A stretch of DNA of 64,000 nucleotides from Antedon mediterranea (taxonomy: Eukaryota; Animalia; Echinodermata): NCBI RefSeq assembly GCF_964355755.1, contig NC_092673.1, forward strand, positions 14,790,948 through 14,854,947, given 5' to 3'. The position numbers were made by a program, and so were the translations under genes. Positions 1-64,000 of the stretch are shown here, one piece after another. A model generated the notes under the pieces. That model searched no databases. It was not told the DNA's origin and saw only the letters and a list, made by a program, of their open reading frames with translations. Positions within the stretch are counted from its first letter, which is position 1, and each line of letters begins with the position of its first letter.

Positions 1-540
1 GTATTGTCCCTTGAAACACAAAAAAATGATGGTCAAAATATTCTAAATTTAAATTGGCCATATCAAAGTAATATTAAAGTTATTCACTTTAAGTCGAAAA
101 TTCGAGCCAAAACAACAAGTTTACGTAAATAACAGGTAAATTAGTTTGATAACATTTCGTCTGGAAAATTGTCGCGAGCGAAAGTAAACAAAGATTTCAA
201 ACCACGAGTACGCATATTGCATATGCTAATTAGGATTATTTACAACTCGTCACAGTTGAGAAGGTATTTTCACACAGATCGTAAAGAAGTTTTATGAAAT
301 ATGCATACAGAGTAGCGAAACAAGCACGTTTCATTATGGGATATGTTTTGATGGAAAACTTTGACTGGAAGTCAAAGTTATTTTTTTAACAAAAAAACGT
401 CTGTATTTTAGTTAAATGATTTTTTTTTCGACAAATTTTTGGTGATAGTTAATAACTATTATGATACTTCAAAATGACCCACCTTTTTTCGAAATTTTTA
501 ATTTTTTAATTTTTTGGGATTAGTCAAAGGGAAAATACAT
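1..540. mobile_element. Degenerate non-autonomous DNA transposon (Kolobok-like), left end at or before the window start
   Basis: GTATTGTCCCTT at 1-12 is mirrored by AAGGGAAAATAC near 527-538 (one mismatch). The same terminus occurs as TTAA|AGATGTATTGTCCCC near 42040. Confidence 0.4.
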
Positions 541-1017
541 GGATTCTTTATATAGAGGTTCACATCAATGTTGATTGGTAGTGATATTTTGTTGCTGTTG
601 AATTTGCCTAGGAAATGTTCTCTTTATTTTCATATAAGTCAATAAAAAGTGTTCTTCAAAATTTTACAGTACATCTACAAGGATTGAATTAACCTACTAT
701 AAATTCAGACCAAATGACTACATGAGGTGGTACTGCATGTTATATGCATATCTACCAAGTCCATGGGATTATCACCAAGGGATTCAGTTGTGCTTGATGG
801 TCACCTGGAAACTAGTTTAAATTTTTGCAGAATTATAAATTACTATTACGGTACTTATTACTATTAAAATTACAAAATGTGCACATTAATGAATTGTATT
901 AGTTTTACAATTGAATATTGCATTTTCTCTAAAATAGATACAAACTATTTTTCCCAATAATATACCAGTGTGATCTTTTTTTTAAACAACAATCTTTTTT
1001 AATTTTTTTTATTTTAG

Positions 1018-1825
1018 AAAGTTTTATGAGGGACTGTGGTGACATTTTACAATATAATCCTTCTGCTAATGGTGGTGAATATGTGATACAACCAGGTGAT
1101 GGAGAACCAGAGATTACTGTGTACTGTGACATGAGGGAAGATGGAGGTTGGATGGTAAGTATACAGTAGGCAACAATTTATTCAAAGAAATTAGAAGTAC
1201 CGTTGATCCAACATCACTGCCACAGCTTACTAATTCATTACTAAAACAGTGCCAGGGACAGAAAACACTGATATGGCTTTAGAAGCATAAACATAACTGC
1301 GGAAACTTTCAGGTTGACAAATATGTTTTAGTTTTAACCGAAAGAGCGACCATTATATACTAATGTTCCAAAACTTGCATAAGAACCAACAAGCAATTTA
1401 TTATTACTGGCAGTTAGGTTCTCATTTCATTCATTGCTATTTACGCTAGTTGATGGGCCTGTCATCACTATTTTAGTAAAGCTAAAGTAGAGTAAAGATT
1501 ACTTTCTTTTCATTATCAGGTGATACAGAGAAGACAAGATGGATCAGTTGATTTTTACCGAAATTGGAAAGAATACAAAGAGGGTTTTGGAAACGTGAAC
1601 ACAGAGTTCTGGCTTGGTAATGAACAAATCAACCGTTTAACAGCTGATGGCGAATTTGAGCTATTGATAGAAATGACAGACCACTTGAATGTAATGAAGA
1701 TCGCAAGATATTCTCTCTTTCGTATTGGTACTGAGGACTCTAACTATGTTTTGACTATCAGTGGATACACAGCGACGCTGGAAACAAAGGTTTTTCCAGC
1801 CTCCTGCGTAAATGGTTCGTGCTTG
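1018..1825 (+). CDS. Fibrinogen-related domain (FReD) gene, two exons (1018-1154, 1520-1825); the C-terminal FReD exon was not found
   Basis: Exon 1 encodes RDCGDIL...VYCDMREDGGWM. Exon 2 encodes VIQRRQDGSVDFYRNWKEYKEGFG...EFWLGNE, classic FReD motifs. AG acceptors at 1016-17 and 1518-19, GTAAG donors at 1155 and 1826. The phase-0 junction is in frame. Confidence 0.85.
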
Positions 1826-1994
1826 GTAAGTTTTTTTCATTAGTTTTCTCCTTAAAGAAAAGCTCCCCTCAAACTTTTATTATGTTTAGATAAGTTTAAT
1901 TAAAGTGATTATACAAAAAAAAAAGGAAAAATATGGCAATATATTTAATAATATGGAAATAGTGCTTTTTAATATATTACATTTTTTTCTGCAG

Positions 1995-2195
1995 AGTCAA
2001 CTACAATGGCGATTGGTACGACCACACACGAGGCATCAGCAGTAACTGAATTTGACACGTCCAACACGAACGGTCTTGCATTACGATCGACAACCATTAC
2101 ACATACATCAACTACAGAGTCAACGGCGAATGCTAAGACAACACCGATAAGTACAACTATAATCCAAAATTCACCAACGACAGAGTTAACTAATG
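1995..2195 (+). CDS. Thr/Ser-rich mucin-like stalk exon (phase 1)
   Basis: Polypyrimidine tract plus CAG acceptor at 1993-94. The open frame is rich in T/S (TTTHEASAVTEFDTSNT...TTESTANAKTTPISTT). The donor near 2196 is uncertain. Confidence 0.55.
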
Positions 2196-3525
2196 GTACA
2201 GCCATAATATGGCAAATTGTTTTATCATTTACTTCTGAATTAAACTTTAGGGCAATTGGTTGCAACTTAAGTCCAATATAGGCCTATTCGACTTAATATG
2301 CAATATATCACAATCATGTCATTAGCACAAATGCATAGATTAAGATATCGGACAAACTGAAAATGTAATCTGGTATCACATGCATATATTCAGTTTATAT
2401 TAAAAAATATTTAATGATATTTACCAGGATTTAATTAGTATAGATAAAGATAGCCACATGCGATGGTAAAATAGACCTAACTAGAATAGCTAAATTACGT
2501 ACATTTCCTGTTTTTAATATTCATTGTCGTTGCAATGTAAAACAAGAATATTTCTTACAAAAAACGCTGCTCGCTTATTGTTATTGCTAAGGTCAAGTCT
2601 GGGGGTCACTTCAAGTATCCTATTACAAACAAAAACTTCAATGGACTATTTTGATAATAATTCAATGATTATCTGACAGCGAATTATAGTAATATCATGG
2701 GACTCATAAATACCAGAAATGCTTTGGGATTTGTCGACTCTTTTCCCAGCCGTTTTTTGGATTCAACAGGTGAAATTATAGTGGAGTTTCCATTTTAACA
2801 AAAATGTCAAAGTGTAGTACTATAAAGCTGCTTGATTTCATCTAATGAATGAGTCCTCTCGTGTGACGTAGCGGGCTAGAGCAGCAGGGTGAAAAATACT
2901 TTTACTTCTATCAAGTTTAATCATCACTGTTCCGACGTACGCAAAGCAGAAAACGATGTGTAATAATATGTACGATAAACGGCAATATGCTAACGTCGTC
3001 GGCTCTAATTAATTAACCAATAATTAATATAATTAATAATATATAATAATAATAATTATTATTATTATTATAAAGTGCTTTAAGAATACGATTTATTTTA
3101 TCGGAAGAAACAATTGAGGAAAATATATAATTATTAAGAATTAGAATGTTGTAAGATGTAAATGAAACACTGGTAAACAAATGTTAATAGAAATGCGTGC
3201 GTTTGTTTTTGCGTGTAAAATTTTACCTAATAAAATGAACTTGAAATATTAGTAAAACACCACTACTCAAGAGAAGATGCTAAGGCATTGAAGAATTTAT
3301 TTTTTAGATATGTTTCTGAACAGGCTCAGAATGAATTTCTGACTGTGTGCGTCATGAGAAGGTACATGGAAAACCCCGTCATATGGGTCGTTGATTTGTC
3401 CGTAGTCATTGCATTTTGCCGGGGATTCCCCATCATTTAAGTATTTCCGTAGTACCCTATTTATTTATCTTCATTTCCCTACGTCCGTAATATTGGGCCA
3501 AATTTCCGTAGTAATTACGGGCGTT

Positions 3526-6500
3526 CCGAACAAAACCCATATGGGGCCCATATCTGAAAACAAATGGGTATCATAATTGGTTGCCAATATTGGATTCTTC
3601 TGGTTTTGCTCCCAGTACCCATGTGGGTCCCATTTTAGGAAGCCCATCCCATACAAAACCCATATGGGCCCCATATCCAGAAACGTATGGGCATTGCAAT
3701 GGGCTATCAAAATGTAAAAAAATCCACAGATGCACAACTTACACATACAGGACAATTATAAATACTGTTATGAATTTATTATTTATAATTTGCGCGACAA
3801 AGGCTACTGGAAATAGCTGAAGTGAGTACTTGATGAGTGATTTATCGAAAGTTAAATTCTTTACAACAACAAAAATACTAAATGATCTATAAATAATGAA
3901 AAATTTGACAATGTTCAACATGAATCTGTAGCGTTTAAACCAAGCGTCGTAAAGTTTATCTACGGGTTTTATTTCGAGCTTATCAAGCCTTCCATCGCGC
4001 CCCATCAGTACTTCTTTGCCTTCTACAAAATTGTCACTTTGTCATTTGTTGCCACAATATTTGATTTTGGGTTCCTGAAAAAAGAAACAAAAATGTAAAC
4101 TCAATTATTTACGTATCTTAGATTGCCAAATTTGTAAACAAAACACTGTTGAGGACAGATTTATTTCGATCGATTATGATATTTTTAATAATGATTTAAA
4201 AAATAAATCTATTCCAAGATTTATTTATGTTACCCTCCTATTAACAAGTTAATATGTTTATATGTTAATATTGTTTTATTATTTTCTATAATTTAGAAAA
4301 AAAATGTCCACCTTGCTTTTGAAAGAAGAAATAATTATGAAATTTGAATTATAGTATTATAAGTGTACATGAATACGTTCCTTAATAATTGAAAGAAGAC
4401 TAATATATAATTCAGATAATTCAGATAATATTTATTTAGATATGAATGAATAATACAAAATAGAAAAAAGATATTAAAGTGAACCTAGATAAAGCAGTAA
4501 TTGGTAGTCATTATTATCATGGATCCCTTCTAGAAGTTAAAAACTTGTCTCGTAGGGATCCACAACAAAACACATTACTAAAAAAAAAAAAAAAACCTAG
4601 AATATATAATTACATAATTTAGGATAAGAAATTACAGTATAATAACATATAACTAACATCTTCTTTATAAAAATTATTTAAATTATGTGATTTAAACGCA
4701 CTTACCGATGTTAGATTATACAGGCATCTTATTTTTTTCTGAAATTTCTTTCCAGTCCGATTGATTTTTGTTAGCTAGTGCTACAATGTTATTGTACTGG
4801 CTATCTCGGCTACATAATACGAGCCTATGATCTGAAAATGTGTTAAATAGAAATATAACTTAAGATGATTTTTATATAATAATTATACACAAAACATGGA
4901 CCTCTAACATTTTATAATCTGCTAGCCATGGCCAAGCCTGCTTCTTAAACATACATGCTGCACACATGCATTTAATGCCTAAAATAATATTGTAATTAAA
5001 AGCTTTACATTGTTACATTACCGGCCGTATTATATAATAATAATTAGAAGAGTATTCAAATTAATAACTTACCTTACATCTTGTTGCACTATAGTTTACT
5101 TTTGAAGACATAATTATGCTGTTGAGTCAATTTCATTTGACAGAACGCTGCAATGAACACTATGTGGTATAGTGTACTGTATTAAAAAGGTACAGTATTA
5201 AAAGTTTAAACTTGATTTCAGGTTTGAGGTGTTTCAAATGTGGGAGAACTCGACATTGAGGTCAGTTTATGTTCCATTGGCCAATGGCAATGGTTATTTT
5301 ACTATGGTCATCATATTGGAATGTGCCTTAACAGTTAATGCTCGGTTAGGGAATACTGTACTTGCCTTTGAAAGTTGACCTCGGATTGTTTCATTGTCAA
5401 AGATTCCCAATCATTATATAGTGCATGCCTATATAAAACATTATGAATGCATTGATTTTAGTACTTAGTTTGTTTTTAATTCATATTGGTCCATAGGTAT
5501 TGTATTGTTTAATACTGTATCGTGCCACCCAATCTTCAATACTTTTCATTCCCATACTTCAGTAATTTTATCTGTCTGTAATATTGAAATGTATATCTTA
5601 AATCTTTTCGGTACTGTTAATTACACCATCTTTATGGAAATGTTTACATATAGTAGGTTCATGTACGTTTTATACGTTTTTACGTTTTGTGGGTAACAAA
5701 TAATTTATCAGGGCGTTTCTTATCCCATATGTGGCAACTGCATGCCTATATATTTTACAGATGAACCCCATGTATGTTGTGGGTGTACCAAAATGCATTT
5801 GTAATGGGACCCATATGTATGCCCATGCTTTTCGCTTACGAATCCCATATGGACCACAAATGGGCAACCCATATGTATTTGCCCATATATTGTACAGATG
5901 GGCCCCATGTAAGTTGTATATGGGCATACTCATATGTATCAGCCCAGGTTTATGGCATATGGGCCCCGTGTATTTTTTGTGTGGGCAAACCCATATGTAT
6001 TTGCCCATGCTTTTAGCTTATAAATCCCATATTAGTCACAAATGGGCAACCCATATGTACCTGCCCATCTATTGTATAGGTGGGCCTCATGTACGTTGTA
6101 TATGGGCATACCCATATGTATCAGCCCATGTTTATGGCATGTGGGCCCCATGTATTGTGTGTGTGGGAAAACCCATATGTATTTGCTCATGCTTTTAGCT
6201 TACGATACCCATATGGCAGGCCTGCCATATGGGTAAAAAATGGGAAACCCATATGACCAGCCCATAAATTGTATATATGGGCCCCATGTACATTGTATAT
6301 GGGCATACCCATATGTATCAGCCCATGTTTATGGCATGTGGGCCCCATGTATTTTTTGTATGGGAAAACCCATATGTATTTGCCCATGCTTTTAACTTAC
6401 AAATCCCATATGGGTCACAAATGGGCAACCCATATGTATCTGCCCATATATTATACAGATGGGCCCCATGTACAGTATGGGCATACCCATATGTAACAAC

Positions 6501-6779
6501 CCAGGTTTATGTCATATGGGCCCCATGTATATTGGGTGTGGGCAAACCCATATGCATTTTCCCAGCTTTTAGTTTATGAATCCCATATGGGTTGAAAATG
6601 GGCAAGCCCATATGTATCTGCCCATATATTTTACAGATGGGCCCCATGTGGGTAAAATGTGGGCAGGTTATATGTGTGTTTTCCCACCTGGGCCCCATAT
6701 GGGTTGAATATTCCATAGCCCACATAAACTTGCCCAGGTAATTTATATATATGGGCCCCATATGGGCTTGCTACCTGGG
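3526..6779. mobile_element. Non-autonomous DNA transposon with subterminal CCCATATGGG palindromic repeat clusters (EnSpm/CMC-like)
   Basis: Dense CCCATATG/GGGCCCCAT motifs at 3526-3710 and 5690-6779. The ends are imperfect inverted copies (AACCCATATGGGGCCCCAT vs ATGGGCCCCATATGGGCTT...CTGGG). The right cluster has a roughly 181-bp higher-order unit. No TSD resolved. Confidence 0.5.
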
Positions 6780-7562
6780 TGGGTTTGTGTCGATAGAGTT
6801 TAGGCACGTTTACAGACAAATATTTTTTTTTTTTATTATTGTATCAATGCAGCTAGAAATGTTTATGAAAGGGTGAAAAGAGCTATTGGGAGGCCTATAG
6901 ATAATACCAACAATGCTATTTTTAGTCGCGAGCTCACTATGTCGGTTGGTTGGTCGGTCGGTTGGTAAAAACACTAACTTGAGCACGCTACTGCAGCCAT
7001 ATTGTTGGTAACAGATTCTATAATAGCATGGCTTCGTATAGAAGTCATGCTGATGATATCGCATAATTATGCACAAGTTAATTGTATGTCAGTTTAGATC
7101 ATAGGTAGGAGGATGATTTATCTGCTGCTACACACAAACTTACTGGGTGCATTGATGAAATACGTCTATGGATGGTTAGCGAAACAAAAAAAAAAAAACA
7201 GAGCTCTTCTTGATTTTAAGCAATAGCCATATTCAATCTTTATCTCACCTTAATTTAATCAAAATGTGCTATTCTAGACTGGCTTATGAGTTATTGTTTG
7301 TATTTTTATGGCACTGATCATATCTATCTTAGTAGAAAACTCTCTTCTAGACTTACTATCTATCGCAAAAGAATATTTTTGTATTCCAAAGAAACTTGAC
7401 ACGTGTGTTTCCTTGTTTATTTCGTCTCCATGACTACTTGTTGTAGCTAATATAATTTATGTTGCCAGTGTGTTATACAGTAATTTGATATTTGGATACA
7501 TGACAGTCATAAACACTGGACACTAAACACTAACGGGGAAATCTATCAATTACATTTGAATT

Positions 7563-7839
7563 ATGAGTAGTGGAAAAGAAACAAATGGAAACACAGGCGT
7601 TGAGGCAGTCACTATTTCAATTCACGGAACGGCAAACGATAATACATCGGGTGAAATAAGATGTGGGGCAACCAAACGTTTTGTCTTTCAAGATGTAAAG
7701 CAACAAGATAGGTCAGGGTGCAAATCCTGGATTGAAGAACATATTATGGCCATTATTGTAGGAGCAGTTATTTTAATATTAGTAGTTGTTGCAGTCACTG
7801 TCACGTTGTGTCTTCTTTCCATTGACTCAACTTCCACTG
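7563..7839 (+). CDS. First coding exon of a type II membrane protein (cytoplasmic N-terminus plus one TM helix), possibly the next FReD paralog
   Basis: ATG at 7563. Hydrophobic stretch IMAIIVGAVILILVVVAVTVTLCLLSI. Phase-1 GTAAGT donor at 7840, compatible in phase with the stalk and FReD exons upstream. Confidence 0.6.
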
Positions 7840-8297
7840 GTAAGTACTTCATAAGTACTTCAACATGGTCGCCCACGACCGGTAAGCACCTCCGGCGGGG
7901 CGCTCCCCTGTGGGGTACGGTGAAAAATGTCTTCTACTTTAATAGTGACCACCACAGGTGAGTATAAAAGGACAAAAACAGGATGAATCCTGTTTGTCCA
8001 TTGGAAGCACTATGCCGATCGTGAGCGACTCAGTAGGCATAACAAGTATGTACTCAATATCATTTCTTTAGTTTCTTTTTTAGCAGAGTAGGCCTATACA
8101 GATTTTGATCTATTGGTTTTATAGAGCGCGTTCCATGTATTTGGTCCGTGAATGAATATGAATCTGTGTGACTTATTGCAAGTCTGGAGAATGGTATGCA
8201 CATTTTCAATGAATTTCTAAGGGTTTTTGCGCGTTCACTTTTTAAACTTTGATCAAGTAGGCCTAATTGTCGAAGATGATATTAAAACATATTGTCT

Positions 8298-8378
8298 ATT
8301 TAACCTACTCACAATTTACGATTTAAATAAGTTACAGCCTGTAACTTATTTAAATCGTAAATTGTGAGTAGGTTAAAT
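8298..8378. repeat. Perfect inverted repeat, 40-bp arms with a 1-nt spacer
   Basis: ATTTAACCTACTCACAATTTACGATTTAAATAAGTTACAG-C-CTGTAACTTATTTAAATCGTAAATTGTGAGTAGGTTAAAT. Confidence 0.95.
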
Positions 8379-8659
8379 TGTTTAAATAAGGGTACGTGAT
8401 CTAGTATCTCTTTTCGAGTTCGTTATTATTCTAACTATTAATTTTTCTGACTTATGTAGTTTTTTCAATTCAATGTGTTGGGTATTCATTTGCCCATATA
8501 ATGTTTCTATATTGAAGATGTGGCAAGATAAGAGCGTTATAATATAGATTTATTAATATATGTGTAAAGGAAAAATATTTTTACTTTGCAGATGATACCA
8601 AAGGCCTTAGAAATCTCATTACATATATATTTGATGTGGGGTTTCCAGCTTAAATTTCG

Positions 8660-8980
8660 TTTATCTCTTAGTTTTAAATATAGATATCTTAGTTTTAAAT
8701 AGAGATATCTCTATTAATAGAGATATCTCTGTTAACAGAGATATCTCCATTTAAAACTAAGATATCTCTATTAAAAACTAAGATATCTCTAATTAAAACT
8801 AAGATATCTTAGTTTTTAATAATAGAGATATCTCTATTTATAGAGATCTCGATTAATAGAGATATCTCTATTAAAAACTAAGATATCTTAGTTTTAAATA
8901 GAGATATCTTAGTTTTTAATAGAGATACCTTAGTTTTAAATAGAGATATGTCTATTAATTAGTTTTAAAGATATCTTTAT
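8660..8980. repeat. AT-rich palindromic minisatellite built from AGATATCT and TTAGTTTT/AAAACTAA units
   Basis: Repeated AGAGATATCTCT and AGATATCTTAGTTTTAA in both orientations. Confidence 0.8.
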
Positions 8981-10941
8981 TTCTGAATAAATGACAGCTT
9001 GGCGCGCCATACCCTACTGTTAGATATATAAACACATAATATACAAATAAACTTTATTAGTGACAGTTGCAACGTTTTAATTAATAATCATAAAAAATAT
9101 AAACGTTGTAGTGATGTATCGTTACAAAGTTTACAATTTCAATCTACTATAACAGAGACAGTTTTAATAATGTATTAAATCGCAAATGTTTTGCTTTATT
9201 TAGTGGTATGTTATTTATGGTTTATGGTTTTATGGTTTTAAATTTATATAGCGCAAAATACAAATATAGTCTCTATGCGCTGTTTAGCACAAGTGTGAAA
9301 ATGAAAAAATGTTGATGTAAAATAAACCATGAAATAGCCTAAAAACCGAATAAATTGACCAAGACAACAGAAAAAGTCCGAAAACGGAATCTCACATCAC
9401 CTATCACCACACTGTTTCACTAACTTGTCAAGACATGTGTCATAGTGATGTGAGCATCTGACTATCCTGCCTAACAAACAATAAAATTAATAAAATGTAT
9501 ATTTATAGGCCTATAAAACATGAAACAATATTTCGTTACTAAAAGTAGAGCAGTTAATGCCATGAGGTGTGCATGAAACTTGGCACAACATTTCTTTGAT
9601 GTATAAAGATTCAAAATATCGGAGGTGCCAAAGTGTCCTATGTCCGGTATGGCGGCCATCTTGATTTCAAAATGGCCACCACAAAAAAAAAAATGTTCAT
9701 ATCTTGGTAACTATACACATTAGAGAATTAACTGGTCTCAAATTGTTCACAAACTATATATTTCTATTTGCTCTAATAAAAAATTTCGTCCAAAAATGAC
9801 TAGAAATGACATTTCTTTCAGTTTGACCATTGACCTCATATTTGTATATTATCTCTATAACTACTGGTCATTTTCAATCGATTTTGGTGTCATTTTGTTC
9901 AGAATAAATACATTTATATTTGTAGTAATGAAACGTTTTCACATAAAATGACCGGAAATACAATTTATGACCGTTGACACCAATTATGAACACACTGTAT
10001 GTGGTTTACATTGGTATAAATGCACCTAATTTGACTACATAAATCATATTGTCTATTTATTCGTTTATGAAAACGACAATGTATTATCCTGCGATACGTA
10101 CATTTGAAATCACAAGTTTTTTTACGCTGGAATTACTATGTATTCGAGAACCATGTGTGGAGAGGGCGCAATCTTGAGAAGACGTACCTGGGAAACTACT
10201 GACGTGAGTCCATGCTAACATTAATAATATAATTATAAATCCATATAATAATGATTTAAAAAGTAATACCGACGTGTATTTATTTGAACAAACCACATGG
10301 GCTTTATTTTCGTCACGAATAAATACGGTACGGTACGAATGTACGCCTAAAATGTCTACGAAAAATCAATCTAAAAAAAGGATCATGGTTGAAATTACTG
10401 CAAGTCAGAACTACATGTACTAAATGTAATCAATTGCAGACATTTATAAGGAGGTTGTGGCCTATTAATTAATTATTAATATCACAGGCGACAGACTTGG
10501 GGCTAGAAGGACTAAACCACGTCTTAATAATTATAATCTATCAAATAATTACTAAAAAGTTAAAATCGTTTTGTTCATGTTCGGATTTAAAATATAAAGT
10601 TATACATCACCAAAATGTATCTAATTCATCACAATTAATCGAAGATATCTAGTATGAACACAAGTTAAAGTTGTTTAGCATATTCTAAAATATATACGCG
10701 GGTGATGACGCTTTTTTTCTTTTTCCACTGCAGGACATATCACTCCTTCAAAGCTTTCCATTTCTCTCTTTTTCTATTCTCAGTTGCTTTTATATTTGCT
10801 CAGGTTATCTCTCATCACATCTTTTATTGCCAAACCGTAATCCTGCTTGTCCATCTATTGTCATGGAGTTTTGCAACGTGGCCTGCTCATCTCTACTTAT
10901 TTTTAGCAATAGCTTGAAGAAGATCTCGTTTTTTTTATCTT

Positions 10942-13900
10942 TCCTTATTATTCGCATGGTACCTTGTTCATTATATGCCAAGCATTCACCGTTCTATAGC
11001 ATGGGTTGATACTTATCATAGTTCTTATTATTCGCATGGTACCTTGTTCATTATATGCCAAGCATTCACCGTTGCATAGCATGGGTTGATACTTATCATA
11101 GTCCTTATTATTCGCATGGTACCTTGTTCATTATATGCCAAGCATTCACCGTTGCATAGCATGGGTTGATACTTATCATAGTCCTTATTATTCGCATGGT
11201 ACCTTGTTCATTATATGCCAAGCATTCACCGTTGCATAGCATGGGTTGATACTTATCATAGTCCTTATTATTCGCATGGTACCTTGTTCATTATATGCCA
11301 AGCATTCACCGTTCTATAGCATGGGTTGATACTTATCATAGTCCTTATTATTCGCATGGTACCTTGTTCATTATATGCCAAGCATTCACCGTTGCATAGC
11401 ATGGGTTGATACTTATCATAGTCCTTATTATTCGCATGGTACCTTGTTCATTATATGCCAAGCATTCACCGTTGCATAGCATGGGTTGATACTTATCATA
11501 GTTCTTATTATTCGCATGGTACCTTGTTCATTATATGCCAAGCATTCACCGTTGCATAGCATGGGTTGATACTTATCATAGTTCTTATTATTCGCATGGT
11601 ACCTTGTTCATTATATGCCAAGCATTCACCGTTGCCTAGCATGGGTTGATACTTATCATAGTTCTTATTATTCGCATGGTACCTTGTTCATTATATGCCA
11701 AGCATTCACCGTTGCATAGCATGGGTTGATACTTATCATAGTTCTTATTATTCGCATGGTACCTTGTTCATTATATGCCAAGCATTCACCGTTCTATAGC
11801 ATGGGTTGATACTTATCATAGTTCTTATTATTCGCATGGTACCTTGTTCATTATATGCCAAGCATTCACCGTTCTATAGCATGGGTTGATACTTATCATA
11901 GTCCTTATTATTCGCATGGTACCTTGTTCATTATATGCCAAGCATTCACCGTTGCATAGCATGGGTTGATACTTATCATAGTCCTTATTATTCGCATGGT
12001 ACCTTGTTCATTATATGCCAAGCATTCACCGTTGCATAGCATGGGTTGATACTTATCATAGTTCTTATTATTCGCATGGTACCTTGTTCATTATATGCCA
12101 AGCATTCACCGTTGCATAGCATGGGTTGATACTTATCATAGTCCTTATTATTCGCATGGTACCTTGTTCATTATATGCCAAGCATTCACCGTTGCATAGC
12201 ATGGGTTGATACTTATCATAGTCCTTATTATTCGCATGGTACCTTGTTCATTATATGCCAAGCATTCACCGTTGCATAGCATGGGTTGATACTTATCATA
12301 GTTCTTATTATTCGCATGGTACCTTGTTAATTATATGCCAAGCATTCACCGTTGCATAGCATGGGTTGATACTTATCATAGTCCTTATTATTCGCATGGT
12401 ACCTTGTTCATTATATGCCAAGCATTCACCGTTGCATAGCATGGGTTGATACTTATCATAGTCCTTATTATTCGCATGGTACCTTGTTCATTATATGCCA
12501 AGCATTCACCGTTCTATAGCATGGGTTGATACTTATCATAGTCCTTATTATTCGCATGGTACCTTGTTCATTATATGCCAAGCATTCACCGTTGCATAGC
12601 ATGGGTTGATACTTATCATAGTCCTTATTATTCGCATGGTACCTTGTTCATTATATGCCAAGCATTCACCGTTGCATAGCATGGGTTGATACTTATCATA
12701 GTTCTTATTATTCGCATGGTACCTTGTTCATTATATGCCAAGCATTCACCGTTCTATAGCATGGGTTGATACTTATCATAGTCCTTATTATTCGCATGGT
12801 ACCTTGTTCATTATATGCCAAGCATTCACCGTTCTATAGCATGGGTTGATACTTATCATAGTCCTTATTATTCGCATGGTACCTTGTTCATTATATGCCA
12901 AGCATTCACCGTTGCATAGCATGGGTTGATACTTATCATAGTTCTTATTATTCGCATGGTACCTTGTTCATTATATGCCAAGCATTCACCGTTGCATAGC
13001 ATGGGTTGATACTTATCATAGTTCTTATTATTCGCATGGTACCTTGTTCATTATATGCCAAGCATTCACCGTTGCATAGCATGGGTTGATACTTATCATA
13101 GTCCTTATTATTCGCATGGTACCTTGTTCATTATATGCCAAGCATTCACCGTTCTATAGCATGGGTTGATACTTATCATAGTTCTTATTATTCGCATGGT
13201 ACCTTGTTCATTATATGCCAAGCATTCACCGTTCTATAGCATGGGTTGATACTTATCATAGTCCTTATTATTCGCATGGTACCTTGTTCATTATATGCCA
13301 AGCATTCACCGTTGCATAGCATGGGTTGATACTTATCATAGTCCTTATTATTCGCATGGTACCTTGTTCATTATATGCCAAGCATTCACCGTTGCATAGC
13401 ATGGGTTGATACTTATCATAGTCCTTATTATTCGCATGGTACCTTGTTCATTATATGCCAAGCATTCACCGTTGCATAGCATGGGTTGATACTTATCATA
13501 GTCCTTATTATTCGCATGGTACCTTGTTCATTATATGCCAAGCATTCACCGTTCTATAGCATGGGTTGATACTTATCATAGTCCTTATTATTCGCATGGT
13601 ACCTTGTTCATTATATGCCAAGCATTCACCGTTGCATAGCATGGGTTGATACTTATCATAGTTCTTATTATTCGCATGGTACCTTGTTCATTATATGCCA
13701 AGCATTCACCGTTGCATAGCATGGGTTGATACTTATCATAGTTCTTATTATTCGCATGGTACCTTGTTCATTATATGCCAAGCATTCACCGTTGCATAGC
13801 ATGGGTTGATACTTATCATAGTTCTTATTATTCGCATGGTACCTTGTTCATTATATGCCAAGCATTCACCGTTGCATAGCATGGGTTGATACTTATCATA

Positions 13901-16745
13901 GTTCTTATTATTCGCATGGTACCTTGTTCATTATATGCCAAGCATTCACCGTTCTATAGCATGGGTTGATACTTATCATAGTTCTTATTATTCGCATGGT
14001 ACCTTGTTCATTATATGCCAAGCATTCACCGTTCTATAGCATGGGTTGATACTTATCATAGTCCTTATTATTCGCATGGTACCTTGTTCATTATATGCCA
14101 AGCATTCACCGTTGCATAGCATGGGTTGATACTTATCATAGTCCTTATTATTCGCATGGTACCTTGTTCATTATATGCCAAGCATTCACCGTTCTATAGC
14201 ATGGGTTGATACTTATCATAGTCCTTATTATTCGCATGGTACCTTGTTCATTATATGCCAAGCATTCACCGTTCTATAGCATGGGTTGATACTTATCATA
14301 GTCCTTATTATTCGCATGGTACCTTGTTCATTATATGCCAAGCATTCACCGTTCTATAGCATGGGTTGATACTTATCATAGTTCTTATTATTCGCATGGT
14401 ACCTTGTTCATTATATGCCAAGCATTCACCGTTCTATAGCATGGGTTGATACTTATCATAGTCCTTATTATTCGCATGGTACCTTGTTCATTATATGCCA
14501 AGCATTCACCGTTGCATAGCATGGGTTGATACTTATCATAGTCCTTATTATTCGCATGGTACCTTGTTCATTATATGCCAAGCATTCACCGTTCTATAGC
14601 ATGGGTTGATACTTATCATAGTTCTTATTATTCGCATGGTACCTTGTTCATTATATGCCAAGCATTCACCGTTGCATAGCATGGGTTGATACTTATCATA
14701 GTTCTTATTATTCGCATGGTACCTTGTTCATTATATGCCAAGCATTCACCGTTGCATAGCATGGGTTGATACTTATCATAGTCCTTATTATTCGCATGGT
14801 ACCTTGTTCATTATATGCCAAGCATTCACCGTTGCATAGCATGGGTTGATACTTATCATAGTCCTTATTATTCGCATGGTACCTTGTTCATTATATGCCA
14901 AGCATTCACCGTTGCATAGCATGGGTTGATACTTATCATAGTTCTTATTGTTCGCATGGTACCTTGTTCATTATATGCCAAGCATTCACCGTTGCATAGC
15001 ATGGGTTGATACTTATCATAGTCCTTATTATTCGCATGGTACCTTGTTCATTATATGCCAAGCATTCACCGTTCTATAGCATGGGTTGATACTTATCATA
15101 GTCCTTATTATTCGCATGGTACCTTGTTCATTATATGCCAAGCATTCACCGTTGCATAGCATGGGTTGATACTTATCATAGTCCTTATTATTCGCATGGT
15201 ACCTTGTTCATTATATGCCAAGCATTCACCGTTGCATAGCATGGGTTGATACTTATCATAGTTCTTATTATTCGCATGGTACCTTGTTCATTATATGCCA
15301 AGCATTCACCGTTCTATAGCATGGGTTGATACTTATCATAGTCCTTATTATTCGCATGGTACCTTGTTCATTATATGCCAAGCATTCACCGTTCTATAGC
15401 ATGGGTTGATACTTATCATAGTCCTTATTATTCGCATGGTACCTTGTTCATTATATGCCAAGCATTCACCGTTGCATAGCATGGGTTGATACTTATCATA
15501 GTTCTTATTATTCGCATGGTACCTTGTTCATTATATGCCAAGCATTCACCGTTGCATAGCATGGGTTGATACTTATCATAGTTCTTATTATTCGCATGGT
15601 ACCTTGTTCATTATATGCCAAGCATTCACCGTTGCATAGCATGGGTTGATACTTATCATAGTCCTTATTATTCGCATGGTACCTTGTTCATTATATGCCA
15701 AGCATTCACCGTTGCATAGCATGGGTTGATACTTATCATAGTTCTTATTATTCGCATGGTACCTTGTTCATTATATGCCAAGCATTCACCGTTCTATAGC
15801 ATGGGTTGATACTTATCATAGTCCTTATTATTCGCATGGTACCTTGTTCATTATATGCCAAGCATTCACCGTTGCATAGCATGGGTTGATACTTATCATA
15901 GTTCTTATTATTCGCATGGTACCTTGTTCATTATATGCCAAGCATTCACCGTTGCATAGCATGGGTTGATACTTATCATAGTCCTTATTATTTGCATGGT
16001 ACCTTGTTCATTATATGCCAAGCATTCACCGTTCCATAGCATGGGTTGATACTTATCATAGTTCTTATTATTCGCATGGTACCTTGTTCATTATATGCCA
16101 AGCATTCACCGTTGCATAGCATGGGTTGATACTTATCATAGTTCTTATTATTCGCATGGTACCTTGTTCATTATATGCCAAGCATTCACCGTTGCATAGC
16201 ATGGGTTGATACTTATCATAGTTCTTATTATTCGCATGGTACCTTGTTCATTATATGCCAAGCATTCACCGTTGCATAGCATGGGTTGATACTTATCATA
16301 GTTCTTATTATTCGCATGGTACCTTGTTCATTATATGCCAAGCATTCACCGTTGCATAGCATGGGTTGATACTTATCATAGTTCTTATTATTCGCATGGT
16401 ACCTTGTTCATTATATGCCAAGCATTCACCGTTCTATAGCATGGGTTGATACTTATCATAGTTCTTATTATTCGCATGGTACCTTGTTCATTATATGCCA
16501 AGCATTCACCGTTGCATAGCATGGGTTGATACTTATCATAGTTCTTATTATTCGCATGGTACCTTGTTCATTATATGCCAAGCATTCACCGTTCTATAGC
16601 ATGGTTTGATACTTATCATAGTTCTTATTATTCGCATGGTACCTTGTTCATTATATGCCAAGCATTCACCGTTGCATAGCATGGGTTGATACTTATCATA
16701 GTTCTTATTATTCGCATGGTACCTTGTTCATTATATGCCAAGCAT
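10942..16745. repeat. 80-bp tandem satellite, about 72 near-identical copies
   Basis: Unit CCTTATTATTCGCATGGTACCTTGTTCATTATATGCCAAGCATTCACCGTTGCATAGCATGGGTTGATACTTATCATAGT. Variation is almost confined to two biallelic sites. Confidence 0.98.
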
Positions 16746-17521
16746 ATACTATATCCTTTCATCTTTATTCTCCCTATACCTACACTGGTTCTAAGTCGTA
16801 CATCTTACTATACTATTTCCTTTCATCCTCATTCTCCCTATACGTACCTACACTGGTTCTAAGTCGTACATCTTACTATACTATTTCCTTTCATCTTCAT
16901 TCTCCCTATACCTACACTGGTTCTAAGTCGTACATCTTACTATACTATTTCCTTTCATCTTCATTCTCCCTATACCTACACTGGTTCTAAGTCGTACATC
17001 TTACTATACTATTTCCTTTCATCTTTATTCTCCCTATACCTACACTGGTTCTAAGTCGTACATCTTACTATACTATTTCCTTTCATCCTCATTCTCCCTA
17101 TACCTACACTGGTTCTAAGTCGTACATCTTACTATACTATTTCCTTTCATCCTCATTCTCCCTATACCTACACTGGTTCTAAGTCGTACATCTTACTATA
17201 CTATTTCCTTTCATCTACATTCTCCCTATACCTACACTGGTTCTAAGTCGTACATCTTACTATACTATTTTCTTTCATCTTCATTCTCCCTATAACTACA
17301 CTGGTTCTAAGTCGTACATCTTACTATACTATTTCCTTTCATCTTCATTCTCCCTATACCTACACTGGTTCTAAGTCGTACATCTTACTATACTATTTCC
17401 TTTCATCTTCATTCTCCCTATACCTACACTGGTTCTAAGTCGTACATCTTACTATACTATTTCCTTTCATCTTCATTCTCCCTATACCTACACTGGTTCT
17501 AAGTCGTACATCTTACTATAC
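16745..17521. repeat. 64-bp tandem satellite, about 12 copies
   Basis: Unit TATACTATTTCCTTTCATCTTCATTCTCCCTATACCTACACTGGTTCTAAGTCGTACATCTTAC, directly abutting the 80-bp array. Confidence 0.97.
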
Positions 17522-19207
17522 ATTGATATCACTTTCCATTTTCTTACAAAACTTTTTACGCATCAGGACTATACACAAGAAAAATAATTTTAATCGTTAA
17601 TTATTAGAACAAGATCAGTATTAATTTAACAGTGAAGTACTTTTGGTTAACAACAAACAAAATCTACAAAATATATTTAGGAACCATGGCGGTACGGTAA
17701 CTTTTATATTTTCTAGGCCCCCAACAAAGTATGATCGCGACGAACCACGCACTTCATAGCGTGACAAGAAAGCGCTAGGCCCCCTAAACCTTCCATCGCG
17801 TGGTGAATTGCCGCATCTCCCATTGTCGCTATGGCGTGACGTAGCTCAAGTCGGACTTGCGCGAAGAAAATAATGTAATTTGTATACAGTTGTAAATAAA
17901 GATGATTTTCATTATTATAATTTATACCAATGTATATTTAATTAAGCTAATATAAATATAGATATTTCATTCTTCAATATCTGGCCAATATAACAACTCA
18001 ATGACTGTTACGTTTTTTATAAACATCGTTTAAAAACCATTTAGTCGACCATTTAGTCTGCCCCCTCCAGGACTAAAAAAATCGATCAAAATCCGTCTCG
18101 ATTTAGTCGAGGTTGGCCTGATTTAGTCGGTGATTTAGTTGAAGTTCGGTTTATGAATTAAAATGACGTCATTTTTTTAGTTTTAGCTTGAACTACGACT
18201 AAAGTCCGGTTTAAGAATACGGGCGTTACTCTCAGACTCTGGCCTGACATAGCCTACTGTACATTACAGGCCTGCCTAAAAAGCCTAGCCTCTAGCTAGA
18301 CCAGGACTCAGCAGTCAGGAGGTAGGCCTAGGCTAGGCCATACAGTACAAAATACAAATGCTTGGCTAGTAGTAGGCCTAGCTAGGTCTTGTTGTTGATG
18401 AAAGTGAAAGGGAGCCGTAGTAGTAGTAGTAGACCTATAGGATCCAGACCTATATAGGCCACCATGTTAAATACGGTATACTTTCACTGTTCAGGAATTT
18501 AACATTATTCAATAAAGTAATTAAAATGTACTTTTCTTGTTGTGGAATCGGTGAGAAATAATGAGGTGAACACGTTGTTGCAATATGTTGTCTTTATTAG
18601 ATTTATTATTATTCAACAACTGTGTTGGGTTGTCTATAAGAACAAACAAAATACACTAAGTAGATAGTTCTGTAGTCAACAAATACTTCGAAACATATGA
18701 TAATAAAGAATAGTACGACTATCCCCTCTATAGTAATAGAAAGATGTAGACACTCGTACGCCGACTCGACTCGAAGTGATAACGTCAAGCGAGGCCTAGA
18801 TATATGAACTTTAACAACAATAAAATATCTAATTTTGAAAGGTATACACAACTCAAAGACTGCCCCTGCAGACTCCTGGCTAAACATATTAATAAACGAT
18901 TCTAATTAAACTCACCCAAAGGGTTCTAAATAACAAATAAAGATGATTACACAGCATGAATATCTCACACGATACCAAATTGTATATGATTTCGTTCAGC
19001 CTGCGTATTGTACGCGCACTGGCACGCAACTCACAAATTAAAAACAAATGACGTCATGACATCCCAGCCCCCTAAAAAGTGACGGATGGTTACAACTAGT
19101 AACAAAGTCTACAACTTTAAATGTAACAATGAAAAGTTCATAAATGTCAATTACACTTTAAATCATCAATCACAGTGGTCAAGGAACATCATCTGATCCA
19201 CATATCA

Positions 19208-20428
19208 CTACATGTCTGAACGTTCGGTGCTCTTCATTAGCATGATCAACTTAGTAACCGGTTTCTTAGCATTGATACCATCTGCAAATCTTATGTCAAC
19301 AACCCTAACAAGGTCATCTTTCCCTGGATAAACTTTACTGACTTCTGCCATTTTCCAACTACCACGTTTCTTGTTCTCACCAAGTACTATGTCACTTTCC
19401 ATTACATTCTCCATTGATTTCTGCCATTTAAGTCTTGGTGAGAGCTTATGGATACACTCCATCCATCGGTGCCAGAAACCATTCACCATAGAGTTACAAA
19501 TTTCTCTCCGTTTTCTCAAATTTCCATGGAATTCTTCACACGGTACTTTCGGACACTGTAAATCACCTCTTCCAATCAGGAAATGATTAGGAGTCAACGG
19601 CGGATGATCCATAGGCAGTGATGACTTGGCCGTCAAAGGTCGACTATTGATAAGACCAGATATCTGACAGAACACCGTCTCCCATTCAACAAATGTTATG
19701 TTGTGGAATCGTAGGAACCCTGGTCCATCGATGACTTTCTTCATATCGTCAATGTTTCCTCCTCTTGAAACAATATCTATAGTGTTCTGGTCTGATGGTA
19801 CAAAGGCAATATCTTTGATCGGGTCAAATTCAGAAGTGATCTCACGGTATGCAACATACGATCGGAAAGATTTAGATTGACCTCTCAGCCAACTGATGGC
19901 AGTCATACTGTCTGTCCAAATCTTTGAATAAACTATGTCAAACCTCAAAGCATTCTTTACAGTGAGCATCAGCCTTGAAAGCAGCAGAATTGCTTGAAGT
20001 TCTTTCCTGGGGATGCTTGATTGTTTAAGTGGTGTGAGTCTGGCTCGGGCGCACACAAACGACAAATAAGCTTCAGTTGACTCTTCATGTGACCACCTTA
20101 GCCAAACTCCGATACCCATAGCATCTTCTGAAGCATCACTTGCACCATGCAGAGATACTTTTGGTAATGGTCTTTTCCCTCTAAATGGCTCTGGAATAAG
20201 ACATCTTGGAATTTCTATGTCACTTGCTTTTTCAAGGTCTCTATTGATTTCACTGAGAATAGCACAAAGTTCACCTCTCTGGTTAAGTGGTGTATCCCAA
20301 TCAATGTTTAGTTGCCACAGTTTTTGTAACAGTGTTTTCGGTCGGACAAGGATACCGGAAAGCATACCGAATACGTCATAGTAAGAAGCGGTTTGTTTCA
20401 GAATGCTACGTTTAGTTGGGATTAGACC
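19208..20428 (-). pseudogene. BEL/Pao RNase H region fused to the integrase C-terminus (integrase core deleted)
   Basis: PTKRSIL...YDVFG, HGASDASEDA, SIPRKELQA, WTDS and NTIDIVSRG run to GPGFL, which is followed directly by ITFVEWETV...INSRPLT...LTPNHFLIG. The HHCC and DDE core is missing. Confidence 0.9.
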
Positions 20429-23380
20429 TTAAATTAGTTTTACCTCTTTGACCTTTAGAGTGTCGTTCACAAGGTCCCACTTTGTTCCCAAAGCTGTTGC
20501 AGCAGTGGCGTCTTCTGATTCATCACACATATTCCTAACGTTGGATTGCCATTTCCTGATATTGAAGTTTCCTTTCTTCAGAGTCTCAATGAGTTTAGAC
20601 TTTAAGTTGTCAGCCTCATTAGCATCAGTAACTGATTTATTCAAATCATCCATGTAAAACTGGTCAGTAACAATTCTTTCTAATTGTTTATCACCGGGTG
20701 CATGCTCAGATACTATATGCCTCAAAGTCACAATAGCCGCAGTTGGTGATGGCTTGTCACCAAATGTAACAGTCGTCAACTCGTACACTTGAATTGGATG
20801 GTTAGGATTCTCCCTGAACACACATCGATGAAAGCGGGCATCATCAGAACTGATTTTAATAGCCTGGAACATCTTACTAATGTCGGCAATTATACCAACT
20901 TCGTTTTCTCGGAATCGTAGGGCAACATCAAAAAGATCTGTATTAACATTTTCTCCTTTATATAAATAATCATTAAGAGAATGGCCTTGAAATCTTGCCT
21001 TCCCATCATATACCACTCTCACAGGTGTTGTTTTAGATTCTTTGGTTACGGCAAAGTGTGGTAAAAACCACATCTTCCTTCCAGCCTCTCTATCTCTTTG
21101 TAGCTCTGCTTCTGTCACTCGACGAGAGACACCTCTTTTCAGTTGATCTCTCATTTGTTCGCAATACACTTCCCATTCTATGCTTCTATTCTCAAATTGC
21201 TTTTCTAGGCTCTTCAGTCTCTTCACAGCATACCCATAGTTATCTGGAAGGTCATTTGGTGCCCTTTTCCAAGGCAATCTAATTTCATAAGTTCCATTTG
21301 GCAGTTGTTTCACACTCTGATCAATTGCTTCCGTTGCCTTGCGATTTGTTAGATGTTCAGAGCATTTGCACTTCTTTGGTTCTAAACCCATTGTCTCAAT
21401 GCCAAGAAAATCTTCCATTGGTCCAACTGCAGACACATTAACATAGTTGAAGAGTGCTGATGTGGTGAGTTGTCCTCTTTGGATAAACCATCCAAAAGGA
21501 CATTTCACGGCTACAGGTTCATTGATACATTCACCTCGGAGGTACTCTTCCCAAATCATTAAGTGTGTGTTATCAACACCAAGCAGTACATCAATAGTTG
21601 GGTATGGAGCAACTTGTAAATCAATTTCATTTAGATGACTGTATTGTTTAAGCTGTTCTTTGTATACTATAGGAGCATCTCCGCAGGGTTCGTCTATTTC
21701 TGTGACGGTGAGTGGACAAGACCATGTACCATTTACGTCTTCAATGTAGCAATTCAGCAATCGTAGTTTCTTAGTAATTTTCTTACCACCAACCAGACTC
21801 AGATCGTGTTTTTGATAAACATCTTGATTAGTAAGTGGAATGAGTCCCGATCTCAGAAGTGTCGCTTGGCTTCCACCATCCAATAAGATACGCACTAGAC
21901 GGCGGGTTTTGCCACATCTCAGGTACCCCATAACAGTAGGTAAAGTCACTTGTAATTTACTTTCTCCATTGTGGGTGACCATGCCTGCCTGCTTAACAAC
22001 TGTGGTTGGATCCGCTGGTTGAAATGGTTGAGCATTGCAATTAAGATTGGGTTGATCCTTTCTTTCATAAAAGACAGGACAAACAGCCGGGAAGTGAAGG
22101 TTACTTCCACAAGATGGAGTTCCACAAGGTGCGGCAAATTGACAGGAATTCTTATCATATGGAGGTTTACCAGCAGAGCAATTGTTGTGACCACATCTAA
22201 AACAGATTCTGTTCTTTTTCATCACTTCATATTTCTCCTTTTGAGACAAACTTCGAAACTTGTTACAACTCTTTAAGCAATGAGTATTCGCAGTTGGATG
22301 CAGTGCACACTTGGGATTTCTATTGTAGTCTGACTTGTATCCTTCTGCAGATGACACTACAGCAGCATTTGAAGCCTTCTTTGACGATGAAGATGATTCA
22401 GTTTCAGTCATGGGCCTAGCTTTCTCAAGCAACAATAATTGGCTGTACAGCCATTTAACCAAGCCAGTGAGAGAATGACCTGTGTCGTTGTCCCTAACGC
22501 TTTTATAGTAAGCTATTCTGTGTTCTTCTGGTAACCTCTGTTTTATTTGGCTCAGCATGATTTTGCTGTTCAATTCTCCAGATAAACCAATAGTTTCCGC
22601 TCTGGTTTCAAACGTTTGAAGGGTTTGGACAAAACGACTCATGGCTGGAATGTTGATCTTGTCCTTACTTTCATAGGACTTTAAATTCTCTAGATCCTTC
22701 AACAGACTATCAACCACTCTGTCTTTGTCTCCGTAGCGTTCATCTAACACTTCCCAAGCTCTAGCCACATCGATACATCCTTTAACCATGTTTCTTTCTT
22801 TGCTGTTAATCATAGATTCAGTTAGCTGGTAGAAACATTCAATCTCAGTTAGATTAGTTGCACAATGTGTAAATAATTCTTTAAATCTTTTGTAATCCCG
22901 GATGTTGCCATTAAATGTAGGATACTTCATCTTTGCCATGGTAGGCGTTAACCTTGCCATAGCAGGTCGAGGTGTAGGTGAACTGAATGCAGGCGGCGAG
23001 GCAACCGTACCAGCAGGCTGCGTTGAGGCTGATGTTTGAAGAGGAGTTGTTGGAGTTGAGAATGGTACATCGACTGTAGATTGTGAGTGGCGCAGGGTAA
23101 TCTCCCGTTTTGCACATACCAACTTTTGAAGGAAATCCATCTCACATTCTGACATCCATTTCTCTTCCGTTTCAAATTCTCCCTGGTCTTCAATTACATC
23201 AATCAGTTCAGAGTGTTTTAACTCAACTTTTCTGAACTGTTCCTCCGCCTTGATAATGTAAGTTTTTAAAACATCTGGTTCGCAATTTTCTTTAAGTAGT
23301 GATTCTATCATGGACAGAGTCCTTGTTAACTGACCTTTGCTGTTCCGTCTGGTAAGCTTCAGTTTGTTTAAGTCTGCCAT
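20429..23380 (-). CDS. BEL/Pao Gag-protease-reverse transcriptase polyprotein (N-terminal part)
   Basis: ATG at 23380. Gag Cys/His knuckles (CFRCGHNNC...CGTPSCGSNLH), aspartic protease LLDGGSQAT, RT motifs FLPHFAV, ADISKMFQ, TFGDKPSP and YMDD. Frameshifted near 20430. Confidence 0.95.
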   Translation of the reverse strand: MADLNKLKLTRRNSKGQLTRTLSMIESLLKENCEPDVLKTYIIKAEEQFRKVELKHSELIDVIEDQGEFETEEKWMSECEMDFLQKLVCAKREITLRHSQSTVDVPFSTPTTPLQTSASTQPAGTVASPPAFSSPTPRPAMARLTPTMAKMKYPTFNGNIRDYKRFKELFTHCATNLTEIECFYQLTESMINSKERNMVKGCIDVARAWEVLDERYGDKDRVVDSLLKDLENLKSYESKDKINIPAMSRFVQTLQTFETRAETIGLSGELNSKIMLSQIKQRLPEEHRIAYYKSVRDNDTGHSLTGLVKWLYSQLLLLEKARPMTETESSSSSKKASNAAVVSSAEGYKSDYNRNPKCALHPTANTHCLKSCNKFRSLSQKEKYEVMKKNRICFRCGHNNCSAGKPPYDKNSCQFAAPCGTPSCGSNLHFPAVCPVFYERKDQPNLNCNAQPFQPADPTTVVKQAGMVTHNGESKLQVTLPTVMGYLRCGKTRRLVRILLDGGSQATLLRSGLIPLTNQDVYQKHDLSLVGGKKITKKLRLLNCYIEDVNGTWSCPLTVTEIDEPCGDAPIVYKEQLKQYSHLNEIDLQVAPYPTIDVLLGVDNTHLMIWEEYLRGECINEPVAVKCPFGWFIQRGQLTTSALFNYVNVSAVGPMEDFLGIETMGLEPKKCKCSEHLTNRKATEAIDQSVKQLPNGTYEIRLPWKRAPNDLPDNYGYAVKRLKSLEKQFENRSIEWEVYCEQMRDQLKRGVSRRVTEAELQRDREAGRKMWFLPHFAVTKESKTTPVRVVYDGKARFQGHSLNDYLYKGENVNTDLFDVALRFRENEVGIIADISKMFQAIKISSDDARFHRCVFRENPNHPIQVYELTTVTFGDKPSPTAAIVTLRHIVSEHAPGDKQLERIVTDQFYMDDLNKSVTDANEADNLKSKLIETLKKGNFNIRKWQSNVRNMCDESEDATAATALGTKWDLVNDTLKVKEVKLI

Positions 23381-24479
23381 TGTAATTATTTCACTAGTTG
23401 TTGAAGCTGTTGTGGAATCGGTGAGAAATAATGAGGTGAACACGTTGTTGCAATATGTTGTCTTTATTAGATTTATTATTATTCAACAACTGTGTTGGGT
23501 TGTCTATAAGAACAAACAAAATACACTAAGTAGATAGTTCTGTAGTCAACAAATACTTCGAAACATATGATAATAGAGAATAGTACGACTACCCCCTCTA
23601 TAGTAATAGAAAGATGTAGACACTCGTACGCCGACTCGACTCGAAGTGATAACGTCAAGCGAGGCCTAGATATATGAACTTTAACAACAATAAAATATCT
23701 AATTTTGAAAGGTATACACAACTCAAAGACTGCCCCTGCAGACTCCTGGCTAAACATATTAATAAACGATTCTAATTAAACTCACCCAAAGGGTTCTAAA
23801 TAACAAATAAAGATGATTACACAGCATGAATATCTCACACGATACCAAATTGTATATGATTTCGTTCAGCCTGCGTATTGTACGCGCACTGGCACGCAAC
23901 TCACAAATTGAAAACAAATGACGTCATGACATTTCTATTTAATTAACCTATAGTATATTAAATATTATTATTCCACCATAAATTGTATACAAGTAGGCCT
24001 AGGCCTGCCTAGTATCTTTTCAGGAATTGACATTATTTATAGTTATTAATTATTAAATAACAATAATTATGCCTATTAACTACTATATAGGGCCTACAGT
24101 AGCTAGGCCTACATACAACTTTTTTTTTAATGTAATTGGGACCGACGGCCCCTCCCGCCCTGGGTTGGTTAGTGCCTACTAGCCGAGCTAGGATTCACTA
24201 GTCCAGACTATGCCCACCCAGTAGTAGTGTAGTAGAGTATGTTAAAGTGTCCTTGCATTGTTTATTTTGGCATTGAAACATCTTGAGAATAAGGTTCTCT
24301 TTTTTTAGACTTCTTCTTGTATCAAATAAAAGTGTGCTTGTTATGTTGTAAGAAATTATTAGGTTTTTTCTTAATTTACAGAGGAAATTTTAACAACATC
24401 AAAGTGGATGCTGGCTGTTGATGGCCATGTTGTATTAATAATAACATTGTTACGTGTGTGTGTCTGGATTAGAAATGCT

Positions 24480-26558
24480 GTTCGCTGCATACTACTGTTT
24501 TGGAATCCAGTATAATGCTGAGATGTTGCAGCTACGATGGATTTTTCAAAGGTATGTTTTGCATACTTATTGTATAGTTTCACTGGCTTTTATGCTGCTA
24601 CTGGCTTGAATTTGAACATCTACAGTAGTGTTTTTAATTATTTTTAGACCAAATGTAATATAACACTTGGTGATATTAATGTCTTTCATTTGAAAGTGAC
24701 TATAAAAGCAAGCTTTTTAACAGTTCACAACTATAAATATTAGAATGCTTTATTTTTTTTCCTAATAAAATGCAATTTGCTTATTCTTTTCCAGTATCAA
24801 ATTTATGATAAACTACATTATTTTGTTTCTTTCAGATGCTTTATGCTAATGAATCCTGACAAAGGGTCAAAATCAGCAGTCAGAAAAAATAAGAAGAATT
24901 ATTCAATACATCCTAAGGTTCTCACCATAATCAACAAAATGAGTGACCTGGAATGGACTACATAAAAAGTAGGTGGTTTAAATATTTATTTTGAATTTAA
25001 TCATGATTTATTTTGAGATTTAAAATGACTTAATTTGGGTAAAAATTACAACAATCTGGCTCAGCCCATTTACACTTTCTTTTAATTAATTAAAATTGAT
25101 TGTTTGTAGAACCCCTAGCAAAGGTACATTTATCAGTGTTTGCATACATAGAAACCGTATTTATTCAAAGAAATGTTCAGAAGGGAAGGAGGGACATTTA
25201 TTTTTAGGGTGTAAAATGGTAACATATATTTAGTCAAAATCTAACACCCCTTCAATTTAAAAACTACAATACAAGTAATATTAGGATATGATAAAATACA
25301 GTACATACTGTATTTTTTAAATTTTTAAATTGTAGATCATTTGCAGTTAATATAACTACCAAGAAATGTGTAATAACCCTGGCTATAAAAGTATTGTGTG
25401 TATTATATAGCTTTAAAGCAACTAAAGTGTTCATGTTATTTTTACAACACTGCAAGCCGGCCATGGGTGTGAGTTACCTGTGCTTTATTGTAGTAAGCAC
25501 TTTTGATTTGCTCGAACAACAATACGCTTATGATTATAATTATACAGTTTAAATAATTATAATTAACCTTGAATTGAAGCTAACATTTCATTACAGTTGT
25601 ATCGCCTGATTCATCTGTAATATATGTTGTGGAATAATTAATATTTAATTTTATTTATAATATATTTTTATAATTTTGACAGGCATGTTCATCAAGCAAC
25701 ATGACAATGAGCATTGACTTGCCAGGATAGGCTCCTGGACTTTGATCTTTGACGATGCAGGCCACTGTTGTTTTTTTTAAAATCAATAATAATCTTTTTG
25801 CAATTCATAATCAAATTTAAGTACATTTCATTACATTTATACATTAATTTAAAGAAAACTAGAATTTGTTTAGTTTTTATACAACAGACAGACAAAAAGT
25901 ACAAATCTATTACGTGTAACAATAAAATTTGGTTTGTAATATGTGATTTAGGACTTTATCCTGTAATCTGGTAATAGAATCGTAGAATGTGTAATAAATA
26001 GTGTACCTTGTTAACCATAACAATGCTTTGCTTTATTCATTTCAGTCTTACATAGTAATGTGAAAATACAAAGTGTTGTACATTTCGGAGTAAAAATCTA
26101 AATATTGCTATCGTAGATGAAAAACTTGTTTCCTGATGCACTGTATGTGACTCATCTGTATACAAAGAAAAGAAAACATTGAAAAATTTACGGTAAAAGG
26201 CTGGCAGCAGTTTTGCCAAGGAAAAACCGTAAAATACATGGTTATTTTTGGAAAACCGTAAATTCATTAACAGTTCACTGTAATTTAATTTACGAGAAAC
26301 TGTTTTAATACAGTCTACTGTAAATTATTTTAAATTTCAATGTAATTTTGTTTACAAAATCCTGTAAATTGAAAATTTTTTTTACAGTATATTGTAGAAC
26401 AAAATACAATTAACCGTAAAATAAATTACAAACAAATGTTAGTTTTGCGGTTTTTGACCGTTACACAATTTACAGTTTAACCGTAAATTTTACGGGTTTT
26501 CCTTGGCAAAACTGCTGCCAGCTTTTTACCGTAAATTTAACAATTTTTTTTTACAGTG
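24480..26558 (+). mobile_element. Degenerate EnSpm/CACTA-like element: accessory-protein exon remnants and a CACTG terminus
   Basis: Spliced remnants FGIQYNAE...ATMDFFQR and RCFMLMNPDKGSK...HPKVLTIINKMSDLEW resemble animal EnSpm accessory proteins (from memory). Inverted ~60-bp repeats at 26180-26235 and 26480-26558 end in TTTTTTACAGTG. Confidence 0.45.
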
Positions 26559-27138
26559 TAAGCGTCCAAATCTTCAAGCGGTAAACAACTGCGTACGAAG
26601 TCTGCAGTGAAATTACTGTAGCGTGAAAGCTGCGAACACTGCAGTTTGTGCACTGAATTAAACTGTATAGTGTACCTCTTATTAAGCTAGGGATTATCAT
26701 ACAGTTTACTAAATATTTAGGGCTAATCATTGGTTGCGGTGTTAAAATTCCTGGAAACATTTGTGTGAACAAAACTAGATCGAATTGCTGTCATGAGTAC
26801 TGATTTGTTGGGCCGTGATTTCAGACGCCTAAGTTATCTATCTAGACTTATTTTTTCGAATAAATGTACGTCGTATAACAAATAAATACTGTAATAGTTA
26901 CTGAAGTTACTATTACAACCTCGTCAATAAAAAAACAAATATGTACTGTATATGTTTATTCACCTATTTTTGAAAACGCATACTATAAAGTTTCCTTTGT
27001 CTATAAAATGACGTAATCATCATAATGCACATTGTTTACAGGAGTAATTAAAAACCAAATTGTAGTTGGAGAAAAGAAACTACGAAGCATGTTTATGTTA
27101 TGTTGTGTGCCGTTATGTTTTCACCATTGACAGCCATT

Positions 27139-27260
27139 GGAGTAGAGCTGTATCATAGAGGTTGGTGTTTGCCTTCCAATCCTAAGGTCCGGGGTTCAAT
27201 CCTGATTTAGTGCCGCCATATATGGTTATAACTCACACTCTTTCACTCCCTAAGCCTCAA
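27139..27260 (+). mobile_element. tRNA-derived SINE-like remnant
   Basis: tRNA-like head with a B-box, GGTCCGGGGTTCAATCCTG. Degenerate, not a functional tRNA. Confidence 0.4.
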
Positions 27261-28334
27261 ATGAGACATAGTTTAACTGAATGATGCTTATTATATACTC
27301 TACGATAATTGATTTTTTTTTTCTATTCTTGTTTACGTAACCATGTATATATACCATATATATACCAATATCACCAATGACAGCAACCAATGTTATATGA
27401 TTTAGCACATTGTAAGGAATACGAAATGACCTATTACACTATCCTTGTCCCAGGCAGAACCCTCTAAAGTTTAACTAGAGACTCCCCTTCTTACCATAAG
27501 TATACCATATGTAACCTTAGATATTGTAGATACCATCAGCAACCAACCTGTAATGAATATGAAATGGCCTATATAGACAACCACTGCCTTGGTTGCTGGT
27601 GGTATCTACAATATCTAATTTATGCCAGTTGGGGGAAGGGGGTCTCCAGTCAAACTTTAGGGTGTCTGACACTTGCGGTGCAGCAGACAATTAGTCTGTC
27701 GTTACCCATTTAGTATTGTATGAACACAACTTGTTCATTTGGCATTAATTTTGAGTGGTACCTTACTATTCTATGCTAACCCCATTTTTAGGCCCTCCCT
27801 CGGCGGGTCTGACGGGCATTGCAGCAGACAAAATGTCTGTCGCTGGTGGTATTGGTATAAGGATGTCAATGGGCATCCCATGATAGTGAAATTAGGTGGT
27901 ATCTCTGTCATCTAAAAAAATGTTAATTCCACAAGCACATAAACAAAATAAAAGTAATAGAAAACGTAAAAGACAGTTGATAATGATGACACACAAATCG
28001 AAAATACGATGTGGATGTATATAAATGCTTATAAATACTATCTAATTCAATTTGAGCGTATTTATTTGGGCCACTTCCTTGAAAGTTGGTAAAGAGATGG
28101 AAACTTACGAATGGCCATTTGGTGGTCCCTGGACCTTAATTGACATACTTTATTTTAATGTACTCCCAATGCTAAACAAATTAATCTCGGTGACTGAGGG
28201 TCGAGAAACGGTAGGGATTAATATTAATTTTATTTTATAATTTATCTCATCTTCATAACTTTCTTTCTCTTTAGGAAACTTATGCTTAACAGAGTCTTAT
28301 TACAAGTCTTTGGGAGTGGAGTTGTAATTTGTCA

Positions 28335-28410
28335 TTAGAAAAAATCCTGACATATGACAGGACTTGAACCCAGGACCCTTGAATTGGTAGCCACAACTCC
28401 ACTCCATCAA
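28335..28410 (-). mobile_element. tRNA-derived SINE-like remnant
   Basis: The minus strand reads GGGTCCTGGGTTCAAGTCCTG (B-box) followed by a T-run. Confidence 0.4.
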
Positions 28411-29156
28411 TTCTATAATATATAATATTCTATAATAATTCCTGGATGTCGAAAAGGTTTAGTTAGTCTCTGTCCGAAATTAAGTGCAGAAAATACGGTA
28501 AATTATAACTGTAAACACAGCATATATACAATTCAACACACATGCTTAATAAGAGACACCGTAGATGCATACATACAGTATAGTTCTATTGCAATATTTA
28601 TTCATACAATATTCACACATGCTTAATAAGTGTCAAGCTTCCTCGTCCTGGTGGCCCCGTTATTGGAATATTAGAACTGTTCTTGTAATTAGGCCTATGG
28701 CAACAAAATGTTATTTGTGGTACATTGTATAAGTTTAGATTTTCAATTATTTTCAAATGTTTATAACTGACTAAGATCGGTTGGGACGGCTGACGACCTA
28801 TAATACTAAATCACTCAATGTTATAATTAGGTACTGTCCCACCCTAAAATTATTTAATTGTTGTAAGACAATGACGTGTGCGATACCATGCAAATAAACA
28901 CAATTGTATATTTTGTTGATATTTTATTCAAAGTTTCAACTTAGGGGTGATGATTGTCGTCAATTTGTTGCTACTCACGCCGAATGAACTAGAAGTGTGA
29001 ATAATCTCGTTCTAAACATATAGAGTAATATAATGTAGAAATAACATACCTTTTATCTGCTAACCAATTGAACATAAAATCACTATAAAGTAAAACGATT
29101 AAATCCAAATAATTGTATTTGAAAGTAGCCTGGGTAGCGTTTGTAAACTTGAATAA

Positions 29157-30358
29157 CACTGTAAACTTACATGTAACATAGAACTAAACTTGACTTGAAC
29201 AATCTTGAGACAGGATAATATCCGCTAATAACCTCTGACTTGGACGAGATGGTAGCAGCAACTGTAAACTTACATAGAACTAGGCTAGACTTGCCCCAAG
29301 TCTGTATTTATTGTCTTTTTTTTTTTTATTTATTTGTTTTTATTTCGACCGCGATTTTTGTCTGAAAATACAGACTTGTGAAACACGTATAGAAATCGAT
29401 TTGCAAACCGCAAACATCCAATAAGAATGACGTAGGTTATCATACCGTATTTGGCTATATGGGGCAGGCGGTATGTAAATATGGATTTCGAATCAACCAA
29501 TGATCATTTTGTTTCAAAATGAAAAAGATCGAGTACGTACGTACAGTATGCTGAATGTACGATGAGACTGAACAACTGTTGAAATATAAAATCGTGTTGC
29601 CAAGTTGTTTTGTTTATTAATTGTTTAGTCCTGGCCTAGGCCTCCTTCGTAGGGCTACTCAACTCGTACGTATGACCTTCCAAATAAAACGCCAATAAGG
29701 TAGGCCTACATACCACCACCGACCGGCACACAACAGGCTACACCACCACACAGAACAGGACAGGGTCTGGGTGGGAATTAAATCTAATTTTTTTCGCATA
29801 ATAAATGATCCATTCAATGTTTGAGTTGGCGGAGAAGCTAGCCTATCATATCAAGACGAGTTTTCATGTTCTTGGGAAAAATCTCATCAAATGTTTACCA
29901 GACTACTAGGCATATAAAATCATTTTTAGCCTTCGGAAACTTTCATCAATGTACCCGGCCAAGTACACATTGTCTAAACGTAACATAGCGCATTCGCATC
30001 GTCTTAGACGTTGAGTCTTTGAAATTCTGAAATATGAATATTAAAACGATGTACGAGTGAGTAGCCAATGGCATGCGGCTGAAACTAGTCAACTGGATAA
30101 TTTATGCACCAAGAATTCTTGGTGTCAAACCACGTGACTTATGCGTGTTTCCCCAGACGGAGTATCCAAACTCAAGTAATACACGTATGAAACGTCTGGA
30201 GCCCAGACTAAGAACTAGGCCTAAACTTGACTTGAACAATCTTGAGACAGGATAATATCCACTAATAACGCGATGGTAGCAGCAACTGTAAACTTACATA
30301 GAACTAAACTTGACTTGAACAATCTTGAGACAGGATAATATCCGCTAATAACCTCTGT
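29157..30358. repeat. Dispersed direct repeats of about 70-80 bp flanking a ~0.9-kb segment
   Basis: AACTAAACTTGACTTGAACAATCTTGAGACAGGATAATATCCGCTAATAAC near 29182, 30221 and 30302. Confidence 0.8.
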
Positions 30359-31190
30359 CTTGAAGGTCGTGTTTATACAACACCCTAAATTTGAACATGG
30401 CTTTAATTTTTAGCGTGTTGTTGGGATCGAGGTCAACCCACCTTAACGTTTGCTGTTGTTTACTGTACTATACACTAGAAATCACGATACCGTGTTGTAC
30501 CGGAAGTTTCATCAACACACAGTGCATGCTAGGATAAAAGGTCAAATCGTTGATCGCTTGAATTGGCGGAGTTGTCAACAATCATCGTCGCCTCCTCGCT
30601 GTCCGATGTATTCGCGCGGTTTTACCATTTTCATTATTGTATTCGTTCACGTTTGCATTGTGTTAATTTTGTTCTCGGTTCATTTAATAAAAGTTATTTT
30701 AAGGGTTTCATTGTTTCATCTATACACTATGGAAGAAGATGCCATTTTTGCGATGTTATTTTTTCTTCTGTTTGGAGTTGGAAATGATAGAGGCCTACTA
30801 CCACTACGAACGAGTTGGCCCTGTCACGCCAAATGAGGTACCACTGCCAAATGAGGTACCGCACTTAATTTGGCGTCTAAGGCGCCAAATTAGGTACTAT
30901 TGCAAAATGAAGTTCTATTGTAATTTTGTAAAATACAGTTTATATATAAAACAAACATATTTGAGCCAGTATTAAACTACAATATGTATTCTGTGTTGTT
31001 ACGCCTGTTATTAGATCAAGCTATTACATTAAATTAAATATAAAGCAGAAAATAGTTATCCTTTTTTGATTTTCGTCGAATAGATCGAAGCGGAAGTGCT
31101 TCGGTCATGGTCCGTGCTTCGGTCATGGTCCGCAAATTATATGATACGCCTTGAAGTGTGCCAAAATGTTTTTACTACTTTTAGTTGAAT

Positions 31191-31220
31191 CAGGGAAGAG
31201 TTAAATTTAACTCTTCCCTG
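31191..31220. repeat. 30-bp perfect palindrome flanked by a 7-bp direct repeat
   Basis: GTTGAAT|CAGGGAAGAGTTAAATTTAACTCTTCCCTG|GTTGAAT. Confidence 0.9.
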
Positions 31221-32305
31221 GTTGAATCACCGCGTGTACAGTTAAAACCAATAGATTGTGCTGCAGTGCAGATTGTCTGTACAGTAATGTGGGCTGTCTG
31301 CTTGGGGGTCTGTCTATCAAGGTACAACATTTCGACGAAGCCAATTTAATATTTTCATTTTGTTCTAATATCTGTAGAATGCGTCGTCATTTATTCTGAA
31401 GCTAATACTGTAGGCCTATATACCGTAATCAGGCGGTACAGCAGAATTCACGTAGAATTATGTGGTGTTGTTGCTTGATTGTAAATTGCCCAGATTCTTC
31501 ATTAGAAAAAAACTGATCAATTTGAACTGATATTAAGGAGTCTTTAGAACATGACAGATATTAAGATGTCCTCTATAAACGGAGTCCTCACAAACTCATA
31601 TAAGAGGTCCTCTTGTAAAATCAGGTTCCCGTCGAATTTATTTTAGATAAGTAACTAAATTATCATGGATTTCGTACCCACCATTCCATCGATAGCTTTT
31701 TTTCACAGCTGTTTCAAACATACGAATTAAGTCATGCGCCCTCAACGTTACAAGTCGTATCGCTGGAGTAACAATACATAAACAATTACTTACAAATCCA
31801 CGTGTGCAGAGTGGAGTCAAACGTCATTTAAAGACATGTTTTAAACAGCCAATGAGAATGAGATAAAAAAATAAAGGGTCGCTAAAAATATGAATATTCA
31901 TTAAAGAGTCCCTGGATGAAACAAGCACGTTGTCGTTTTGTTTTTTACAAGGAATGTAACGCTGAAAATTAATGGAAGGGTGGACCATAAATTAAAATAC
32001 AAGCATATACCAATTTACGCACGTGAGTGACATTTCCAAATTTGGTACATGTTTGTTTGTCCGTATCTTTAAAAAATGTAATTTTCACTCTAATTCTTTG
32101 GTACTGCATGATAATTTAGTTATCTGTGAATGTTATAACATAGTATGGTCGAGAGGTGATGGTTGAATTTTTGAGCTATGGCCGTTTCAAATTGTGTCAT
32201 TTTTAGGCTTAGGCTTGTGTCTACTCTAGTTGCAACACTGCCTTTCATGTGACAGCTGACCCAAATGAGTTTGGAAATGTTACATTATATTAATTATTTA
32301 GGCCT

Positions 32306-34893
32306 GGCTGGGTAGGGTAGGCATATACCAATATTATAGGCCCTATTTTTATTTTAATACTAGGCCTAGGCCCTCTAGCTAGACCTGTGCTCTCTAGCAG
32401 CCTACTACAGAGAAGCAGCTTTCTGGCTTAGTTAGCCTGGCCTTTGAGTAGGCTAGCCTACTACTAGCCTAATAGGTATTAGTAGGCTACCTAATTAAAA
32501 TTAGGCCCAGGATCTACGCCTAGGCCTATATATTTTTAATATTATTTAATCAGTGTAATTAATTTAGTTTTAATAAATTTACAGTATTCATTACAAAAAC
32601 TGTAAATTTAATATTATTATGAGGATTATATATACCATGTATGCAATGACATAGGGAATATTATAGGCCTACCCTGCCTGCCTGTATGCAATAATTACAA
32701 TATAAATAATGACAAGCATCATATTAACATTCGGTTTTGCTCATCACTGCATATTCAAATTAATATGCAATCATATTAAATTTAATAAGTTAAGTTAATT
32801 TTATAAAATTGTTATAATAATTATTATAATGTTATACTATTGTAGGTAGCCTACATATATAGAGCAGTAACCTGAAGTGGCTAAGCAGATTTGGACCATA
32901 CCTACCATCTATATAGGTAAGATTATTTTGCTGTTCAAGAAGTAGCAAATATTAAATTGTGTTTACCATGCTATTAATTTTCAATATTAACAATCAATCA
33001 CTAGCCTACCTCTGGCTGGGTAGGCTAGGCCTATATTATAGGCCCTATTTTTATGTTAATATACTAGCTAGACCTGTGCTCTCTATCACTAGCAGCAGCC
33101 TACAGAGAAGCAGCTTTCCAGCTTATTTAGCCTAGCCTAGAGCAATTAGGCTAGGTATAAGTAGACTACTTAATTAGGTCTAGGCTCTACGCCTATATAT
33201 TATTATTTAATTATTATTAATTTTAATTTAATATATTTACAGTATTTATTTAAATAATGTTTCTTATGAGAATACCTGGTTATATATACCCTATGCAATG
33301 ACATAAGGCATATATGCCTACCCTGTATGTAATAATTACAATTATTATAAATAATGAATTTTAACATTCGTTTTTGCTCATCACTGCATATTCAAATTAG
33401 TATGTATGCAACCATATTAAATTTAATAAGCTAATTTTAAGTAATTCTTATAATAATGTTTTACTATTTTGTAGGTACATAGCGGCAACCCGAAGTGGCA
33501 AAAACATTTTAAACAGATTTGGACCAATACCTAGCAGCCTACCATCTATATACAGTAGGTAAGTTTATTTTACTGCTCAAGAACTAGTAAATTTTAAATT
33601 GTGTTTACCATGCTATTAATTTTCAATATTAACAATCAATCACTACCAGTGGCTGGGTAGGCTAGGCCTATATTATAGGCCCTATTTTTATTTTAATATA
33701 CTAGCTAGACCTGTGCTCTCTAACACTAGCAGCCTACAGAGAAGCAGCTTTCCAGCTTATTTAGCCTAGCCTAGAGCAATAGGCTAGGTATAAGTAGACT
33801 ACCTAATTAGGTCTAGGCTCTACGCCTATTATTATTTAATTATTATTAATTTTAGTTTTAATATATTTACAGTATTTTATTTAAATAATGTTTATTATGA
33901 GAATACCTGGTTATATATACCCTATGCAATGACATAAGGCATATATGCCTACCCTGTATGTAATAATTACAATTATTATAAATAATGAATTTTAACATTC
34001 GTTTTTGCTCATCACTGCATATTCAAATTAGTATGTATGCAACCATATTAAATTTAATAAGCTAATTTTAATTAATTCTTATAGTAATGTTTTACTATTT
34101 TTTAGGTACATAGCGGCAACCCGAAGTGGAAAAATCATTTTAAACAGATTTGGACCAATACCTATACCTACCATCTATATTATAGGTAAGTTTATTTTAC
34201 TGTTCAAGAACTAGTAAATTTTAAATTGTGTTTACCATGCTATTAATTTTCAATATTAACAACCAATCACTACCACTGGCTGGGCTAGGCTAGGCTAGGC
34301 CCTATTTTTATTTTAATATACTAGCTAGACTTGTGCTTTCTTGCACTAGCAGCCTAAGAGAAGCAGCTTTCCAGCTTATTTAGCCTAGCCTAGAGCAATA
34401 GGCTAGGTATTAGTAGGCTACCTAATTAGGCCTAGAGGCTATTATTAATTTTTATTTTTAATATATTTACAGTATTTATTACAAATAATGTTTATTATGA
34501 GGATACCTGGTTATATATACTCTATGCAATGACATAAGGCATATATGCCTACCCTGTATGTAATAATTACAATTATTATAAATAATGAATTTTAACATTT
34601 GTTTTTGCTCATCACTGCATATTCAAATTAGTGTGTATGCAACCATAGTAAATATAATAAGTTAATTTTAATTAATTCTTATTATAATGTTATACTATTA
34701 CTATTAATATTTTTTAGGTACATAATAATATAGTATAGCGGCAACCCAAAATGGCTAAAACATTTTAAACAGATTTGGACCAATACCTATACCTACCATC
34801 TATATAGGTAAGTTTATTTTACTGTTCAAGAACTAGTAAATTTTAAATTGTGTTTACCATGCTATGAATTTGTAACTTTAACAATCAATCACT
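32306..34893. repeat. Tandem repeat with a ~630-710-bp unit, 4 diverged copies
   Basis: The GGCTGGG...GGCCCTATTTTTAT...TAGCTAGAC(C/T)TGTGCT block recurs near 32306, 33015, 33651 and 34278. Each unit ends TTAACAA(T/C)CAATCACTA. Confidence 0.92.
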
Positions 34894-35155
34894 AACACAT
34901 GTACAGTACAGCAGTAGTACTATCAATCAATAGTAATTAGTTAGTAATTGAAATATAGACATACTATAGTATTACTTTTACATGTTCCTTATCATTAGGC
35001 ATTGTTAATAGGAAATCAATACAATGCAATATTCCTTTAACATTTAAAAATGTACAATATTTTATGATCATTAATGTTAATGAATCATTCTTTGTTGGCT
35101 TTCTTGCATTTGTTGGGTTTTATTATTTCATTTTGTATCATTGGAGATGTGAAAG

Positions 35156-35345
35156 TCAGATGAGTCTAAGTTTGACTCTAATCCACACTGCTGTTTTGTG
35201 ACGGTTGAGTTTGGCATGTATTAGCTCCCCGCCTTGTTCAGAGACCACCTTCCATTCTCTCATGAATGCAATAGCATGGTGCTCAAGCATATGTAGCTTA
35301 GGTTGTATTACACCTGGTGCAATATGCCTGTATTCTGCTAAAAAT
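35156..35345 (-). pseudogene. Degenerate C-terminal exon of a Transib/Chapaev/RAG1-related DDE transposase
   Basis: IQPKLHMLEHHAIAFMREWK...SEQGGELIHAKLN matches the PKxHxLxxH...EQGxESxH pattern (cf. RAG1 HKTLAH...SEGNESGN). Confidence 0.6.
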
Positions 35346-36619
35346 ACTAGTATCATATTTTTTATGTAATTAAAAAATACTTAATTTACACATTAATACA
35401 TTTTATAATTTCAGAAATTTTGTGATGAAAAAGTCAATCTGTGGTGACTGTAGAATGGACCTTTAAACATTTAAATAATAGAAATTTCTGACAATTTTGT
35501 TGAATAGAAATGTACAATGTATGATGTAATCTTAATTGAAAATTGGCAGTTTTTAAACTATGTATATAAATTAGGATGAGAAAACAGTTATTTGATTATG
35601 AGGTATGTTCATTTAAATAAATTTGTTAGTATAAACTTTCAAAAAGAGTGAAGATATAAGGAAGAAAAGCAGATTATGGAGCAGCTGTACCAAATAAAAA
35701 AACTGTTCCCTTAAACGCCAGTGTGTTCTTTCACTTGTGAATGTAGTTTTTGCCCAGGTCATAGTTGTTGTAAGTTGTTGGTGTAGCATGCCAAGCAATT
35801 TGTTCCATGCCCTGTTAATTTAAATGTTAGCGTGGTAGTATACAGTATCCATTGCAAATTCGTGAATGGCAGGTTGTACAAATGTATATAGGTTGTGATT
35901 TTACATTTGTTAGATTTAGTGCAAATTTGTGACGGCTTTTCATATTTTAAAAATTGTATTTTTTATCTTTTTCTTTAAATTTTGTTCCACAACAAAAGCA
36001 AGTAGAACGTAAAGCCTTTTCGTGAAACTGTGTTGCCTACAAAAATGAAAAGAAATGTTAATTTTACCAACCTTTAATTTTATATTATATTTATCATACA
36101 GTAGTTTGAGTATTTTTGTATAGGCTTTAATTTTAAGGGCCTAGCCTAGGCCTGGTAGTTAGTAGTTTTACTAAATTTTTACATTTATGATGAATTATAT
36201 TCAGTTGAAATAAATACAATGATAATAATTAAGCTTATTATTTAATCTATTGTAAATTAAAATGATGTATAGCATGATTACACTACTTATACGTACCAAC
36301 TAGGCCTAGCTACAACCTAGGCCTAGTTGCGTACAGCCTAGCGAGCGGTTATCAGACGCGTTCATCGACCTCTCGCCAAATACGCTGTTTCGCATTTAAC
36401 AAAACAGTCGAGTTTTTCAATGAAAATTTCTTGAGATTTTCACAGTCACCTCCTAACAATTCAATGTCTCATGTAAGCATATATAATCAAACTTCTACCT
36501 AGATTTTCCAAGTATTTATGAAAATTACGAATAAAAACAAAAAGTGTACAATTTGACAAGCATTTTTTCAAACTTTCCATTGTTTACATTTGCTAGGCCG
36601 ATCGATGTTAATTTTTAAC

Positions 36620-37355
36620 GCCGTGGCTAAAGATATGGTACCGTATTCTAACTTCTCTTTACTAAAGGTACGGTAAAATTGCATTACGTCATAACCAGCC
36701 AATGGGGTGCTGGTACGTGTGTGACGTCATCGTATAAGGACTTTGGATTTTTTTCATATCGCGAAAACAGTGATCAACCGCATTGTCTTTATGCTTCATT
36801 TATCGCTATTATCGCCGTCGTGTGTGACAAAAACTAAATGTAGCCTACGTCTGTTATTATTATTGAAAAGCCAAAACATGTTGATTTTAATTTAGAATAC
36901 CGAAAACCGTTTCAAAAGAGGCCTAGGCCTACTTACTACGTACTATAACCTCATTATATGAGTTTGTTTGTGTAGGGAAAGCGATGCCAGGCTGGGGCCA
37001 GCTGCATGTGTGCGCTGATTTACTGTGACTCAGCCCTGGGGCTACTGTCTAAAAATCATAGTATTTGAGGGCCCCTTTATTGTCCGCATTTGCTTTTTGT
37101 TTATGGTCAACATTATAAACAAAGTTTAGTAAAAAATATAGGCCTAAAGGCCATTTGGAATAAAAATAAAACCCTCATCAGCGCACACACATCCAACGGA
37201 ATTCTCAACAGACGCGATATGAAAAATCCAAAGTCCTTATACGATGACGTCACACACGTACCAGAACCCCATTGGCTGATTAAGACGTAATGCAATATTA
37301 CCGTACCTTTAGTAAACAGAAGTTAGAATACGGTACCGTATCTTTAGCCACAGCG
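36620..37355. mobile_element. MITE/foldback element with ~140-bp terminal inverted repeats
   Basis: 36620-36763 (CGCCGTGGCTAAAGATATGGTACCGTATTCTAAC...CATATCGCG) is the inverted copy of 37214-37355. Possible 2-bp TSD AA. Confidence 0.85.
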
Positions 37356-37950
37356 AATTTTTAAAACTTCCGGGTGTAAATAATTTTGTAAACTTGGTGT
37401 TATGCTTAATTACTTATTATTTCCAAAAAATCGGTAATTAAAAAACTTATTTTCTAACAAATAGTATAAAAATGGTTTTATAATATTTATGACGAAATTG
37501 ATTAAAATAATTTAAAGTGTAGTTATAAAAGTTGCAAATGTCGCGAAAGTTGAACGAGATTCAACCACTCGCGCGGCGTCACGCTCAGGCACATATCGCC
37601 GTCTGACAATATTGAGGTCGCTTGACTTTTTCTATTTATTTTACATTGGTTGAAACAGCTGTGTTTTTTCTCTTTTGTGGTGCAAACACCACTTTTATCC
37701 ACATTCATTATATTATCTCATGTCATTACATAAAATCATATTATTTAACACATTTGTTAATTCCCAATGTCGTTACAATTCATCAGTAACATTTTTACAT
37801 TTATGAATTCCGTATTGCCTCCTATTTTCATTAATGTTCTTCGTTTTAAAATATTTTACACATAAAGAATTTGTGAGATTTTCAATTGTTTGTTTTAATT
37901 TTACAACCCGGATTATACAATGTATTTATATACAAAATAAAACGAATTAA

Positions 37951-40900
37951 GAGCCATTGTCTGTAAAAATCAAAGATTTGGTGGCAGATGTAAAAAAATG
38001 GATTTCTCTCAAATTTTTACCATGAATAGACATTTCAATAAAAAGCATATCTACAACATTCATTTTAATTTTTAGCCTCCGTTGCCATGACAATGGTCAA
38101 TTATCCAAATTTTGATGTTTTTGCCATTTTTCACAGATTTTCTATAGTGAAAAAGTACAAACTTGTATACTTATTTTAACCAAAAATACTTACAGTATAC
38201 AGTTTTTGTTTATAGCAGTGTAAACAACATGTATTGAGTTCCATTTAATGTAGAAAAAAAAAATAAATTACAAAATGGAGTTTGGTTGATACCATTATTT
38301 TAAAAAGGGGTGTTTTTAAAAAATATTTTTTTTATAAAAGTATACCTCATAAACGTACCTATAACTTCCAAAGTGGTGTTTTTAAATCAATGAGGTTTTT
38401 TAATTTGATAGTCAATAGGTTTTTCAACAATAATCACGAAAAAAACACTGGGGTAAATTTCGTACATAGGTTTTGTGTTGCCAGGAAAATACGAAAAATA
38501 TAAAAAATATAACAAAATATCAACAAACAAAACACATGAAACACAATTTAAATATGGCTAATCCAATAATAAAATGTATATATGGCTTGTCATAATGATA
38601 CTAGAGTCATACGAATAGTTTAGATAAAATAGGAGAATGTGTTGCCAGGTTTATTTCAATTAATTGCCAGAAAAACAGTATTTTGCATTGAAATATTTAG
38701 TTGATGGAAAATAATGTTAAACTTGGAAATAATTGCGTCAATGGTTTTATAAATTTTTAAATCTATTTTGTGTAAAGAGATACAGAAAGACCTCACAAAA
38801 AATCTGACCTTGTAAATAGGTCATTTGAGGTCAAAAGGGGTCAGAATGCAAAACAGGACAGGTCCCCACTTTACTACAACTATTAATGTTTGATCAAAAT
38901 TTACAAGATAGTTCATAACAATTCTCAAAAATTTTCATATTTTACCTATAGTGTTACCTTAGCAACCATTTCTATGTGTAACTAAGGAAAGTAATTTTTT
39001 TTTAAATGTAAAAAATGGCGTTTTTATAAATACAAAGAATTGATTGCATTTGTAATTTTTCTCAATTTTACTTCTACTCCATTCCATTAATGACAAACTT
39101 GACCTTGTAAATTCATTCATTTTGAGGTCAACATTTTACCATAGTAACTGTTTCTATGCGAAAATTTCAAAAAAATAAGGGGTTTTTCATAAATACAAAA
39201 CCTTTTTTCTACATAGTTTTACATTTCTACTTTTTGCCAAATTTACTTTAAATACTGAATCCTAATAATCTCAGAAAGAAAGTCTTGACGAATCTGAATA
39301 AAGGTAAAAAAAAATTACCTTTAGTGTTATCTTAAACCTGTTTACGTAACAAATGATATTTAAAAAAAAAATTAAATATGGAGTTTCATGAAAAAATAAA
39401 AATGTTTACATATTGAGGTCAGATGACCTATAGTGTATTGTAGCAACTGTTTCTATACGTAACTAAGTACAATATTTTTAATATGGGGTTTCATGACTAC
39501 AAACAATAGATTACATAGCTTTACTACCTTTTCCCAAATTTACTTATCTACTGAATCCCAGAAAATATCTGACCTTGTGAAAGGGTCATTTGTTGGGTCA
39601 AGTTATGTCAAAATGGATTATTTATGTTATCTTAGAACCTGTTTCTATGCATAACTAAGGATAATTGTTTTTTTAAATACAGTTGAGTAAGTGGCCACCC
39701 TCGGGACCTGGAAAAGTGGCCGCTTACGGGCGGTGACCCCTTACGGGAGGTTCTGCCGATAAAGGGCCAAAATCACTTATTATGGCTATATACGATATTC
39801 TTAACGAAACGAGCCTCTCAATTTTCCAGCTAATTGTAGGCCTATTATTATTAATAATCAGGTGGTTTAGTATTTTTTAGCATTTTCAGACAAATTTTAA
39901 AAACTTTTATCATATGAAAAATAGTCGGTCAAAATCTGTGTAGTTTTCTCATCTCTTCACAGTAATGTTTTTAAAACCTCTTTAAAATAAAGCTAATATA
40001 TAAAGAAATACAATAAACATGCACCTCTAATTCATAGGTCCATGCAATAAGTATCACATTTTTCGATTGGCCGCTTACAAAAAATCTCATTTTTAGTATA
40101 AAAAGGTGCCCGCAGCTGCTTACGGTAAGCACCAAATGCACTAATTAGATAGGAAGAACAAACAGGCTTTTCAAAGTGCGTCCGTTAAGGGAGGTGGCCG
40201 CTGTAAATAAAATATGGGGTTTTCATGAATAAAAATAATCACAGAAGAAAGTGCTTACGAATATGACCTTGTGAAACGGAAATTTGAAAATGCAAATAAG
40301 GCATGCCTGCTAATAATCTACAAATTTTAATTTGTATGAGATAAATATGCAAAATCTAAAGAATATCTCATGTTTAGTTACCATAGTAACTGTTGCTATG
40401 CATAACTAAGGGAAATTAAATAATTATCAGATAATTATTAATTAATAATTAATACTGAATCTAACCATCACAGTAAAAAAAATACAGAATTTAAAACCAA
40501 TATTTAATAATAAAGTGTGATATTTTACATGCTGACCTTAAATGAAATGAAATTTCAAATAAGGGCTTCAATATTTGTTATGTAGCATTAACATACCTGA
40601 GTATATCATTGACTTTTGATTGGTTCTATTTTGGGGAGGGGAAAGTGGTGGACCCAGGACTTTTAAATAGTTAGGGGGTTGAAGGCGAGGGTCTAAAAAC
40701 TTAACTTTATGTCCTATCTTTTGCATTGCAATTTTTAACTTGGGGTGGGTGGGGGCTTGGAGAAAGGGGGAGGGGTGGGATGGAGGAGTTTGAATCCGTC
40801 TATTTATTGGGGCGATAGTAGCGGCAGTGTGGGTGGTGCTTGAATGCATGCATTTGACACTCTATAGTGGATGATCGACCAAAGTGTTGCAGTTTTATGG

Positions 40901-41827
40901 TTATAGTCGGGGGGGGGGGTGAGGGGTGGTAGTCGAAAGTGGTGGTGGATGGGCATGTGGGATCTGCTTAGGTTAGCAAATAAAAGAAGTAAACAAATGA
41001 AAGAGGAGCCTCAAAATAAGAGAGGAGTAATCTGTTGCAAAGATTAAAATTCACAACGATCTGATAATTTATTCAAATTTCCAGAGGATATAACCTATAA
41101 AATGACATTAAAACTGGGAACTACAGAATCTATAATTAAAAATTAATTTTTTTTCTCACAACACAACTAGAACTATATAAAACATTAAGAATTTTTCTGA
41201 CCAATGAGTTTCAAATCAAATAATCAAAGAAAATAAAATGTTTTTACTAATATACCATGTTTTTTTTTTATAAAAATGCCTATGTTTTTCGCAACACTGC
41301 TTGTAGATTTTAAATTTACCCCAGTATTTTATTTTAGAAATCAATTATTAAACATTAGAACTACCTATTTGTAATAAATCAGCTAAAAAAATACACCACT
41401 TTGGGCGTTATGGTGAAGTAAAGTTTAGTTGCATTGAACAATTTAAAAAAAGTGAAAAACACCCCTTTTTAAATAAATGGTATCTCCCAAAGTATGAAAT
41501 AAAAAAAAATTAAAAAATTTGAAACAGGTACACAATGCATTGTTATTATGCATACACTAATTATTTTTTATAATTAAATGAACAAAACAAAAATATCGTT
41601 CATCAAAGTAGTACCAATATCCATTTTAAAAAACCTTAAAAAAGAACAAAATTTGTCAAAAACACAAATTTGGCCGTTGCCATGGAAATATACGTGTGAA
41701 ATAAAAAATACTTCATATTTGATTTCTCTCAACACATATATAGCCATGTGCAAAATTTGAAAGAAATCCATTTTTTTGAGTCTGCCACTCTTTTTGATAT
41801 TTCTTTGATTCTTACAGACAATGGCTC
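37951..41827. mobile_element. Kolobok-like non-autonomous DNA transposon
   Basis: TTAA TSD (37947-50 and 41828-31). TIR GAGCCATTGTCTGTAAnAATCAAAGA with purine-purine termini. Long imperfect subterminal inversions and internal diverged repeats. Confidence 0.85.
39680..40203. mobile_element. Tc1/mariner/pogo-type MITE nested in the Kolobok-like element
   Basis: TA|CAG...CTG|TA ends with GC-rich subterminal motifs (GTGGCCGCTTACGGG, GGGAGGTGGCCGC) in an AT-rich background. Confidence 0.55.
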
Positions 41828-42462
41828 TTAAATCAGATCAGCACCACCTGTAACTCGTATCACTGTGAATTCCTTTTCTGATAATCGAGCAAATTAGAAT
41901 TTATATTAACATAATAGTATTTCTTAAAGCTACCCATTTTTCTATACTTGTTTCTTTATTGTTATATCTTTCACATTCAATGTTAAGCATATTGCTTTCC
42001 TTTTGAATGAATTCCATAAAGATTTACCCACTGGCTTATTTAAAGATGTATTGTCCCCCTGAACAATTTTTTTTTTTTTTAAAGGCCATTTTAATGATAC
42101 ATAAAAGTTATTCACTTTGAAAAAAAATTGGATCAAAAAAAAAATTATTTACCTTAGAAAATCGTAATTTAAAGTAAAAAATAGTCAACCGGAAGTCGGT
42201 TGGCTGGCAGCCAGCTGGCTTCCGGTTTAATTTAACCCTTGACCTGAATTAGCTTATGAGTTATGCATATTGTATGATTCTTGTGCGTGTATGTGACCTC
42301 TAGGTCATCAGAAAAAAAATACGACGTGATATGGCGAGACGACGATGTGGGAAAGTTCTGTAGTTTAACAACAACAAAAACAACTCCTACTTGAAGAAAA
42401 GACTATGGCTAGGCCCTAGCAGATTGGTAAGTAAGAACTGTAGTTTCTATGGTGCAGCTTTG

Positions 42463-45093
42463 GGATCAGGTGCCGTTTTCGGCCACCTCGACTTATATGG
42501 ACTATACCATTATTATGATAGGGGTGTGGTGTATTATGTTTTATGTAGAGAAGGGTGTCTATTAATGGGAAGACAATACAATTGTTCTGTTATGTAACCT
42601 ACAGTACAAACTACAAGGAACAATACAGAACATCAAAAACTAGCATTTTAAAAAGGCATGTTATTATTAGGTAGGCCTAGTGTTAGGGAATGCCAAGATT
42701 TTGTAACAATATTACTATATTACAATATTATTATATTATATTAAGATATTTTATATAAAACTAATTTTATAGACAAATTTAATGAAGAACCATCTACTAA
42801 CTGGATAAAGCCATTTAGGAAAAATAATAAACAAGTTGATCATAACGAGTGGTTTTCAAAGGCACAATGCAAAACGAAATTCCATGCAAAACACAACGTT
42901 AACGGAATATACTATGTATAAAGGAACCAAACTTTGAACAATATTTGTTAGATAAAACTAATTTTAAGAGTATCAATTTAAAATTTAAAGCAAGATCAAA
43001 CTCTCTAGATCTTGAGGGTCATAGAAAATCCTGGTCAAATCATGACACAGGATTATGTAAGATGTGTAGTACAAACGAAAAAGAAACAGTAAACCATTTT
43101 GTTATTTAAATGTCCTTCATTAAACTCTGTTAGACAATAATTAAGTATGTACCGGGATAATTTTAATTGTGGACCTCAGTTAAAACACCACTTTATGCTA
43201 GACAATTTATTCACTGAAAATGAAACATTAGGAAAAATGTTTGATTTTTATTGTAAAACATATTTAATGAAAGCATGGGTTACTAGATCTACAATGTTAT
43301 CCGCATTACCTCTCTCAACTAATTGATTAATATAGTAAACAAGCTACATACATCTCTATGAGGATGTATCTGTAAGTTTTATTTCTTAGGCCTATCCTGT
43401 ATTTTTGTTGTTCTGTTTTAATTTTTGTAGTTATATATATTGTACAATTTACGTATTATGTATTTTCATACAGATCTATAAATTAATTAATTAGTTTACA
43501 TTTTGTTTTGATGTTATGTATTAGTATTTAGAACTTTGTGGCTTATGTTATTTGTAATTTTGTCTGTAAATTGGATGCACCATTAACTGATAAATGTGTG
43601 ACACCGATATAAAGGTGATTCCTATGAATAAATAAATAAATAAAAACTATATAAGTAGGTATACTTACTTATTATATATAAAAACTAAACTAAACACTAC
43701 AGTATAATCAAAATTAAAGCATATTAAATACTAGGCCTATGTTATTCCTATCTAGATTTAAACACTTTAAATTTTTGTACAATCGGATTCGAAATTAGAA
43801 AATCTTAAATACTACAATACAATCGGAATTAAAACATCCTAAATACTACATTACAATCGGTTAAATTACCTAAACTCTATAATGTTGTGAAATATGTACG
43901 AATATTGGCAAATGCATTCTAATCGGCCCAATCCTATCGGTAGATAAATCATATTTTTTATTTTCTTGAACTAAACATAAATAAAACGAAAGAAATAAGG
44001 ATTGATTTTCGAAAACATAATTGGTCTGACAGTATACATTAATTAAAGTAAAGGAAGTAGAGATTGTTAACAATTATTGATAAGTATCTGGCAGTAGTGT
44101 TTGACTAAAGCTAAATGGGTGGACATGTTGATCGTAGTTAAGAGGTTAAATACAAGGCTGTACTGCTTGAGGAAACTCGGTTCTTTGGGGTAAAGCAGGA
44201 TATTTGTACTATAGAATGTTTATGTTTTACTAATCAGTGATGTTCTATTTGGGCATATTGTATATTGGGCTAGGAATATCAGTAAGGGAATGTAAGGGGG
44301 ATAAAGACCGAATTGAGAAGGTGCTGGGTAGAGCGTGGAAAGTAATTGGTTTGTCTAGTATGCAAATGCTTGACTCGTTCTACAGCGAACAGCTTGCCGA
44401 TGTATTCCATGCTATATTGGAAGACACCAATCATCCTCTTCATGGCGACATTATCAGCTCCGTTTTACATTCGCTATTATAACGTTTTGATGCAAACGTT
44501 GTTCAATTAAAACATGTATTTCTACACAGAAACGTTTAAAAACGTGTTTAAAACTTTTTAGAAAGACCAAACCTAAAAACATGCAATGTCAAACGCTGTG
44601 TTTTCTGGGAACAAAATGGTACAGATTCACTGACAAAATTATAATGTTTATTGTTTTACTGATTACCTAATAACATGGAGTAAAGAATTTTACTCCATGC
44701 TAATAATCAGTATGTGATAAATGTACTACTGTCATCTTTATTAAATGTACTACTGTGTTATCGTTAGGTAAATTATATTTTTTATTTGTAGGCCTAACTG
44801 GAATAAAAACTTTCTTTATATACTTTCTGTATCTATAAACCTGTAAAAATTATATAGAAATAAAGAGCCATAATATACTGCATTAACTTGAAAACTGAAA
44901 TTAATTCTACAGCATGCAGGGCGTAGTTGTTTTCCCTTTGTTGCTGAAACAACAAGAAAAACAAAAGAACAAAAGGAGCAGTATTTTAACACATGAACAC
45001 ACTCAATTAATAAATGGGACACCCCTATTTTCCCATCTTTTTATAATGGTATAGTCCATACAAGTCAAGGTGGCCGAAAACGGCACCTGATCC
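42463..45093. mobile_element. Merlin-like non-autonomous DNA transposon
   Basis: TIR of about 50 bp, GGATCAGGTGCCGTTTTCGGCCACC...GGACTATACCATTAT. 8-bp TSD CAGCTTTG (42455-62 and 45094-101). GG termini with an 8-bp TSD fit Merlin. Confidence 0.8.
44075..44482 (+). pseudogene. Degenerate non-LTR retrotransposon RT C-terminus (Rex1/Babar- or L2-like)
   Basis: Frameshifted KYL.VVFD, RLYCLRKL and ILEDTNHPLH motifs. Confidence 0.6.
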
Positions 45094-46269
45094 CAGCTTT
45101 GTTAGTTAGTATAGGAAGCCTAGCTAGCCCATTACAGCTGTACTGGCTATCTAGTGTACTATCCCCTATCTATTGGCTAGTCCTAGAGTAGTATCTAGTC
45201 TAGTAGTGGTAGTAGTACTAGGCCTAGTTGTAGGCCTGAGTGAGGGTTCACACTGAGTGAGTAGCAGGCCTAGCTAATACTAATAGATACAACTTGTAAG
45301 CCTTATTAATAGTTATTGCCAACCTAGCTTTAAATAGGATTAGGCCTATAACATTCATCTGTGAGCATGGAGTAAGGAATAAGGTTTTAGCATGAGGTAT
45401 AAAAATAAAATATTTTATACCTCCATGGTTTTATTGTGACTTGTGTGAATTTCGACACCACCAACTCGTCTTATTTTTAGTATAATACTATAATATTAAT
45501 AATAGTCTTTAGTTTATCATTATTCATATCACTTTTCATTCATTTTAAAACATTTAATTTTCTTTTCTATGTAGAGTTTGTGATTAAAAAAAATTATACA
45601 TAAGAGCAGCGAAACTCAAAAAGCGAAAACTTGTGAATGGCTGCCAAAAATAGAAAATAAGGTCACCACCAGGGCCAGGAGCGATTATGGTGCTTGGTTT
45701 TTCCTTCATGATTAATTAGATTTTAATGCTAATATAAATTTGTGAAAATTGTAACTAGGCCTATACTGTACATCCAATAATGTAATTATTTTAGAGAAAA
45801 TGACCAAATAATCTAAGTTGAATATTTTTTGGAATGTGTACTTTACAGTACTTAGTACCGTTATGTTGAAAATTCTTCCAAAACAATAACGTTCAAACCA
45901 ACGTTCACACAATTAAACTTTTTATGTACATATTTTAATAAATAATGTCTTTCTTTTAATAGGTATTAACACACTTGAATGAACAATATGAGCAAGTAGT
46001 GGAAAATGGTGAAGAAATCAACACAAAATGTGGTAGCAACATTCACAATATTTATTTGAACGTTTCTTACTATGACACTTTAAAATGGATGAACAATCAC
46101 AGAAGACAAGTGTCATATTATTTATGTTGTGATTCTCTGTGTTTAGAGAAGGATGCTTTAGACCAGGTCCGTCTTATATTATTAGCCAATCAAAATCGTA
46201 TAATTTTTGGAGGGAAAATGTTATCCTCCTCTGAAGCCTAAAATTTGCATATCCAGTATAAAAGTGGAA

Positions 46270-46529
46270 TGTAATAGATATTAGAGAAGAAGAGAGAATA
46301 AGATCAGAGTAGATAAATGGAAAGATGATAAAGAGAATATTAAGGCTTGACTGGTAGTGGTAGAAAGATGTATTAATCGAATTACAAGGAATAAAAGTTC
46401 TAGTTGAGTTAAATATACCTTTTGTATGAGTTATCATTCAGTGACAGCTGTGTACGTCGCGTGGAAATATATACGCCTGAGAAAGCTCGGAACCAACTAA
46501 AATAAATTCACTACATGGTGGCAGCGGTG
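46270..46529 (+). mobile_element. Truncated Gypsy-like LTR with primer-binding site
   Basis: ...AATAAATTCACTACA is followed immediately by TGGTGGCAGCGGTG (46516-29), a tRNA-Leu-type PBS. The TGT start at 46270 is tentative. No partner LTR or pol gene in the window. Confidence 0.55.
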
Positions 46530-46908
46530 AAAATTTTTGTTTACATGATTTAAGTATCAAGAAGAAGAAGAAGAAGAAGAAGAAGTGACAGTGCCTACTC
46601 TACGGGCCTGTTAAATCAGTAACCAAAAAGTTAAAATGGTTACGAAGATCTGGATTCCTGACAGTTTTTATACCGTGCGTTGTTTGGATATTACAACGAA
46701 GAAGAAGTACTGTTGAGCTCAAGGTACCTGCTCAAGACGAAATAGACAGAGGCAAAAAAAAAAAAAAATTTTAGAAAAACAACTATAACTGATTAAATAG
46801 TAAACATTTTACAGTATATTAATACAGAAATAGACTTGCAAGAAAAGAATAATATTTACAAAATTCACAGAAAAGGAGAAAAGAAAGGGGAAAAAAAACA
46901 ACACAAGA

Positions 46909-47135
46909 ATGAGCACAAACATATACATCGAAATGCCGGTCTTCCACATGGAAAGGGTTCTGAAAGTGCTACGGCTTAAAAAAAAAAGCAACACAGCGGC
47001 AACGACGGCGATGCGGATGAAAAAAACAAAAAAGACTTGTGCGAAGTGATCGACAAAATAGAGAGATTGATAGATTGCAAAGCAGAAAGTGAAAATACTT
47101 TATCTTCTAAATTTAAGAAAATGATGGTCATTTGA
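46909..47135 (+). pseudogene. Small hypothetical viral ORF frameshifted in an A-run
   Basis: MSTNIYIEMPVFHMERVLKVLRLKKK continues as QHSGNDGDADEKNKKDLCEVIDKIERLID...MMVI* if one A is removed from the run at 46978-87. AATAAA follows. Confidence 0.4.
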
Positions 47136-47228
47136 AATAAAAGGAAATTGAAATTTATATACATATATGTGTTTTTTATTTATTATTTTTTTTTTTTGTT
47201 GTTGTTATGTTTCACAAGAATCTTTCTT

Positions 47229-48419
47229 ATGGACTTGCTCAAAGAGAGACCTGTGTTGAAGTTGGGATTGCCTCAACCTGCCGTGCAGGTCAGGTGGTCA
47301 AAGATAATGACAGTCGACCCTAGACATTTCAAGTCGTACGACTACGACGACTAACACGACGACGGCGGCGGCGGTGACGAGGGCAACGATTACGGAAGGC
47401 GTTATCTGACCGGTCGTCTCTGGTTGACCAGAATCGAAGATTACACAGACTACACGACGCTTTCCCGAACTCTGCAGTCTCTGGACGATTGGAGCGTGTT
47501 TGTGAGAAGTGGCAACCCCTCTCCAACGTTCCAGTGGTACTTCGACGGAAGGCGTTACGGATCCGACAACCCTTACTTCGAGCTTCTGATGAGAATATTG
47601 AGGCATCTGTGTCTGTCGTACAACAGATCGCTACCGTTGTGTCCGAAGAACGTCGCTTGCGCAGTCGAAACCTGCCTCGACAATTTGGCCGAGACGGAAG
47701 GTGGCGTAGGCAGAAGCGGCGTGCATTTGGGCCCGCCTCCGATGTTCGTCGGGCACGACAGACGACAGATCGGATGGCTTAACGCAGACTTCTTCTCTGC
47801 CCTTTTAACCCTGGAAACCTCGCAATGACTGATGGTAGGTCTGGCCGATAGATCTTCCCGTCTCGTTTTCGAAGGATCGCAAACGACGGAAAGCATCCTG
47901 AATTTCGAGTTGGCGGAAGTGGAATTCTTCGAATTTGTCGAGGACGTCGTGGAAGACGCAACGAACCCGTTGAGAGACTGGTGGGCGTACGGAAAATATT
48001 TCAATTCCGTCTCGGCCAAATTCGTCCGTCCTCTGAGGTTACTCACCGAGGTCAAAGAAAGACACACCGCTTTCACGACGGACTCGGACGTGTTCCTGCC
48101 AAGCGTTTGGAAACGGTTGAGAGCGACCGGGACCACGTTGCCTTCTTGCATAACCGAATCGACCGTGTTGCACGAAACGGACAGGAAATGCAAGGAAAAG
48201 GTGATTTCGCTTTTTCTAGGAGAACACCTAGAGCCTGTCGAAGACGATCTCGCCGTAGACGAAAACAAGATAAGAAGGGAGAGGTTGAAACGATGCATGA
48301 ACGACGAGATCGACGAACGACCACCCAAATTTCTCGATTCGCCGTTTGTTTCAGGGAATCTACTGCTCGGCGTAAAAAATCTGGACGTGACCGTGATTTG
48401 CGGATGCGCAATACTTTGA
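47229..48419 (+). pseudogene. Hypothetical viral protein (~396 codons) with two in-frame premature stops
   Basis: Track ORFs 47148, 47424 and 47832 share one frame. The only interruptions after ATG 47229 are TAA 47352-54 and TGA 47826-28. Confidence 0.75.
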
Positions 48420-48599
48420 CAAATTGACAAACAAAAGAATACAAAAAAAAAACTGCTAAACAATATTTTTGGTTTTTTGTGTTTTTATTTCCTTTGACCA
48501 TTTCTTTTTTTTTTTTTTTTTTTTCTTCTTCTTCTTTCGAAAGTAGACTTAAAACTATTTTTTTATTTATTTATTTTTGGGGGGGGGGGGGGCATTATT

Positions 48600-50869
48600 T
48601 TACGCTTCATCTTTTGCTGTGTAGTTCCATGCCTTTCCGCAGAATCGGTGTGCGTCGCAACACAAAGCGTTCGTACATCTTACGATGAATAATCTCCTCT
48701 CCCCGTTTTCGAGATCTACGCTTCGAAAGACCGGTTCGTTTTTTCTAACCTGTCGCTCTTCTTCGGCGGTCGACACCTTCACCGTGGAACAGCAACTGCC
48801 ACTGAACAAATTCCACCCTCCGCAGAGCTGCAGCTCCTTCCGGGGCTGGTGCGTCGGAATCTTTTCCAAAGTATCTTTGATCTCCTTCAACCGATGCAAT
48901 ATGCTCGTTCGGCAGTCCCCTGCTTCCGCGTTCCAAACGATTACGCTCAAAACGTTGCTCTTGTCGAGTTGGCAAAATTTTTTCAGCTCTCGGATCAAGT
49001 GCTCGACTTCCACGGTCGGATGGATGCACAAATGCGACAGCGGATGATAGAAAACGCCTCCGTGTTTCAGGTGGTAAGGCGTCTGTCTGTAGCATCCGAG
49101 GGCGGCGCAACTCTTTTTGAATCTGTGAGAGTTCGTCTCGTTTTTGCCCTTTCGAACGACGTCCCGGACCTCGATCGCTTCGTCGTCCTTCAGTTCGTCG
49201 ACGACTCGACAAAATTCTTTTACGCAATGGTCGGCCGCCGTATTGCTGTCTCCGATCCTCAGGGCTATGTCGATCATGACCTGTTCCAGTCGAGACACGA
49301 ATCTTTCGACGCCGGGCCTCGTCATTCCTGTGGTGCTCACCCTCCCGTCGGCATGGAGACACGCATACCTTTTCTTCTTGTCCGTCAGCAGCAAGCCGCG
49401 AAGCGTCTCCCTGTGTTTGAACCTTTGAAAGCTTCCTTCACCCAAGACTCGGGCGAATTGCTCTTCCAGCTCCTGTCTCCCGCCTGGAACTATGTCCAAA
49501 AACAACGAGTCGGTGTCGCCGTACAGCACCCGAGCACCGTTTTCTTCGGCGCAATTTTTTAGCGCGTTCAGTTGTTCCTTGCACTTTTCCGTCACGTGGT
49601 TGTAAAGGCTTTTCTTGCCAGACGTGCACAGACATCCGACGCATGCGTTGGCCGCTTGTTTGTACGCGGCGGAGTTCTGGGGAGTGATGTTTTTTCCTTC
49701 TCTGGCCGACACCAGTCTTTTCATGACGGACGGAAGCAGACCTTCTCGTACTTCGGCGTCGACGAAAGAGCCGTCTTCGAGAGCCGTCGACTCGTCCACG
49801 TTTTTGTCGATGATGAACCTCGGATAGCAAGACTGAAAGTCGTACACGTCGACGTCTCTGTGAATGCCGGACACGGTGTCCAGCACCAGGCCGCCTCTGC
49901 ACGTTTCGTCTTCGTTGACGCTTCCTTTGGGCTTCGGGTCCGCATTGCTCCTCGGAAACACCACACGCTGACGCTGCGCTTCTCTGCACAGCACCGACGA
50001 AAGGACGCCGGTCGACGATCCGTTGGGGAACTTTCCCACTATTCTGGACAAGTTCGTCTCGATTTCGACCAATTTTTTCGCTTCCACCTCTGACACGTAG
50101 CGTTCCAGCACGCAAACGTCGTCGTCTAGCTTCTTCGCCGACAAGCTCGCCGCTAGCTCGTGACAAGATTCGTAACCGACGTAATCGTAGACGGAGTCGT
50201 TGTCGCCGCCCGCCGGCGACCGTACGTGTTTCAAAGTGTCTAAGCACACGGGGAACCCGTCAACGGCAAGGGGTACCTCGCACACCCGACATCTGGCGAC
50301 GATGCTGTCCTTGACCCGACCACCGTGATACACGAACACGTCGGCAGATTCGATCGACTTTGCGATTTCCGACAGCGTGTCGATCTCCGAATTTTTGCCA
50401 TGCAGTCTCTTTCCGTCGGACAGCATCGCCGAAATTATTCGACCGTTCACGTCCCACCTGAGAACTACGCACAACACCGACAGTCGCACCGGGTGAACGT
50501 TCTGTCGTTCCAAGTGGATCTGCTCGTCGTACGTCAAGCTTTCGACGTTGCCGTCTTCGTCTTCGGAGTAACTGTGCCAAGCGCATCCGTGAACCCCGAC
50601 CGCGCACTGAGCGTCCAGGTCGCCCACGGACAAGGGGAGGTTGCCGAAGAGGTTGTCGACCTTGATGCCGTTCCTTTCGTCGGTCGTGAGCCTCCTGTAC
50701 TTCTTGGCGCAAGAAATTGGATCGTCGCCTCTGCGCATGATGCATTCTCCGTCCGTTTCGTCTTCGACGTACGACGTGAATTTCACTTTCCTCGTCTTCA
50801 ACGACAGCCGTAGAGGTACAACTTTCCGTTTATCTTGGAATACTTGACACGTGTCAGATACACGAACAT
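48600..50869 (-). CDS. polB: Family B DNA polymerase (RNA/DNA-primed type), probably frameshifted near the 5' end
   Basis: Region II RGGLVLD...YDFQSCYPRFII..N, region III AYKQAANACVGCL, region I YGDTDSLF, then KKKRYA. The long frame has no upstream ATG. An ATG at 50869 in another frame gives MFVYLTRVKYSKINGKLYLYGC, a plausible true N-terminus. Confidence 0.93.
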
Positions 50870-51609
50870 TGCGACTTTTGATCGGACAAAATTCTGAAGT
50901 CTGGAACTTCGACAGACTGTCTTTTCTTTTTGTATTTCTTTTTCTCCAAAGTCGATGCGAGTTCGTGTTGACCGGTTGCTTTTAGAGACTCGACGAAAGC
51001 TTTGTAACCGGACTCGTCTTGATGCTTCCGAACGTTGTTGAGGAAAAAGTAAACGTTTCTCTGTCTGTCACCGTCGAGGAGGAAATTTGCGTATTCGGGT
51101 TCGTAAATTCTTCGGACGACCATTTGTCTGACGGTGGCCTCCAGATTTATCGTTTCAGCGAACCGGTCGATGCGTTTCAGAAGAACGTTCCTCTCTCGCA
51201 ATCGTTTCTTGTATGTTTGATCGATTTCGTAGTGCGAAAGACGGACCATCGCCGACTTGAAAGAAGAAAAAGGATGATCTTTCTCGAACGGCGTGTTGAA
51301 AGTTGTTTTCGCTCCTTTTCTCAAAGCGGCAACAAGATCGTGGTGGCCGGCGCATTTAAGAGAATCCACGAAAGCTCCGTGAGCGTGTAATTTCGGATAC
51401 CTTCGAATGTCGTCGATGAGATAATACGCCATCCGATTCTCTTTAACCCCTTTCTCTCTGTCCATACGCAGTACAAAGTTCTCGAATTCCTGCGAGTATA
51501 TTTCTCTGACGACCAATGCTTCGAGTACCGCCGACAGGTTCATGGACGTGGCGAGGAGTTTGCGATGTTTCGTCAGCAACGGTTCGCCTTCGAAGTAACT
51601 TTCTTCCAT
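50854..51609 (-). CDS. Tandem CARD-CARD (death-fold) protein
   Basis: Two ~85-aa repeats with the CARD pattern: LLTKHRKLLATSMNLSAVLEALV...AFVDSLKCAGHHDLVAAL and LLKRIDRFAETINLEATVRQMV...AFVESLKATGQHELASTL. Basic tail KKKYKKKR. Confidence 0.8.
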   Translation of the reverse strand: MEESYFEGEPLLTKHRKLLATSMNLSAVLEALVVREIYSQEFENFVLRMDREKGVKENRMAYYLIDDIRRYPKLHAHGAFVDSLKCAGHHDLVAALRKGAKTTFNTPFEKDHPFSSFKSAMVRLSHYEIDQTYKKRLRERNVLLKRIDRFAETINLEATVRQMVVRRIYEPEYANFLLDGDRQRNVYFFLNNVRKHQDESGYKAFVESLKATGQHELASTLEKKKYKKKRQSVEVPDFRILSDQKSQCSCI

Positions 51610-51799
51610 TCCTTCAGCACAGAGGAGACAAGGTTATGTCGATGTTTGAAAGCCACGAATGAAAATAAAGAAAATTATATATTATATACCAAAACATGAT
51701 AAAAAAAAAAAAAAAAAAAAAAATGTATAATATGCGAGGAAAGCATGAACAACGCTGGACCTTCCTCAAGTTGGTTACGTTCTCTCAACCCCACGGCAT

Positions 51800-51806
51800 T
51801 ATATAG
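51800..51806 (+). promoter_or_regulatory. Candidate TATA box of F-box gene copy 1
   Basis: TATATAG lies within an upstream block conserved with copy 2 (CTCAACCCC..GGCA(T)TATATAGT.GGATTT; copy 2 at 54274-80). Confidence 0.5.
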
Positions 51807-51861
51807 TAGGATTTAAATCTGTAGAATGTATAGAGTCTAGCCGAATAACAAGCATCCAAGA

Positions 51862-53229
51862 ATGGCAGGAGGACTACAAAAAAAACGAGCGAAACGTTGC
51901 AGAAAAATGAACGAAGCGACGAAGATCGATCGTTGCCGTTTGTTTGAACTGCCAACCGAATTGCTGCTGCACATTTTCTCGTTCTTGGACAACACGTCGA
52001 AGTTACAGTTCGCCGATTCGAGTCCCTTCCTGGAGAAACTGTCGGGCGACTTGGAAATCGCCGCCACCGAGGCGACCGTCGAATTGTGCACACGTGAACG
52101 TGGCGGTGCGGCGGACGAGTTTTCTATCTACCGACCCGGAAACGTGAAGATGTGCATTCACCGAAAGTTCAAACCGTTTCTCGAACTGCCTCAGATCTCG
52201 CTGCAGTTTCACTTGGCCAACCTTGTGCTGAAGAACGTGCATTTTAGAAAGGGGACATTGCGTCGCATCTTGGAAGGGATTGTTGTTAACTTAGAGTATT
52301 TGGAATTGGACTCGTGCACCGGCGACGTTTTCCACCCTTCCCCCGAACAACTCGTCCCGGAAGACGGCATACGATATTCGTCGATACATTTGAAAAACAT
52401 GAACGTGCACTTGGACGACGTCCGCGAAACCCTGCTTCCGGATGAGCGTGTCACCCAATACACCTTCTACGTGGTACTGACCGACTGCAAAGTGACGGAG
52501 AAAGATCACGAACAGAACGGTGTGCTGTTTATTACGTACGATGGACGCAGCCACCCGTCCGATGTCGGTCGTTACTTCAACCTTACCGCGGTCTCGTCCG
52601 TGTGGAAAGAAACCGAGCGGTTGAAGGTTCGCCCCTACAAAGCGGGAGGAAGAGACACGGTGTGCATGCACCGTGTCAACTTGATCAGTTTTCAGGCGGC
52701 CGTAGACCATTTCGCCGAATCCTCGAACGAAACCTCCCTAGAACTTTCGTTCGACAGCTGCCTTGAGGAACGATTCGGCATGCTCGTGGGTATGCGGTTG
52801 GTGTGCTGGGAATCTTTGACGACGTTGTTTCTGATAGATTCGGTGGCGGAGGAAGACTTTCTTGGCGTTGTCATGTCGCACCACACGAACATAAACTCGA
52901 TAACGTTAAAAAGTTGCTGCGGCGATCCTTTCGGCGAGGTGGACACGCATCCCAACACGGCACTGAGGCAATTGAACCTGATCGATATGGTCGTCGACGA
53001 GGCCGGCATGGTCAAATTCATGACACCGATCGTCGACGTCGTCAGGTTAAATTTAGAAATGTGCGTGTTCGACGAACGTCTTTTCGCAAAACTATTGCAC
53101 GAAACATCCGGCTATGGTTGGTTCGACTGCGAGTACGTCCGCGAGCCAGGCATGTTGGAACCCGTTGAGATGTTTCTTGAAACGGTCAAAGAAACCGATT
53201 TATTATGCAAAAAAATTAAAATAAAATGA
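51862..53229 (+). CDS. F-box/LRR-like protein, copy 1 (455 aa)
   Basis: F-box LFELPTELLLHIFSFLD. LRR-like units LEYLELDSC, LTTLFLIDS, INSITLKSC and LRQLNLIDM. Basic N-terminus KKRAKR. Confidence 0.85.
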   Translation: MAGGLQKKRAKRCRKMNEATKIDRCRLFELPTELLLHIFSFLDNTSKLQFADSSPFLEKLSGDLEIAATEATVELCTRERGGAADEFSIYRPGNVKMCIHRKFKPFLELPQISLQFHLANLVLKNVHFRKGTLRRILEGIVVNLEYLELDSCTGDVFHPSPEQLVPEDGIRYSSIHLKNMNVHLDDVRETLLPDERVTQYTFYVVLTDCKVTEKDHEQNGVLFITYDGRSHPSDVGRYFNLTAVSSVWKETERLKVRPYKAGGRDTVCMHRVNLISFQAAVDHFAESSNETSLELSFDSCLEERFGMLVGMRLVCWESLTTLFLIDSVAEEDFLGVVMSHHTNINSITLKSCCGDPFGEVDTHPNTALRQLNLIDMVVDEAGMVKFMTPIVDVVRLNLEMCVFDERLFAKLLHETSGYGWFDCEYVREPGMLEPVEMFLETVKETDLLCKKIKIK

Positions 53230-53393
53230 AAAACATATGTTTATAATGAATATTATTACGAGAAATGTAATCGGACCAAAAAAAAAAAAAAAATATAAAA
53301 TAAAAACAAAATATTCTGTAATCATTGATATTTATTCAAGAAAACAATTAATAAAAGAAAAAAGAAAAACCAAATGCATTCTATAAATTTTTG

Positions 53394-54176
53394 TCAATCA
53401 TGATGACTTTGAAATATTACAAATGTCTTCGTTTCATCGTCTTTGTCAGCTTCTTCACTCTTCTTTAGAAGGAACCTTTCGGAAATTCGAATGTCGTCCT
53501 GAATGTTAGATGGTGTGAACGTAGAATATTCTTGTACGAGCTCCGTTGTCATGTCGGGATGTAATTTCTTCATGACAAATCTATATTCCTTTTGCATAGC
53601 CATCTGCGTGCCTGCTATAAACGACTTTGGAAGGGGAGAGAATCCCTGTGGAACATAAAAGTTCTCTACGACATCCGACAGAGTTTTCGGTAGGATAGTG
53701 TGTTTTCTGGTCATCGCACGTTCCATACCATCCGGTACGTTACGATAGAACGTTGTCAAGACTTCCCTTTTTTCTGTCTTTGTGAAATCGTAAAACTTTA
53801 CCACTACGCCTTTGACGTATTGCAACCGGATTCCTTGCAGATACTCGTCCAATTCATCGATGAAATACGTAGGCCTACGTCGACCAGTGTATGTGAATTC
53901 TATATACGCTCCCTGGAGTAGATATGCGATCATCATTTTCAATATCGGTTTTCCCAACAAATTCGGGTGTGCTATCGTTGGATGACTGTCCATACTTTTC
54001 AAATTCTCCGGAACGTGCCATTGATGGTCATAATAAATTTCGTGCGTGGTATGGTCTGCTGTGCCAACGTCTCGATGCACATCGTAGCCTTCGATCCACA
54101 AAATTCGTTTAAACCTCTCTTCAAAGTATTCTGTTCTTTGAATTTTCTGTTTTTCCTTTTCTGTTCTTTGCAGCAT
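53394..54176 (-). CDS. Hypothetical protein (260 aa) between the F-box paralogs
   Basis: Intact intronless ATG-initiated ORF bounded by A/T-rich spacers. AATAAA downstream on the minus strand (TTTATT near 53331). No motif recognised. Confidence 0.7.
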   Translation of the reverse strand: MLQRTEKEKQKIQRTEYFEERFKRILWIEGYDVHRDVGTADHTTHEIYYDHQWHVPENLKSMDSHPTIAHPNLLGKPILKMMIAYLLQGAYIEFTYTGRRRPTYFIDELDEYLQGIRLQYVKGVVVKFYDFTKTEKREVLTTFYRNVPDGMERAMTRKHTILPKTLSDVVENFYVPQGFSPLPKSFIAGTQMAMQKEYRFVMKKLHPDMTTELVQEYSTFTPSNIQDDIRISERFLLKKSEEADKDDETKTFVIFQSHHD

Positions 54177-54347
54177 TATTTCCAGTTTTGTTCTCTTTTT
54201 ATAACCAACCTATTTTCCACAATAATAGCCCCCTCCGATGTGTGCATGTATGTGTTTTTCCTCAACCCCGGCATATATAGTGGGATTTTCAGGTTCTGAC
54301 ACATCTATAGAATGGATAGAGTCTGGCCGAATAACAAGCGCATGAGA

Positions 54348-55659
54348 ATGGCAGGAGGACTACAAAAAAAAACGAGCGAAACGTTGCAGACAAAATAACG
54401 AAGCGAAGAAGATCGTTCGTTGCCGTTTGTTTGAACTGCCAACCGAATTGTTGCTGCACATTTTCTCGTTCTTAGACAACACGTCGAAGTTACAGTGGGC
54501 CAATTCGAGTCCCTTCCTTGAGAAACTGTCGGGCGACTTGGAAATCGTTGCCACCGAGGCGGTCGTCGGATTGTGCAGACATCCACGTCGGTTTACGGCG
54601 GACGAGTTTTCTATCCACCGACCCGGAAACGTGTTGATGTGCGTTCACCGAAAGTTTCTTCTCGATCCGCAGCTGACCTCGCCGCAATTTTACTTGGCCA
54701 ACCTTGTGCTGAAGAACGTGCATTTTAGAAAGGGGACATTGCGTCGCATCTTGGAAGGGATTGTGGTTTCCCTAAAGTATTTGGAATTGGACTCTTGCAC
54801 CGGTGACGTTTTCCACCCGTCCCCTGAGCAACTCGTCCCGGAAGACGGCATACGATATTCGTCGATACATTTGAGAAACATGAACGTTCACTTGGACGAC
54901 GTCCGCGAAACCCTGCTTCCGGATGAGCGTGTCACGCAATACACCTTCTACGTGGTACTGACCGACTGCAAAGTGACGGAGGACAATCGAGCAAAGAACG
55001 GTGTGCTGTTGATTACGTACGACGGGCGCAGCAACGCTCCCGATGTCGGTCGTTACTTCAACCTGACCTCGGTCTCGTCCGTGTGGAAAGAAACCGAGCG
55101 GTTGAAGGTTCGCCCCTACAAAGCGGGAGGAAGAGACACGGTGTGCATGCACCGTGTCAACTTGATCAGTTTTCAGGCGGCCGTCGACCATTTAGCCGAA
55201 TCCTTGAACGAAACCTCCCTAGAACTTTCGTTCGACTGCTACGACGAGGAACTATGCGGCATGCTCGAGGGTCTGCGGTTGGTGTGCTGGGACTCTTTGA
55301 CGACGTTGTTTTTGATAGATTCGGTTGCGGAGAAAAATGTTCTTGCCGTTGTCATGTCGCACCACCCGAGCATGAGTGCGATAACGTTGAAACGTTGCAG
55401 CGGCGATCCTTTCGGCGAGGTGAGAACGGTCCCCAACACGGCACTGAGGCAATTGAACCTGATCGATATGGTCGTCGAAGAGGCCGGCATGGTCAAATTC
55501 ATGACACCGATCTTCGAAGTTGTCACCTTAAATTTAGTAGAGTGCAAGTTCGACAAAGAGCTTTACAAAAAACTGTTTTACGAGGCTACCGGCTGCACTT
55601 TTAGAATTAATAAATTTCCAAACTACCAACAATTCGAAACGCAGACATCAAGACGTTAA
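54348..55659 (+). CDS. F-box/LRR-like protein, copy 2; +1 frameshift in the A-run after the start
   Basis: Paralog of 51862-53229. The ATG at 54348 matches copy 1, but the run after CTAC has 9 A (54364-72) against 8 in copy 1. Confidence 0.85.
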
Positions 55660-55994
55660 CTATAAGTCTAAAGTTCCATATCATTGATATTTTTTTTATT
55701 AGGAATACTGTTTGTTGTTTGTTTTTTGTTTTTGTTTGTTATTTTTTTTTTTTAGTGGAAGAAACTTAATAAAGAAATATACGAGAGAAAAAAAAAACCA
55801 CAAAAACTCGGCTACGAAATGTTGTTTCCTATTCGTGGGGCCTGTAAACTATATTTCATATAACATAGTCCAAATCATTATAGGGATTCGGTTTAAGAGA
55901 AGAAGCACGACGTTCTTGAATATGCGTTTTTTTTTCTCAGACGACAACCATTCCTTCGGTTGCTTCTGTTATAGTCAACTTTCTTCCGTGCCCT

Positions 55995-56258
55995 TCAGAA
56001 CAGAGAGACGATGTGTTTGTAGCCTGCGTCTCGAAGTGATCCGACAAACGCCTGGTATGCATGCTCGCCATGTTTTTCTATGTCTTTAAGGATAAAGGTA
56101 ACCACTCTTTGCCTACTGCCTATAGAGAGAATTTATTCGGCTTGTCTCAATCTATACACCCGCCTTTTCACCAGACCCTTCAGCACCGGTAAAGGTTCTA
56201 ACGATTCCGCGAGTAGAACACGGTGTAAGTGCAAACGCTCTTTGTCTTCCAGCAGCAT
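55995..56258 (-). pseudogene. Single-CARD protein with a premature stop
   Basis: MLLEDKERLHLHRVLLAESLEPLPVLKGLVKRRVYRLRQAE*ILSIGSRQRVVTFILKDIEKHGEHAYQAFVGSLRDAGYKHIVSLF, read through TAA 56133-35. It aligns by eye to both CARDs of 50854-51609. Confidence 0.75.
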
Positions 56259-56359
56259 TCTGACGAATGAACTGGAATTTTTTGTACAAAAAAAAATTAC
56301 ACTATTACAACTACATCGTGGCTTCATAAACGATGGCTAAGCCTTTTATTTGTAGATTT

Positions 56360-56399
<40 letters not shown>

Positions 56400-56479
56400 T
56401 TTTTTAATTATTCAAAGTAAAAATTGTACAAAAAAAAAAAAAAAAAAAAGAAACACACAAACAAAATAAAGGTATAGTT

Positions 56480-59400
56480 ATGTTCTCTCTCAGTCTCCAG
56501 TCTCCTCATCCACCCAAAGTGGCATACTTGATCGCATCCGACTACAGAGGTTCTTCAAAGTCGACCACGAGCACAGTGTTGTTTCGTAAGATAGCGCAGA
56601 ACAAATTCCACTTTCAACTGTGGTTCAGAACGTCCATCCCGACGGAAATCAGACGAGCAGCGATCGCAGTCGAACTGGAGGACGGAAGAAAGAACTTCGG
56701 CGTCAGAATTTACGACGGCCACTTTTCGTACGACAGACATCTGTACGACAACGGCAAGACGATAGCTTTGAGCGTGATCGAATCGAAACGCCGTCATCGC
56801 ACTCGGATCGAAGTGGCCGGTGAGGAACGAAGGTTACTTCTTGCCACCGCTGCTTTCGGTCAAGGAACGATAGCGACGAGCACTTGTCTGTTTCCGTTGT
56901 GGGAGACGAAACCGTTGTTTTGCGACGAAGACGTACGCGACACCTTCTTTCAAAGGGCAACGTTTCTGAACTCGAGGATAACGGTTACCGACAGGAAGAA
57001 GAAAGTCCCACGCTCAAGCAACGAACAAAGAATGTTACGTCTGATACGTTCCGTTCCGTCGATGATGCTGGTGCGTCTGGGGCACATTCATTTAGACTAG
57101 ACAAAAAGTAGTGAGCCCTCTAGCGGTCATTTGTGATTTCTGAGATTCATCGAAGCGCGACAACATCACCCGGAAATGATGTGAATTAAAAATTTTAATA
57201 GGGTTAAACTCTTTTAACCAATTGAAAGCCTTAAATTATAGTTCCTTATGAATAATTCATGAAAATAATGAAAGCAAGGGTTGAAGAAGCATGTGACTTG
57301 GTTTTTGGAACAGGATAGCAGTTATGATCGTGTCAGGTAATCATTGAATTTGCTCTTCTTTTTGTTAAATTTTATACGGTTTTTATCAATAATAATATTG
57401 TACATTTTTACGAGACCATAAAAAAATTCCTCAATTTTTGAGTAAACGAGTGACTAAATAAAAAGTTACTATGTAATGTAAATATTCGTTTGACAAAAAA
57501 TGGGCATGTTGATATTTTCAGGTATTTTTTAAATGGCGATTGAAATAGGTAAACAAATCACATGTATAACGGTGGTTTGTGCGAAGCTGGGCCTAGCCTT
57601 GATGGTCCAACGCGTACTGTGTGTTAATCAATGCGTATAGATACACACGTAGTCGTTTAGGCCAATTTTTTACATGTTTATTTATTAATATTAGGCCCCA
57701 TTTTCATTTATTTTAATTAATGTACTGAATGTACCACACTTTACAACTCTATATAAATTAGATTTTGTACTTGTATTAAATTCAAACGTTTTATGGGATT
57801 TAAAACATTAAGCTAGGCCTTGTAGTAGGCCTTGGACCACATGTTAGGTTTTTCAGCCTAATTTATCATGCAGTATACCTCTAGCCCATCTTTCAAATAC
57901 ATATTTAAATTAAGATACTTTTTATATTTCTATATTTTTTATAGGATCTGACTCCAGAAAACATTTGCATCACTTGAAAGCGGCTATTTATGGACAGCAT
58001 GTTGACATTCAAAAAAATTTGACCAGCTCTTATTAATTAAATGTCTTTTAAATTAAAGGTTTTCATTATAATGAAATGTACAGTGACAGAAATTTAAATG
58101 ATTCTCATAATTGAGGTTTCTCATAGATTTAATATTGAAGGTAAATAAATAAAGCTGTTTGTTATTCTTGCCTTTAGAAATAAACATGTTGTTAGTACTA
58201 TATTATTAGGCCTAGGCCATTATACAAATTAAAACTAAAAAATACAATAATCATATTTAAGGCCTACACAGCAGTACCTTACTTGATTTGATTTTTTTTC
58301 AAATATTTAATTGATGAAATAAATGAGTTTGACTTTTCAATTAGTTGCCATTTTATTAGTTTCTGTGTGTTTTTATTTATATTCTTAAAATAATTGTATA
58401 CAACAACTTTAAAGTATTGCGAAGAAGTGATCAAATTAAAGTAGGCCTATTTGTATGTTATTGTCACTTAAAATTATGCAGTTAAAGTATTTGATTTTAG
58501 GGTGACAGAAGCGGTTAGGCAAGAAAAGAAATAAATTTGGGAATTTTGTTATGCGGTAAAAACAATTAAACATAATTTACCCCTAATGCATGTAAATGTA
58601 GAAAACATTGCTTATGTTAGCGCGACCGAAACTCGCTACTGGGAATAGAGCCTGCAAAAGCGACGCGTACACACCTACTCGGGCACCGGCGGAGCGCGAT
58701 CGATAGTAAATATACCCGATTTCAAATGATCATAAAATTCTTTTAAAAAATATCAACATTTTGATTTTTTGAGGATTAAAAGTAAAGATATTGAAATTTA
58801 ACATGCTATTTACAAATATGTATTTAAAAATTCGGAAACAATTTTAGCGTGATATTAAAACAAACTTTTTAGAGTTCCGCGATTTCCTACGCAGGATTTG
58901 TTTGTTTTCATTGTTAATGGGCGAATGTTACCTAAACTAGAATCGTTATAAATCTTTTAAATTTGTATTATAAGTAATTTCTTTAGTATTCTTAGTAACA
59001 TCGAATGTCTCTAATTAACTAGCAGTTATTTATACTAACTATTGTTCAATAATAAGCGTGTATGAAGTGAAAATCTATAGTAATAATGTTCTTAGTCAGT
59101 TCGTCTCGCTCGCGTGAAGTCTTCGGGTTTCCCAATACAATTTTCAGCGGTAAGATAGGCTCGCGCTAATGTTTAAATCAAAAGCGCTCTCAAAACACTT
59201 TTTGTCCAAAATTCGCAATATGACGTGAGTGTGGGAAATTCGGTTATATCTGACGTTGGGGCTGCTGCTCGACGCCGATCGCTACCCCGGATTCAAGCAG
59301 TTGTTTCAAAGGTGGCGGCCGTGCGTTCATCAGGGTTCCGAGGTAGGTCTTTACGATCCCATCAACGACGAGCTGTTCCTCGGCGACGGTCGTACCAGCC

Positions 59401-59753
59401 GAGATTCTTCGACCGGGATCGTCTACTGGACGAGCGACAATACCATACGATGCGGCGGCGGCGGCGAACACTTGCCGCCCGAGATCATGGAAGCTTCGTG
59501 CAAAGAGGCGTCGTTGATGGCTCCGCTCTCCATACCGCCTTTCGTAAAGTTTCACCAAAGCGGCAGCTTTGATCCGGATTCGCGTCTGGTGGCGTACGGT
59601 CCGACTAGGGAAATGGAGGAGAAGTTGTTCGACGTCGTGACGGAGACGACTTACTTCGATGTGTTTTCCTACGCCGACGTCTGCCGGGTGTCGACTGCGG
59701 CGGCGGCTGCTTGCAACGTGATCTGTTCGACGATCACCCTGACGAACTTTTGA
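56480..59753 (+). pseudogene. Hypothetical viral gene split by a transposon (56480-57082 plus 59236-59753)
   Basis: CpG-rich coding sequence on both sides of an AT-rich insert. Removing 57083-59235 joins ...SVDDAGASG to EIRLYLTLGLLLDADRY... in frame. One further frameshift near 56990 is needed to link to the 56480 start. Confidence 0.6.
57083..59233. mobile_element. Non-autonomous CAC-terminated DNA transposon (CMC/EnSpm-like) with bipartite asymmetric ends
   Basis: Left end CACATTC-N11-ACAAAAAGT, right end (reverse complement) CACACTC-N21-ACAAAAAGT. 2-bp TSD GG. Host-like AT-rich interior with AGGCCT motifs. Confidence 0.75.
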
Positions 59754-60376
59754 TACTCTTGAGAAAGATTCTTGGAGATGCGTTTGTGATTGACAGAAGT
59801 TGTGAGTTTGTTCTTGTTCAACGTGTAAATCTGAAACTGTCTCATCATTTGACAAAGATCGCCGGCCAGTCCGTTTGACACCAGCATCGAAACAAACTCG
59901 TTTTTATCCATACCGAGACTCTTGTTGAGTTTTTGGTCCAGATAATGGAAGGTGTCGTCGAGCAGTTGCTTGAACCATATAGCGACGCCGTAATAGCTTT
60001 CAATCCCGTTGATCGTGCGTTTGTTTCTCAACTCGCTCAAGTCCACGCTCACTATCGACGCGTACGTTTCGGCCAATATTTCCAAGTCGGTAGGCTCGTC
60101 TTCGGAAGCGGATCGACTGCCAGCCCCGGGGCATCGCTCAAGGTGGTCACGAAGGCCGTCACGTTCTTCGATCGCTTTTTCGAGCTCGTTCCGGAGGTCT
60201 TCGACGACCTTGTGCAACCTGCCGTTCTCGTCGTTGCTGGTCCGCAGTTGCTCGAGCGTTTTTGCATGTTTGCGACTCAACTCTTGAAAGCGGGCGAACC
60301 CGGTGTCTGTGGGAGTGGCATTCTGCCCACTGCTTTCAGGAAAAGGCAATCGATTTAACTGAACCCTCAGAGTCAT
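59669..60376 (-). CDS. Hypothetical viral protein with an N-terminal coiled coil (235 aa)
   Basis: ATG-initiated after an A-rich spacer. Heptad-like stretch LEQLRTSNDENGRLHKVVEDLRNELEKAIEERDGL. Its 3' end overlaps the convergent gene. Confidence 0.7.
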   Translation of the reverse strand: MTLRVQLNRLPFPESSGQNATPTDTGFARFQELSRKHAKTLEQLRTSNDENGRLHKVVEDLRNELEKAIEERDGLRDHLERCPGAGSRSASEDEPTDLEILAETYASIVSVDLSELRNKRTINGIESYYGVAIWFKQLLDDTFHYLDQKLNKSLGMDKNEFVSMLVSNGLAGDLCQMMRQFQIYTLNKNKLTTSVNHKRISKNLSQEYQKFVRVIVEQITLQAAAAAVDTRQTSA

Positions 60377-60524
60377 AATAGTGTGAGGTAATGTTGTTGT
60401 TGGGAGGTTTTTTTTTTGTTTTTTTTTTTAGGGGTGGTTTTTAAGGCTAATATTGTTATCGTATTTCTTATTTGTATCTTTTTTTTTGGTTCTCCGTTTT
60501 GATTTTTTTTTGTTTTTGTTGCAA

Positions 60525-60914
60525 ATGCAAATGCAAATGGAAAGTTGCGTGTACAGATACTTTTCGGAAAACTACAGGGTAGACGACTTTGTAGAAGAAG
60601 ACGTCGATCGTATGGTTTCAAGAGCCACCGATCGTTACGTCGAATGCGTGGACAAACTGAAGGTGTCTCTGACGAGTTTGAGATCGCAGAAAGAGGATGC
60701 TGCCGCAGCTGCTGCCACCGGCGACGTGGTCACTCTCATGACCGCCTCAAACAGAGACGTACTCTCGAGAAGTGGCAGCGATCGCCACGGACCGATTCCG
60801 CCGGCACTCGATCCGTCTGCGGAGATCGTTCCGAGTTGGTTCGAAAATTTTGAGAACGCCGTGCGAGGGAAGAAGACCTGGTTCAGCGTCAACTACAACC
60901 GGAGACCACGATAA
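60525..60914 (+). CDS. Hypothetical viral protein (~129 aa)
   Basis: ATG cluster at 60525/31/37, CpG-rich codons, and AATAAA at about 60944. Confidence 0.65.
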   Translation: MQMQMESCVYRYFSENYRVDDFVEEDVDRMVSRATDRYVECVDKLKVSLTSLRSQKEDAAAAAATGDVVTLMTASNRDVLSRSGSDRHGPIPPALDPSAEIVPSWFENFENAVRGKKTWFSVNYNRRPR

Positions 60915-61025
60915 GTGTTTGTTTTTTTGGGGGAGAAAAACCCAATAAAATGGCGGGGTGAAAAAAAAAAACAAAAAACGAAAAATAGTTTATTTATTTT
61001 TTTTATTTTTGCAAAAAAAAATTAA

Positions 61026-63097
61026 TCATTTTCGGGGACGAAATTGTTTTCGATAGCGGTTATTTTCTTTGCGTGCCTCCCAGTAGTTGTAGTTGTAATA
61101 ATTTTCTGGGACAGAGTAGCCTGCGTCTACCGTCGTCGTTTTCGAATGGATCGGCGTTGGGGATCGAGGAGCAAGATGTTGTCGATTGAGGTCCTTGGCG
61201 GAGGCGGCTCGGCTTTCCAAAAGATCGGCGAGTTTCTCGAGAGTGCTACTCTCGTCGGCTTTCTGTCTCTTGTAGGGACGCTCATCCCTTTGCTCCGTTT
61301 CGTGTTCTCTTTTGTTGTCGGAACCGTAATATCTGCCTCTTTTCCGGGGAGAGAGGGAAGAGTCCCTTCGTCGTTCGCCGCTTATGCGGCTGTGTCTTCT
61401 CTTCCTCGAACGAAAACATCAAAAACAACATAATATAGCTATTAACAAGTCATTAAGACGGGTTACTAAATTGTGTGTTGAAGGCGATTTCACTGACAGG
61501 CTTAAGATTCTAAATTTACCAGATATGGTTCAAAGAATGAAATTTCATAGTATAATTTTTGTAGTTAAGTGTTTGCATAATTTAATTGATTTTGATATAT
61601 TTTAATACCTTACAATTAATTCTCGGTATCCAGAGTCCCTCACCTTTAAACACATGTATGCTAGAACTAATGCATTTAAATACTCCCTGTTTGTTAATTT
61701 CCCTCGAATATGGGAATGTATCCCGCATGAAGTTCGTAACAAAGTCCTGTTTAACTTTGGGGGGTTTAGAAGGGATTTGAAAAAATGTATTACTGATATC
61801 GAATTCATCTAGACTATCATTGTGTTTTTATGTCTATTGCGTTTTTCGTACTATTAGTTGGGAAAGCCACTCGACAGTGCAGTTCTTTTGAATTGATCCA
61901 CTTTTGGTTACCCGCAGGTGCTGATAGTACTTTTGTTCTGTTTTGTTGAATGATGCCGTACCTTGTTTATGATTTTTGTATGTTACCTGGAAATTGAATA
62001 AAATAAAAAAATAAAAAATAAAATAACGACCTCGCTCGTTTTCGCCGAGTCGCTCTTCGACGCTTTTGAAGTAATCTTTGCAAACGCTGACAGCGTTCTC
62101 GTTGGTTTTCGCCAGCAAGTTTCTGTGAACGTCCAGTATCTGTTTAATCGAGGAGGCTCCGGTGATGTGAACGTCTTCTTGCATCTTCGGAAATCGCTGC
62201 TTTAAAAGATTGCTTATTTGGTTCTTGAAAGCCCTGTCCGACGTGGCGTCGTCGACGAGTTCGTTGGCGGCCCTGAACGTAGCCGCCACGTCCACTTCCA
62301 CGTGCTCGTTTTCGTTCGGGGCCGTCAACTTTTCGGTGAACTCTTCGAAGTCGCTCATCCTTTTCTTGTACTCCGGCCCCTGTTTGTCCTGCGCGATCTT
62401 GTGTACGTTCAGAATGAAATCTCCGAACTGAACCCTCCAGAGATCCAACTTTTCTTTGAACGTGTCTAGCTTCTGTTTGTTGCACTCGTCCTTGCTCTTG
62501 AGCATACACAGTATGGTGTTGAGATTGTCCTGCGAAACGGTGCTTGCAAGTTTTTCGATCGTCTCCACCTTTTTGCAGAATGTTCTCGTCAGACGCCATC
62601 ACGTTCTCCGCAGGCCCGTTTTCTGCTCCACGCTTATACCCGAATCTCTCTCTGGCAACTCTAAGCGCCATTTCTTCGTCATCGCAGTAAACGGCCACCG
62701 TTCCTTTCCTCTGGCCTGTCTCGACCAGAGAAACTTCTACGCACTTTGTGTGATCGGCTCGCCTGTAGCTGAGAGACAGGCAGTTCAGATTCCGAGAGAA
62801 CGGGCTGTTGAGAAAGTTCTCGTCCTCGATCTCCAACAGGACGGCGACGGCCCCGCCGTTCTCCGTGTTGGATCCGGGGTACGTGCGATCTCTCCACCAT
62901 TTCCGGACGGTGCCGATGCCGTCCGGGGAATGCACGCCTTTGCCGTTCTCGCGTCCCTTCACGTGCTTCCAACGAACCGGGAGCTTCTCGAGATTCCATC
63001 GTTTCACCACGTCGGGAGTCACGTCGTACTCTTCGTCCCGGGCCTCGAGTTTGACGTCCGTAACCACGTAGCCGACCGCGAACCTCTTTATCTTCAT
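61026..63097 (-). pseudogene. Herpes-type capsid maturation protease (assemblin)-scaffold precursor, disrupted by a LINE and a +1 frameshift
   Basis: AVGYVV, LPVRWKH (His), IGTV, CLSLSY (Ser) and EVSLVETGQRKGTVAVY (cf. HCMV LPLNINH, GLSLSS, HVALCSVGRRRGTLAVY). Removing one A at 62570-74 and bases 61414-62029 gives a 484-aa ORF. Confidence 0.85.
61414..62024 (+). mobile_element. 5'-truncated CR1/L2-like LINE inserted in the scaffold gene
   Basis: RT C-terminal remnants (RRVTKL...DRLKILNLP; RTNAFKYSLF...RIWECIP), an (AAAT)n/A-rich tail, and a 5-bp TSD AACGA (61409-13 and 62025-29). Confidence 0.85.
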
Positions 63098-63612
63098 CGC
63101 AGCCTCTTCAACTCCTTCTTTGCGTTCTTCTTTGCGTTCTTCTTTCTCCTGACGTATTTCATCGCTAAGGTACACCTTTCGGCTTTAAGGCGAGCGAGAT
63201 CCTCTTTGTCGTCTTCTTCTATCCTGCAAGGTCTGATGCTCAACGTTTTCTCCTTCAGGTCCACCAACGCCGTAATGTTTTCCGACATGCCGATGAGTAT
63301 CACAGTTAACCAGTCTATGTGTCTGACGTCGACGAACACCACTCCGTCTGCATGTTTCTTGTCGTCGACGATCGACCTGCAGAAAGACGACATGCGGCAA
63401 GCTATCAACGCCACGGTGGGATGGAGATCGGACCTCTGGAACGAAGAATGGTCGTTTGGGATTCCTAATCCGGCTATCTCGCAATTGCACCGAATGCCGC
63501 GAGAGAAGTGCACGGCTCCTGCAAGGAGAGAACAGTCGATGCAACAGCGCATGCCCCCTCGACACGAATCCAACAAAATCCGTAATTCAAGTTCCGATAT
63601 GGTACTCTCCAT
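63094..63612 (-). CDS. Hypothetical Cys-rich viral protein (172 aa) with a basic C-terminus
   Basis: ATG 63612 (MESTISELEL...). CCIDC and CNC motifs. Its TGA overlaps the protease ATG (ATGA, 63094-97). Confidence 0.7.
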   Translation of the reverse strand: MESTISELELRILLDSCRGGMRCCIDCSLLAGAVHFSRGIRCNCEIAGLGIPNDHSSFQRSDLHPTVALIACRMSSFCRSIVDDKKHADGVVFVDVRHIDWLTVILIGMSENITALVDLKEKTLSIRPCRIEEDDKEDLARLKAERCTLAMKYVRRKKNAKKNAKKELKRLR

Positions 63613-63634
63613 CGTGTGAAATTTTGTTTTTTTA

Positions 63635-63722
63635 CGTGTGTGTGCGGGTGTGTTTGTGTGTGCAGGGTGTGTTCGTGCGTGCAGGGTGTGTTTGTGTGGG
63701 TGTGGTGTGAGTGGGTGCCTGC

Positions 63723-63761
<39 letters not shown>
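63635..63761. repeat. (GT)-rich and (TA)n microsatellites upstream of the 63612 gene
   Basis: Directly visible GTGT runs and an approximately 36-bp (TA)n. A similar (TA)n lies at 56362-56394. Confidence 0.9.
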
Positions 63762-63763
<2 letters not shown>

Positions 63764-64000
63764 GTGTGCATATGAATTTTAAAGATTATGTTAGTAATTA
63801 ATATTTTTCGAAAAAAAAAATAAATAAACAGAAATTAATACAACAACAAAAAACGAGCCAAAGTTTCTTTGATTTTTATTCATTTATTTATTTTATATAA
63901 GTCTAATAATATTAATAGACTAAAATCATAGCATGCAATTACATTTTTTTTTTTTTTTTTTAGGTTTTCTTTCGTTGGGTGTTTTCATAGATAATTTCTG

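Follow-up and report, generated by a model that had tools for sequence, protein, structure and literature searches.

Probable Remains of a Large DNA Virus, Likely Related to Herpesviruses and Interrupted by Transposons, in a Chromosome of the Crinoid Antedon mediterranea

Introduction

Three families of herpesviruses are recognised, and to our knowledge molluscs are the only invertebrates with formally described members. A dense block of virus-like genes in an echinoderm chromosome raises the question which virus it was derived from and whether it has become part of the host genome. The block lies at the right end of the window, as we call the whole stretch of 64,000 nucleotides of Antedon mediterranea DNA that was analysed. 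A preliminary description of the window had proposed an endogenised member of a herpes-related lineage, and this proposal is supported by the assemblin fold of a protease, a scaffold with maturation-type sites, the existence of relatives, host transposons within viral genes, and a chromosome-scale record of the host part. In our judgement the block from position 46,724 onwards is probably a damaged part of the genome of a large DNA virus, interrupted by transposons, in the host chromosome. It is likely inherited through the germline of the crinoid (Antedon) and likely derives from a lineage without a name that falls within Herpesvirales or beside it. Membership in Herpesvirales is likely rather than proven, since genes for capsid, terminase, or portal were not identified in the window and the junction is not bridged by any contig. 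A crinoid-borne lineage which sequence searches do not tie to a named family, with a protease about as far from each of the three families and an atypical polymerase, would, if true, fill a gap among deuterostome hosts and bear on the origin of herpesviruses and on whether their polymerase was ever replaced, and chromosomal copies in related species would constitute a datable record of infection.

Junction and Layout of the Block

In the composition profile of the window the host DNA at 23.5–46.7 kb has a GC content of 0.322 (about 0.32) and an observed to expected CpG ratio of 0.69, compared with 0.466–0.495 and 1.38–1.46 in the viral segments, and the abrupt switch from host DNA to a dense gene block described earlier is thus real. 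The boundary had been placed at 46,900; it exists, but has to be corrected to 46,723/46,724, where it cuts a high-copy host repeat. Contigs of this repeat stop matching at 46,723 and beyond this position run into other sequence, which is the same in sequencing runs X1 and X2 in one comparison and in X1, X5, and X8 (three of four runs) in another. No contig bridging host and virus at 46,723/46,724 was found among the contigs listed from other runs. Neither a transposon end nor a telomeric repeat was seen at the left junction, and a piggyBac transposase and CCYT/TTAA ends are absent there and in the window; the left end is probably a break, and the right end lies beyond the window. For a Pao-type transposon protein from the host part there is a record located on a contig of 36.2 Mb, and the protein falls into a cluster with three proteins of Antedon mediterranea. 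An identity look-up of ten window proteins in a protein collection found no record for nine of them.

The viral part of the window comprises 14.5 kb with packed, apparently intronless genes, gene-like frames accounting for about 85% of the block when its two inserts are excluded, and polyadenylation-type signals are found between the genes. The earlier picture of a tightly packed, intronless block holds in this respect but needs to be amended in two others. Two AT-rich host repeats (57,078–59,233 and about 61,414–62,029) break the block, and recounting yields about 13 genes instead of about 14. Seven of the 13 are broken, two of these by host transposons, and the present copy is dead. Some of the frameshifts fall within homopolymer runs and could be errors of the assembly. 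Rfam gave 0 matches across 44–64 kb, and PolB was the only product named by PHROGs and NCBIfam among the window proteins. No RNA runs containing the block were listed, which has no bearing on its expression.

The Protease-Scaffold Gene

A gene on the reverse strand had been described as an assemblin-type protease fused to a scaffold. Our results support the assemblin fold, but the gene is not a single open frame; it consists of three pieces which line up in order on the protein P0125. The assemblin-type capsid maturation protease domain (62,561–63,097, minus strand) matches the Pfam family Herpes_ORF28 with E 2.7e-5 and contains His45, Ser108, Glu121, a G-x-R loop, and a release-type site at 166. 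The middle, helical piece of the scaffold (62,030–62,580, minus strand), detected by tblastn with residues 167–343 of P0125 at 44% identity, is frameshifted relative to the protease near 62,570. The C-terminal piece (61,026–61,413, minus strand), detected with residues 341–451 at E 0.006, carries the late maturation-type site of the family and an NYW-type motif.

Folding the protease from its single sequence gave a poor model with a pLDDT of 41.6; the model used for fold searching had a pLDDT of 78.8 (about 79). Three of 48,161 chains reached a Z score of at least 8, and the scores were 11.8 for the protease of VZV, 10.7 for HCMV, 9.2 for KSHV, and 6.7 for gp21 of phage T4. Foldseek matched the protease of HSV-2 with E 7e-7, so that the assemblin-fold match for which the preliminary description had asked was obtained. 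Among the top 13 matches in BFVD every named one is a herpesvirus protein, with ortho-, allo-, and malacoherpesviruses all represented, and named phage proteins begin at rank 14. Herpes proteases thus took the top ranks in three fold searches, a ranking which compares herpesvirus with phage enzymes. The ESM Atlas returned no usable match and the phage records no meaningful match for the protease. The modelling supports the prediction that the protease has the assemblin (herpesvirus) fold.

Ten relatives of the window protease were found, giving a family of 11 sequences without a named member, and the relatives come from metagenome or run assemblies. Herpes_ORF28 matches seven of the 11, with a best E of 1.4e-9 and with 24 bits for the window protease, below the Pfam cut-off of 40; the phage prohead-protease families of Pfam match none of the 11. 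His45 is invariant in all 11 and Ser108 in all ten covering that position. The third catalytic position, which aligns with residue 157 of HCMV (histidine in the wild type), is glutamate in eight of the ten with a residue there. Maturation-type sites occur in the fused scaffolds of all eight full-length relatives (456–625 aa). A tree of ten of the 11 sequences (the 67-aa fragment P0130 was left out) yielded two well-supported groups and, as it contains no named reference, cannot place the lineage.

HSV UL26, HCMV UL80 (Peptidase S21), and OsHV-1 ORF107 share with this gene the predicted fold, the histidine and serine positions, the arginine loop, and the fused scaffold with maturation-type sites (PMC11565193). 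The window protease differs from orthoherpesvirus assemblins and OsHV-1 ORF107 in its shorter domain (about 165 aa versus 211–256 in the solved herpes enzymes), the glutamate at the third catalytic position, and a G-x-R instead of a G-R-R loop. Its structural identity to herpes proteases is 19–27%, about equal for all three herpes families. Readings of the block as a Polinton or as part of an NCLDV were rejected since the assemblin-scaffold gene is foreign to both; we know of neither group containing it.

Relatives and a Capsid Candidate

The relative L001 (15.9 kb) keeps, upstream of its protease, the 172-aa gene which lies next to the protease in the window as well, and has, two genes downstream, a capsid-sized gene of 1,130 aa with four 36%-identical relatives; the 308-aa gene in between is without any family match. 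Searches with the capsid candidate (1,122–1,130 aa) against Pfam, PHROGs, NCBIfam, the sequences of the PDB, and phage records gave no match, and the ESM Atlas offered only generic leads at about 0.90, including capsid proteins which are not of the HK97 type. It has no match within the window. The search for capsid, terminase, and portal genes proposed earlier did not identify a gene for a major capsid protein (MCP), terminase, portal, or triplex in the window; in L001 neither a terminase nor a portal was identified. RNA polymerase subunits, TFIIS, and a small-tower MCP were not seen in either of these two fragments. Sequence searches with the window proteins, which were word-index searches and miss distant relatives, found no named viral protein. 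Scans of IMG/VR with PolB, P0129, P0121, P0135, and the alignments A3 and A4 gave no locus, with one relative counted in one scan, and a scan of GTDB with A3 found none. With the alignments of the protease and of the capsid candidate as markers, animal genomes can be screened for further members of the lineage.

The Polymerase Gene

The family B DNA polymerase of the preliminary description is present (48,600–50,869, minus strand; PF00136, E 8e-15) and has a Cys-rich C-terminus. A frameshift near 50,810 cuts off its 5' end with the first approximately 20 codons. The protein had been called unusually small; it starts upstream of the 712-aa reading frame but is still small at roughly 750 aa, a relative having 738 aa. 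The window protein is 45% identical to P0001, and no proofreading or exonuclease domain is recognisable in it. Against the PDB a profile scored 90.7 bits with archaeal-type PolB, 63 with Pol alpha, 35 with Pol delta, and 32 with the HSV polymerase, an order of scores from a profile of two sequences. With a typical herpes polymerase one would not expect archaeal PolB and Pol alpha to outscore HSV. The polymerases of herpesviruses and mirusviruses have been reported as sisters near Pol delta/zeta (PMC10132985).

These scores bear on another reading, which is that the block is an integrated duplodnavirus but not a herpesvirus, i.e. a separate animal lineage at the order or phylum level, or an animal mirusvirus, with a PolB of its own. 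It draws further on the glutamate at the third catalytic position where HCMV has histidine, on the short protease domain, and on a capsid candidate which matches no herpes MCP. We regard it as improbable, as Herpes_ORF28 recognises most of the protease family and the phage prohead-protease families none of it, and as herpes proteases came first in all three fold searches. For a mirusvirus in particular, the length of the capsid candidate fits a large tower, the mirusvirus tower being substantially smaller (PMC10132985), and neither the 14.5-kb viral window nor L001, fragments as they are, contains an RNA polymerase gene. An origin in or next to Herpesvirales is the reading that we prefer.

Host Repeats in Viral Genes and Copies in Other Runs

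The first insert (57,078–59,233) is an AT-rich host repeat of 2,156 bp with CACA...TGTG ends forming a short imperfect inverted repeat. It has a GC content of 0.31, is rich in the host motif TAGGCCTA, and shows a read depth far above its flanks in X1 and X2; contigs of all four runs join across its position without it. It is likely a non-autonomous DNA transposon, presumably of the CACTA/Chapaev type. The second (about 61,414–62,029, plus strand), an AT-rich host repeat of about 616 bp in the scaffold gene, carries an A-rich 3' tail, is flanked by a duplication of 5 bp, and is, judged from this anatomy, likely a truncated retroelement. It had no match in Pfam, and its read depth is far above the flanks in all four runs. 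Contigs of X6 and X8 span 60,933–62,030 with 476 letters, compared with 1,096 in the window.

A misassembly joining a free viral genome to host DNA would agree with the location of the junction inside a repeat and with the missing independent contig across 46,723/46,724. A misjoin would neither produce the clean-ended host repeats with short flanking duplications inside viral genes nor the many stops and frameshifts in these genes, and we consider this explanation very improbable. Integration in the chromosome is indicated by host repeats within viral genes, by the broken genes, and by the host record on a 36-Mb contig, while no listed contig spans the junction itself.

Four runs (X1, X2, X6, and X8) from two coded organisms contain the block at 98–99% identity without either insertion. 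Over the listed viral pieces the mismatches amount to 0.78% in X1, 1.14% in X2, 1.80% in X6, and 1.77% in X8. The whole block is present in all four runs compared, which had been chosen for containing its left half. A skip of 1,193 bp inside PolB occurs in X2, X6, and X8, and hence in both organisms, with only 39 letters on its shorter side, and the read depth along the block is uneven in X2. Depth in these runs is not copy number, so that the uninterrupted sequence could be free or latent virus. Only the present copy would then be endogenous, and the sequence elsewhere would come from a virus that is common in these animals in a circulating or latent form. The contigs of other runs lacking both inserts, the lack of a listed host-virus bridge, and the origin of the relatives from metagenome or run assemblies agree with this. 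The same PolB-internal skip in three runs of two organisms and the uneven depth of X2 fit several partly deleted chromosomal copies better, and each of the four runs, found by the left half, holds the whole block; a circulating virus is therefore the unlikely, though not a negligible, explanation. In X10 a single piece of 151 nt at depth 2 was seen, which was not counted as evidence.

Comparison with Known Systems

Integrated herpes-like genomes have been reported from lancelet, starfish, and ribbon worm, and the invertebrate setting is less unprecedented than had been assumed. BelcheriHV-1 of Branchiostoma belcheri, a malacoherpesvirus-like genome with a GC content of about 46% found in several individuals, resembles the present block as a herpes-like genome in the chromosome of an invertebrate-grade deuterostome with repeat-rich host flanks; 27 of its 62 reading frames match malacoherpesviruses, whereas the crinoid block is linked by profile and fold only (PMC12373286). 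The elements of starfish and ribbon worm have an echinoderm host in one case, are embedded in host DNA, encode PolB, and are described as divergent herpesviral lineages. Their polymerases branch between Ortho- and Malacoherpesviridae, and the main-text passages name no crinoid among the hosts of such integrations. Teratorn and Teratorn-like alloherpesviruses of teleosts are likewise herpesvirus genomes of the germline, present in many individuals and also in related species, but Teratorn forms a fusion with piggyBac that has CCYT ends and TTAA duplications (PMC10175614), none of which occur at the crinoid left junction. The ORF28 Pfam family matched by the window protease also gives its name to ranid herpesvirus proteins in BFVD. 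Herpes-like viruses of sandworm and peanut worm are divergent invertebrate lineages outside Malacoherpesviridae as well; they are known from short transcript contigs via the terminase (PMC6950620). Mirusviricota, duplodnaviruses of eukaryotes, likewise encode a capsid maturation protease and a PolB, and differ by protist hosts, an RNA polymerase of their own, and a small capsid tower (PMC10132985).

This lineage and its crinoid host appear to be undescribed. Tentatively, and with somewhat less than even confidence, we suggest a fourth herpes-like lineage of animals at the family level or deeper. It would be characterised by a minimal Ser-His-Glu capsid protease, by a capsid protein with a length of about 1,125 aa, and by a PolB which is small, lacks proofreading, and is not an ortholog of the herpes and mirusvirus polymerases, would be multi-copy in crinoid germlines and shared by related species, and would have at least ten relatives in public data.

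Judged from herpesvirus biology, the parent virus may have replicated in the nucleus and built an HK97-type capsid around the scaffold, which the protease would have cut and released ahead of DNA packaging. A viral genome would have entered a germ-cell chromosome, at the left end probably via break repair inside a host repeat, as no transposon or telomere end was seen there. The present copy may then have decayed, with other, less damaged copies surviving both in this species and in a related species.

Other Viral Genes

Next to the protease lies a 172-aa Cys/His-rich gene with a basic tail (63,094–63,612, minus strand), which matches the gene directly upstream of the L001 protease (BLASTP E 4e-7). 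It is reminiscent of UL31 of the nuclear egress complex; a two-sequence profile found no such chain in the PDB. At the left end a small gene (46,909–47,134, plus strand) is frameshifted at an A-run and followed by a gene of about 396 codons (47,229–48,419, plus strand) with in-frame stops at codons 42 and 200, which, read through with X, had no useful Pfam, PHROG, or NCBIfam match. A gene starting at 56,480 is cut at 57,077 by the host DNA transposon, and the coding stretch past it (59,234–59,753) is likely its 3' part (both plus strand). Open frames encode proteins of 260 aa (53,394–54,176, minus strand), 235 aa with a coiled-coil-like segment (59,669–60,376, minus strand), and 129 aa (60,525–60,914, plus strand).

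The CARD-only genes reported before were recovered as a tandem two-CARD protein of 251 aa in an open frame (50,854–51,609, minus strand; PF00619 in two stretches, E 3e-6) and a single-CARD gene with one in-frame stop (55,995–56,327, minus strand; E 3.7e-8 with the stop read through with X). The F-box/LRR genes are present in two copies with 88% DNA identity, the first an open frame of 455 aa (51,862–53,229, plus strand), the second (54,347–55,659, plus strand) with its start out of frame at an A-run. Their F-box part is seen at E 4e-4 and 2e-4, under the Pfam cut-off, and their LRR part as five LxxLxL-type motifs per copy and one weak Pfam match (E 0.13). Searches of PDB sequences yielded no useful match for either the two-CARD or the F-box proteins. 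A phage contaminant was rejected because this cargo and the polyadenylation-type signals between the genes are eukaryotic. The CARD-only proteins may have acted as decoys in CARD signalling in apoptosis and innate immunity, and the F-box proteins may have redirected SCF ubiquitin ligases of the host.

Composition and Gene Content

Animal DNA extends up to about 46.7 kb of the window with a GC content of 0.32–0.33 and a CpG observed/expected ratio of about 0.7. From position 46,724 to the window end it gives way to a block which two host inserts divide into three segments, with a GC content of 0.47–0.50 and a CpG observed/expected ratio of 1.38–1.46, and the abrupt switch in composition reported in the preliminary description was thus borne out. 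About 13 apparently intronless genes make up 85% of this block when the inserts are excluded, and the A/T-rich spacers between the genes carry AATAAA signals. The genes proposed earlier also proved right in kind: besides a PolB and a protease-scaffold gene the block has CARD-only and F-box genes, two of each. The block is a real endogenous viral element, its protease-scaffold gene makes it duplodnaviral, and it is likely to be herpes-related.

The host DNA contains a spliced gene with a fibrinogen domain (exons near 1.0–1.8 kb, Pfam Fibrinogen_C, E 2.6e-25) and, after it, a Thr-rich exon (together 1,017–2,230), about 73 copies of an 80-bp satellite with 98% identity at 10.9–16.7 kb, within a satellite region from 10,942 to 17,521, and a Pao/BEL retrotransposon with two long frames on the reverse strand (19,211–23,482). 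Of ten window proteins looked up by identity, only the one of this retrotransposon was on record (NCBI and UniRef); the three proteins clustered with it come from Antedon mediterranea, a crinoid echinoderm, and Antedon is the likely host. Directly after the 80-bp satellite stand 12 copies of a related 64-bp satellite. Inverted repeats, 134 and 75 bp long, mark MITE-like elements at 36,619–37,355 and 26,170–26,552, respectively.

Protease and Scaffold

The protease stretch of the window (P0121, 179 amino acids) matches the Pfam family Herpes_ORF28 with an E value of 2.7e-5 and 24 bits, the Pfam cut-off being 40, and Peptidase_S21 weakly. Two sequence searches yielded ten unnamed relatives, eight of which are full length (456–625 amino acids) and consist of the protease followed by a helical scaffold; Herpes_ORF28 matches seven of the eleven family members. 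In the family alignment histidine 45 is invariant and serine 108 is present in every row covering that position. The third catalytic position, which aligns with residue 157 of the HCMV protease, is a glutamate in eight of the ten rows with a residue there, a histidine in P0129, and a lysine in the truncated P0132. V/I-x-A-S/G/A sites, which resemble the consensus of the release and maturation sites of herpesviruses, occur repeatedly within the scaffold and close to the C-terminus of the family members.

A structure model of P0121 calculated from the family alignment (pLDDT 78.8) was compared with known folds. The proteases of VZV, HCMV, and KSHV gave Z scores of 11.8, 10.7, and 9.2, with an rmsd of 2.8–3.5 over 105–130 residues, as compared to 6.7 for T4 gp21 and at most 6.1 for unrelated folds. 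In a BFVD fold search the named rows in the best 13 were herpesvirus proteins of abalone, sea otter, bat, turtle, frog, human, elephant, bovine, and bird origin, with a TM score of about 0.5 throughout. With herpesvirus proteases first in the fold searches of the predicted model, the assignment to the assemblin type made previously was confirmed, and judged from this model the window protease is about equally distant from all three herpes families.

Two further candidates, P0131 and P0133, were dropped from the relatives as repetitive matches. The longer protease-scaffolds P0134–P0136 (585–625 amino acids) have a different C-terminal motif and form a second group with good support; P0135 sits on a 51.8-kb contig, on which packaging genes of the lineage might be found.

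The fusion of protease and scaffold is described in PMC11565193 as conserved in OsHV-1 and vertebrate viruses. By analogy, capsids would assemble in the nucleus under the guidance of the scaffold, which the protease would then free before packaging. The CARD-only proteins may serve as decoys in the signalling of cell death and immunity, and the F-box proteins may be adaptors sending host proteins to degradation.

Polymerase and Placement

Among 120 matches listed from 7,994 scored candidates, the window PolB has one close relative, P0001 (738 amino acids, 45% identity); the others reach at most 54 bits, and those with a name are archaeal or bacterial PolBs. P0001 contains PF00136 only, whereas 117 of the 119 other listed matches also have the exonuclease family PF03104, and no exonuclease domain was found in the window PolB with Pfam. 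Both proteins have intact motifs A and C, and in both the consensus tyrosine of motif B is missing. Both also carry a cysteine-rich C-terminal segment (48,600–48,800 in the window, with no Pfam match there), which is suggestive of the metal-binding tails found on cellular Pol alpha and delta. A profile built from the two sequences scored highest, at 90.7 bits, on 5mdn, an archaeal-type PolB; Pol alpha followed with 63 bits, human Pol delta with 35, and HSV polymerase with 32, a ranking of profile scores and not a phylogeny. As far as such scores can indicate, this ranking is the main result against plain membership in the Herpesvirales, and it gives the strongest grounds for suspecting that the lineage is a distinct one. 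According to PMC10132985, the PolBs of herpesviruses and mirusviruses are sisters, placed close to Pol delta and zeta.

The lineage is without a named member in the sequence searches made. Divergent herpes-like terminases of worms are known (PMC6950620), with general background in PMC12096621, PMC12639132, and PMC10827195. The literature searched, in which coverage of subscription journals was thin, yielded no published description of this element, no herpesvirus from crinoids, and no report of endogenous viruses in Antedon; a preprint supplement listing 781,111 regions from 7,103 assemblies may include the locus. The kind of phenomenon is already known, and the lineage, the atypical polymerase, and the host appear to be new.

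A Related Contig with a Capsid Candidate

The relative P0129 lies on a JGI contig of 15.9 kb (L001) and is 38% identical to the window over the protease. Directly upstream is a homolog (5,262–5,792, E 4e-7) of the 172-amino acid Cys/His gene of the window (63,094–63,612), with the CCxxC and histidine residues conserved and a basic tail. The conserved protein recalls the herpes nuclear egress protein UL31, a likeness for which a PDB profile search gave no support. Downstream of P0129 follow genes for 308 and 1,130 amino acids; the gene order after the protease differs from that of the window. The longer gene has four relatives of 1,122–1,127 amino acids with 36% identity, and because of its size, position, and conservation its product is likely the major capsid protein. 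This candidate gave no match in Pfam, PHROGs, NCBIfam, PDB, or phage records, and none in the 64-kb window.

L001 continues after the capsid candidate, at 11,661–13,289, with possible envelope genes: one encodes a multi-pass membrane protein, the other a protein predicted to be membrane-bound or secreted. Upstream, at 17–3,820, lies a coiled-coil protein of 1,267 amino acids, possibly a tegument protein.

Integration and Decay

Seven of the 13 viral genes are broken. In-frame stops occur in the gene at 47,229 and in the single-CARD gene, and frameshifts in the leftmost gene, PolB, the second F-box copy, and the protease-scaffold gene. A host-like insert of 2,156 bp with a GC content of 0.31 occupies 57,078–59,233, and contigs of all four compared runs join across the site. 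The scaffold gene is interrupted by 616 bp that have an A-rich tail and are flanked by a 5-bp duplication; in X6 and X8, two runs of organism B, contigs span this site with about 620 letters fewer. Both inserts are high-copy in at least the runs of organism A. Host transposons within viral genes imply that the viral DNA resided in the nucleus of the host, and finding them in an assembled chromosome suggests the germline. Frameshifts that lie in runs of the base A may stem from errors of assembly, unlike the inserts and the in-frame stops.

At 46,723 the apparent junction interrupts a high-copy host repeat, and no contig among those listed bridges it. One X8 contig continues for about 360 letters leftward from 46,783, and for this stretch no match to the host flank is listed, so the left end of the block seems to be a break rather than a natural terminus. 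Neither a piggyBac end nor a telomeric repeat was seen at the left junction or in the window. Across the junction (46,717–46,736) two copies of a 7-bp word stand 6 bases apart, which recalls the templated inserts of end-joining repair but may be due to chance.

Spread and Duplication

Parts of the region 44.5–54.4 kb are contained in 11 runs from six studies, five of them with half the words or more. Four runs were compared over 44–64 kb, in which read depth gives no copy number. Over the listed viral pieces the mismatch to the window was 0.78% and 1.14% for organism A (X1, X2) and 1.80% and 1.77% for organism B (X6, X8), and a skip of 1,193 bp inside PolB was found with short anchors in X2, X6, and X8. 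Latent or free virus in the sampled organisms may account for block sequence in other runs; the pattern fits a multi-copy germline family common to related species.

The F-box gene is duplicated together with its upstream region (51,784–53,113 and 54,261–55,594) with 88% identity, and by this measure the duplication would be far older than the 1–2% divergence between block copies. Contigs of X6 and X8 jump back within the pair, again on short anchors, which hints at a longer tandem array in organism B.

Follow-up and report, generated by a model that had tools for sequence, protein, structure and literature searches.

The locus analysed here raises the question of how a DNA polymerase gene with an intact polymerase site, eroded proofreading motifs and a Cys-rich tail is to be understood: as an ordinary gene in decay, or as a real variant of the family-B DNA polymerases (PolB) with an ancestry and a role of its own. 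The gene lies in the window, which is the whole 64,000-nucleotide stretch of Antedon mediterranea DNA that was analysed. The features of the window, and those of the locus of one distant relative, are collected in the table.

Features of the window and of locus L083, which holds the distant polymerase P0129 (positions are those of the window unless L083 is named)
Feature	Position	Strand	Remarks
Whole element, intronless genes	46600..64000	.	GC 45-57%, CpG o/e 1.2-1.7; left edge approximate; continues past the window's right end
Compact family-B DNA polymerase gene (~755 codons)	48600..50869	-	Frame broken near 50,805 in the window copy
C-terminal domain, one conserved four-Cys set	48639..48824	-	Putative single metal site, family-specific
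Motif C, YGDTDS	49506..49523	-	Intact
Motif B, KxxxNxxVG	49632..49661	-	Lys, Asn and Gly kept; Tyr to Val
Motif A, DxxSxYP	49821..49841	-	Catalytic Asp and steric-gate Tyr kept; conserved Leu to Cys (Tyr or Ala in homologues)
ExoII position	50307..50330	-	Asn and Asp absent; profile alignment
ExoI position	50451..50483	-	Lacks the catalytic Asp and Glu (window: V and R); profile alignment
Out-of-frame N-terminal piece	50798..50869	-	Opens with the true ATG and runs to a stop; homologue of the P0001 N-terminus
CARD-domain gene	50854..51609	-	Overlaps the polymerase start; Pfam CARD E=3e-6; one CARD above cut-off, second weaker
Two duplicated F-box-like genes around an unknown ORF	51862..55659	+	88% identical over 1,343 nt; start of second copy frame-broken
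Host-repeat insertion (2.2 kb) splitting a viral ORF	57078..59233	.	Absent in contigs of X1, X5 and X8
Herpes-type capsid protease, then likely scaffold region	61834..63097	-	Frame break between the two; weak profile matches
Two small secreted-looking ORFs	L083:3853-4847	-	One with a faint C1q match, E=0.025
1,467-aa ORF with AAA+ P-loop	L083:5614-10017	-	Head-to-head overlap with the polymerase; AAA_5 E=0.001, MCM E=0.086

The polymerase gene, its family and its surroundings

The minus-strand ORF of 48,600-50,738 encodes 712 amino acids from an internal ATG and contains every motif named in the preliminary description. A 23-codon piece beginning at the ATG at 50,869 lies in a different frame and runs into a stop at about 50,800. 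This piece aligns with the start of P0001, an intact 738-aa relative that is 46% identical to the window polymerase over 730 columns, and therefore the length of about 755 codons and the frameshift given in the preliminary description are correct. The reads, which it had proposed to check near 50800, gave contigs with an indel relative to the window at the break site (~50,805) in X1, X5 and X8 (three of the four public runs compared) and a joint there in X9, so the break is a property of the window's copy or of its assembly. Eleven public runs of four organisms contain the stretch, and five of them share half of its words or more. The window polymerase matched Pfam DNA_pol_B (E=1.3e-14) and no exonuclease family in Pfam.

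The family was listed from the best 150 of 508 matches in a full-library search. In a separate search P0001 was the sole close match among 122; the other matches listed there were at most 35% identical, over part of the protein, and the named ones among these weaker matches were archaeal or bacterial. Among the matches listed, the named family members are five proteins of the feather star Anneissia japonica, whose annotations read Pol delta-like or Pol II-like. Two members, P0122 and P0275, are fragments from the N-terminus, and two distant ones, P0124 (815 aa) and P0129 (841 aa), share about 25% identity with P0001. P0129, which was outside the profile's input, scored 261 bits, and the best outsider scored 138. 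The window polymerase, P0001, P0124 and P0129 formed a single clade in the 36-row tree (support 100/99), with V or I at the motif-B Tyr, an altered motif-A Leu and a C-terminal four-Cys domain in common. Because they are common to these four polymerases, the odd features of the window polymerase are inherited family traits and not decay. The window's copy is a decayed relic, and it represents a real PolB variant nonetheless.

The odd motifs recur in homologues, and an explanation by assembly error alone was therefore rejected. A host Pol delta gene was likewise rejected: the polymerase gene is intronless, stands in a viral context and falls outside the delta clade. The IMG/VR scans and the first metagenome scan returned no family members, and a further scan returned generic PolBs only. 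No account of this polymerase family was found in a literature search whose coverage stopped short of subscription papers, and the variant is apparently undescribed. A published set of divergent polymerases, embedded like the window's in invertebrate hosts, may include the family; its text neither states size or exonuclease state nor mentions a crinoid. Two further polymerases were observed. P0126, an 814-aa PolB with Ile for the motif-B Tyr and a Cys-rich tail, branches as sister to the family in the quick tree (support 91), where it sits at the end of a long branch. A diverged second polymerase copy with nearly equal spacing was observed over window 49,343-50,622 in contig record 11 of X8, and X5 shows an identical joint; it is likely another member of the same family, from a second virus lineage that these animals also carry.

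The DNA to the left of ~46,600 is about 33% GC, CpG-poorer and repeat-rich, with fibrinogen-domain exons and a Pao retrotransposon; no contig spanning the left edge of the element was shown. A host satellite occupies 10,942-17,521 (72.6 copies of an 80-nt unit with 98% matches, then 12 copies of a 64-nt unit), and a Pao/BEL retrotransposon with long ORFs and one interrupting stop occupies 19,208-23,482 on the minus strand.

Within the element, matches to the protease were weak (Pfam Herpes_ORF28 E=3e-5, 23.8 bits against a cut-off of 40; assemblin S21 E=0.052). A protease followed by a scaffold is the herpes layout (PMC11565193). The IMG/VR scan with the protease gave no locus, and PDB sequences, PHROGs and the ESM Atlas gave no matches to it. 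No terminase, HK97 major capsid protein, portal or triplex was recognised in the window, past the end of which the element runs, and no primase or helicase gene was seen in the window. Because a protease-scaffold-like gene, identified by weak profile matches, lies 12 kb from the polymerase, the element is likely a herpes-like animal virus embedded in the genome. Its CARD gene, from which ~550 nt are missing internally in the X8 and X9 contigs (organisms B and C), is a candidate apoptosis or inflammasome decoy. The copy in the window is integrated and decaying, since contigs of X1, X5 and X8 skip the host repeat and several genes are frame-broken. In these three runs the depths of polymerase and protease are of the same order and far below those of the flanking repeats, which fits one element, contig depth not being equal to copy number. 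A second host-like, high-depth segment was observed at 60,930-62,030, and one X8 contig matches both of its flanks.

Polymerase site, exonuclease region and cysteine tail

Motifs A, B and C and the full N-terminal/exonuclease/palm/fingers/thumb fold place the family among the PolBs. The YGDTDS and the region II Asp, described at first as intact, are indeed kept as motif C and the catalytic Asp of motif A. The region III Tyr had been read as Val, and this position is V or I in the window and in 8/8 readable homologues (of 10). Elsewhere the position holds Y or F, namely in 28/28 Pol alpha, 6/6 delta and 10/10 herpes polymerases and in 377/382 other PolBs read (of 406). The motif-A Leu is replaced in the window and in 8/8 homologues. 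Members that share only about 25% of their residues still have both catalytic Asp motifs, the Lys and Asn of motif B, and KK[RK]Y. Between the window polymerase and P0001, identity is 62% in palm and fingers, 38% in the exonuclease and 32% in the thumb. Since palm and fingers are far better conserved than exonuclease and thumb, the catalytic core appears to have been kept by selection.

From their motif positions, the changed residues would correspond to L415 (motif A) and Y567 (motif B) of the RB69 polymerase. RB69 Y567A has a mutator effect. It leaves catalysis intact (PMC3792054), the L561A/S565G/Y567A triple mutant served to capture mismatches, and L415A/G lowers base selectivity several hundred fold (both PMC3799440).

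A global profile alignment that included 119 prokaryotic PolBs places ExoI 'SFDIE' on YLSIR of P0001 and on CVVLR of the window polymerase, and the ExoII Asp is lost in the family. The catalytic exonuclease acids are missing in all family members that cover the region, and none of the members matched a Pfam exonuclease family. The reported erosion of ExoI DxE and ExoII NxxxFD was thereby borne out; the ExoI DxE and ExoII Asp of the orthoherpes/delta type are not conserved in this family. Modelling of the exonuclease site had also been proposed. The AlphaFold model of P0001 (pLDDT 75, pTM 0.75; single-sequence AlphaFold gave pLDDT 34) keeps a DEDD-exonuclease fold at about residues 136-285, with Z 7-9.6 to DEDD nucleases, and the catalytic acids are absent from it by alignment. 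When the half with the N-terminal and exonuclease regions was compared locally by profile, every group stayed under 1%; the exonuclease positions therefore rest on the global alignment and the model, and the exact columns are less certain for distant members. D214 of P0001 is invariant in the four full-length members and aligned to the conserved Asp between ExoII and ExoIII, and we take it as structural. The Pol alpha-type state, an inactivated exonuclease with an intact polymerase site, appears to be present in the family.

All full-length family members end in a four-Cys domain. Of the Cys-rich C-terminus first described, a conserved four-Cys set was found, but it is one set and not two zinc fingers. 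By hhalign, the family tail matched neither the C-terminal domain of Pol alpha (0.55%) nor that of delta (0.09%). Five members searched at E up to 10 gave zero Pfam matches to PF08996 (two-zinc C-terminal domain) and PF12254 (N-terminal region).

Possible roles

With slightly less than even confidence, we propose that the family is a compact (~740-840 aa) PolB of a herpes-like virus, active and error-prone, which extends primers for a viral primase-helicase while a second polymerase copies the bulk. Such an enzyme would be like Pol alpha by function and not by descent. Activity in the live virus is suggested by the intact polymerase motifs and by the palm and fingers, which are the best conserved parts. 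Missing exonuclease acids together with changed L415/Y567 positions would give low fidelity by analogy to the RB69 mutants. A helper role is suggested by the dead exonuclease, by the divergent thumb and by one relative that lies head-to-head with a large AAA+ ORF; the thumb divergence may be overstated, because the thumb is a low-confidence part of the P0001 model. Low fidelity is predicted because the proofreading residues are missing, and low fidelity or an accessory role, as anticipated in the preliminary description, are both reasonable predictions from sequence and analogy. The known exonuclease-dead PolBs are Pol alpha and zeta (PMC7544198).

Several observations weigh against this proposal. 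The AAA+ neighbour comes from one locus of one examined and showed no primase motif, and the window polymerase has no such neighbour. The only other PolB-like contig (X5, X8) resembles another member of the same family. In P0129 the motif-C Tyr is replaced by G. Among the near-identical copies (40 of 70 rows listed), 15/35 differences are synonymous (0.43, with 0.35 expected for unselected transitions); there is no clear sign of present purifying selection, and the synonymous count is uninformative. The locus of P0129 is an intronless cluster of 55% GC near a deoxynucleoside kinase, and no capsid gene was recognised in it. MCM-type helicases are reported absent from eukaryotic viruses (PMC4889955). 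The small secreted-looking ORFs of this locus, one with the faint C1q match, suggest that P0129's virus has an animal host.

It is rather unlikely, though a serious possibility, that the family is instead the sole replicative polymerase of its virus, doing without proofreading by depending on host mismatch repair or by tolerating a high mutation rate. The search for a second PolB in the element agrees with such a role, as none was found in the 17 kb of the element seen (the window ends inside it) or in 17.5 kb of L083, but these stretches are only a small part of each virus. Herpesvirales polymerases (UL30; alloherpes ORF57; malacoherpes) are like the family in that a PolB stands beside a herpes-type protease-scaffold-like gene. 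In contrast, they are larger (~940-1,620 aa in the orthoherpes-like and alloherpes references), and those inspected keep the ExoI motif intact, malacoherpes lying outside the sample. A genome of herpes size copied without proofreading by a loosened active site would also be costly.

Ancestry and meaning of the family

The careful tree comprised 36 of 76 aligned rows and 344 columns; the motif filter missed two rows, P0128 and P0194. Four IMG/VR loci were labelled orthoherpes in this analysis, from their motifs and genome lengths. The family fell outside crown Pol alpha (99/100), delta+NCLDV+orthoherpes (100/97) and alloherpes (100/100) in trees sampled without zeta, epsilon, pox, baculo, nima, mirusvirus and malacoherpes polymerases. 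The nesting within herpes clades set beforehand as refuting was not found: the family lies outside the sampled orthoherpes and alloherpes clades, and the exonuclease acids are absent. With long branches, AU p values for sisterhood were 0.30 for alloherpes, 0.056 for orthoherpes and 0.11 for delta+NCLDV+orthoherpes, so none of these groupings was rejected. The claim of an ancestry different from herpes polymerases holds in so far as the family is outside the sampled clades, but these values (0.30 and 0.056) leave it unproved. Herpes polymerases themselves fall in two clades (PMC7544198).

An ancient capture from eukaryotic Pol alpha, which would account for the dead exonuclease and the Cys tail and is compatible with the primer-extender role, is improbable. 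The 'alpha-like' motifs of the preliminary description are mostly generic (GGxV[LFV][DE] occurs in 172/382 other PolBs read, and the TxxKKRY spacing in 32/382 of these and in 0/28 Pol alphas); the one alpha-like feature is the Cys that follows the motif-B Gly, present in 26/28 Pol alphas and in the crinoid branch of the family and missing from the distant members P0124 and P0129. The scanned eukaryotic matches of the single-sequence search were all Pol alpha and none delta (34 of 150 scanned), with VIA-align only certain Pol alpha chains gave a match reaching as far as residue 701, and grouping with all Pol alpha was not rejected by the AU test (p=0.195). Against these stand the position outside crown alpha, the unmatched tail, and the AU rejection of grouping with animal alpha (p=0.0006) and opisthokont alpha (p=4e-5; control 0.075). 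The value for animal Pol alpha (p=0.0006) rejects capture from that source in particular.

Profile comparisons also place other polymerases above alpha. Among single-sequence PDB matches archaeal B3 headed the ranking, yeast Pol alpha came further down and HSV stood at the bottom. Family-profile bits were 125 for B3, 109 for human delta, 103 for yeast delta, 98 for yeast alpha, 83 for human alpha and 81 for HSV, and hhalign of the core gave archaeal B3 306, Pol II 264, alpha 239, delta 239 and alloherpes 76, the weakest. With B3 and Pol II profiles outscoring alpha, the tail unmatched and nesting with animal alpha rejected, the Pol alpha identity first suggested was not supported. Structure comparison of the P0001 model gave Z 20.9 for delta, 20.6 for KOD, 19.9 for Pol II and 19.0 for alpha, a ranking that is biased because archaeal and bacterial PolBs were abundant in the alignment used to build the model. 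The catalytic subunit of Pol alpha is like the family in its dead exonuclease, intact polymerase motifs and Cys-containing tail. In contrast, the family is about half as long, lacks the N-terminal region, has one short four-Cys domain without a profile match, has the motif-A Leu and motif-B Tyr replaced and branches outside crown alpha. Archaeal B3 and bacterial Pol II, which give the best profile and structure scores, are like the family in size (median 780 aa among the fetched prokaryotic matches) and domain order, but they proofread and have no Cys tail, whereas the family is in an animal virus. Four metagenomic PolBs of 770-924 aa (P0141, P0153, P0232 and P0245) were also observed, with Cys tails and without a recognised exonuclease motif; they group with Pol alpha (95 SH-aLRT, quick tree) and are candidate truly alpha-derived compact polymerases.

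A repair, translesion or recombination polymerase of the Pol II or Pol zeta type, acting away from the fork, is very doubtful. Bacterial Pol II was the maximum-likelihood sister in 600/1,000 bootstraps, a Pol II and phage group appeared in most others, and the quick tree put the wider group with Pol II and phage PolBs at 99 SH-aLRT, but the sister support was weak (60/47) and every branch is long. Size and domain order are Pol II-like (Z 19.9, rmsd 4.5, 532 aligned) and a loosened pocket would suit lesion bypass; however, Pol II keeps its exonuclease, and the structure scores of delta, KOD and Pol II are tied, with alpha within 2.

The P0001 model also aligns end to end with a 747-residue HSV-1 helicase-primase chain (Z 11.4, rmsd 5.5, 460 aligned), which we take from its length to be UL8. 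Active PolBs score above this (Z 17-19), and in BFVD the herpes helicase-primase subunit models came at ranks 42, 45 and 48, below active PolBs. Orthoherpes UL8 is like the family in its ~750 aa, PolB fold, lack of exonuclease motifs and herpes context, and differs in having no polymerase motifs, which the family keeps. It is quite unlikely, though conceivable, that the family is the living, predicted-active counterpart of the UL8 ancestor, namely a ~750-aa exonuclease-dead second PolB serving the primase-helicase in a new invertebrate herpes-like lineage. Least probable is a near-inactive scaffold heading to a UL8-like state with its motifs as remnants, for although the 750-aa UL8 of HSV-1 is an inactivated PolB that has no exonuclease motifs (PMC8187027) and two otherwise near-invariant active-site residues are altered in the family, the catalytic Asp motifs, motif-B Lys/Asn and KK[RK]Y, which UL8 lost, persist at ~25% identity.

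The family has lost the proofreading residues and loosened two fidelity residues while keeping the catalysis motifs across 25%-identical members. The replicative polymerases of large DNA viruses are, as a rule, assumed to have proofreading. The family would be either an error-prone replicase of a large animal virus or a viral primer-extender replacing Pol alpha. It would mark a herpes-like virus lineage in feather stars and other hosts, and its feather-star members are mis-annotated as 'Pol delta-like' host genes. The family also bears on the origin of UL8, and, if the UL8-ancestor reading is true, would show the role of UL8 before catalysis was lost.

Follow-up and report, generated by a model that had tools for sequence, protein, structure and literature searches.

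Organization of the protease-scaffold gene and its two breaks

Near its end, the window (that is, the whole stretch of 64,000 nucleotides analysed here) carries a protease-scaffold gene that lies in three colinear pieces within positions 61029-63097 of the minus strand. Piece 1 (62576..63097, minus strand) starts with the ATG at 63097 and encodes a serine protease domain (residues ~1-155), whose assemblin fold is predicted from a structure model and structural matches, followed by a short linker. Piece 2 (62030..62568, minus strand) encodes the conserved body of the scaffold, which appears to be helical judging from its sequence pattern, and the frame of piece 3 is open from ~61418. An unbroken relative of 456 aa, P0001, could be aligned by tblastn with the window in three frames: at 63091-62570 (69% identity), at 62574-62038 (45% identity, residues 169-343 of P0001) and at 61343-61071 (32% identity). 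The three pieces sum to 484 codons, which falls inside the range of 447-515 aa found for eight unbroken near relatives (P0001-P0008). The first-pass annotation had already joined three open reading frames into one protease-scaffold gene, and the colinearity with P0001 bears this out. The limits of those frames held only in part: the start of the frame placed at 62144-63175 has to be moved to the ATG at 63097, and the frame placed at 61026-61220 is the longer piece 3. All of the short motifs named in that annotation (EVSLV, GQRKGT, NVMAS, SRKRRHS, PRKRGR, PYKRQK and TVDAG), as well as a tail of 31 residues, could be found in the joined frame.

Two interruptions, both of them noticed earlier, break the copy in the window. 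One is a frame break (62568..62576, minus strand), seen as a change of frame in the tblastn alignment with P0001. The other is an inserted high-copy repeat with the look of a LINE 3' fragment (~61414..62029, plus strand); it is bracketed by a 5-base target duplication (61409-13 and 62025-29), its 3' end is A-rich on the plus strand and its contig depth exceeds that of the flanking sequence by a factor of tens to hundreds. The identification of this repeat as a 5'-truncated LINE rests on the tail, the duplication, the copy number and a presumed resemblance of its reading frame to the ends of CR1/L2-type ORF2. An 81-aa frame on its minus strand, the only frame scanned, had no library match.

Parts of the region 59600-63700 are contained in 20 public runs, eight of which hold at least half of its words; these eight come from three studies and two organism codes, and one of the studies may be the source of the window itself. 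Four of the 20 runs were examined for the two breaks. Near 62570 the contigs of all four lacked the frame break, and in three of them (X3, X6 and X8) one contig crossed the insert site without the repeat; in run X1, contigs ended at both edges of the repeat. Thus, uninterrupted copies exist, both in other public runs and in the form of the relatives of 447-515 aa. The frame break may be peculiar to the window copy or may be an assembly error, and integration of the element would not make such an error much less plausible. The window copy as it stands is unable to make the fusion or the full-length scaffold.

Relatives and genomic setting

A search with the first 175 residues gave two matches among 311 candidates, P0001 (69% identity) and P0002 (491 aa, 47%). 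A profile search extended these to the eight proteins P0001-P0008, and 23 matches were obtained when 50%-identity representatives were searched, which added a more distant group of ~480-650 aa. No named alloherpesvirus protein was found in the protease searches or in the search with the polymerase described below, and a literature search found no paper on this protease-scaffold family. Scans of viral_contigs gave no locus with the gene, and scans of metagenomes gave one, L001, where the gene occupies 5827-7260. Protease and scaffold form a single reading frame in this locus and in P0001-P0008, P0121 and P0122, in agreement with the earlier claim that they are one gene.

The gene belongs to a gene-dense block that fills the last 17 kb of the window (~46.9-64 kb), with a GC content of 0.46-0.47 and a CpG observed/expected ratio of 1.4-1.5. 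The DNA before the block has a GC content of 0.33-0.34 and a CpG ratio of ~0.7, and includes an 80-base satellite and a Pao-type retrotransposon. This position of a CpG-rich, virus-like block beside AT-rich satellite and retrotransposon DNA led us to regard the block as viral DNA that has likely been inserted into the genome of an animal, with the presumed junction near 46.4-46.9 kb. Besides the protease-scaffold gene, the block encodes a 712-aa family B DNA polymerase, a CARD gene and F-box genes, and is host-like over a 2-kb stretch (57100-59100).

Directly upstream of the protease, a Cys-containing ORF of 172 aa (63094..63612, minus strand), whose stop overlaps the protease start, is a conserved neighbour: the ORF that precedes the protease in L001 is its homologue (21% identity, E 4e-7), and no Pfam, PHROG or Atlas match was obtained for it. 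In alloherpesviruses, a UL31-like gene adjoins the protease (PMC13030845). Downstream of the gene in L001 are ORFs of 308 aa and 1130 aa, for which the libraries gave no match; their lengths and location would suit triplex and capsid proteins. Genes for a capsid protein, a terminase or a portal could be identified neither in the window nor in L001. In the polymerase search, a single close relative (P0009, 48% identity) stood out from 109 weak matches at 24-34%, the named ones among which are archaeal or bacterial-type polymerases. No named herpesvirus was present among these 110 matches (391-1246 aa, from 7995 candidates), nor was any herpes polymerase among its 54 PDB matches.

Predicted fold and catalytic residues of the protease domain

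A structure model of the N-terminal domain, built from nine aligned sequences, had a mean pLDDT of 67.5, with low confidence after residue 153 and values below 50 for residues 154-174; a model from the single sequence had reached a pLDDT of 42. The model predicts an assemblin fold, as had been proposed from the sequence. All 29 rows listed by Foldseek against the PDB were herpesvirus proteases (best E 4e-5, probability 1.00, TM ~0.5), and the top rows against BFVD were proteins of abalone, mammalian and ranid herpesviruses, with phage proteins from rank 6 on. In the VIA structural search, the best score was that of the VZV protease (Z 9.9, rmsd 3.2, 126 residues aligned), followed by HCMV (9.2) and KSHV (7.2); lower scores were obtained for an unrelated MCE domain (6.0) and for T4 gp21 (5.8). 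Sequence profiles pointed to the same group of viruses. The best Pfam match of the window protease was PF25720 (Herpes_ORF28), at 24.1 bits and E 2.5e-5, which is under the 40-bit cut-off of this profile; positions 92-229 of its 233 were covered, the N-terminal part being unmatched. Among the relatives, 14 of the 15 scanned matched PF25720 at E < 0.01, one of them above the cut-off (P0133, 45 bits). PF00716 reached only E 0.05 on the window protease. Neither the protease nor its relatives had a significant match in PHROGs, no Atlas match of the protease was usable, and a PDB sequence search with a full-length profile returned chance matches only.

Four residues occur in the order and spacing of the assemblin superfamily: His45 (62963..62965), the predicted catalytic His; Ser108 (62774..62776), the predicted nucleophile; Glu121 (62735..62737), at the third triad position; and Arg130 (62708..62710), the predicted Arg of the oxyanion loop (all on the minus strand). 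His45, Ser108 and Arg130 were invariant in all 18 sequences of an alignment whose rows were picked from the longer matches. Glu121 aligned with the Glu of PDB entry 1ied, titled as the H157E mutant of HCMV protease, in a sequence match that is weak by itself (E 1.4); a literature search found nothing on the activity of this mutant. The distance between Ser108 and Glu121 is 13 residues, and that between Glu121 and Arg130 is nine. The herpes oxyanion loop, previously described as kept, is kept only in part: orthoherpes assemblins have two consecutive conserved Arg (G-R-R-R; passages of PMC4498786, which also give their triad as Ser-His-His), whereas the window has one (G-Q-R-K), and the GxRxGT motif varies in relatives.

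The structural match stops at residues 178-197 of the herpesvirus chains. The pseudorabies virus (PrV) protease, in contrast, runs to residue 225 and has its dimer helices near this end, according to passages of PMC4498786. The clade of the window thus seems, as far as the model indicates, to be without C-terminal dimer helices, and helices of the scaffold could replace them.

Glu and His at the third triad position

Examination of 30 family matches showed that the third residue was Glu in 23 of the 24 relatives spanning the site and His in the remaining one, P0122. The His codon of P0122 is CAT, two changes away from either Glu codon. In a tree of 18 rows, none of which is from a named virus, P0122 was placed inside the clade of the window (support 95/100 for seven rows), although on a long branch; P0139, too, forms a long branch in this tree. 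Because His recurs inside a Glu clade, the third residue is labile and a poor marker of descent.

That Glu occupies this position was correctly noted before, but it is not unusual, since a His-Ser-Glu triad has been published for acipenserid herpesvirus 3 (AciHV-3), whose protease has H173, S226, E240 and R249, with spacings of 14 and nine (PMC12031113). For aligned herpesvirus and phage sequences, passages of the Teratorn paper and the legend of its Fig. 4 write the triad as His-Ser-His/Glu (PMC5601938), and available passages of a second paper use the same notation across both groups. Many phage prohead proteases have Glu at the third position. The suggestion that Glu marks an intermediate between phage and orthoherpes proteases is thus not supported by the sequences compared here.

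Predicted cleavage sites, basic clusters and tail

The motif TVDA↓GY (61116..61133, minus strand; the arrow marks the predicted cut) lies 31 residues from the end and is predicted to be the maturation (M) site. A [VI]-x-A-[SGC] motif was found in the last 50 residues of all 10 near and all 13 distant full-length relatives, and because it is present in all 23, the earlier assignment of the M-site is well supported. With a strict site pattern, [VIL]-x-A-small-aromatic, which was chosen after the alignment had been seen, 39 occurrences were counted in these 23 relatives, which are not independent of each other, compared with 1.05 expected from shuffles. In every near relative the number of strict sites is exactly two: one is the M-site, and the other lies within the scaffold. 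The window likewise has TVDA↓GY in piece 3 and VAA↓TF in piece 2 (62275..62289, minus strand; the only strict match there), and none in piece 1. A strict site is present at the place equivalent to VAA↓TF in all 10 near relatives, which makes this site-like motif a candidate second cut; 12 of 13 distant relatives have an internal motif as well, which does not align with it. The region of the internal motif looks helical, and its conservation may be structural.

Between the end of the protease and a conserved Met, described below as the likely start of a nested scaffold gene, a site could be recognized, by pattern only, in 10 of the 14 distant relatives compared with none of the 10 near ones. 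The absence of a strict site before the nested start suggests that the near clade is without a release site in the linker. NVMA↓S, previously proposed as the R-site, does not fit the strict pattern, as the aromatic residue found behind the other sites of the family is absent from it. V-M-A-S is found in only two of the 11 clade members (the window and P0005); it is missing from nine of the 10 near relatives, including the closest, P0001, and the conserved feature at this place is the Met. NVMA↓S was consequently rejected as a conserved R-site. An A-N-A-S-like motif deeper in the linker of P0002-P0008 was also considered as a general site and rejected, given that the window and P0001 do not have this segment and that its P1' residue is not constant. 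In PrV, the release site precedes the Met at which the scaffold starts, and the tail after the M-site has 37 residues (passages of PMC4498786).

Basic clusters (61260..61409, minus strand) precede the M-site, and similar ones, as claimed, occur in 22 of 23 relatives (nine of 10 near, 13 of 13 distant); they are candidate nuclear localization signals only. The tail contains an NYW motif (61080..61088, minus strand), a candidate capsid-protein-binding peptide by analogy with what passages of PMC4498786 describe. NYW was found near the C-terminus of P0001-P0008 and P0121, and NFW in P0122.

A likely nested scaffold gene

The codons of Tyr154-Lys155, a residue pair that is invariant in 18 of 18 aligned sequences, spell a TATA-like box (62633..62638, minus strand) that is likely to be an internal promoter. 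Met167 (62597..62599, minus strand), which lies within NVMA↓S and 39 bases behind this box, is the likely start of the nested scaffold. Within 62030-63097, the Tyr-Lys TATAA is the only one on this strand of the window, and in piece 1 the Tyr154 codon is the only one of six Tyr codons that is TAT. The corresponding codons of L001 spell TATAAA, 36 bases ahead of Met174; here, six of the 13 Tyr codons are TAT and the gene has three TATAA sites. It should be noted that this comparison of TATA spelling involves two DNA sequences, the window and L001. At the protein level, a Met 10-19 codons behind Tyr-Lys was present in all 10 near relatives and in 13 of the 14 distant ones. A TATA-like word was found within 80 bases of only three of 12 other starts checked in the block, suggesting that TATA is not the rule for genes of this virus.

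Taken together, the conserved Met and the TATA-spelling Tyr-Lys are likely to mark the start of a nested scaffold gene of the UL26.5 type. Such genes have precedents: in OsHV-1 the nested scaffold transcript is about ten times as abundant as that of the fusion, and vertebrate herpesviruses have nested scaffold transcripts too (passages of PMC11565193); passages of PMC13030845 also describe nested scaffold messages in orthoherpesviruses and, as ORF57.5, in AngHV-1.

Comparison with known systems

The orthoherpes assemblin precursors (HSV UL26/UL26.5, HCMV UL80/UL80.5 and PrV pUL26; MEROPS S21, PF00716) share with the window gene the predicted fold (the VZV and HCMV scores given above), the fusion layout, the V-x-A↓small M-site, the short tail (31 residues versus 37 in PrV), basic clusters and the likely nested scaffold gene. 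However, they have His as third residue, two Arg in the loop and a release site, whereas the clade of the window has Glu, one Arg and apparently none; nor did the window domain give a match to the C-terminal helices through which the activating dimer of these proteases is formed. Judged by triad, loop and R-site, the window protein is therefore not an S21 assemblin, and it is also below the ORF28 cut-off, although it is predicted from its sequence to belong to the assemblin superfamily and to work like UL26/UL26.5.

The alloherpesvirus protease-scaffold proteins (IcHV-1 ORF28, AngHV-1 ORF57, AciHV-3 AFA98, SalHV-1 ORF24 and Teratorn; PF25720) have the same fusion of an N-terminal assemblin with a scaffold; passages of PMC3203048 describe IcHV-1 ORF28 as the homologue of the AngHV-1 protease-and-scaffolding protein. 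The ORF28 profile ends near the place where the window match ends, and AciHV-3 resembles the window in its His-Ser-Glu triad and in the Arg nine residues after Glu. Alloherpesviruses also have a small conserved gene beside the protease. On the other hand, their precursors are longer (~590-720 aa versus 447-515 aa in the near relatives) and the polymerase of the window is not recognizably alloherpesviral. Among malacoherpesvirus proteases (OsHV-1 ORF107 and abalone herpesvirus K4JX75) is the top BFVD match (E 2.2e-5, 14% identity), and OsHV-1 has a published nested scaffold transcript and a precursor of 689 aa; the triad residue of malacoherpesviruses was not found in the published passages available. 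Phage prohead proteases (HK97-type, T4 gp21) belong to the same superfamily and have a compact domain, but T4 gp21 scored lower in the structural search and the window protease had no significant PHROG match; the window gene differs from them in its eukaryotic TATA box, its basic clusters and its herpes-type M-site. Divergent herpes-like regions with a DNA polymerase are described from invertebrate assemblies, in passages that give no description of the protease, and the window element may be one of these.

Possible explanations

On the basis of current results, the locus is probably a broken copy of a gene for the capsid protease and scaffold, derived from a herpes-like virus that is highly divergent and likely integrated; in its intact form the gene would encode a His-Ser-Glu protease-scaffold fusion and, likely, a scaffold-only protein. 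Other explanations were weighed against this one. The first-pass annotation took NVMA↓S for the R-site and saw in the Glu triad an evolutionary step between phage prohead proteases and orthoherpes assemblins; both now seem unlikely. NVMA↓S does fit the minimal V-x-A↓S, stands directly behind the protease domain and recurs with the same four residues in P0005; the short domain might be a remaining phage-like trait, and phage proteases are among the BFVD matches. However, the motif is missing in most near relatives, the site of the distant relatives precedes the Met (10 of 14), as in PrV, and herpes proteases match the predicted fold better than T4 gp21 does. Moreover, Glu is known from an alloherpesvirus and His recurs within the clade. 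Herpes-like viruses were already known to have a fusion of protease and scaffold, a triad with Glu and a nested gene for the scaffold, and therefore the claim of an intermediate falls.

Mirusviruses also encode a capsid maturation protease (passages of PMC10132985 and PMC10827195; none on such a protease was found in the passages available of PMC12768974), and a gene of a mirusvirus-like or other duplodnavirus outside the Herpesvirales, working in the same way, therefore stays as a rival explanation, to which the polymerase, with no named herpesvirus or herpes structure among its matches, lends some weight. We consider it improbable, given that the best Pfam match of the family is herpes ORF28 and that the top BFVD matches are the herpesvirus proteins mentioned above; no BFVD match was named as a mirusvirus, and several were unnamed. 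The flanks of the viral block look like animal DNA. Neither an RNA polymerase gene nor a short-tower capsid protein was seen in the ~17 kb of the window and the 16 kb of L001, although these would make up only a small fraction of such a genome. An ordinary alloherpesvirus, Teratorn-like or other, integrated in a fish or amphibian genome would account for the ORF28 match, for a Glu triad with AciHV-3-like spacing and for a small, conserved, Cys-containing neighbour where alloherpesviruses carry their UL31-like gene. Yet it appears very unlikely in view of the ORF28 score (24 bits against a cut-off of 40), the lack of any named alloherpesvirus protein among the sequence matches of protease and polymerase, the identity of only 12-18% in the BFVD alloherpesvirus structural matches and the absence of a transposase from what was seen in the window. 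Finally, the virus stretch might have been joined to host DNA by the assembly rather than by integration, with the frame break as a sequencing error: the break lies in a single-base run and was absent in four of four runs, and the insert was absent in three of four. This too is quite unlikely, as the gene is interrupted by a host repeat of high copy number, flanked by a target duplication, host-like DNA occupies 2 kb at 57100-59100, and eight runs of three studies (one of which may be the source of the window) contain more than half of the words.

For the divergent herpes-like gene that we prefer, the following course of events could be proposed. A scaffold-only protein would be made from Met167 through the internal TATA promoter and would be the abundant form. 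Together with a little fusion, this form would join the capsid protein in assembly by way of the NYW tail, and the basic clusters would lead both to the nucleus. After closure of the shell, the protease would cut at [VI]-x-A↓small-aromatic sites, and the cut at the M-site would free the scaffold from the shell. VAA↓TF inside the scaffold would be a likely second cut, because in this clade the linker from the protease to the nested start appears to contain no release site.

Implications for capsid maturation in herpes-like viruses

Three features look new here on the basis of sequence patterns and the model: the near clade has no R-site ahead of the nested start, its scaffold contains a conserved motif that resembles a cleavage site, and dimer helices appear to be absent. 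A more far-reaching reading, which we put forward only tentatively and regard as rather doubtful, is that the gene represents an undescribed family-level lineage of herpes-like viruses integrating in invertebrates, in which a protease free of dimer helices is never released at the linker, keeps at least the first 100 scaffold residues and cuts within the scaffold and at the M-site, and in which His arose a second time. If this is true, capsid maturation in this lineage would be unlike that of known herpesviruses, and His as third residue would not be solely an orthoherpesvirus hallmark.

The gene can serve to trace a herpes-like lineage that has been sampled poorly and whose hosts are likely invertebrates. 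Its family of at least 24 deeply divergent precursors offers natural contrasts between Glu and His and between the presence and absence of a release site, together with an apparently shortened protease. Such contrasts bear on the reason for the weak, dimer-controlled His triad of orthoherpesviruses, and on whether release of the protease is needed.

Gene neighborhood and triad variation of the protease-scaffold gene

Comparison of the window with L001, a metagenome locus carrying an unbroken relative of the broken protease-scaffold gene, revealed that a gene for a Cys-containing protein of 172-176 amino acids is conserved immediately upstream of the protease in both (window 63094-63612, minus strand; L001 5262-5792, plus strand). 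In some alloherpesviruses, a UL31-like nuclear egress gene lies at the corresponding place beside the protease (PMC13030845); the Cys-containing gene may be a counterpart of it. On the downstream side, the protease gene of L001 is directly adjoined by ORFs of 308 (7284-8210) and 1130 amino acids (8229-11621), both on the plus strand, which are candidates for the triplex and major capsid protein, respectively. Neither had a match in Pfam or PHROG, and the longer one had no sequence match in PDB. In the protease-scaffold protein of L001 (P0122; 5827-7260, plus strand), the third residue of the triad is a naturally occurring His. The rest of the family (23 of 24) has Glu there, and an independent Glu-to-His change is likely.

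Composition of the window

AGGCCT was enriched 8- to 15-fold in the host-like DNA (window 1-46400), and no such enrichment was found in the viral block. Enrichment of this kind is probably typical of echinoderm genomes. Within the viral block, a 2-kb AT-rich, host-like stretch (57100-59100; GC 0.30) contained five AGGCCT sites versus 0.1 expected, and is probably a second host insertion. The window also contains an 80-base satellite (∼73 copies, 98% matches) and, immediately after it, an array with 12 copies of a 64-base unit (together 10942-17521), as well as a Pao/BEL-type retrotransposon (19208-23380, minus strand) with two long ORFs (DUF1759, RT, peptidase A17 and DUF5641).

Other genes of the viral block

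The family B DNA polymerase (48600-50738, minus strand) is compact (712 amino acids) and had a single close relative (P0009, 738 amino acids, 48%), the remaining matches being weak (24-34%); both its small size and its divergence are unusual in a herpes-like virus. Two F-box gene copies on the plus strand (51862-53229 and about 54350-55659) share 89% identity across 1253 bases, and the ORF of the second begins later, without the F-box. Finally, a 251-amino-acid viral ORF (50854-51609, minus strand) encodes a CARD domain, matched at E 3e-6, and shows a second, weaker CARD-like match; its product is a possible decoy for host death-domain signalling.
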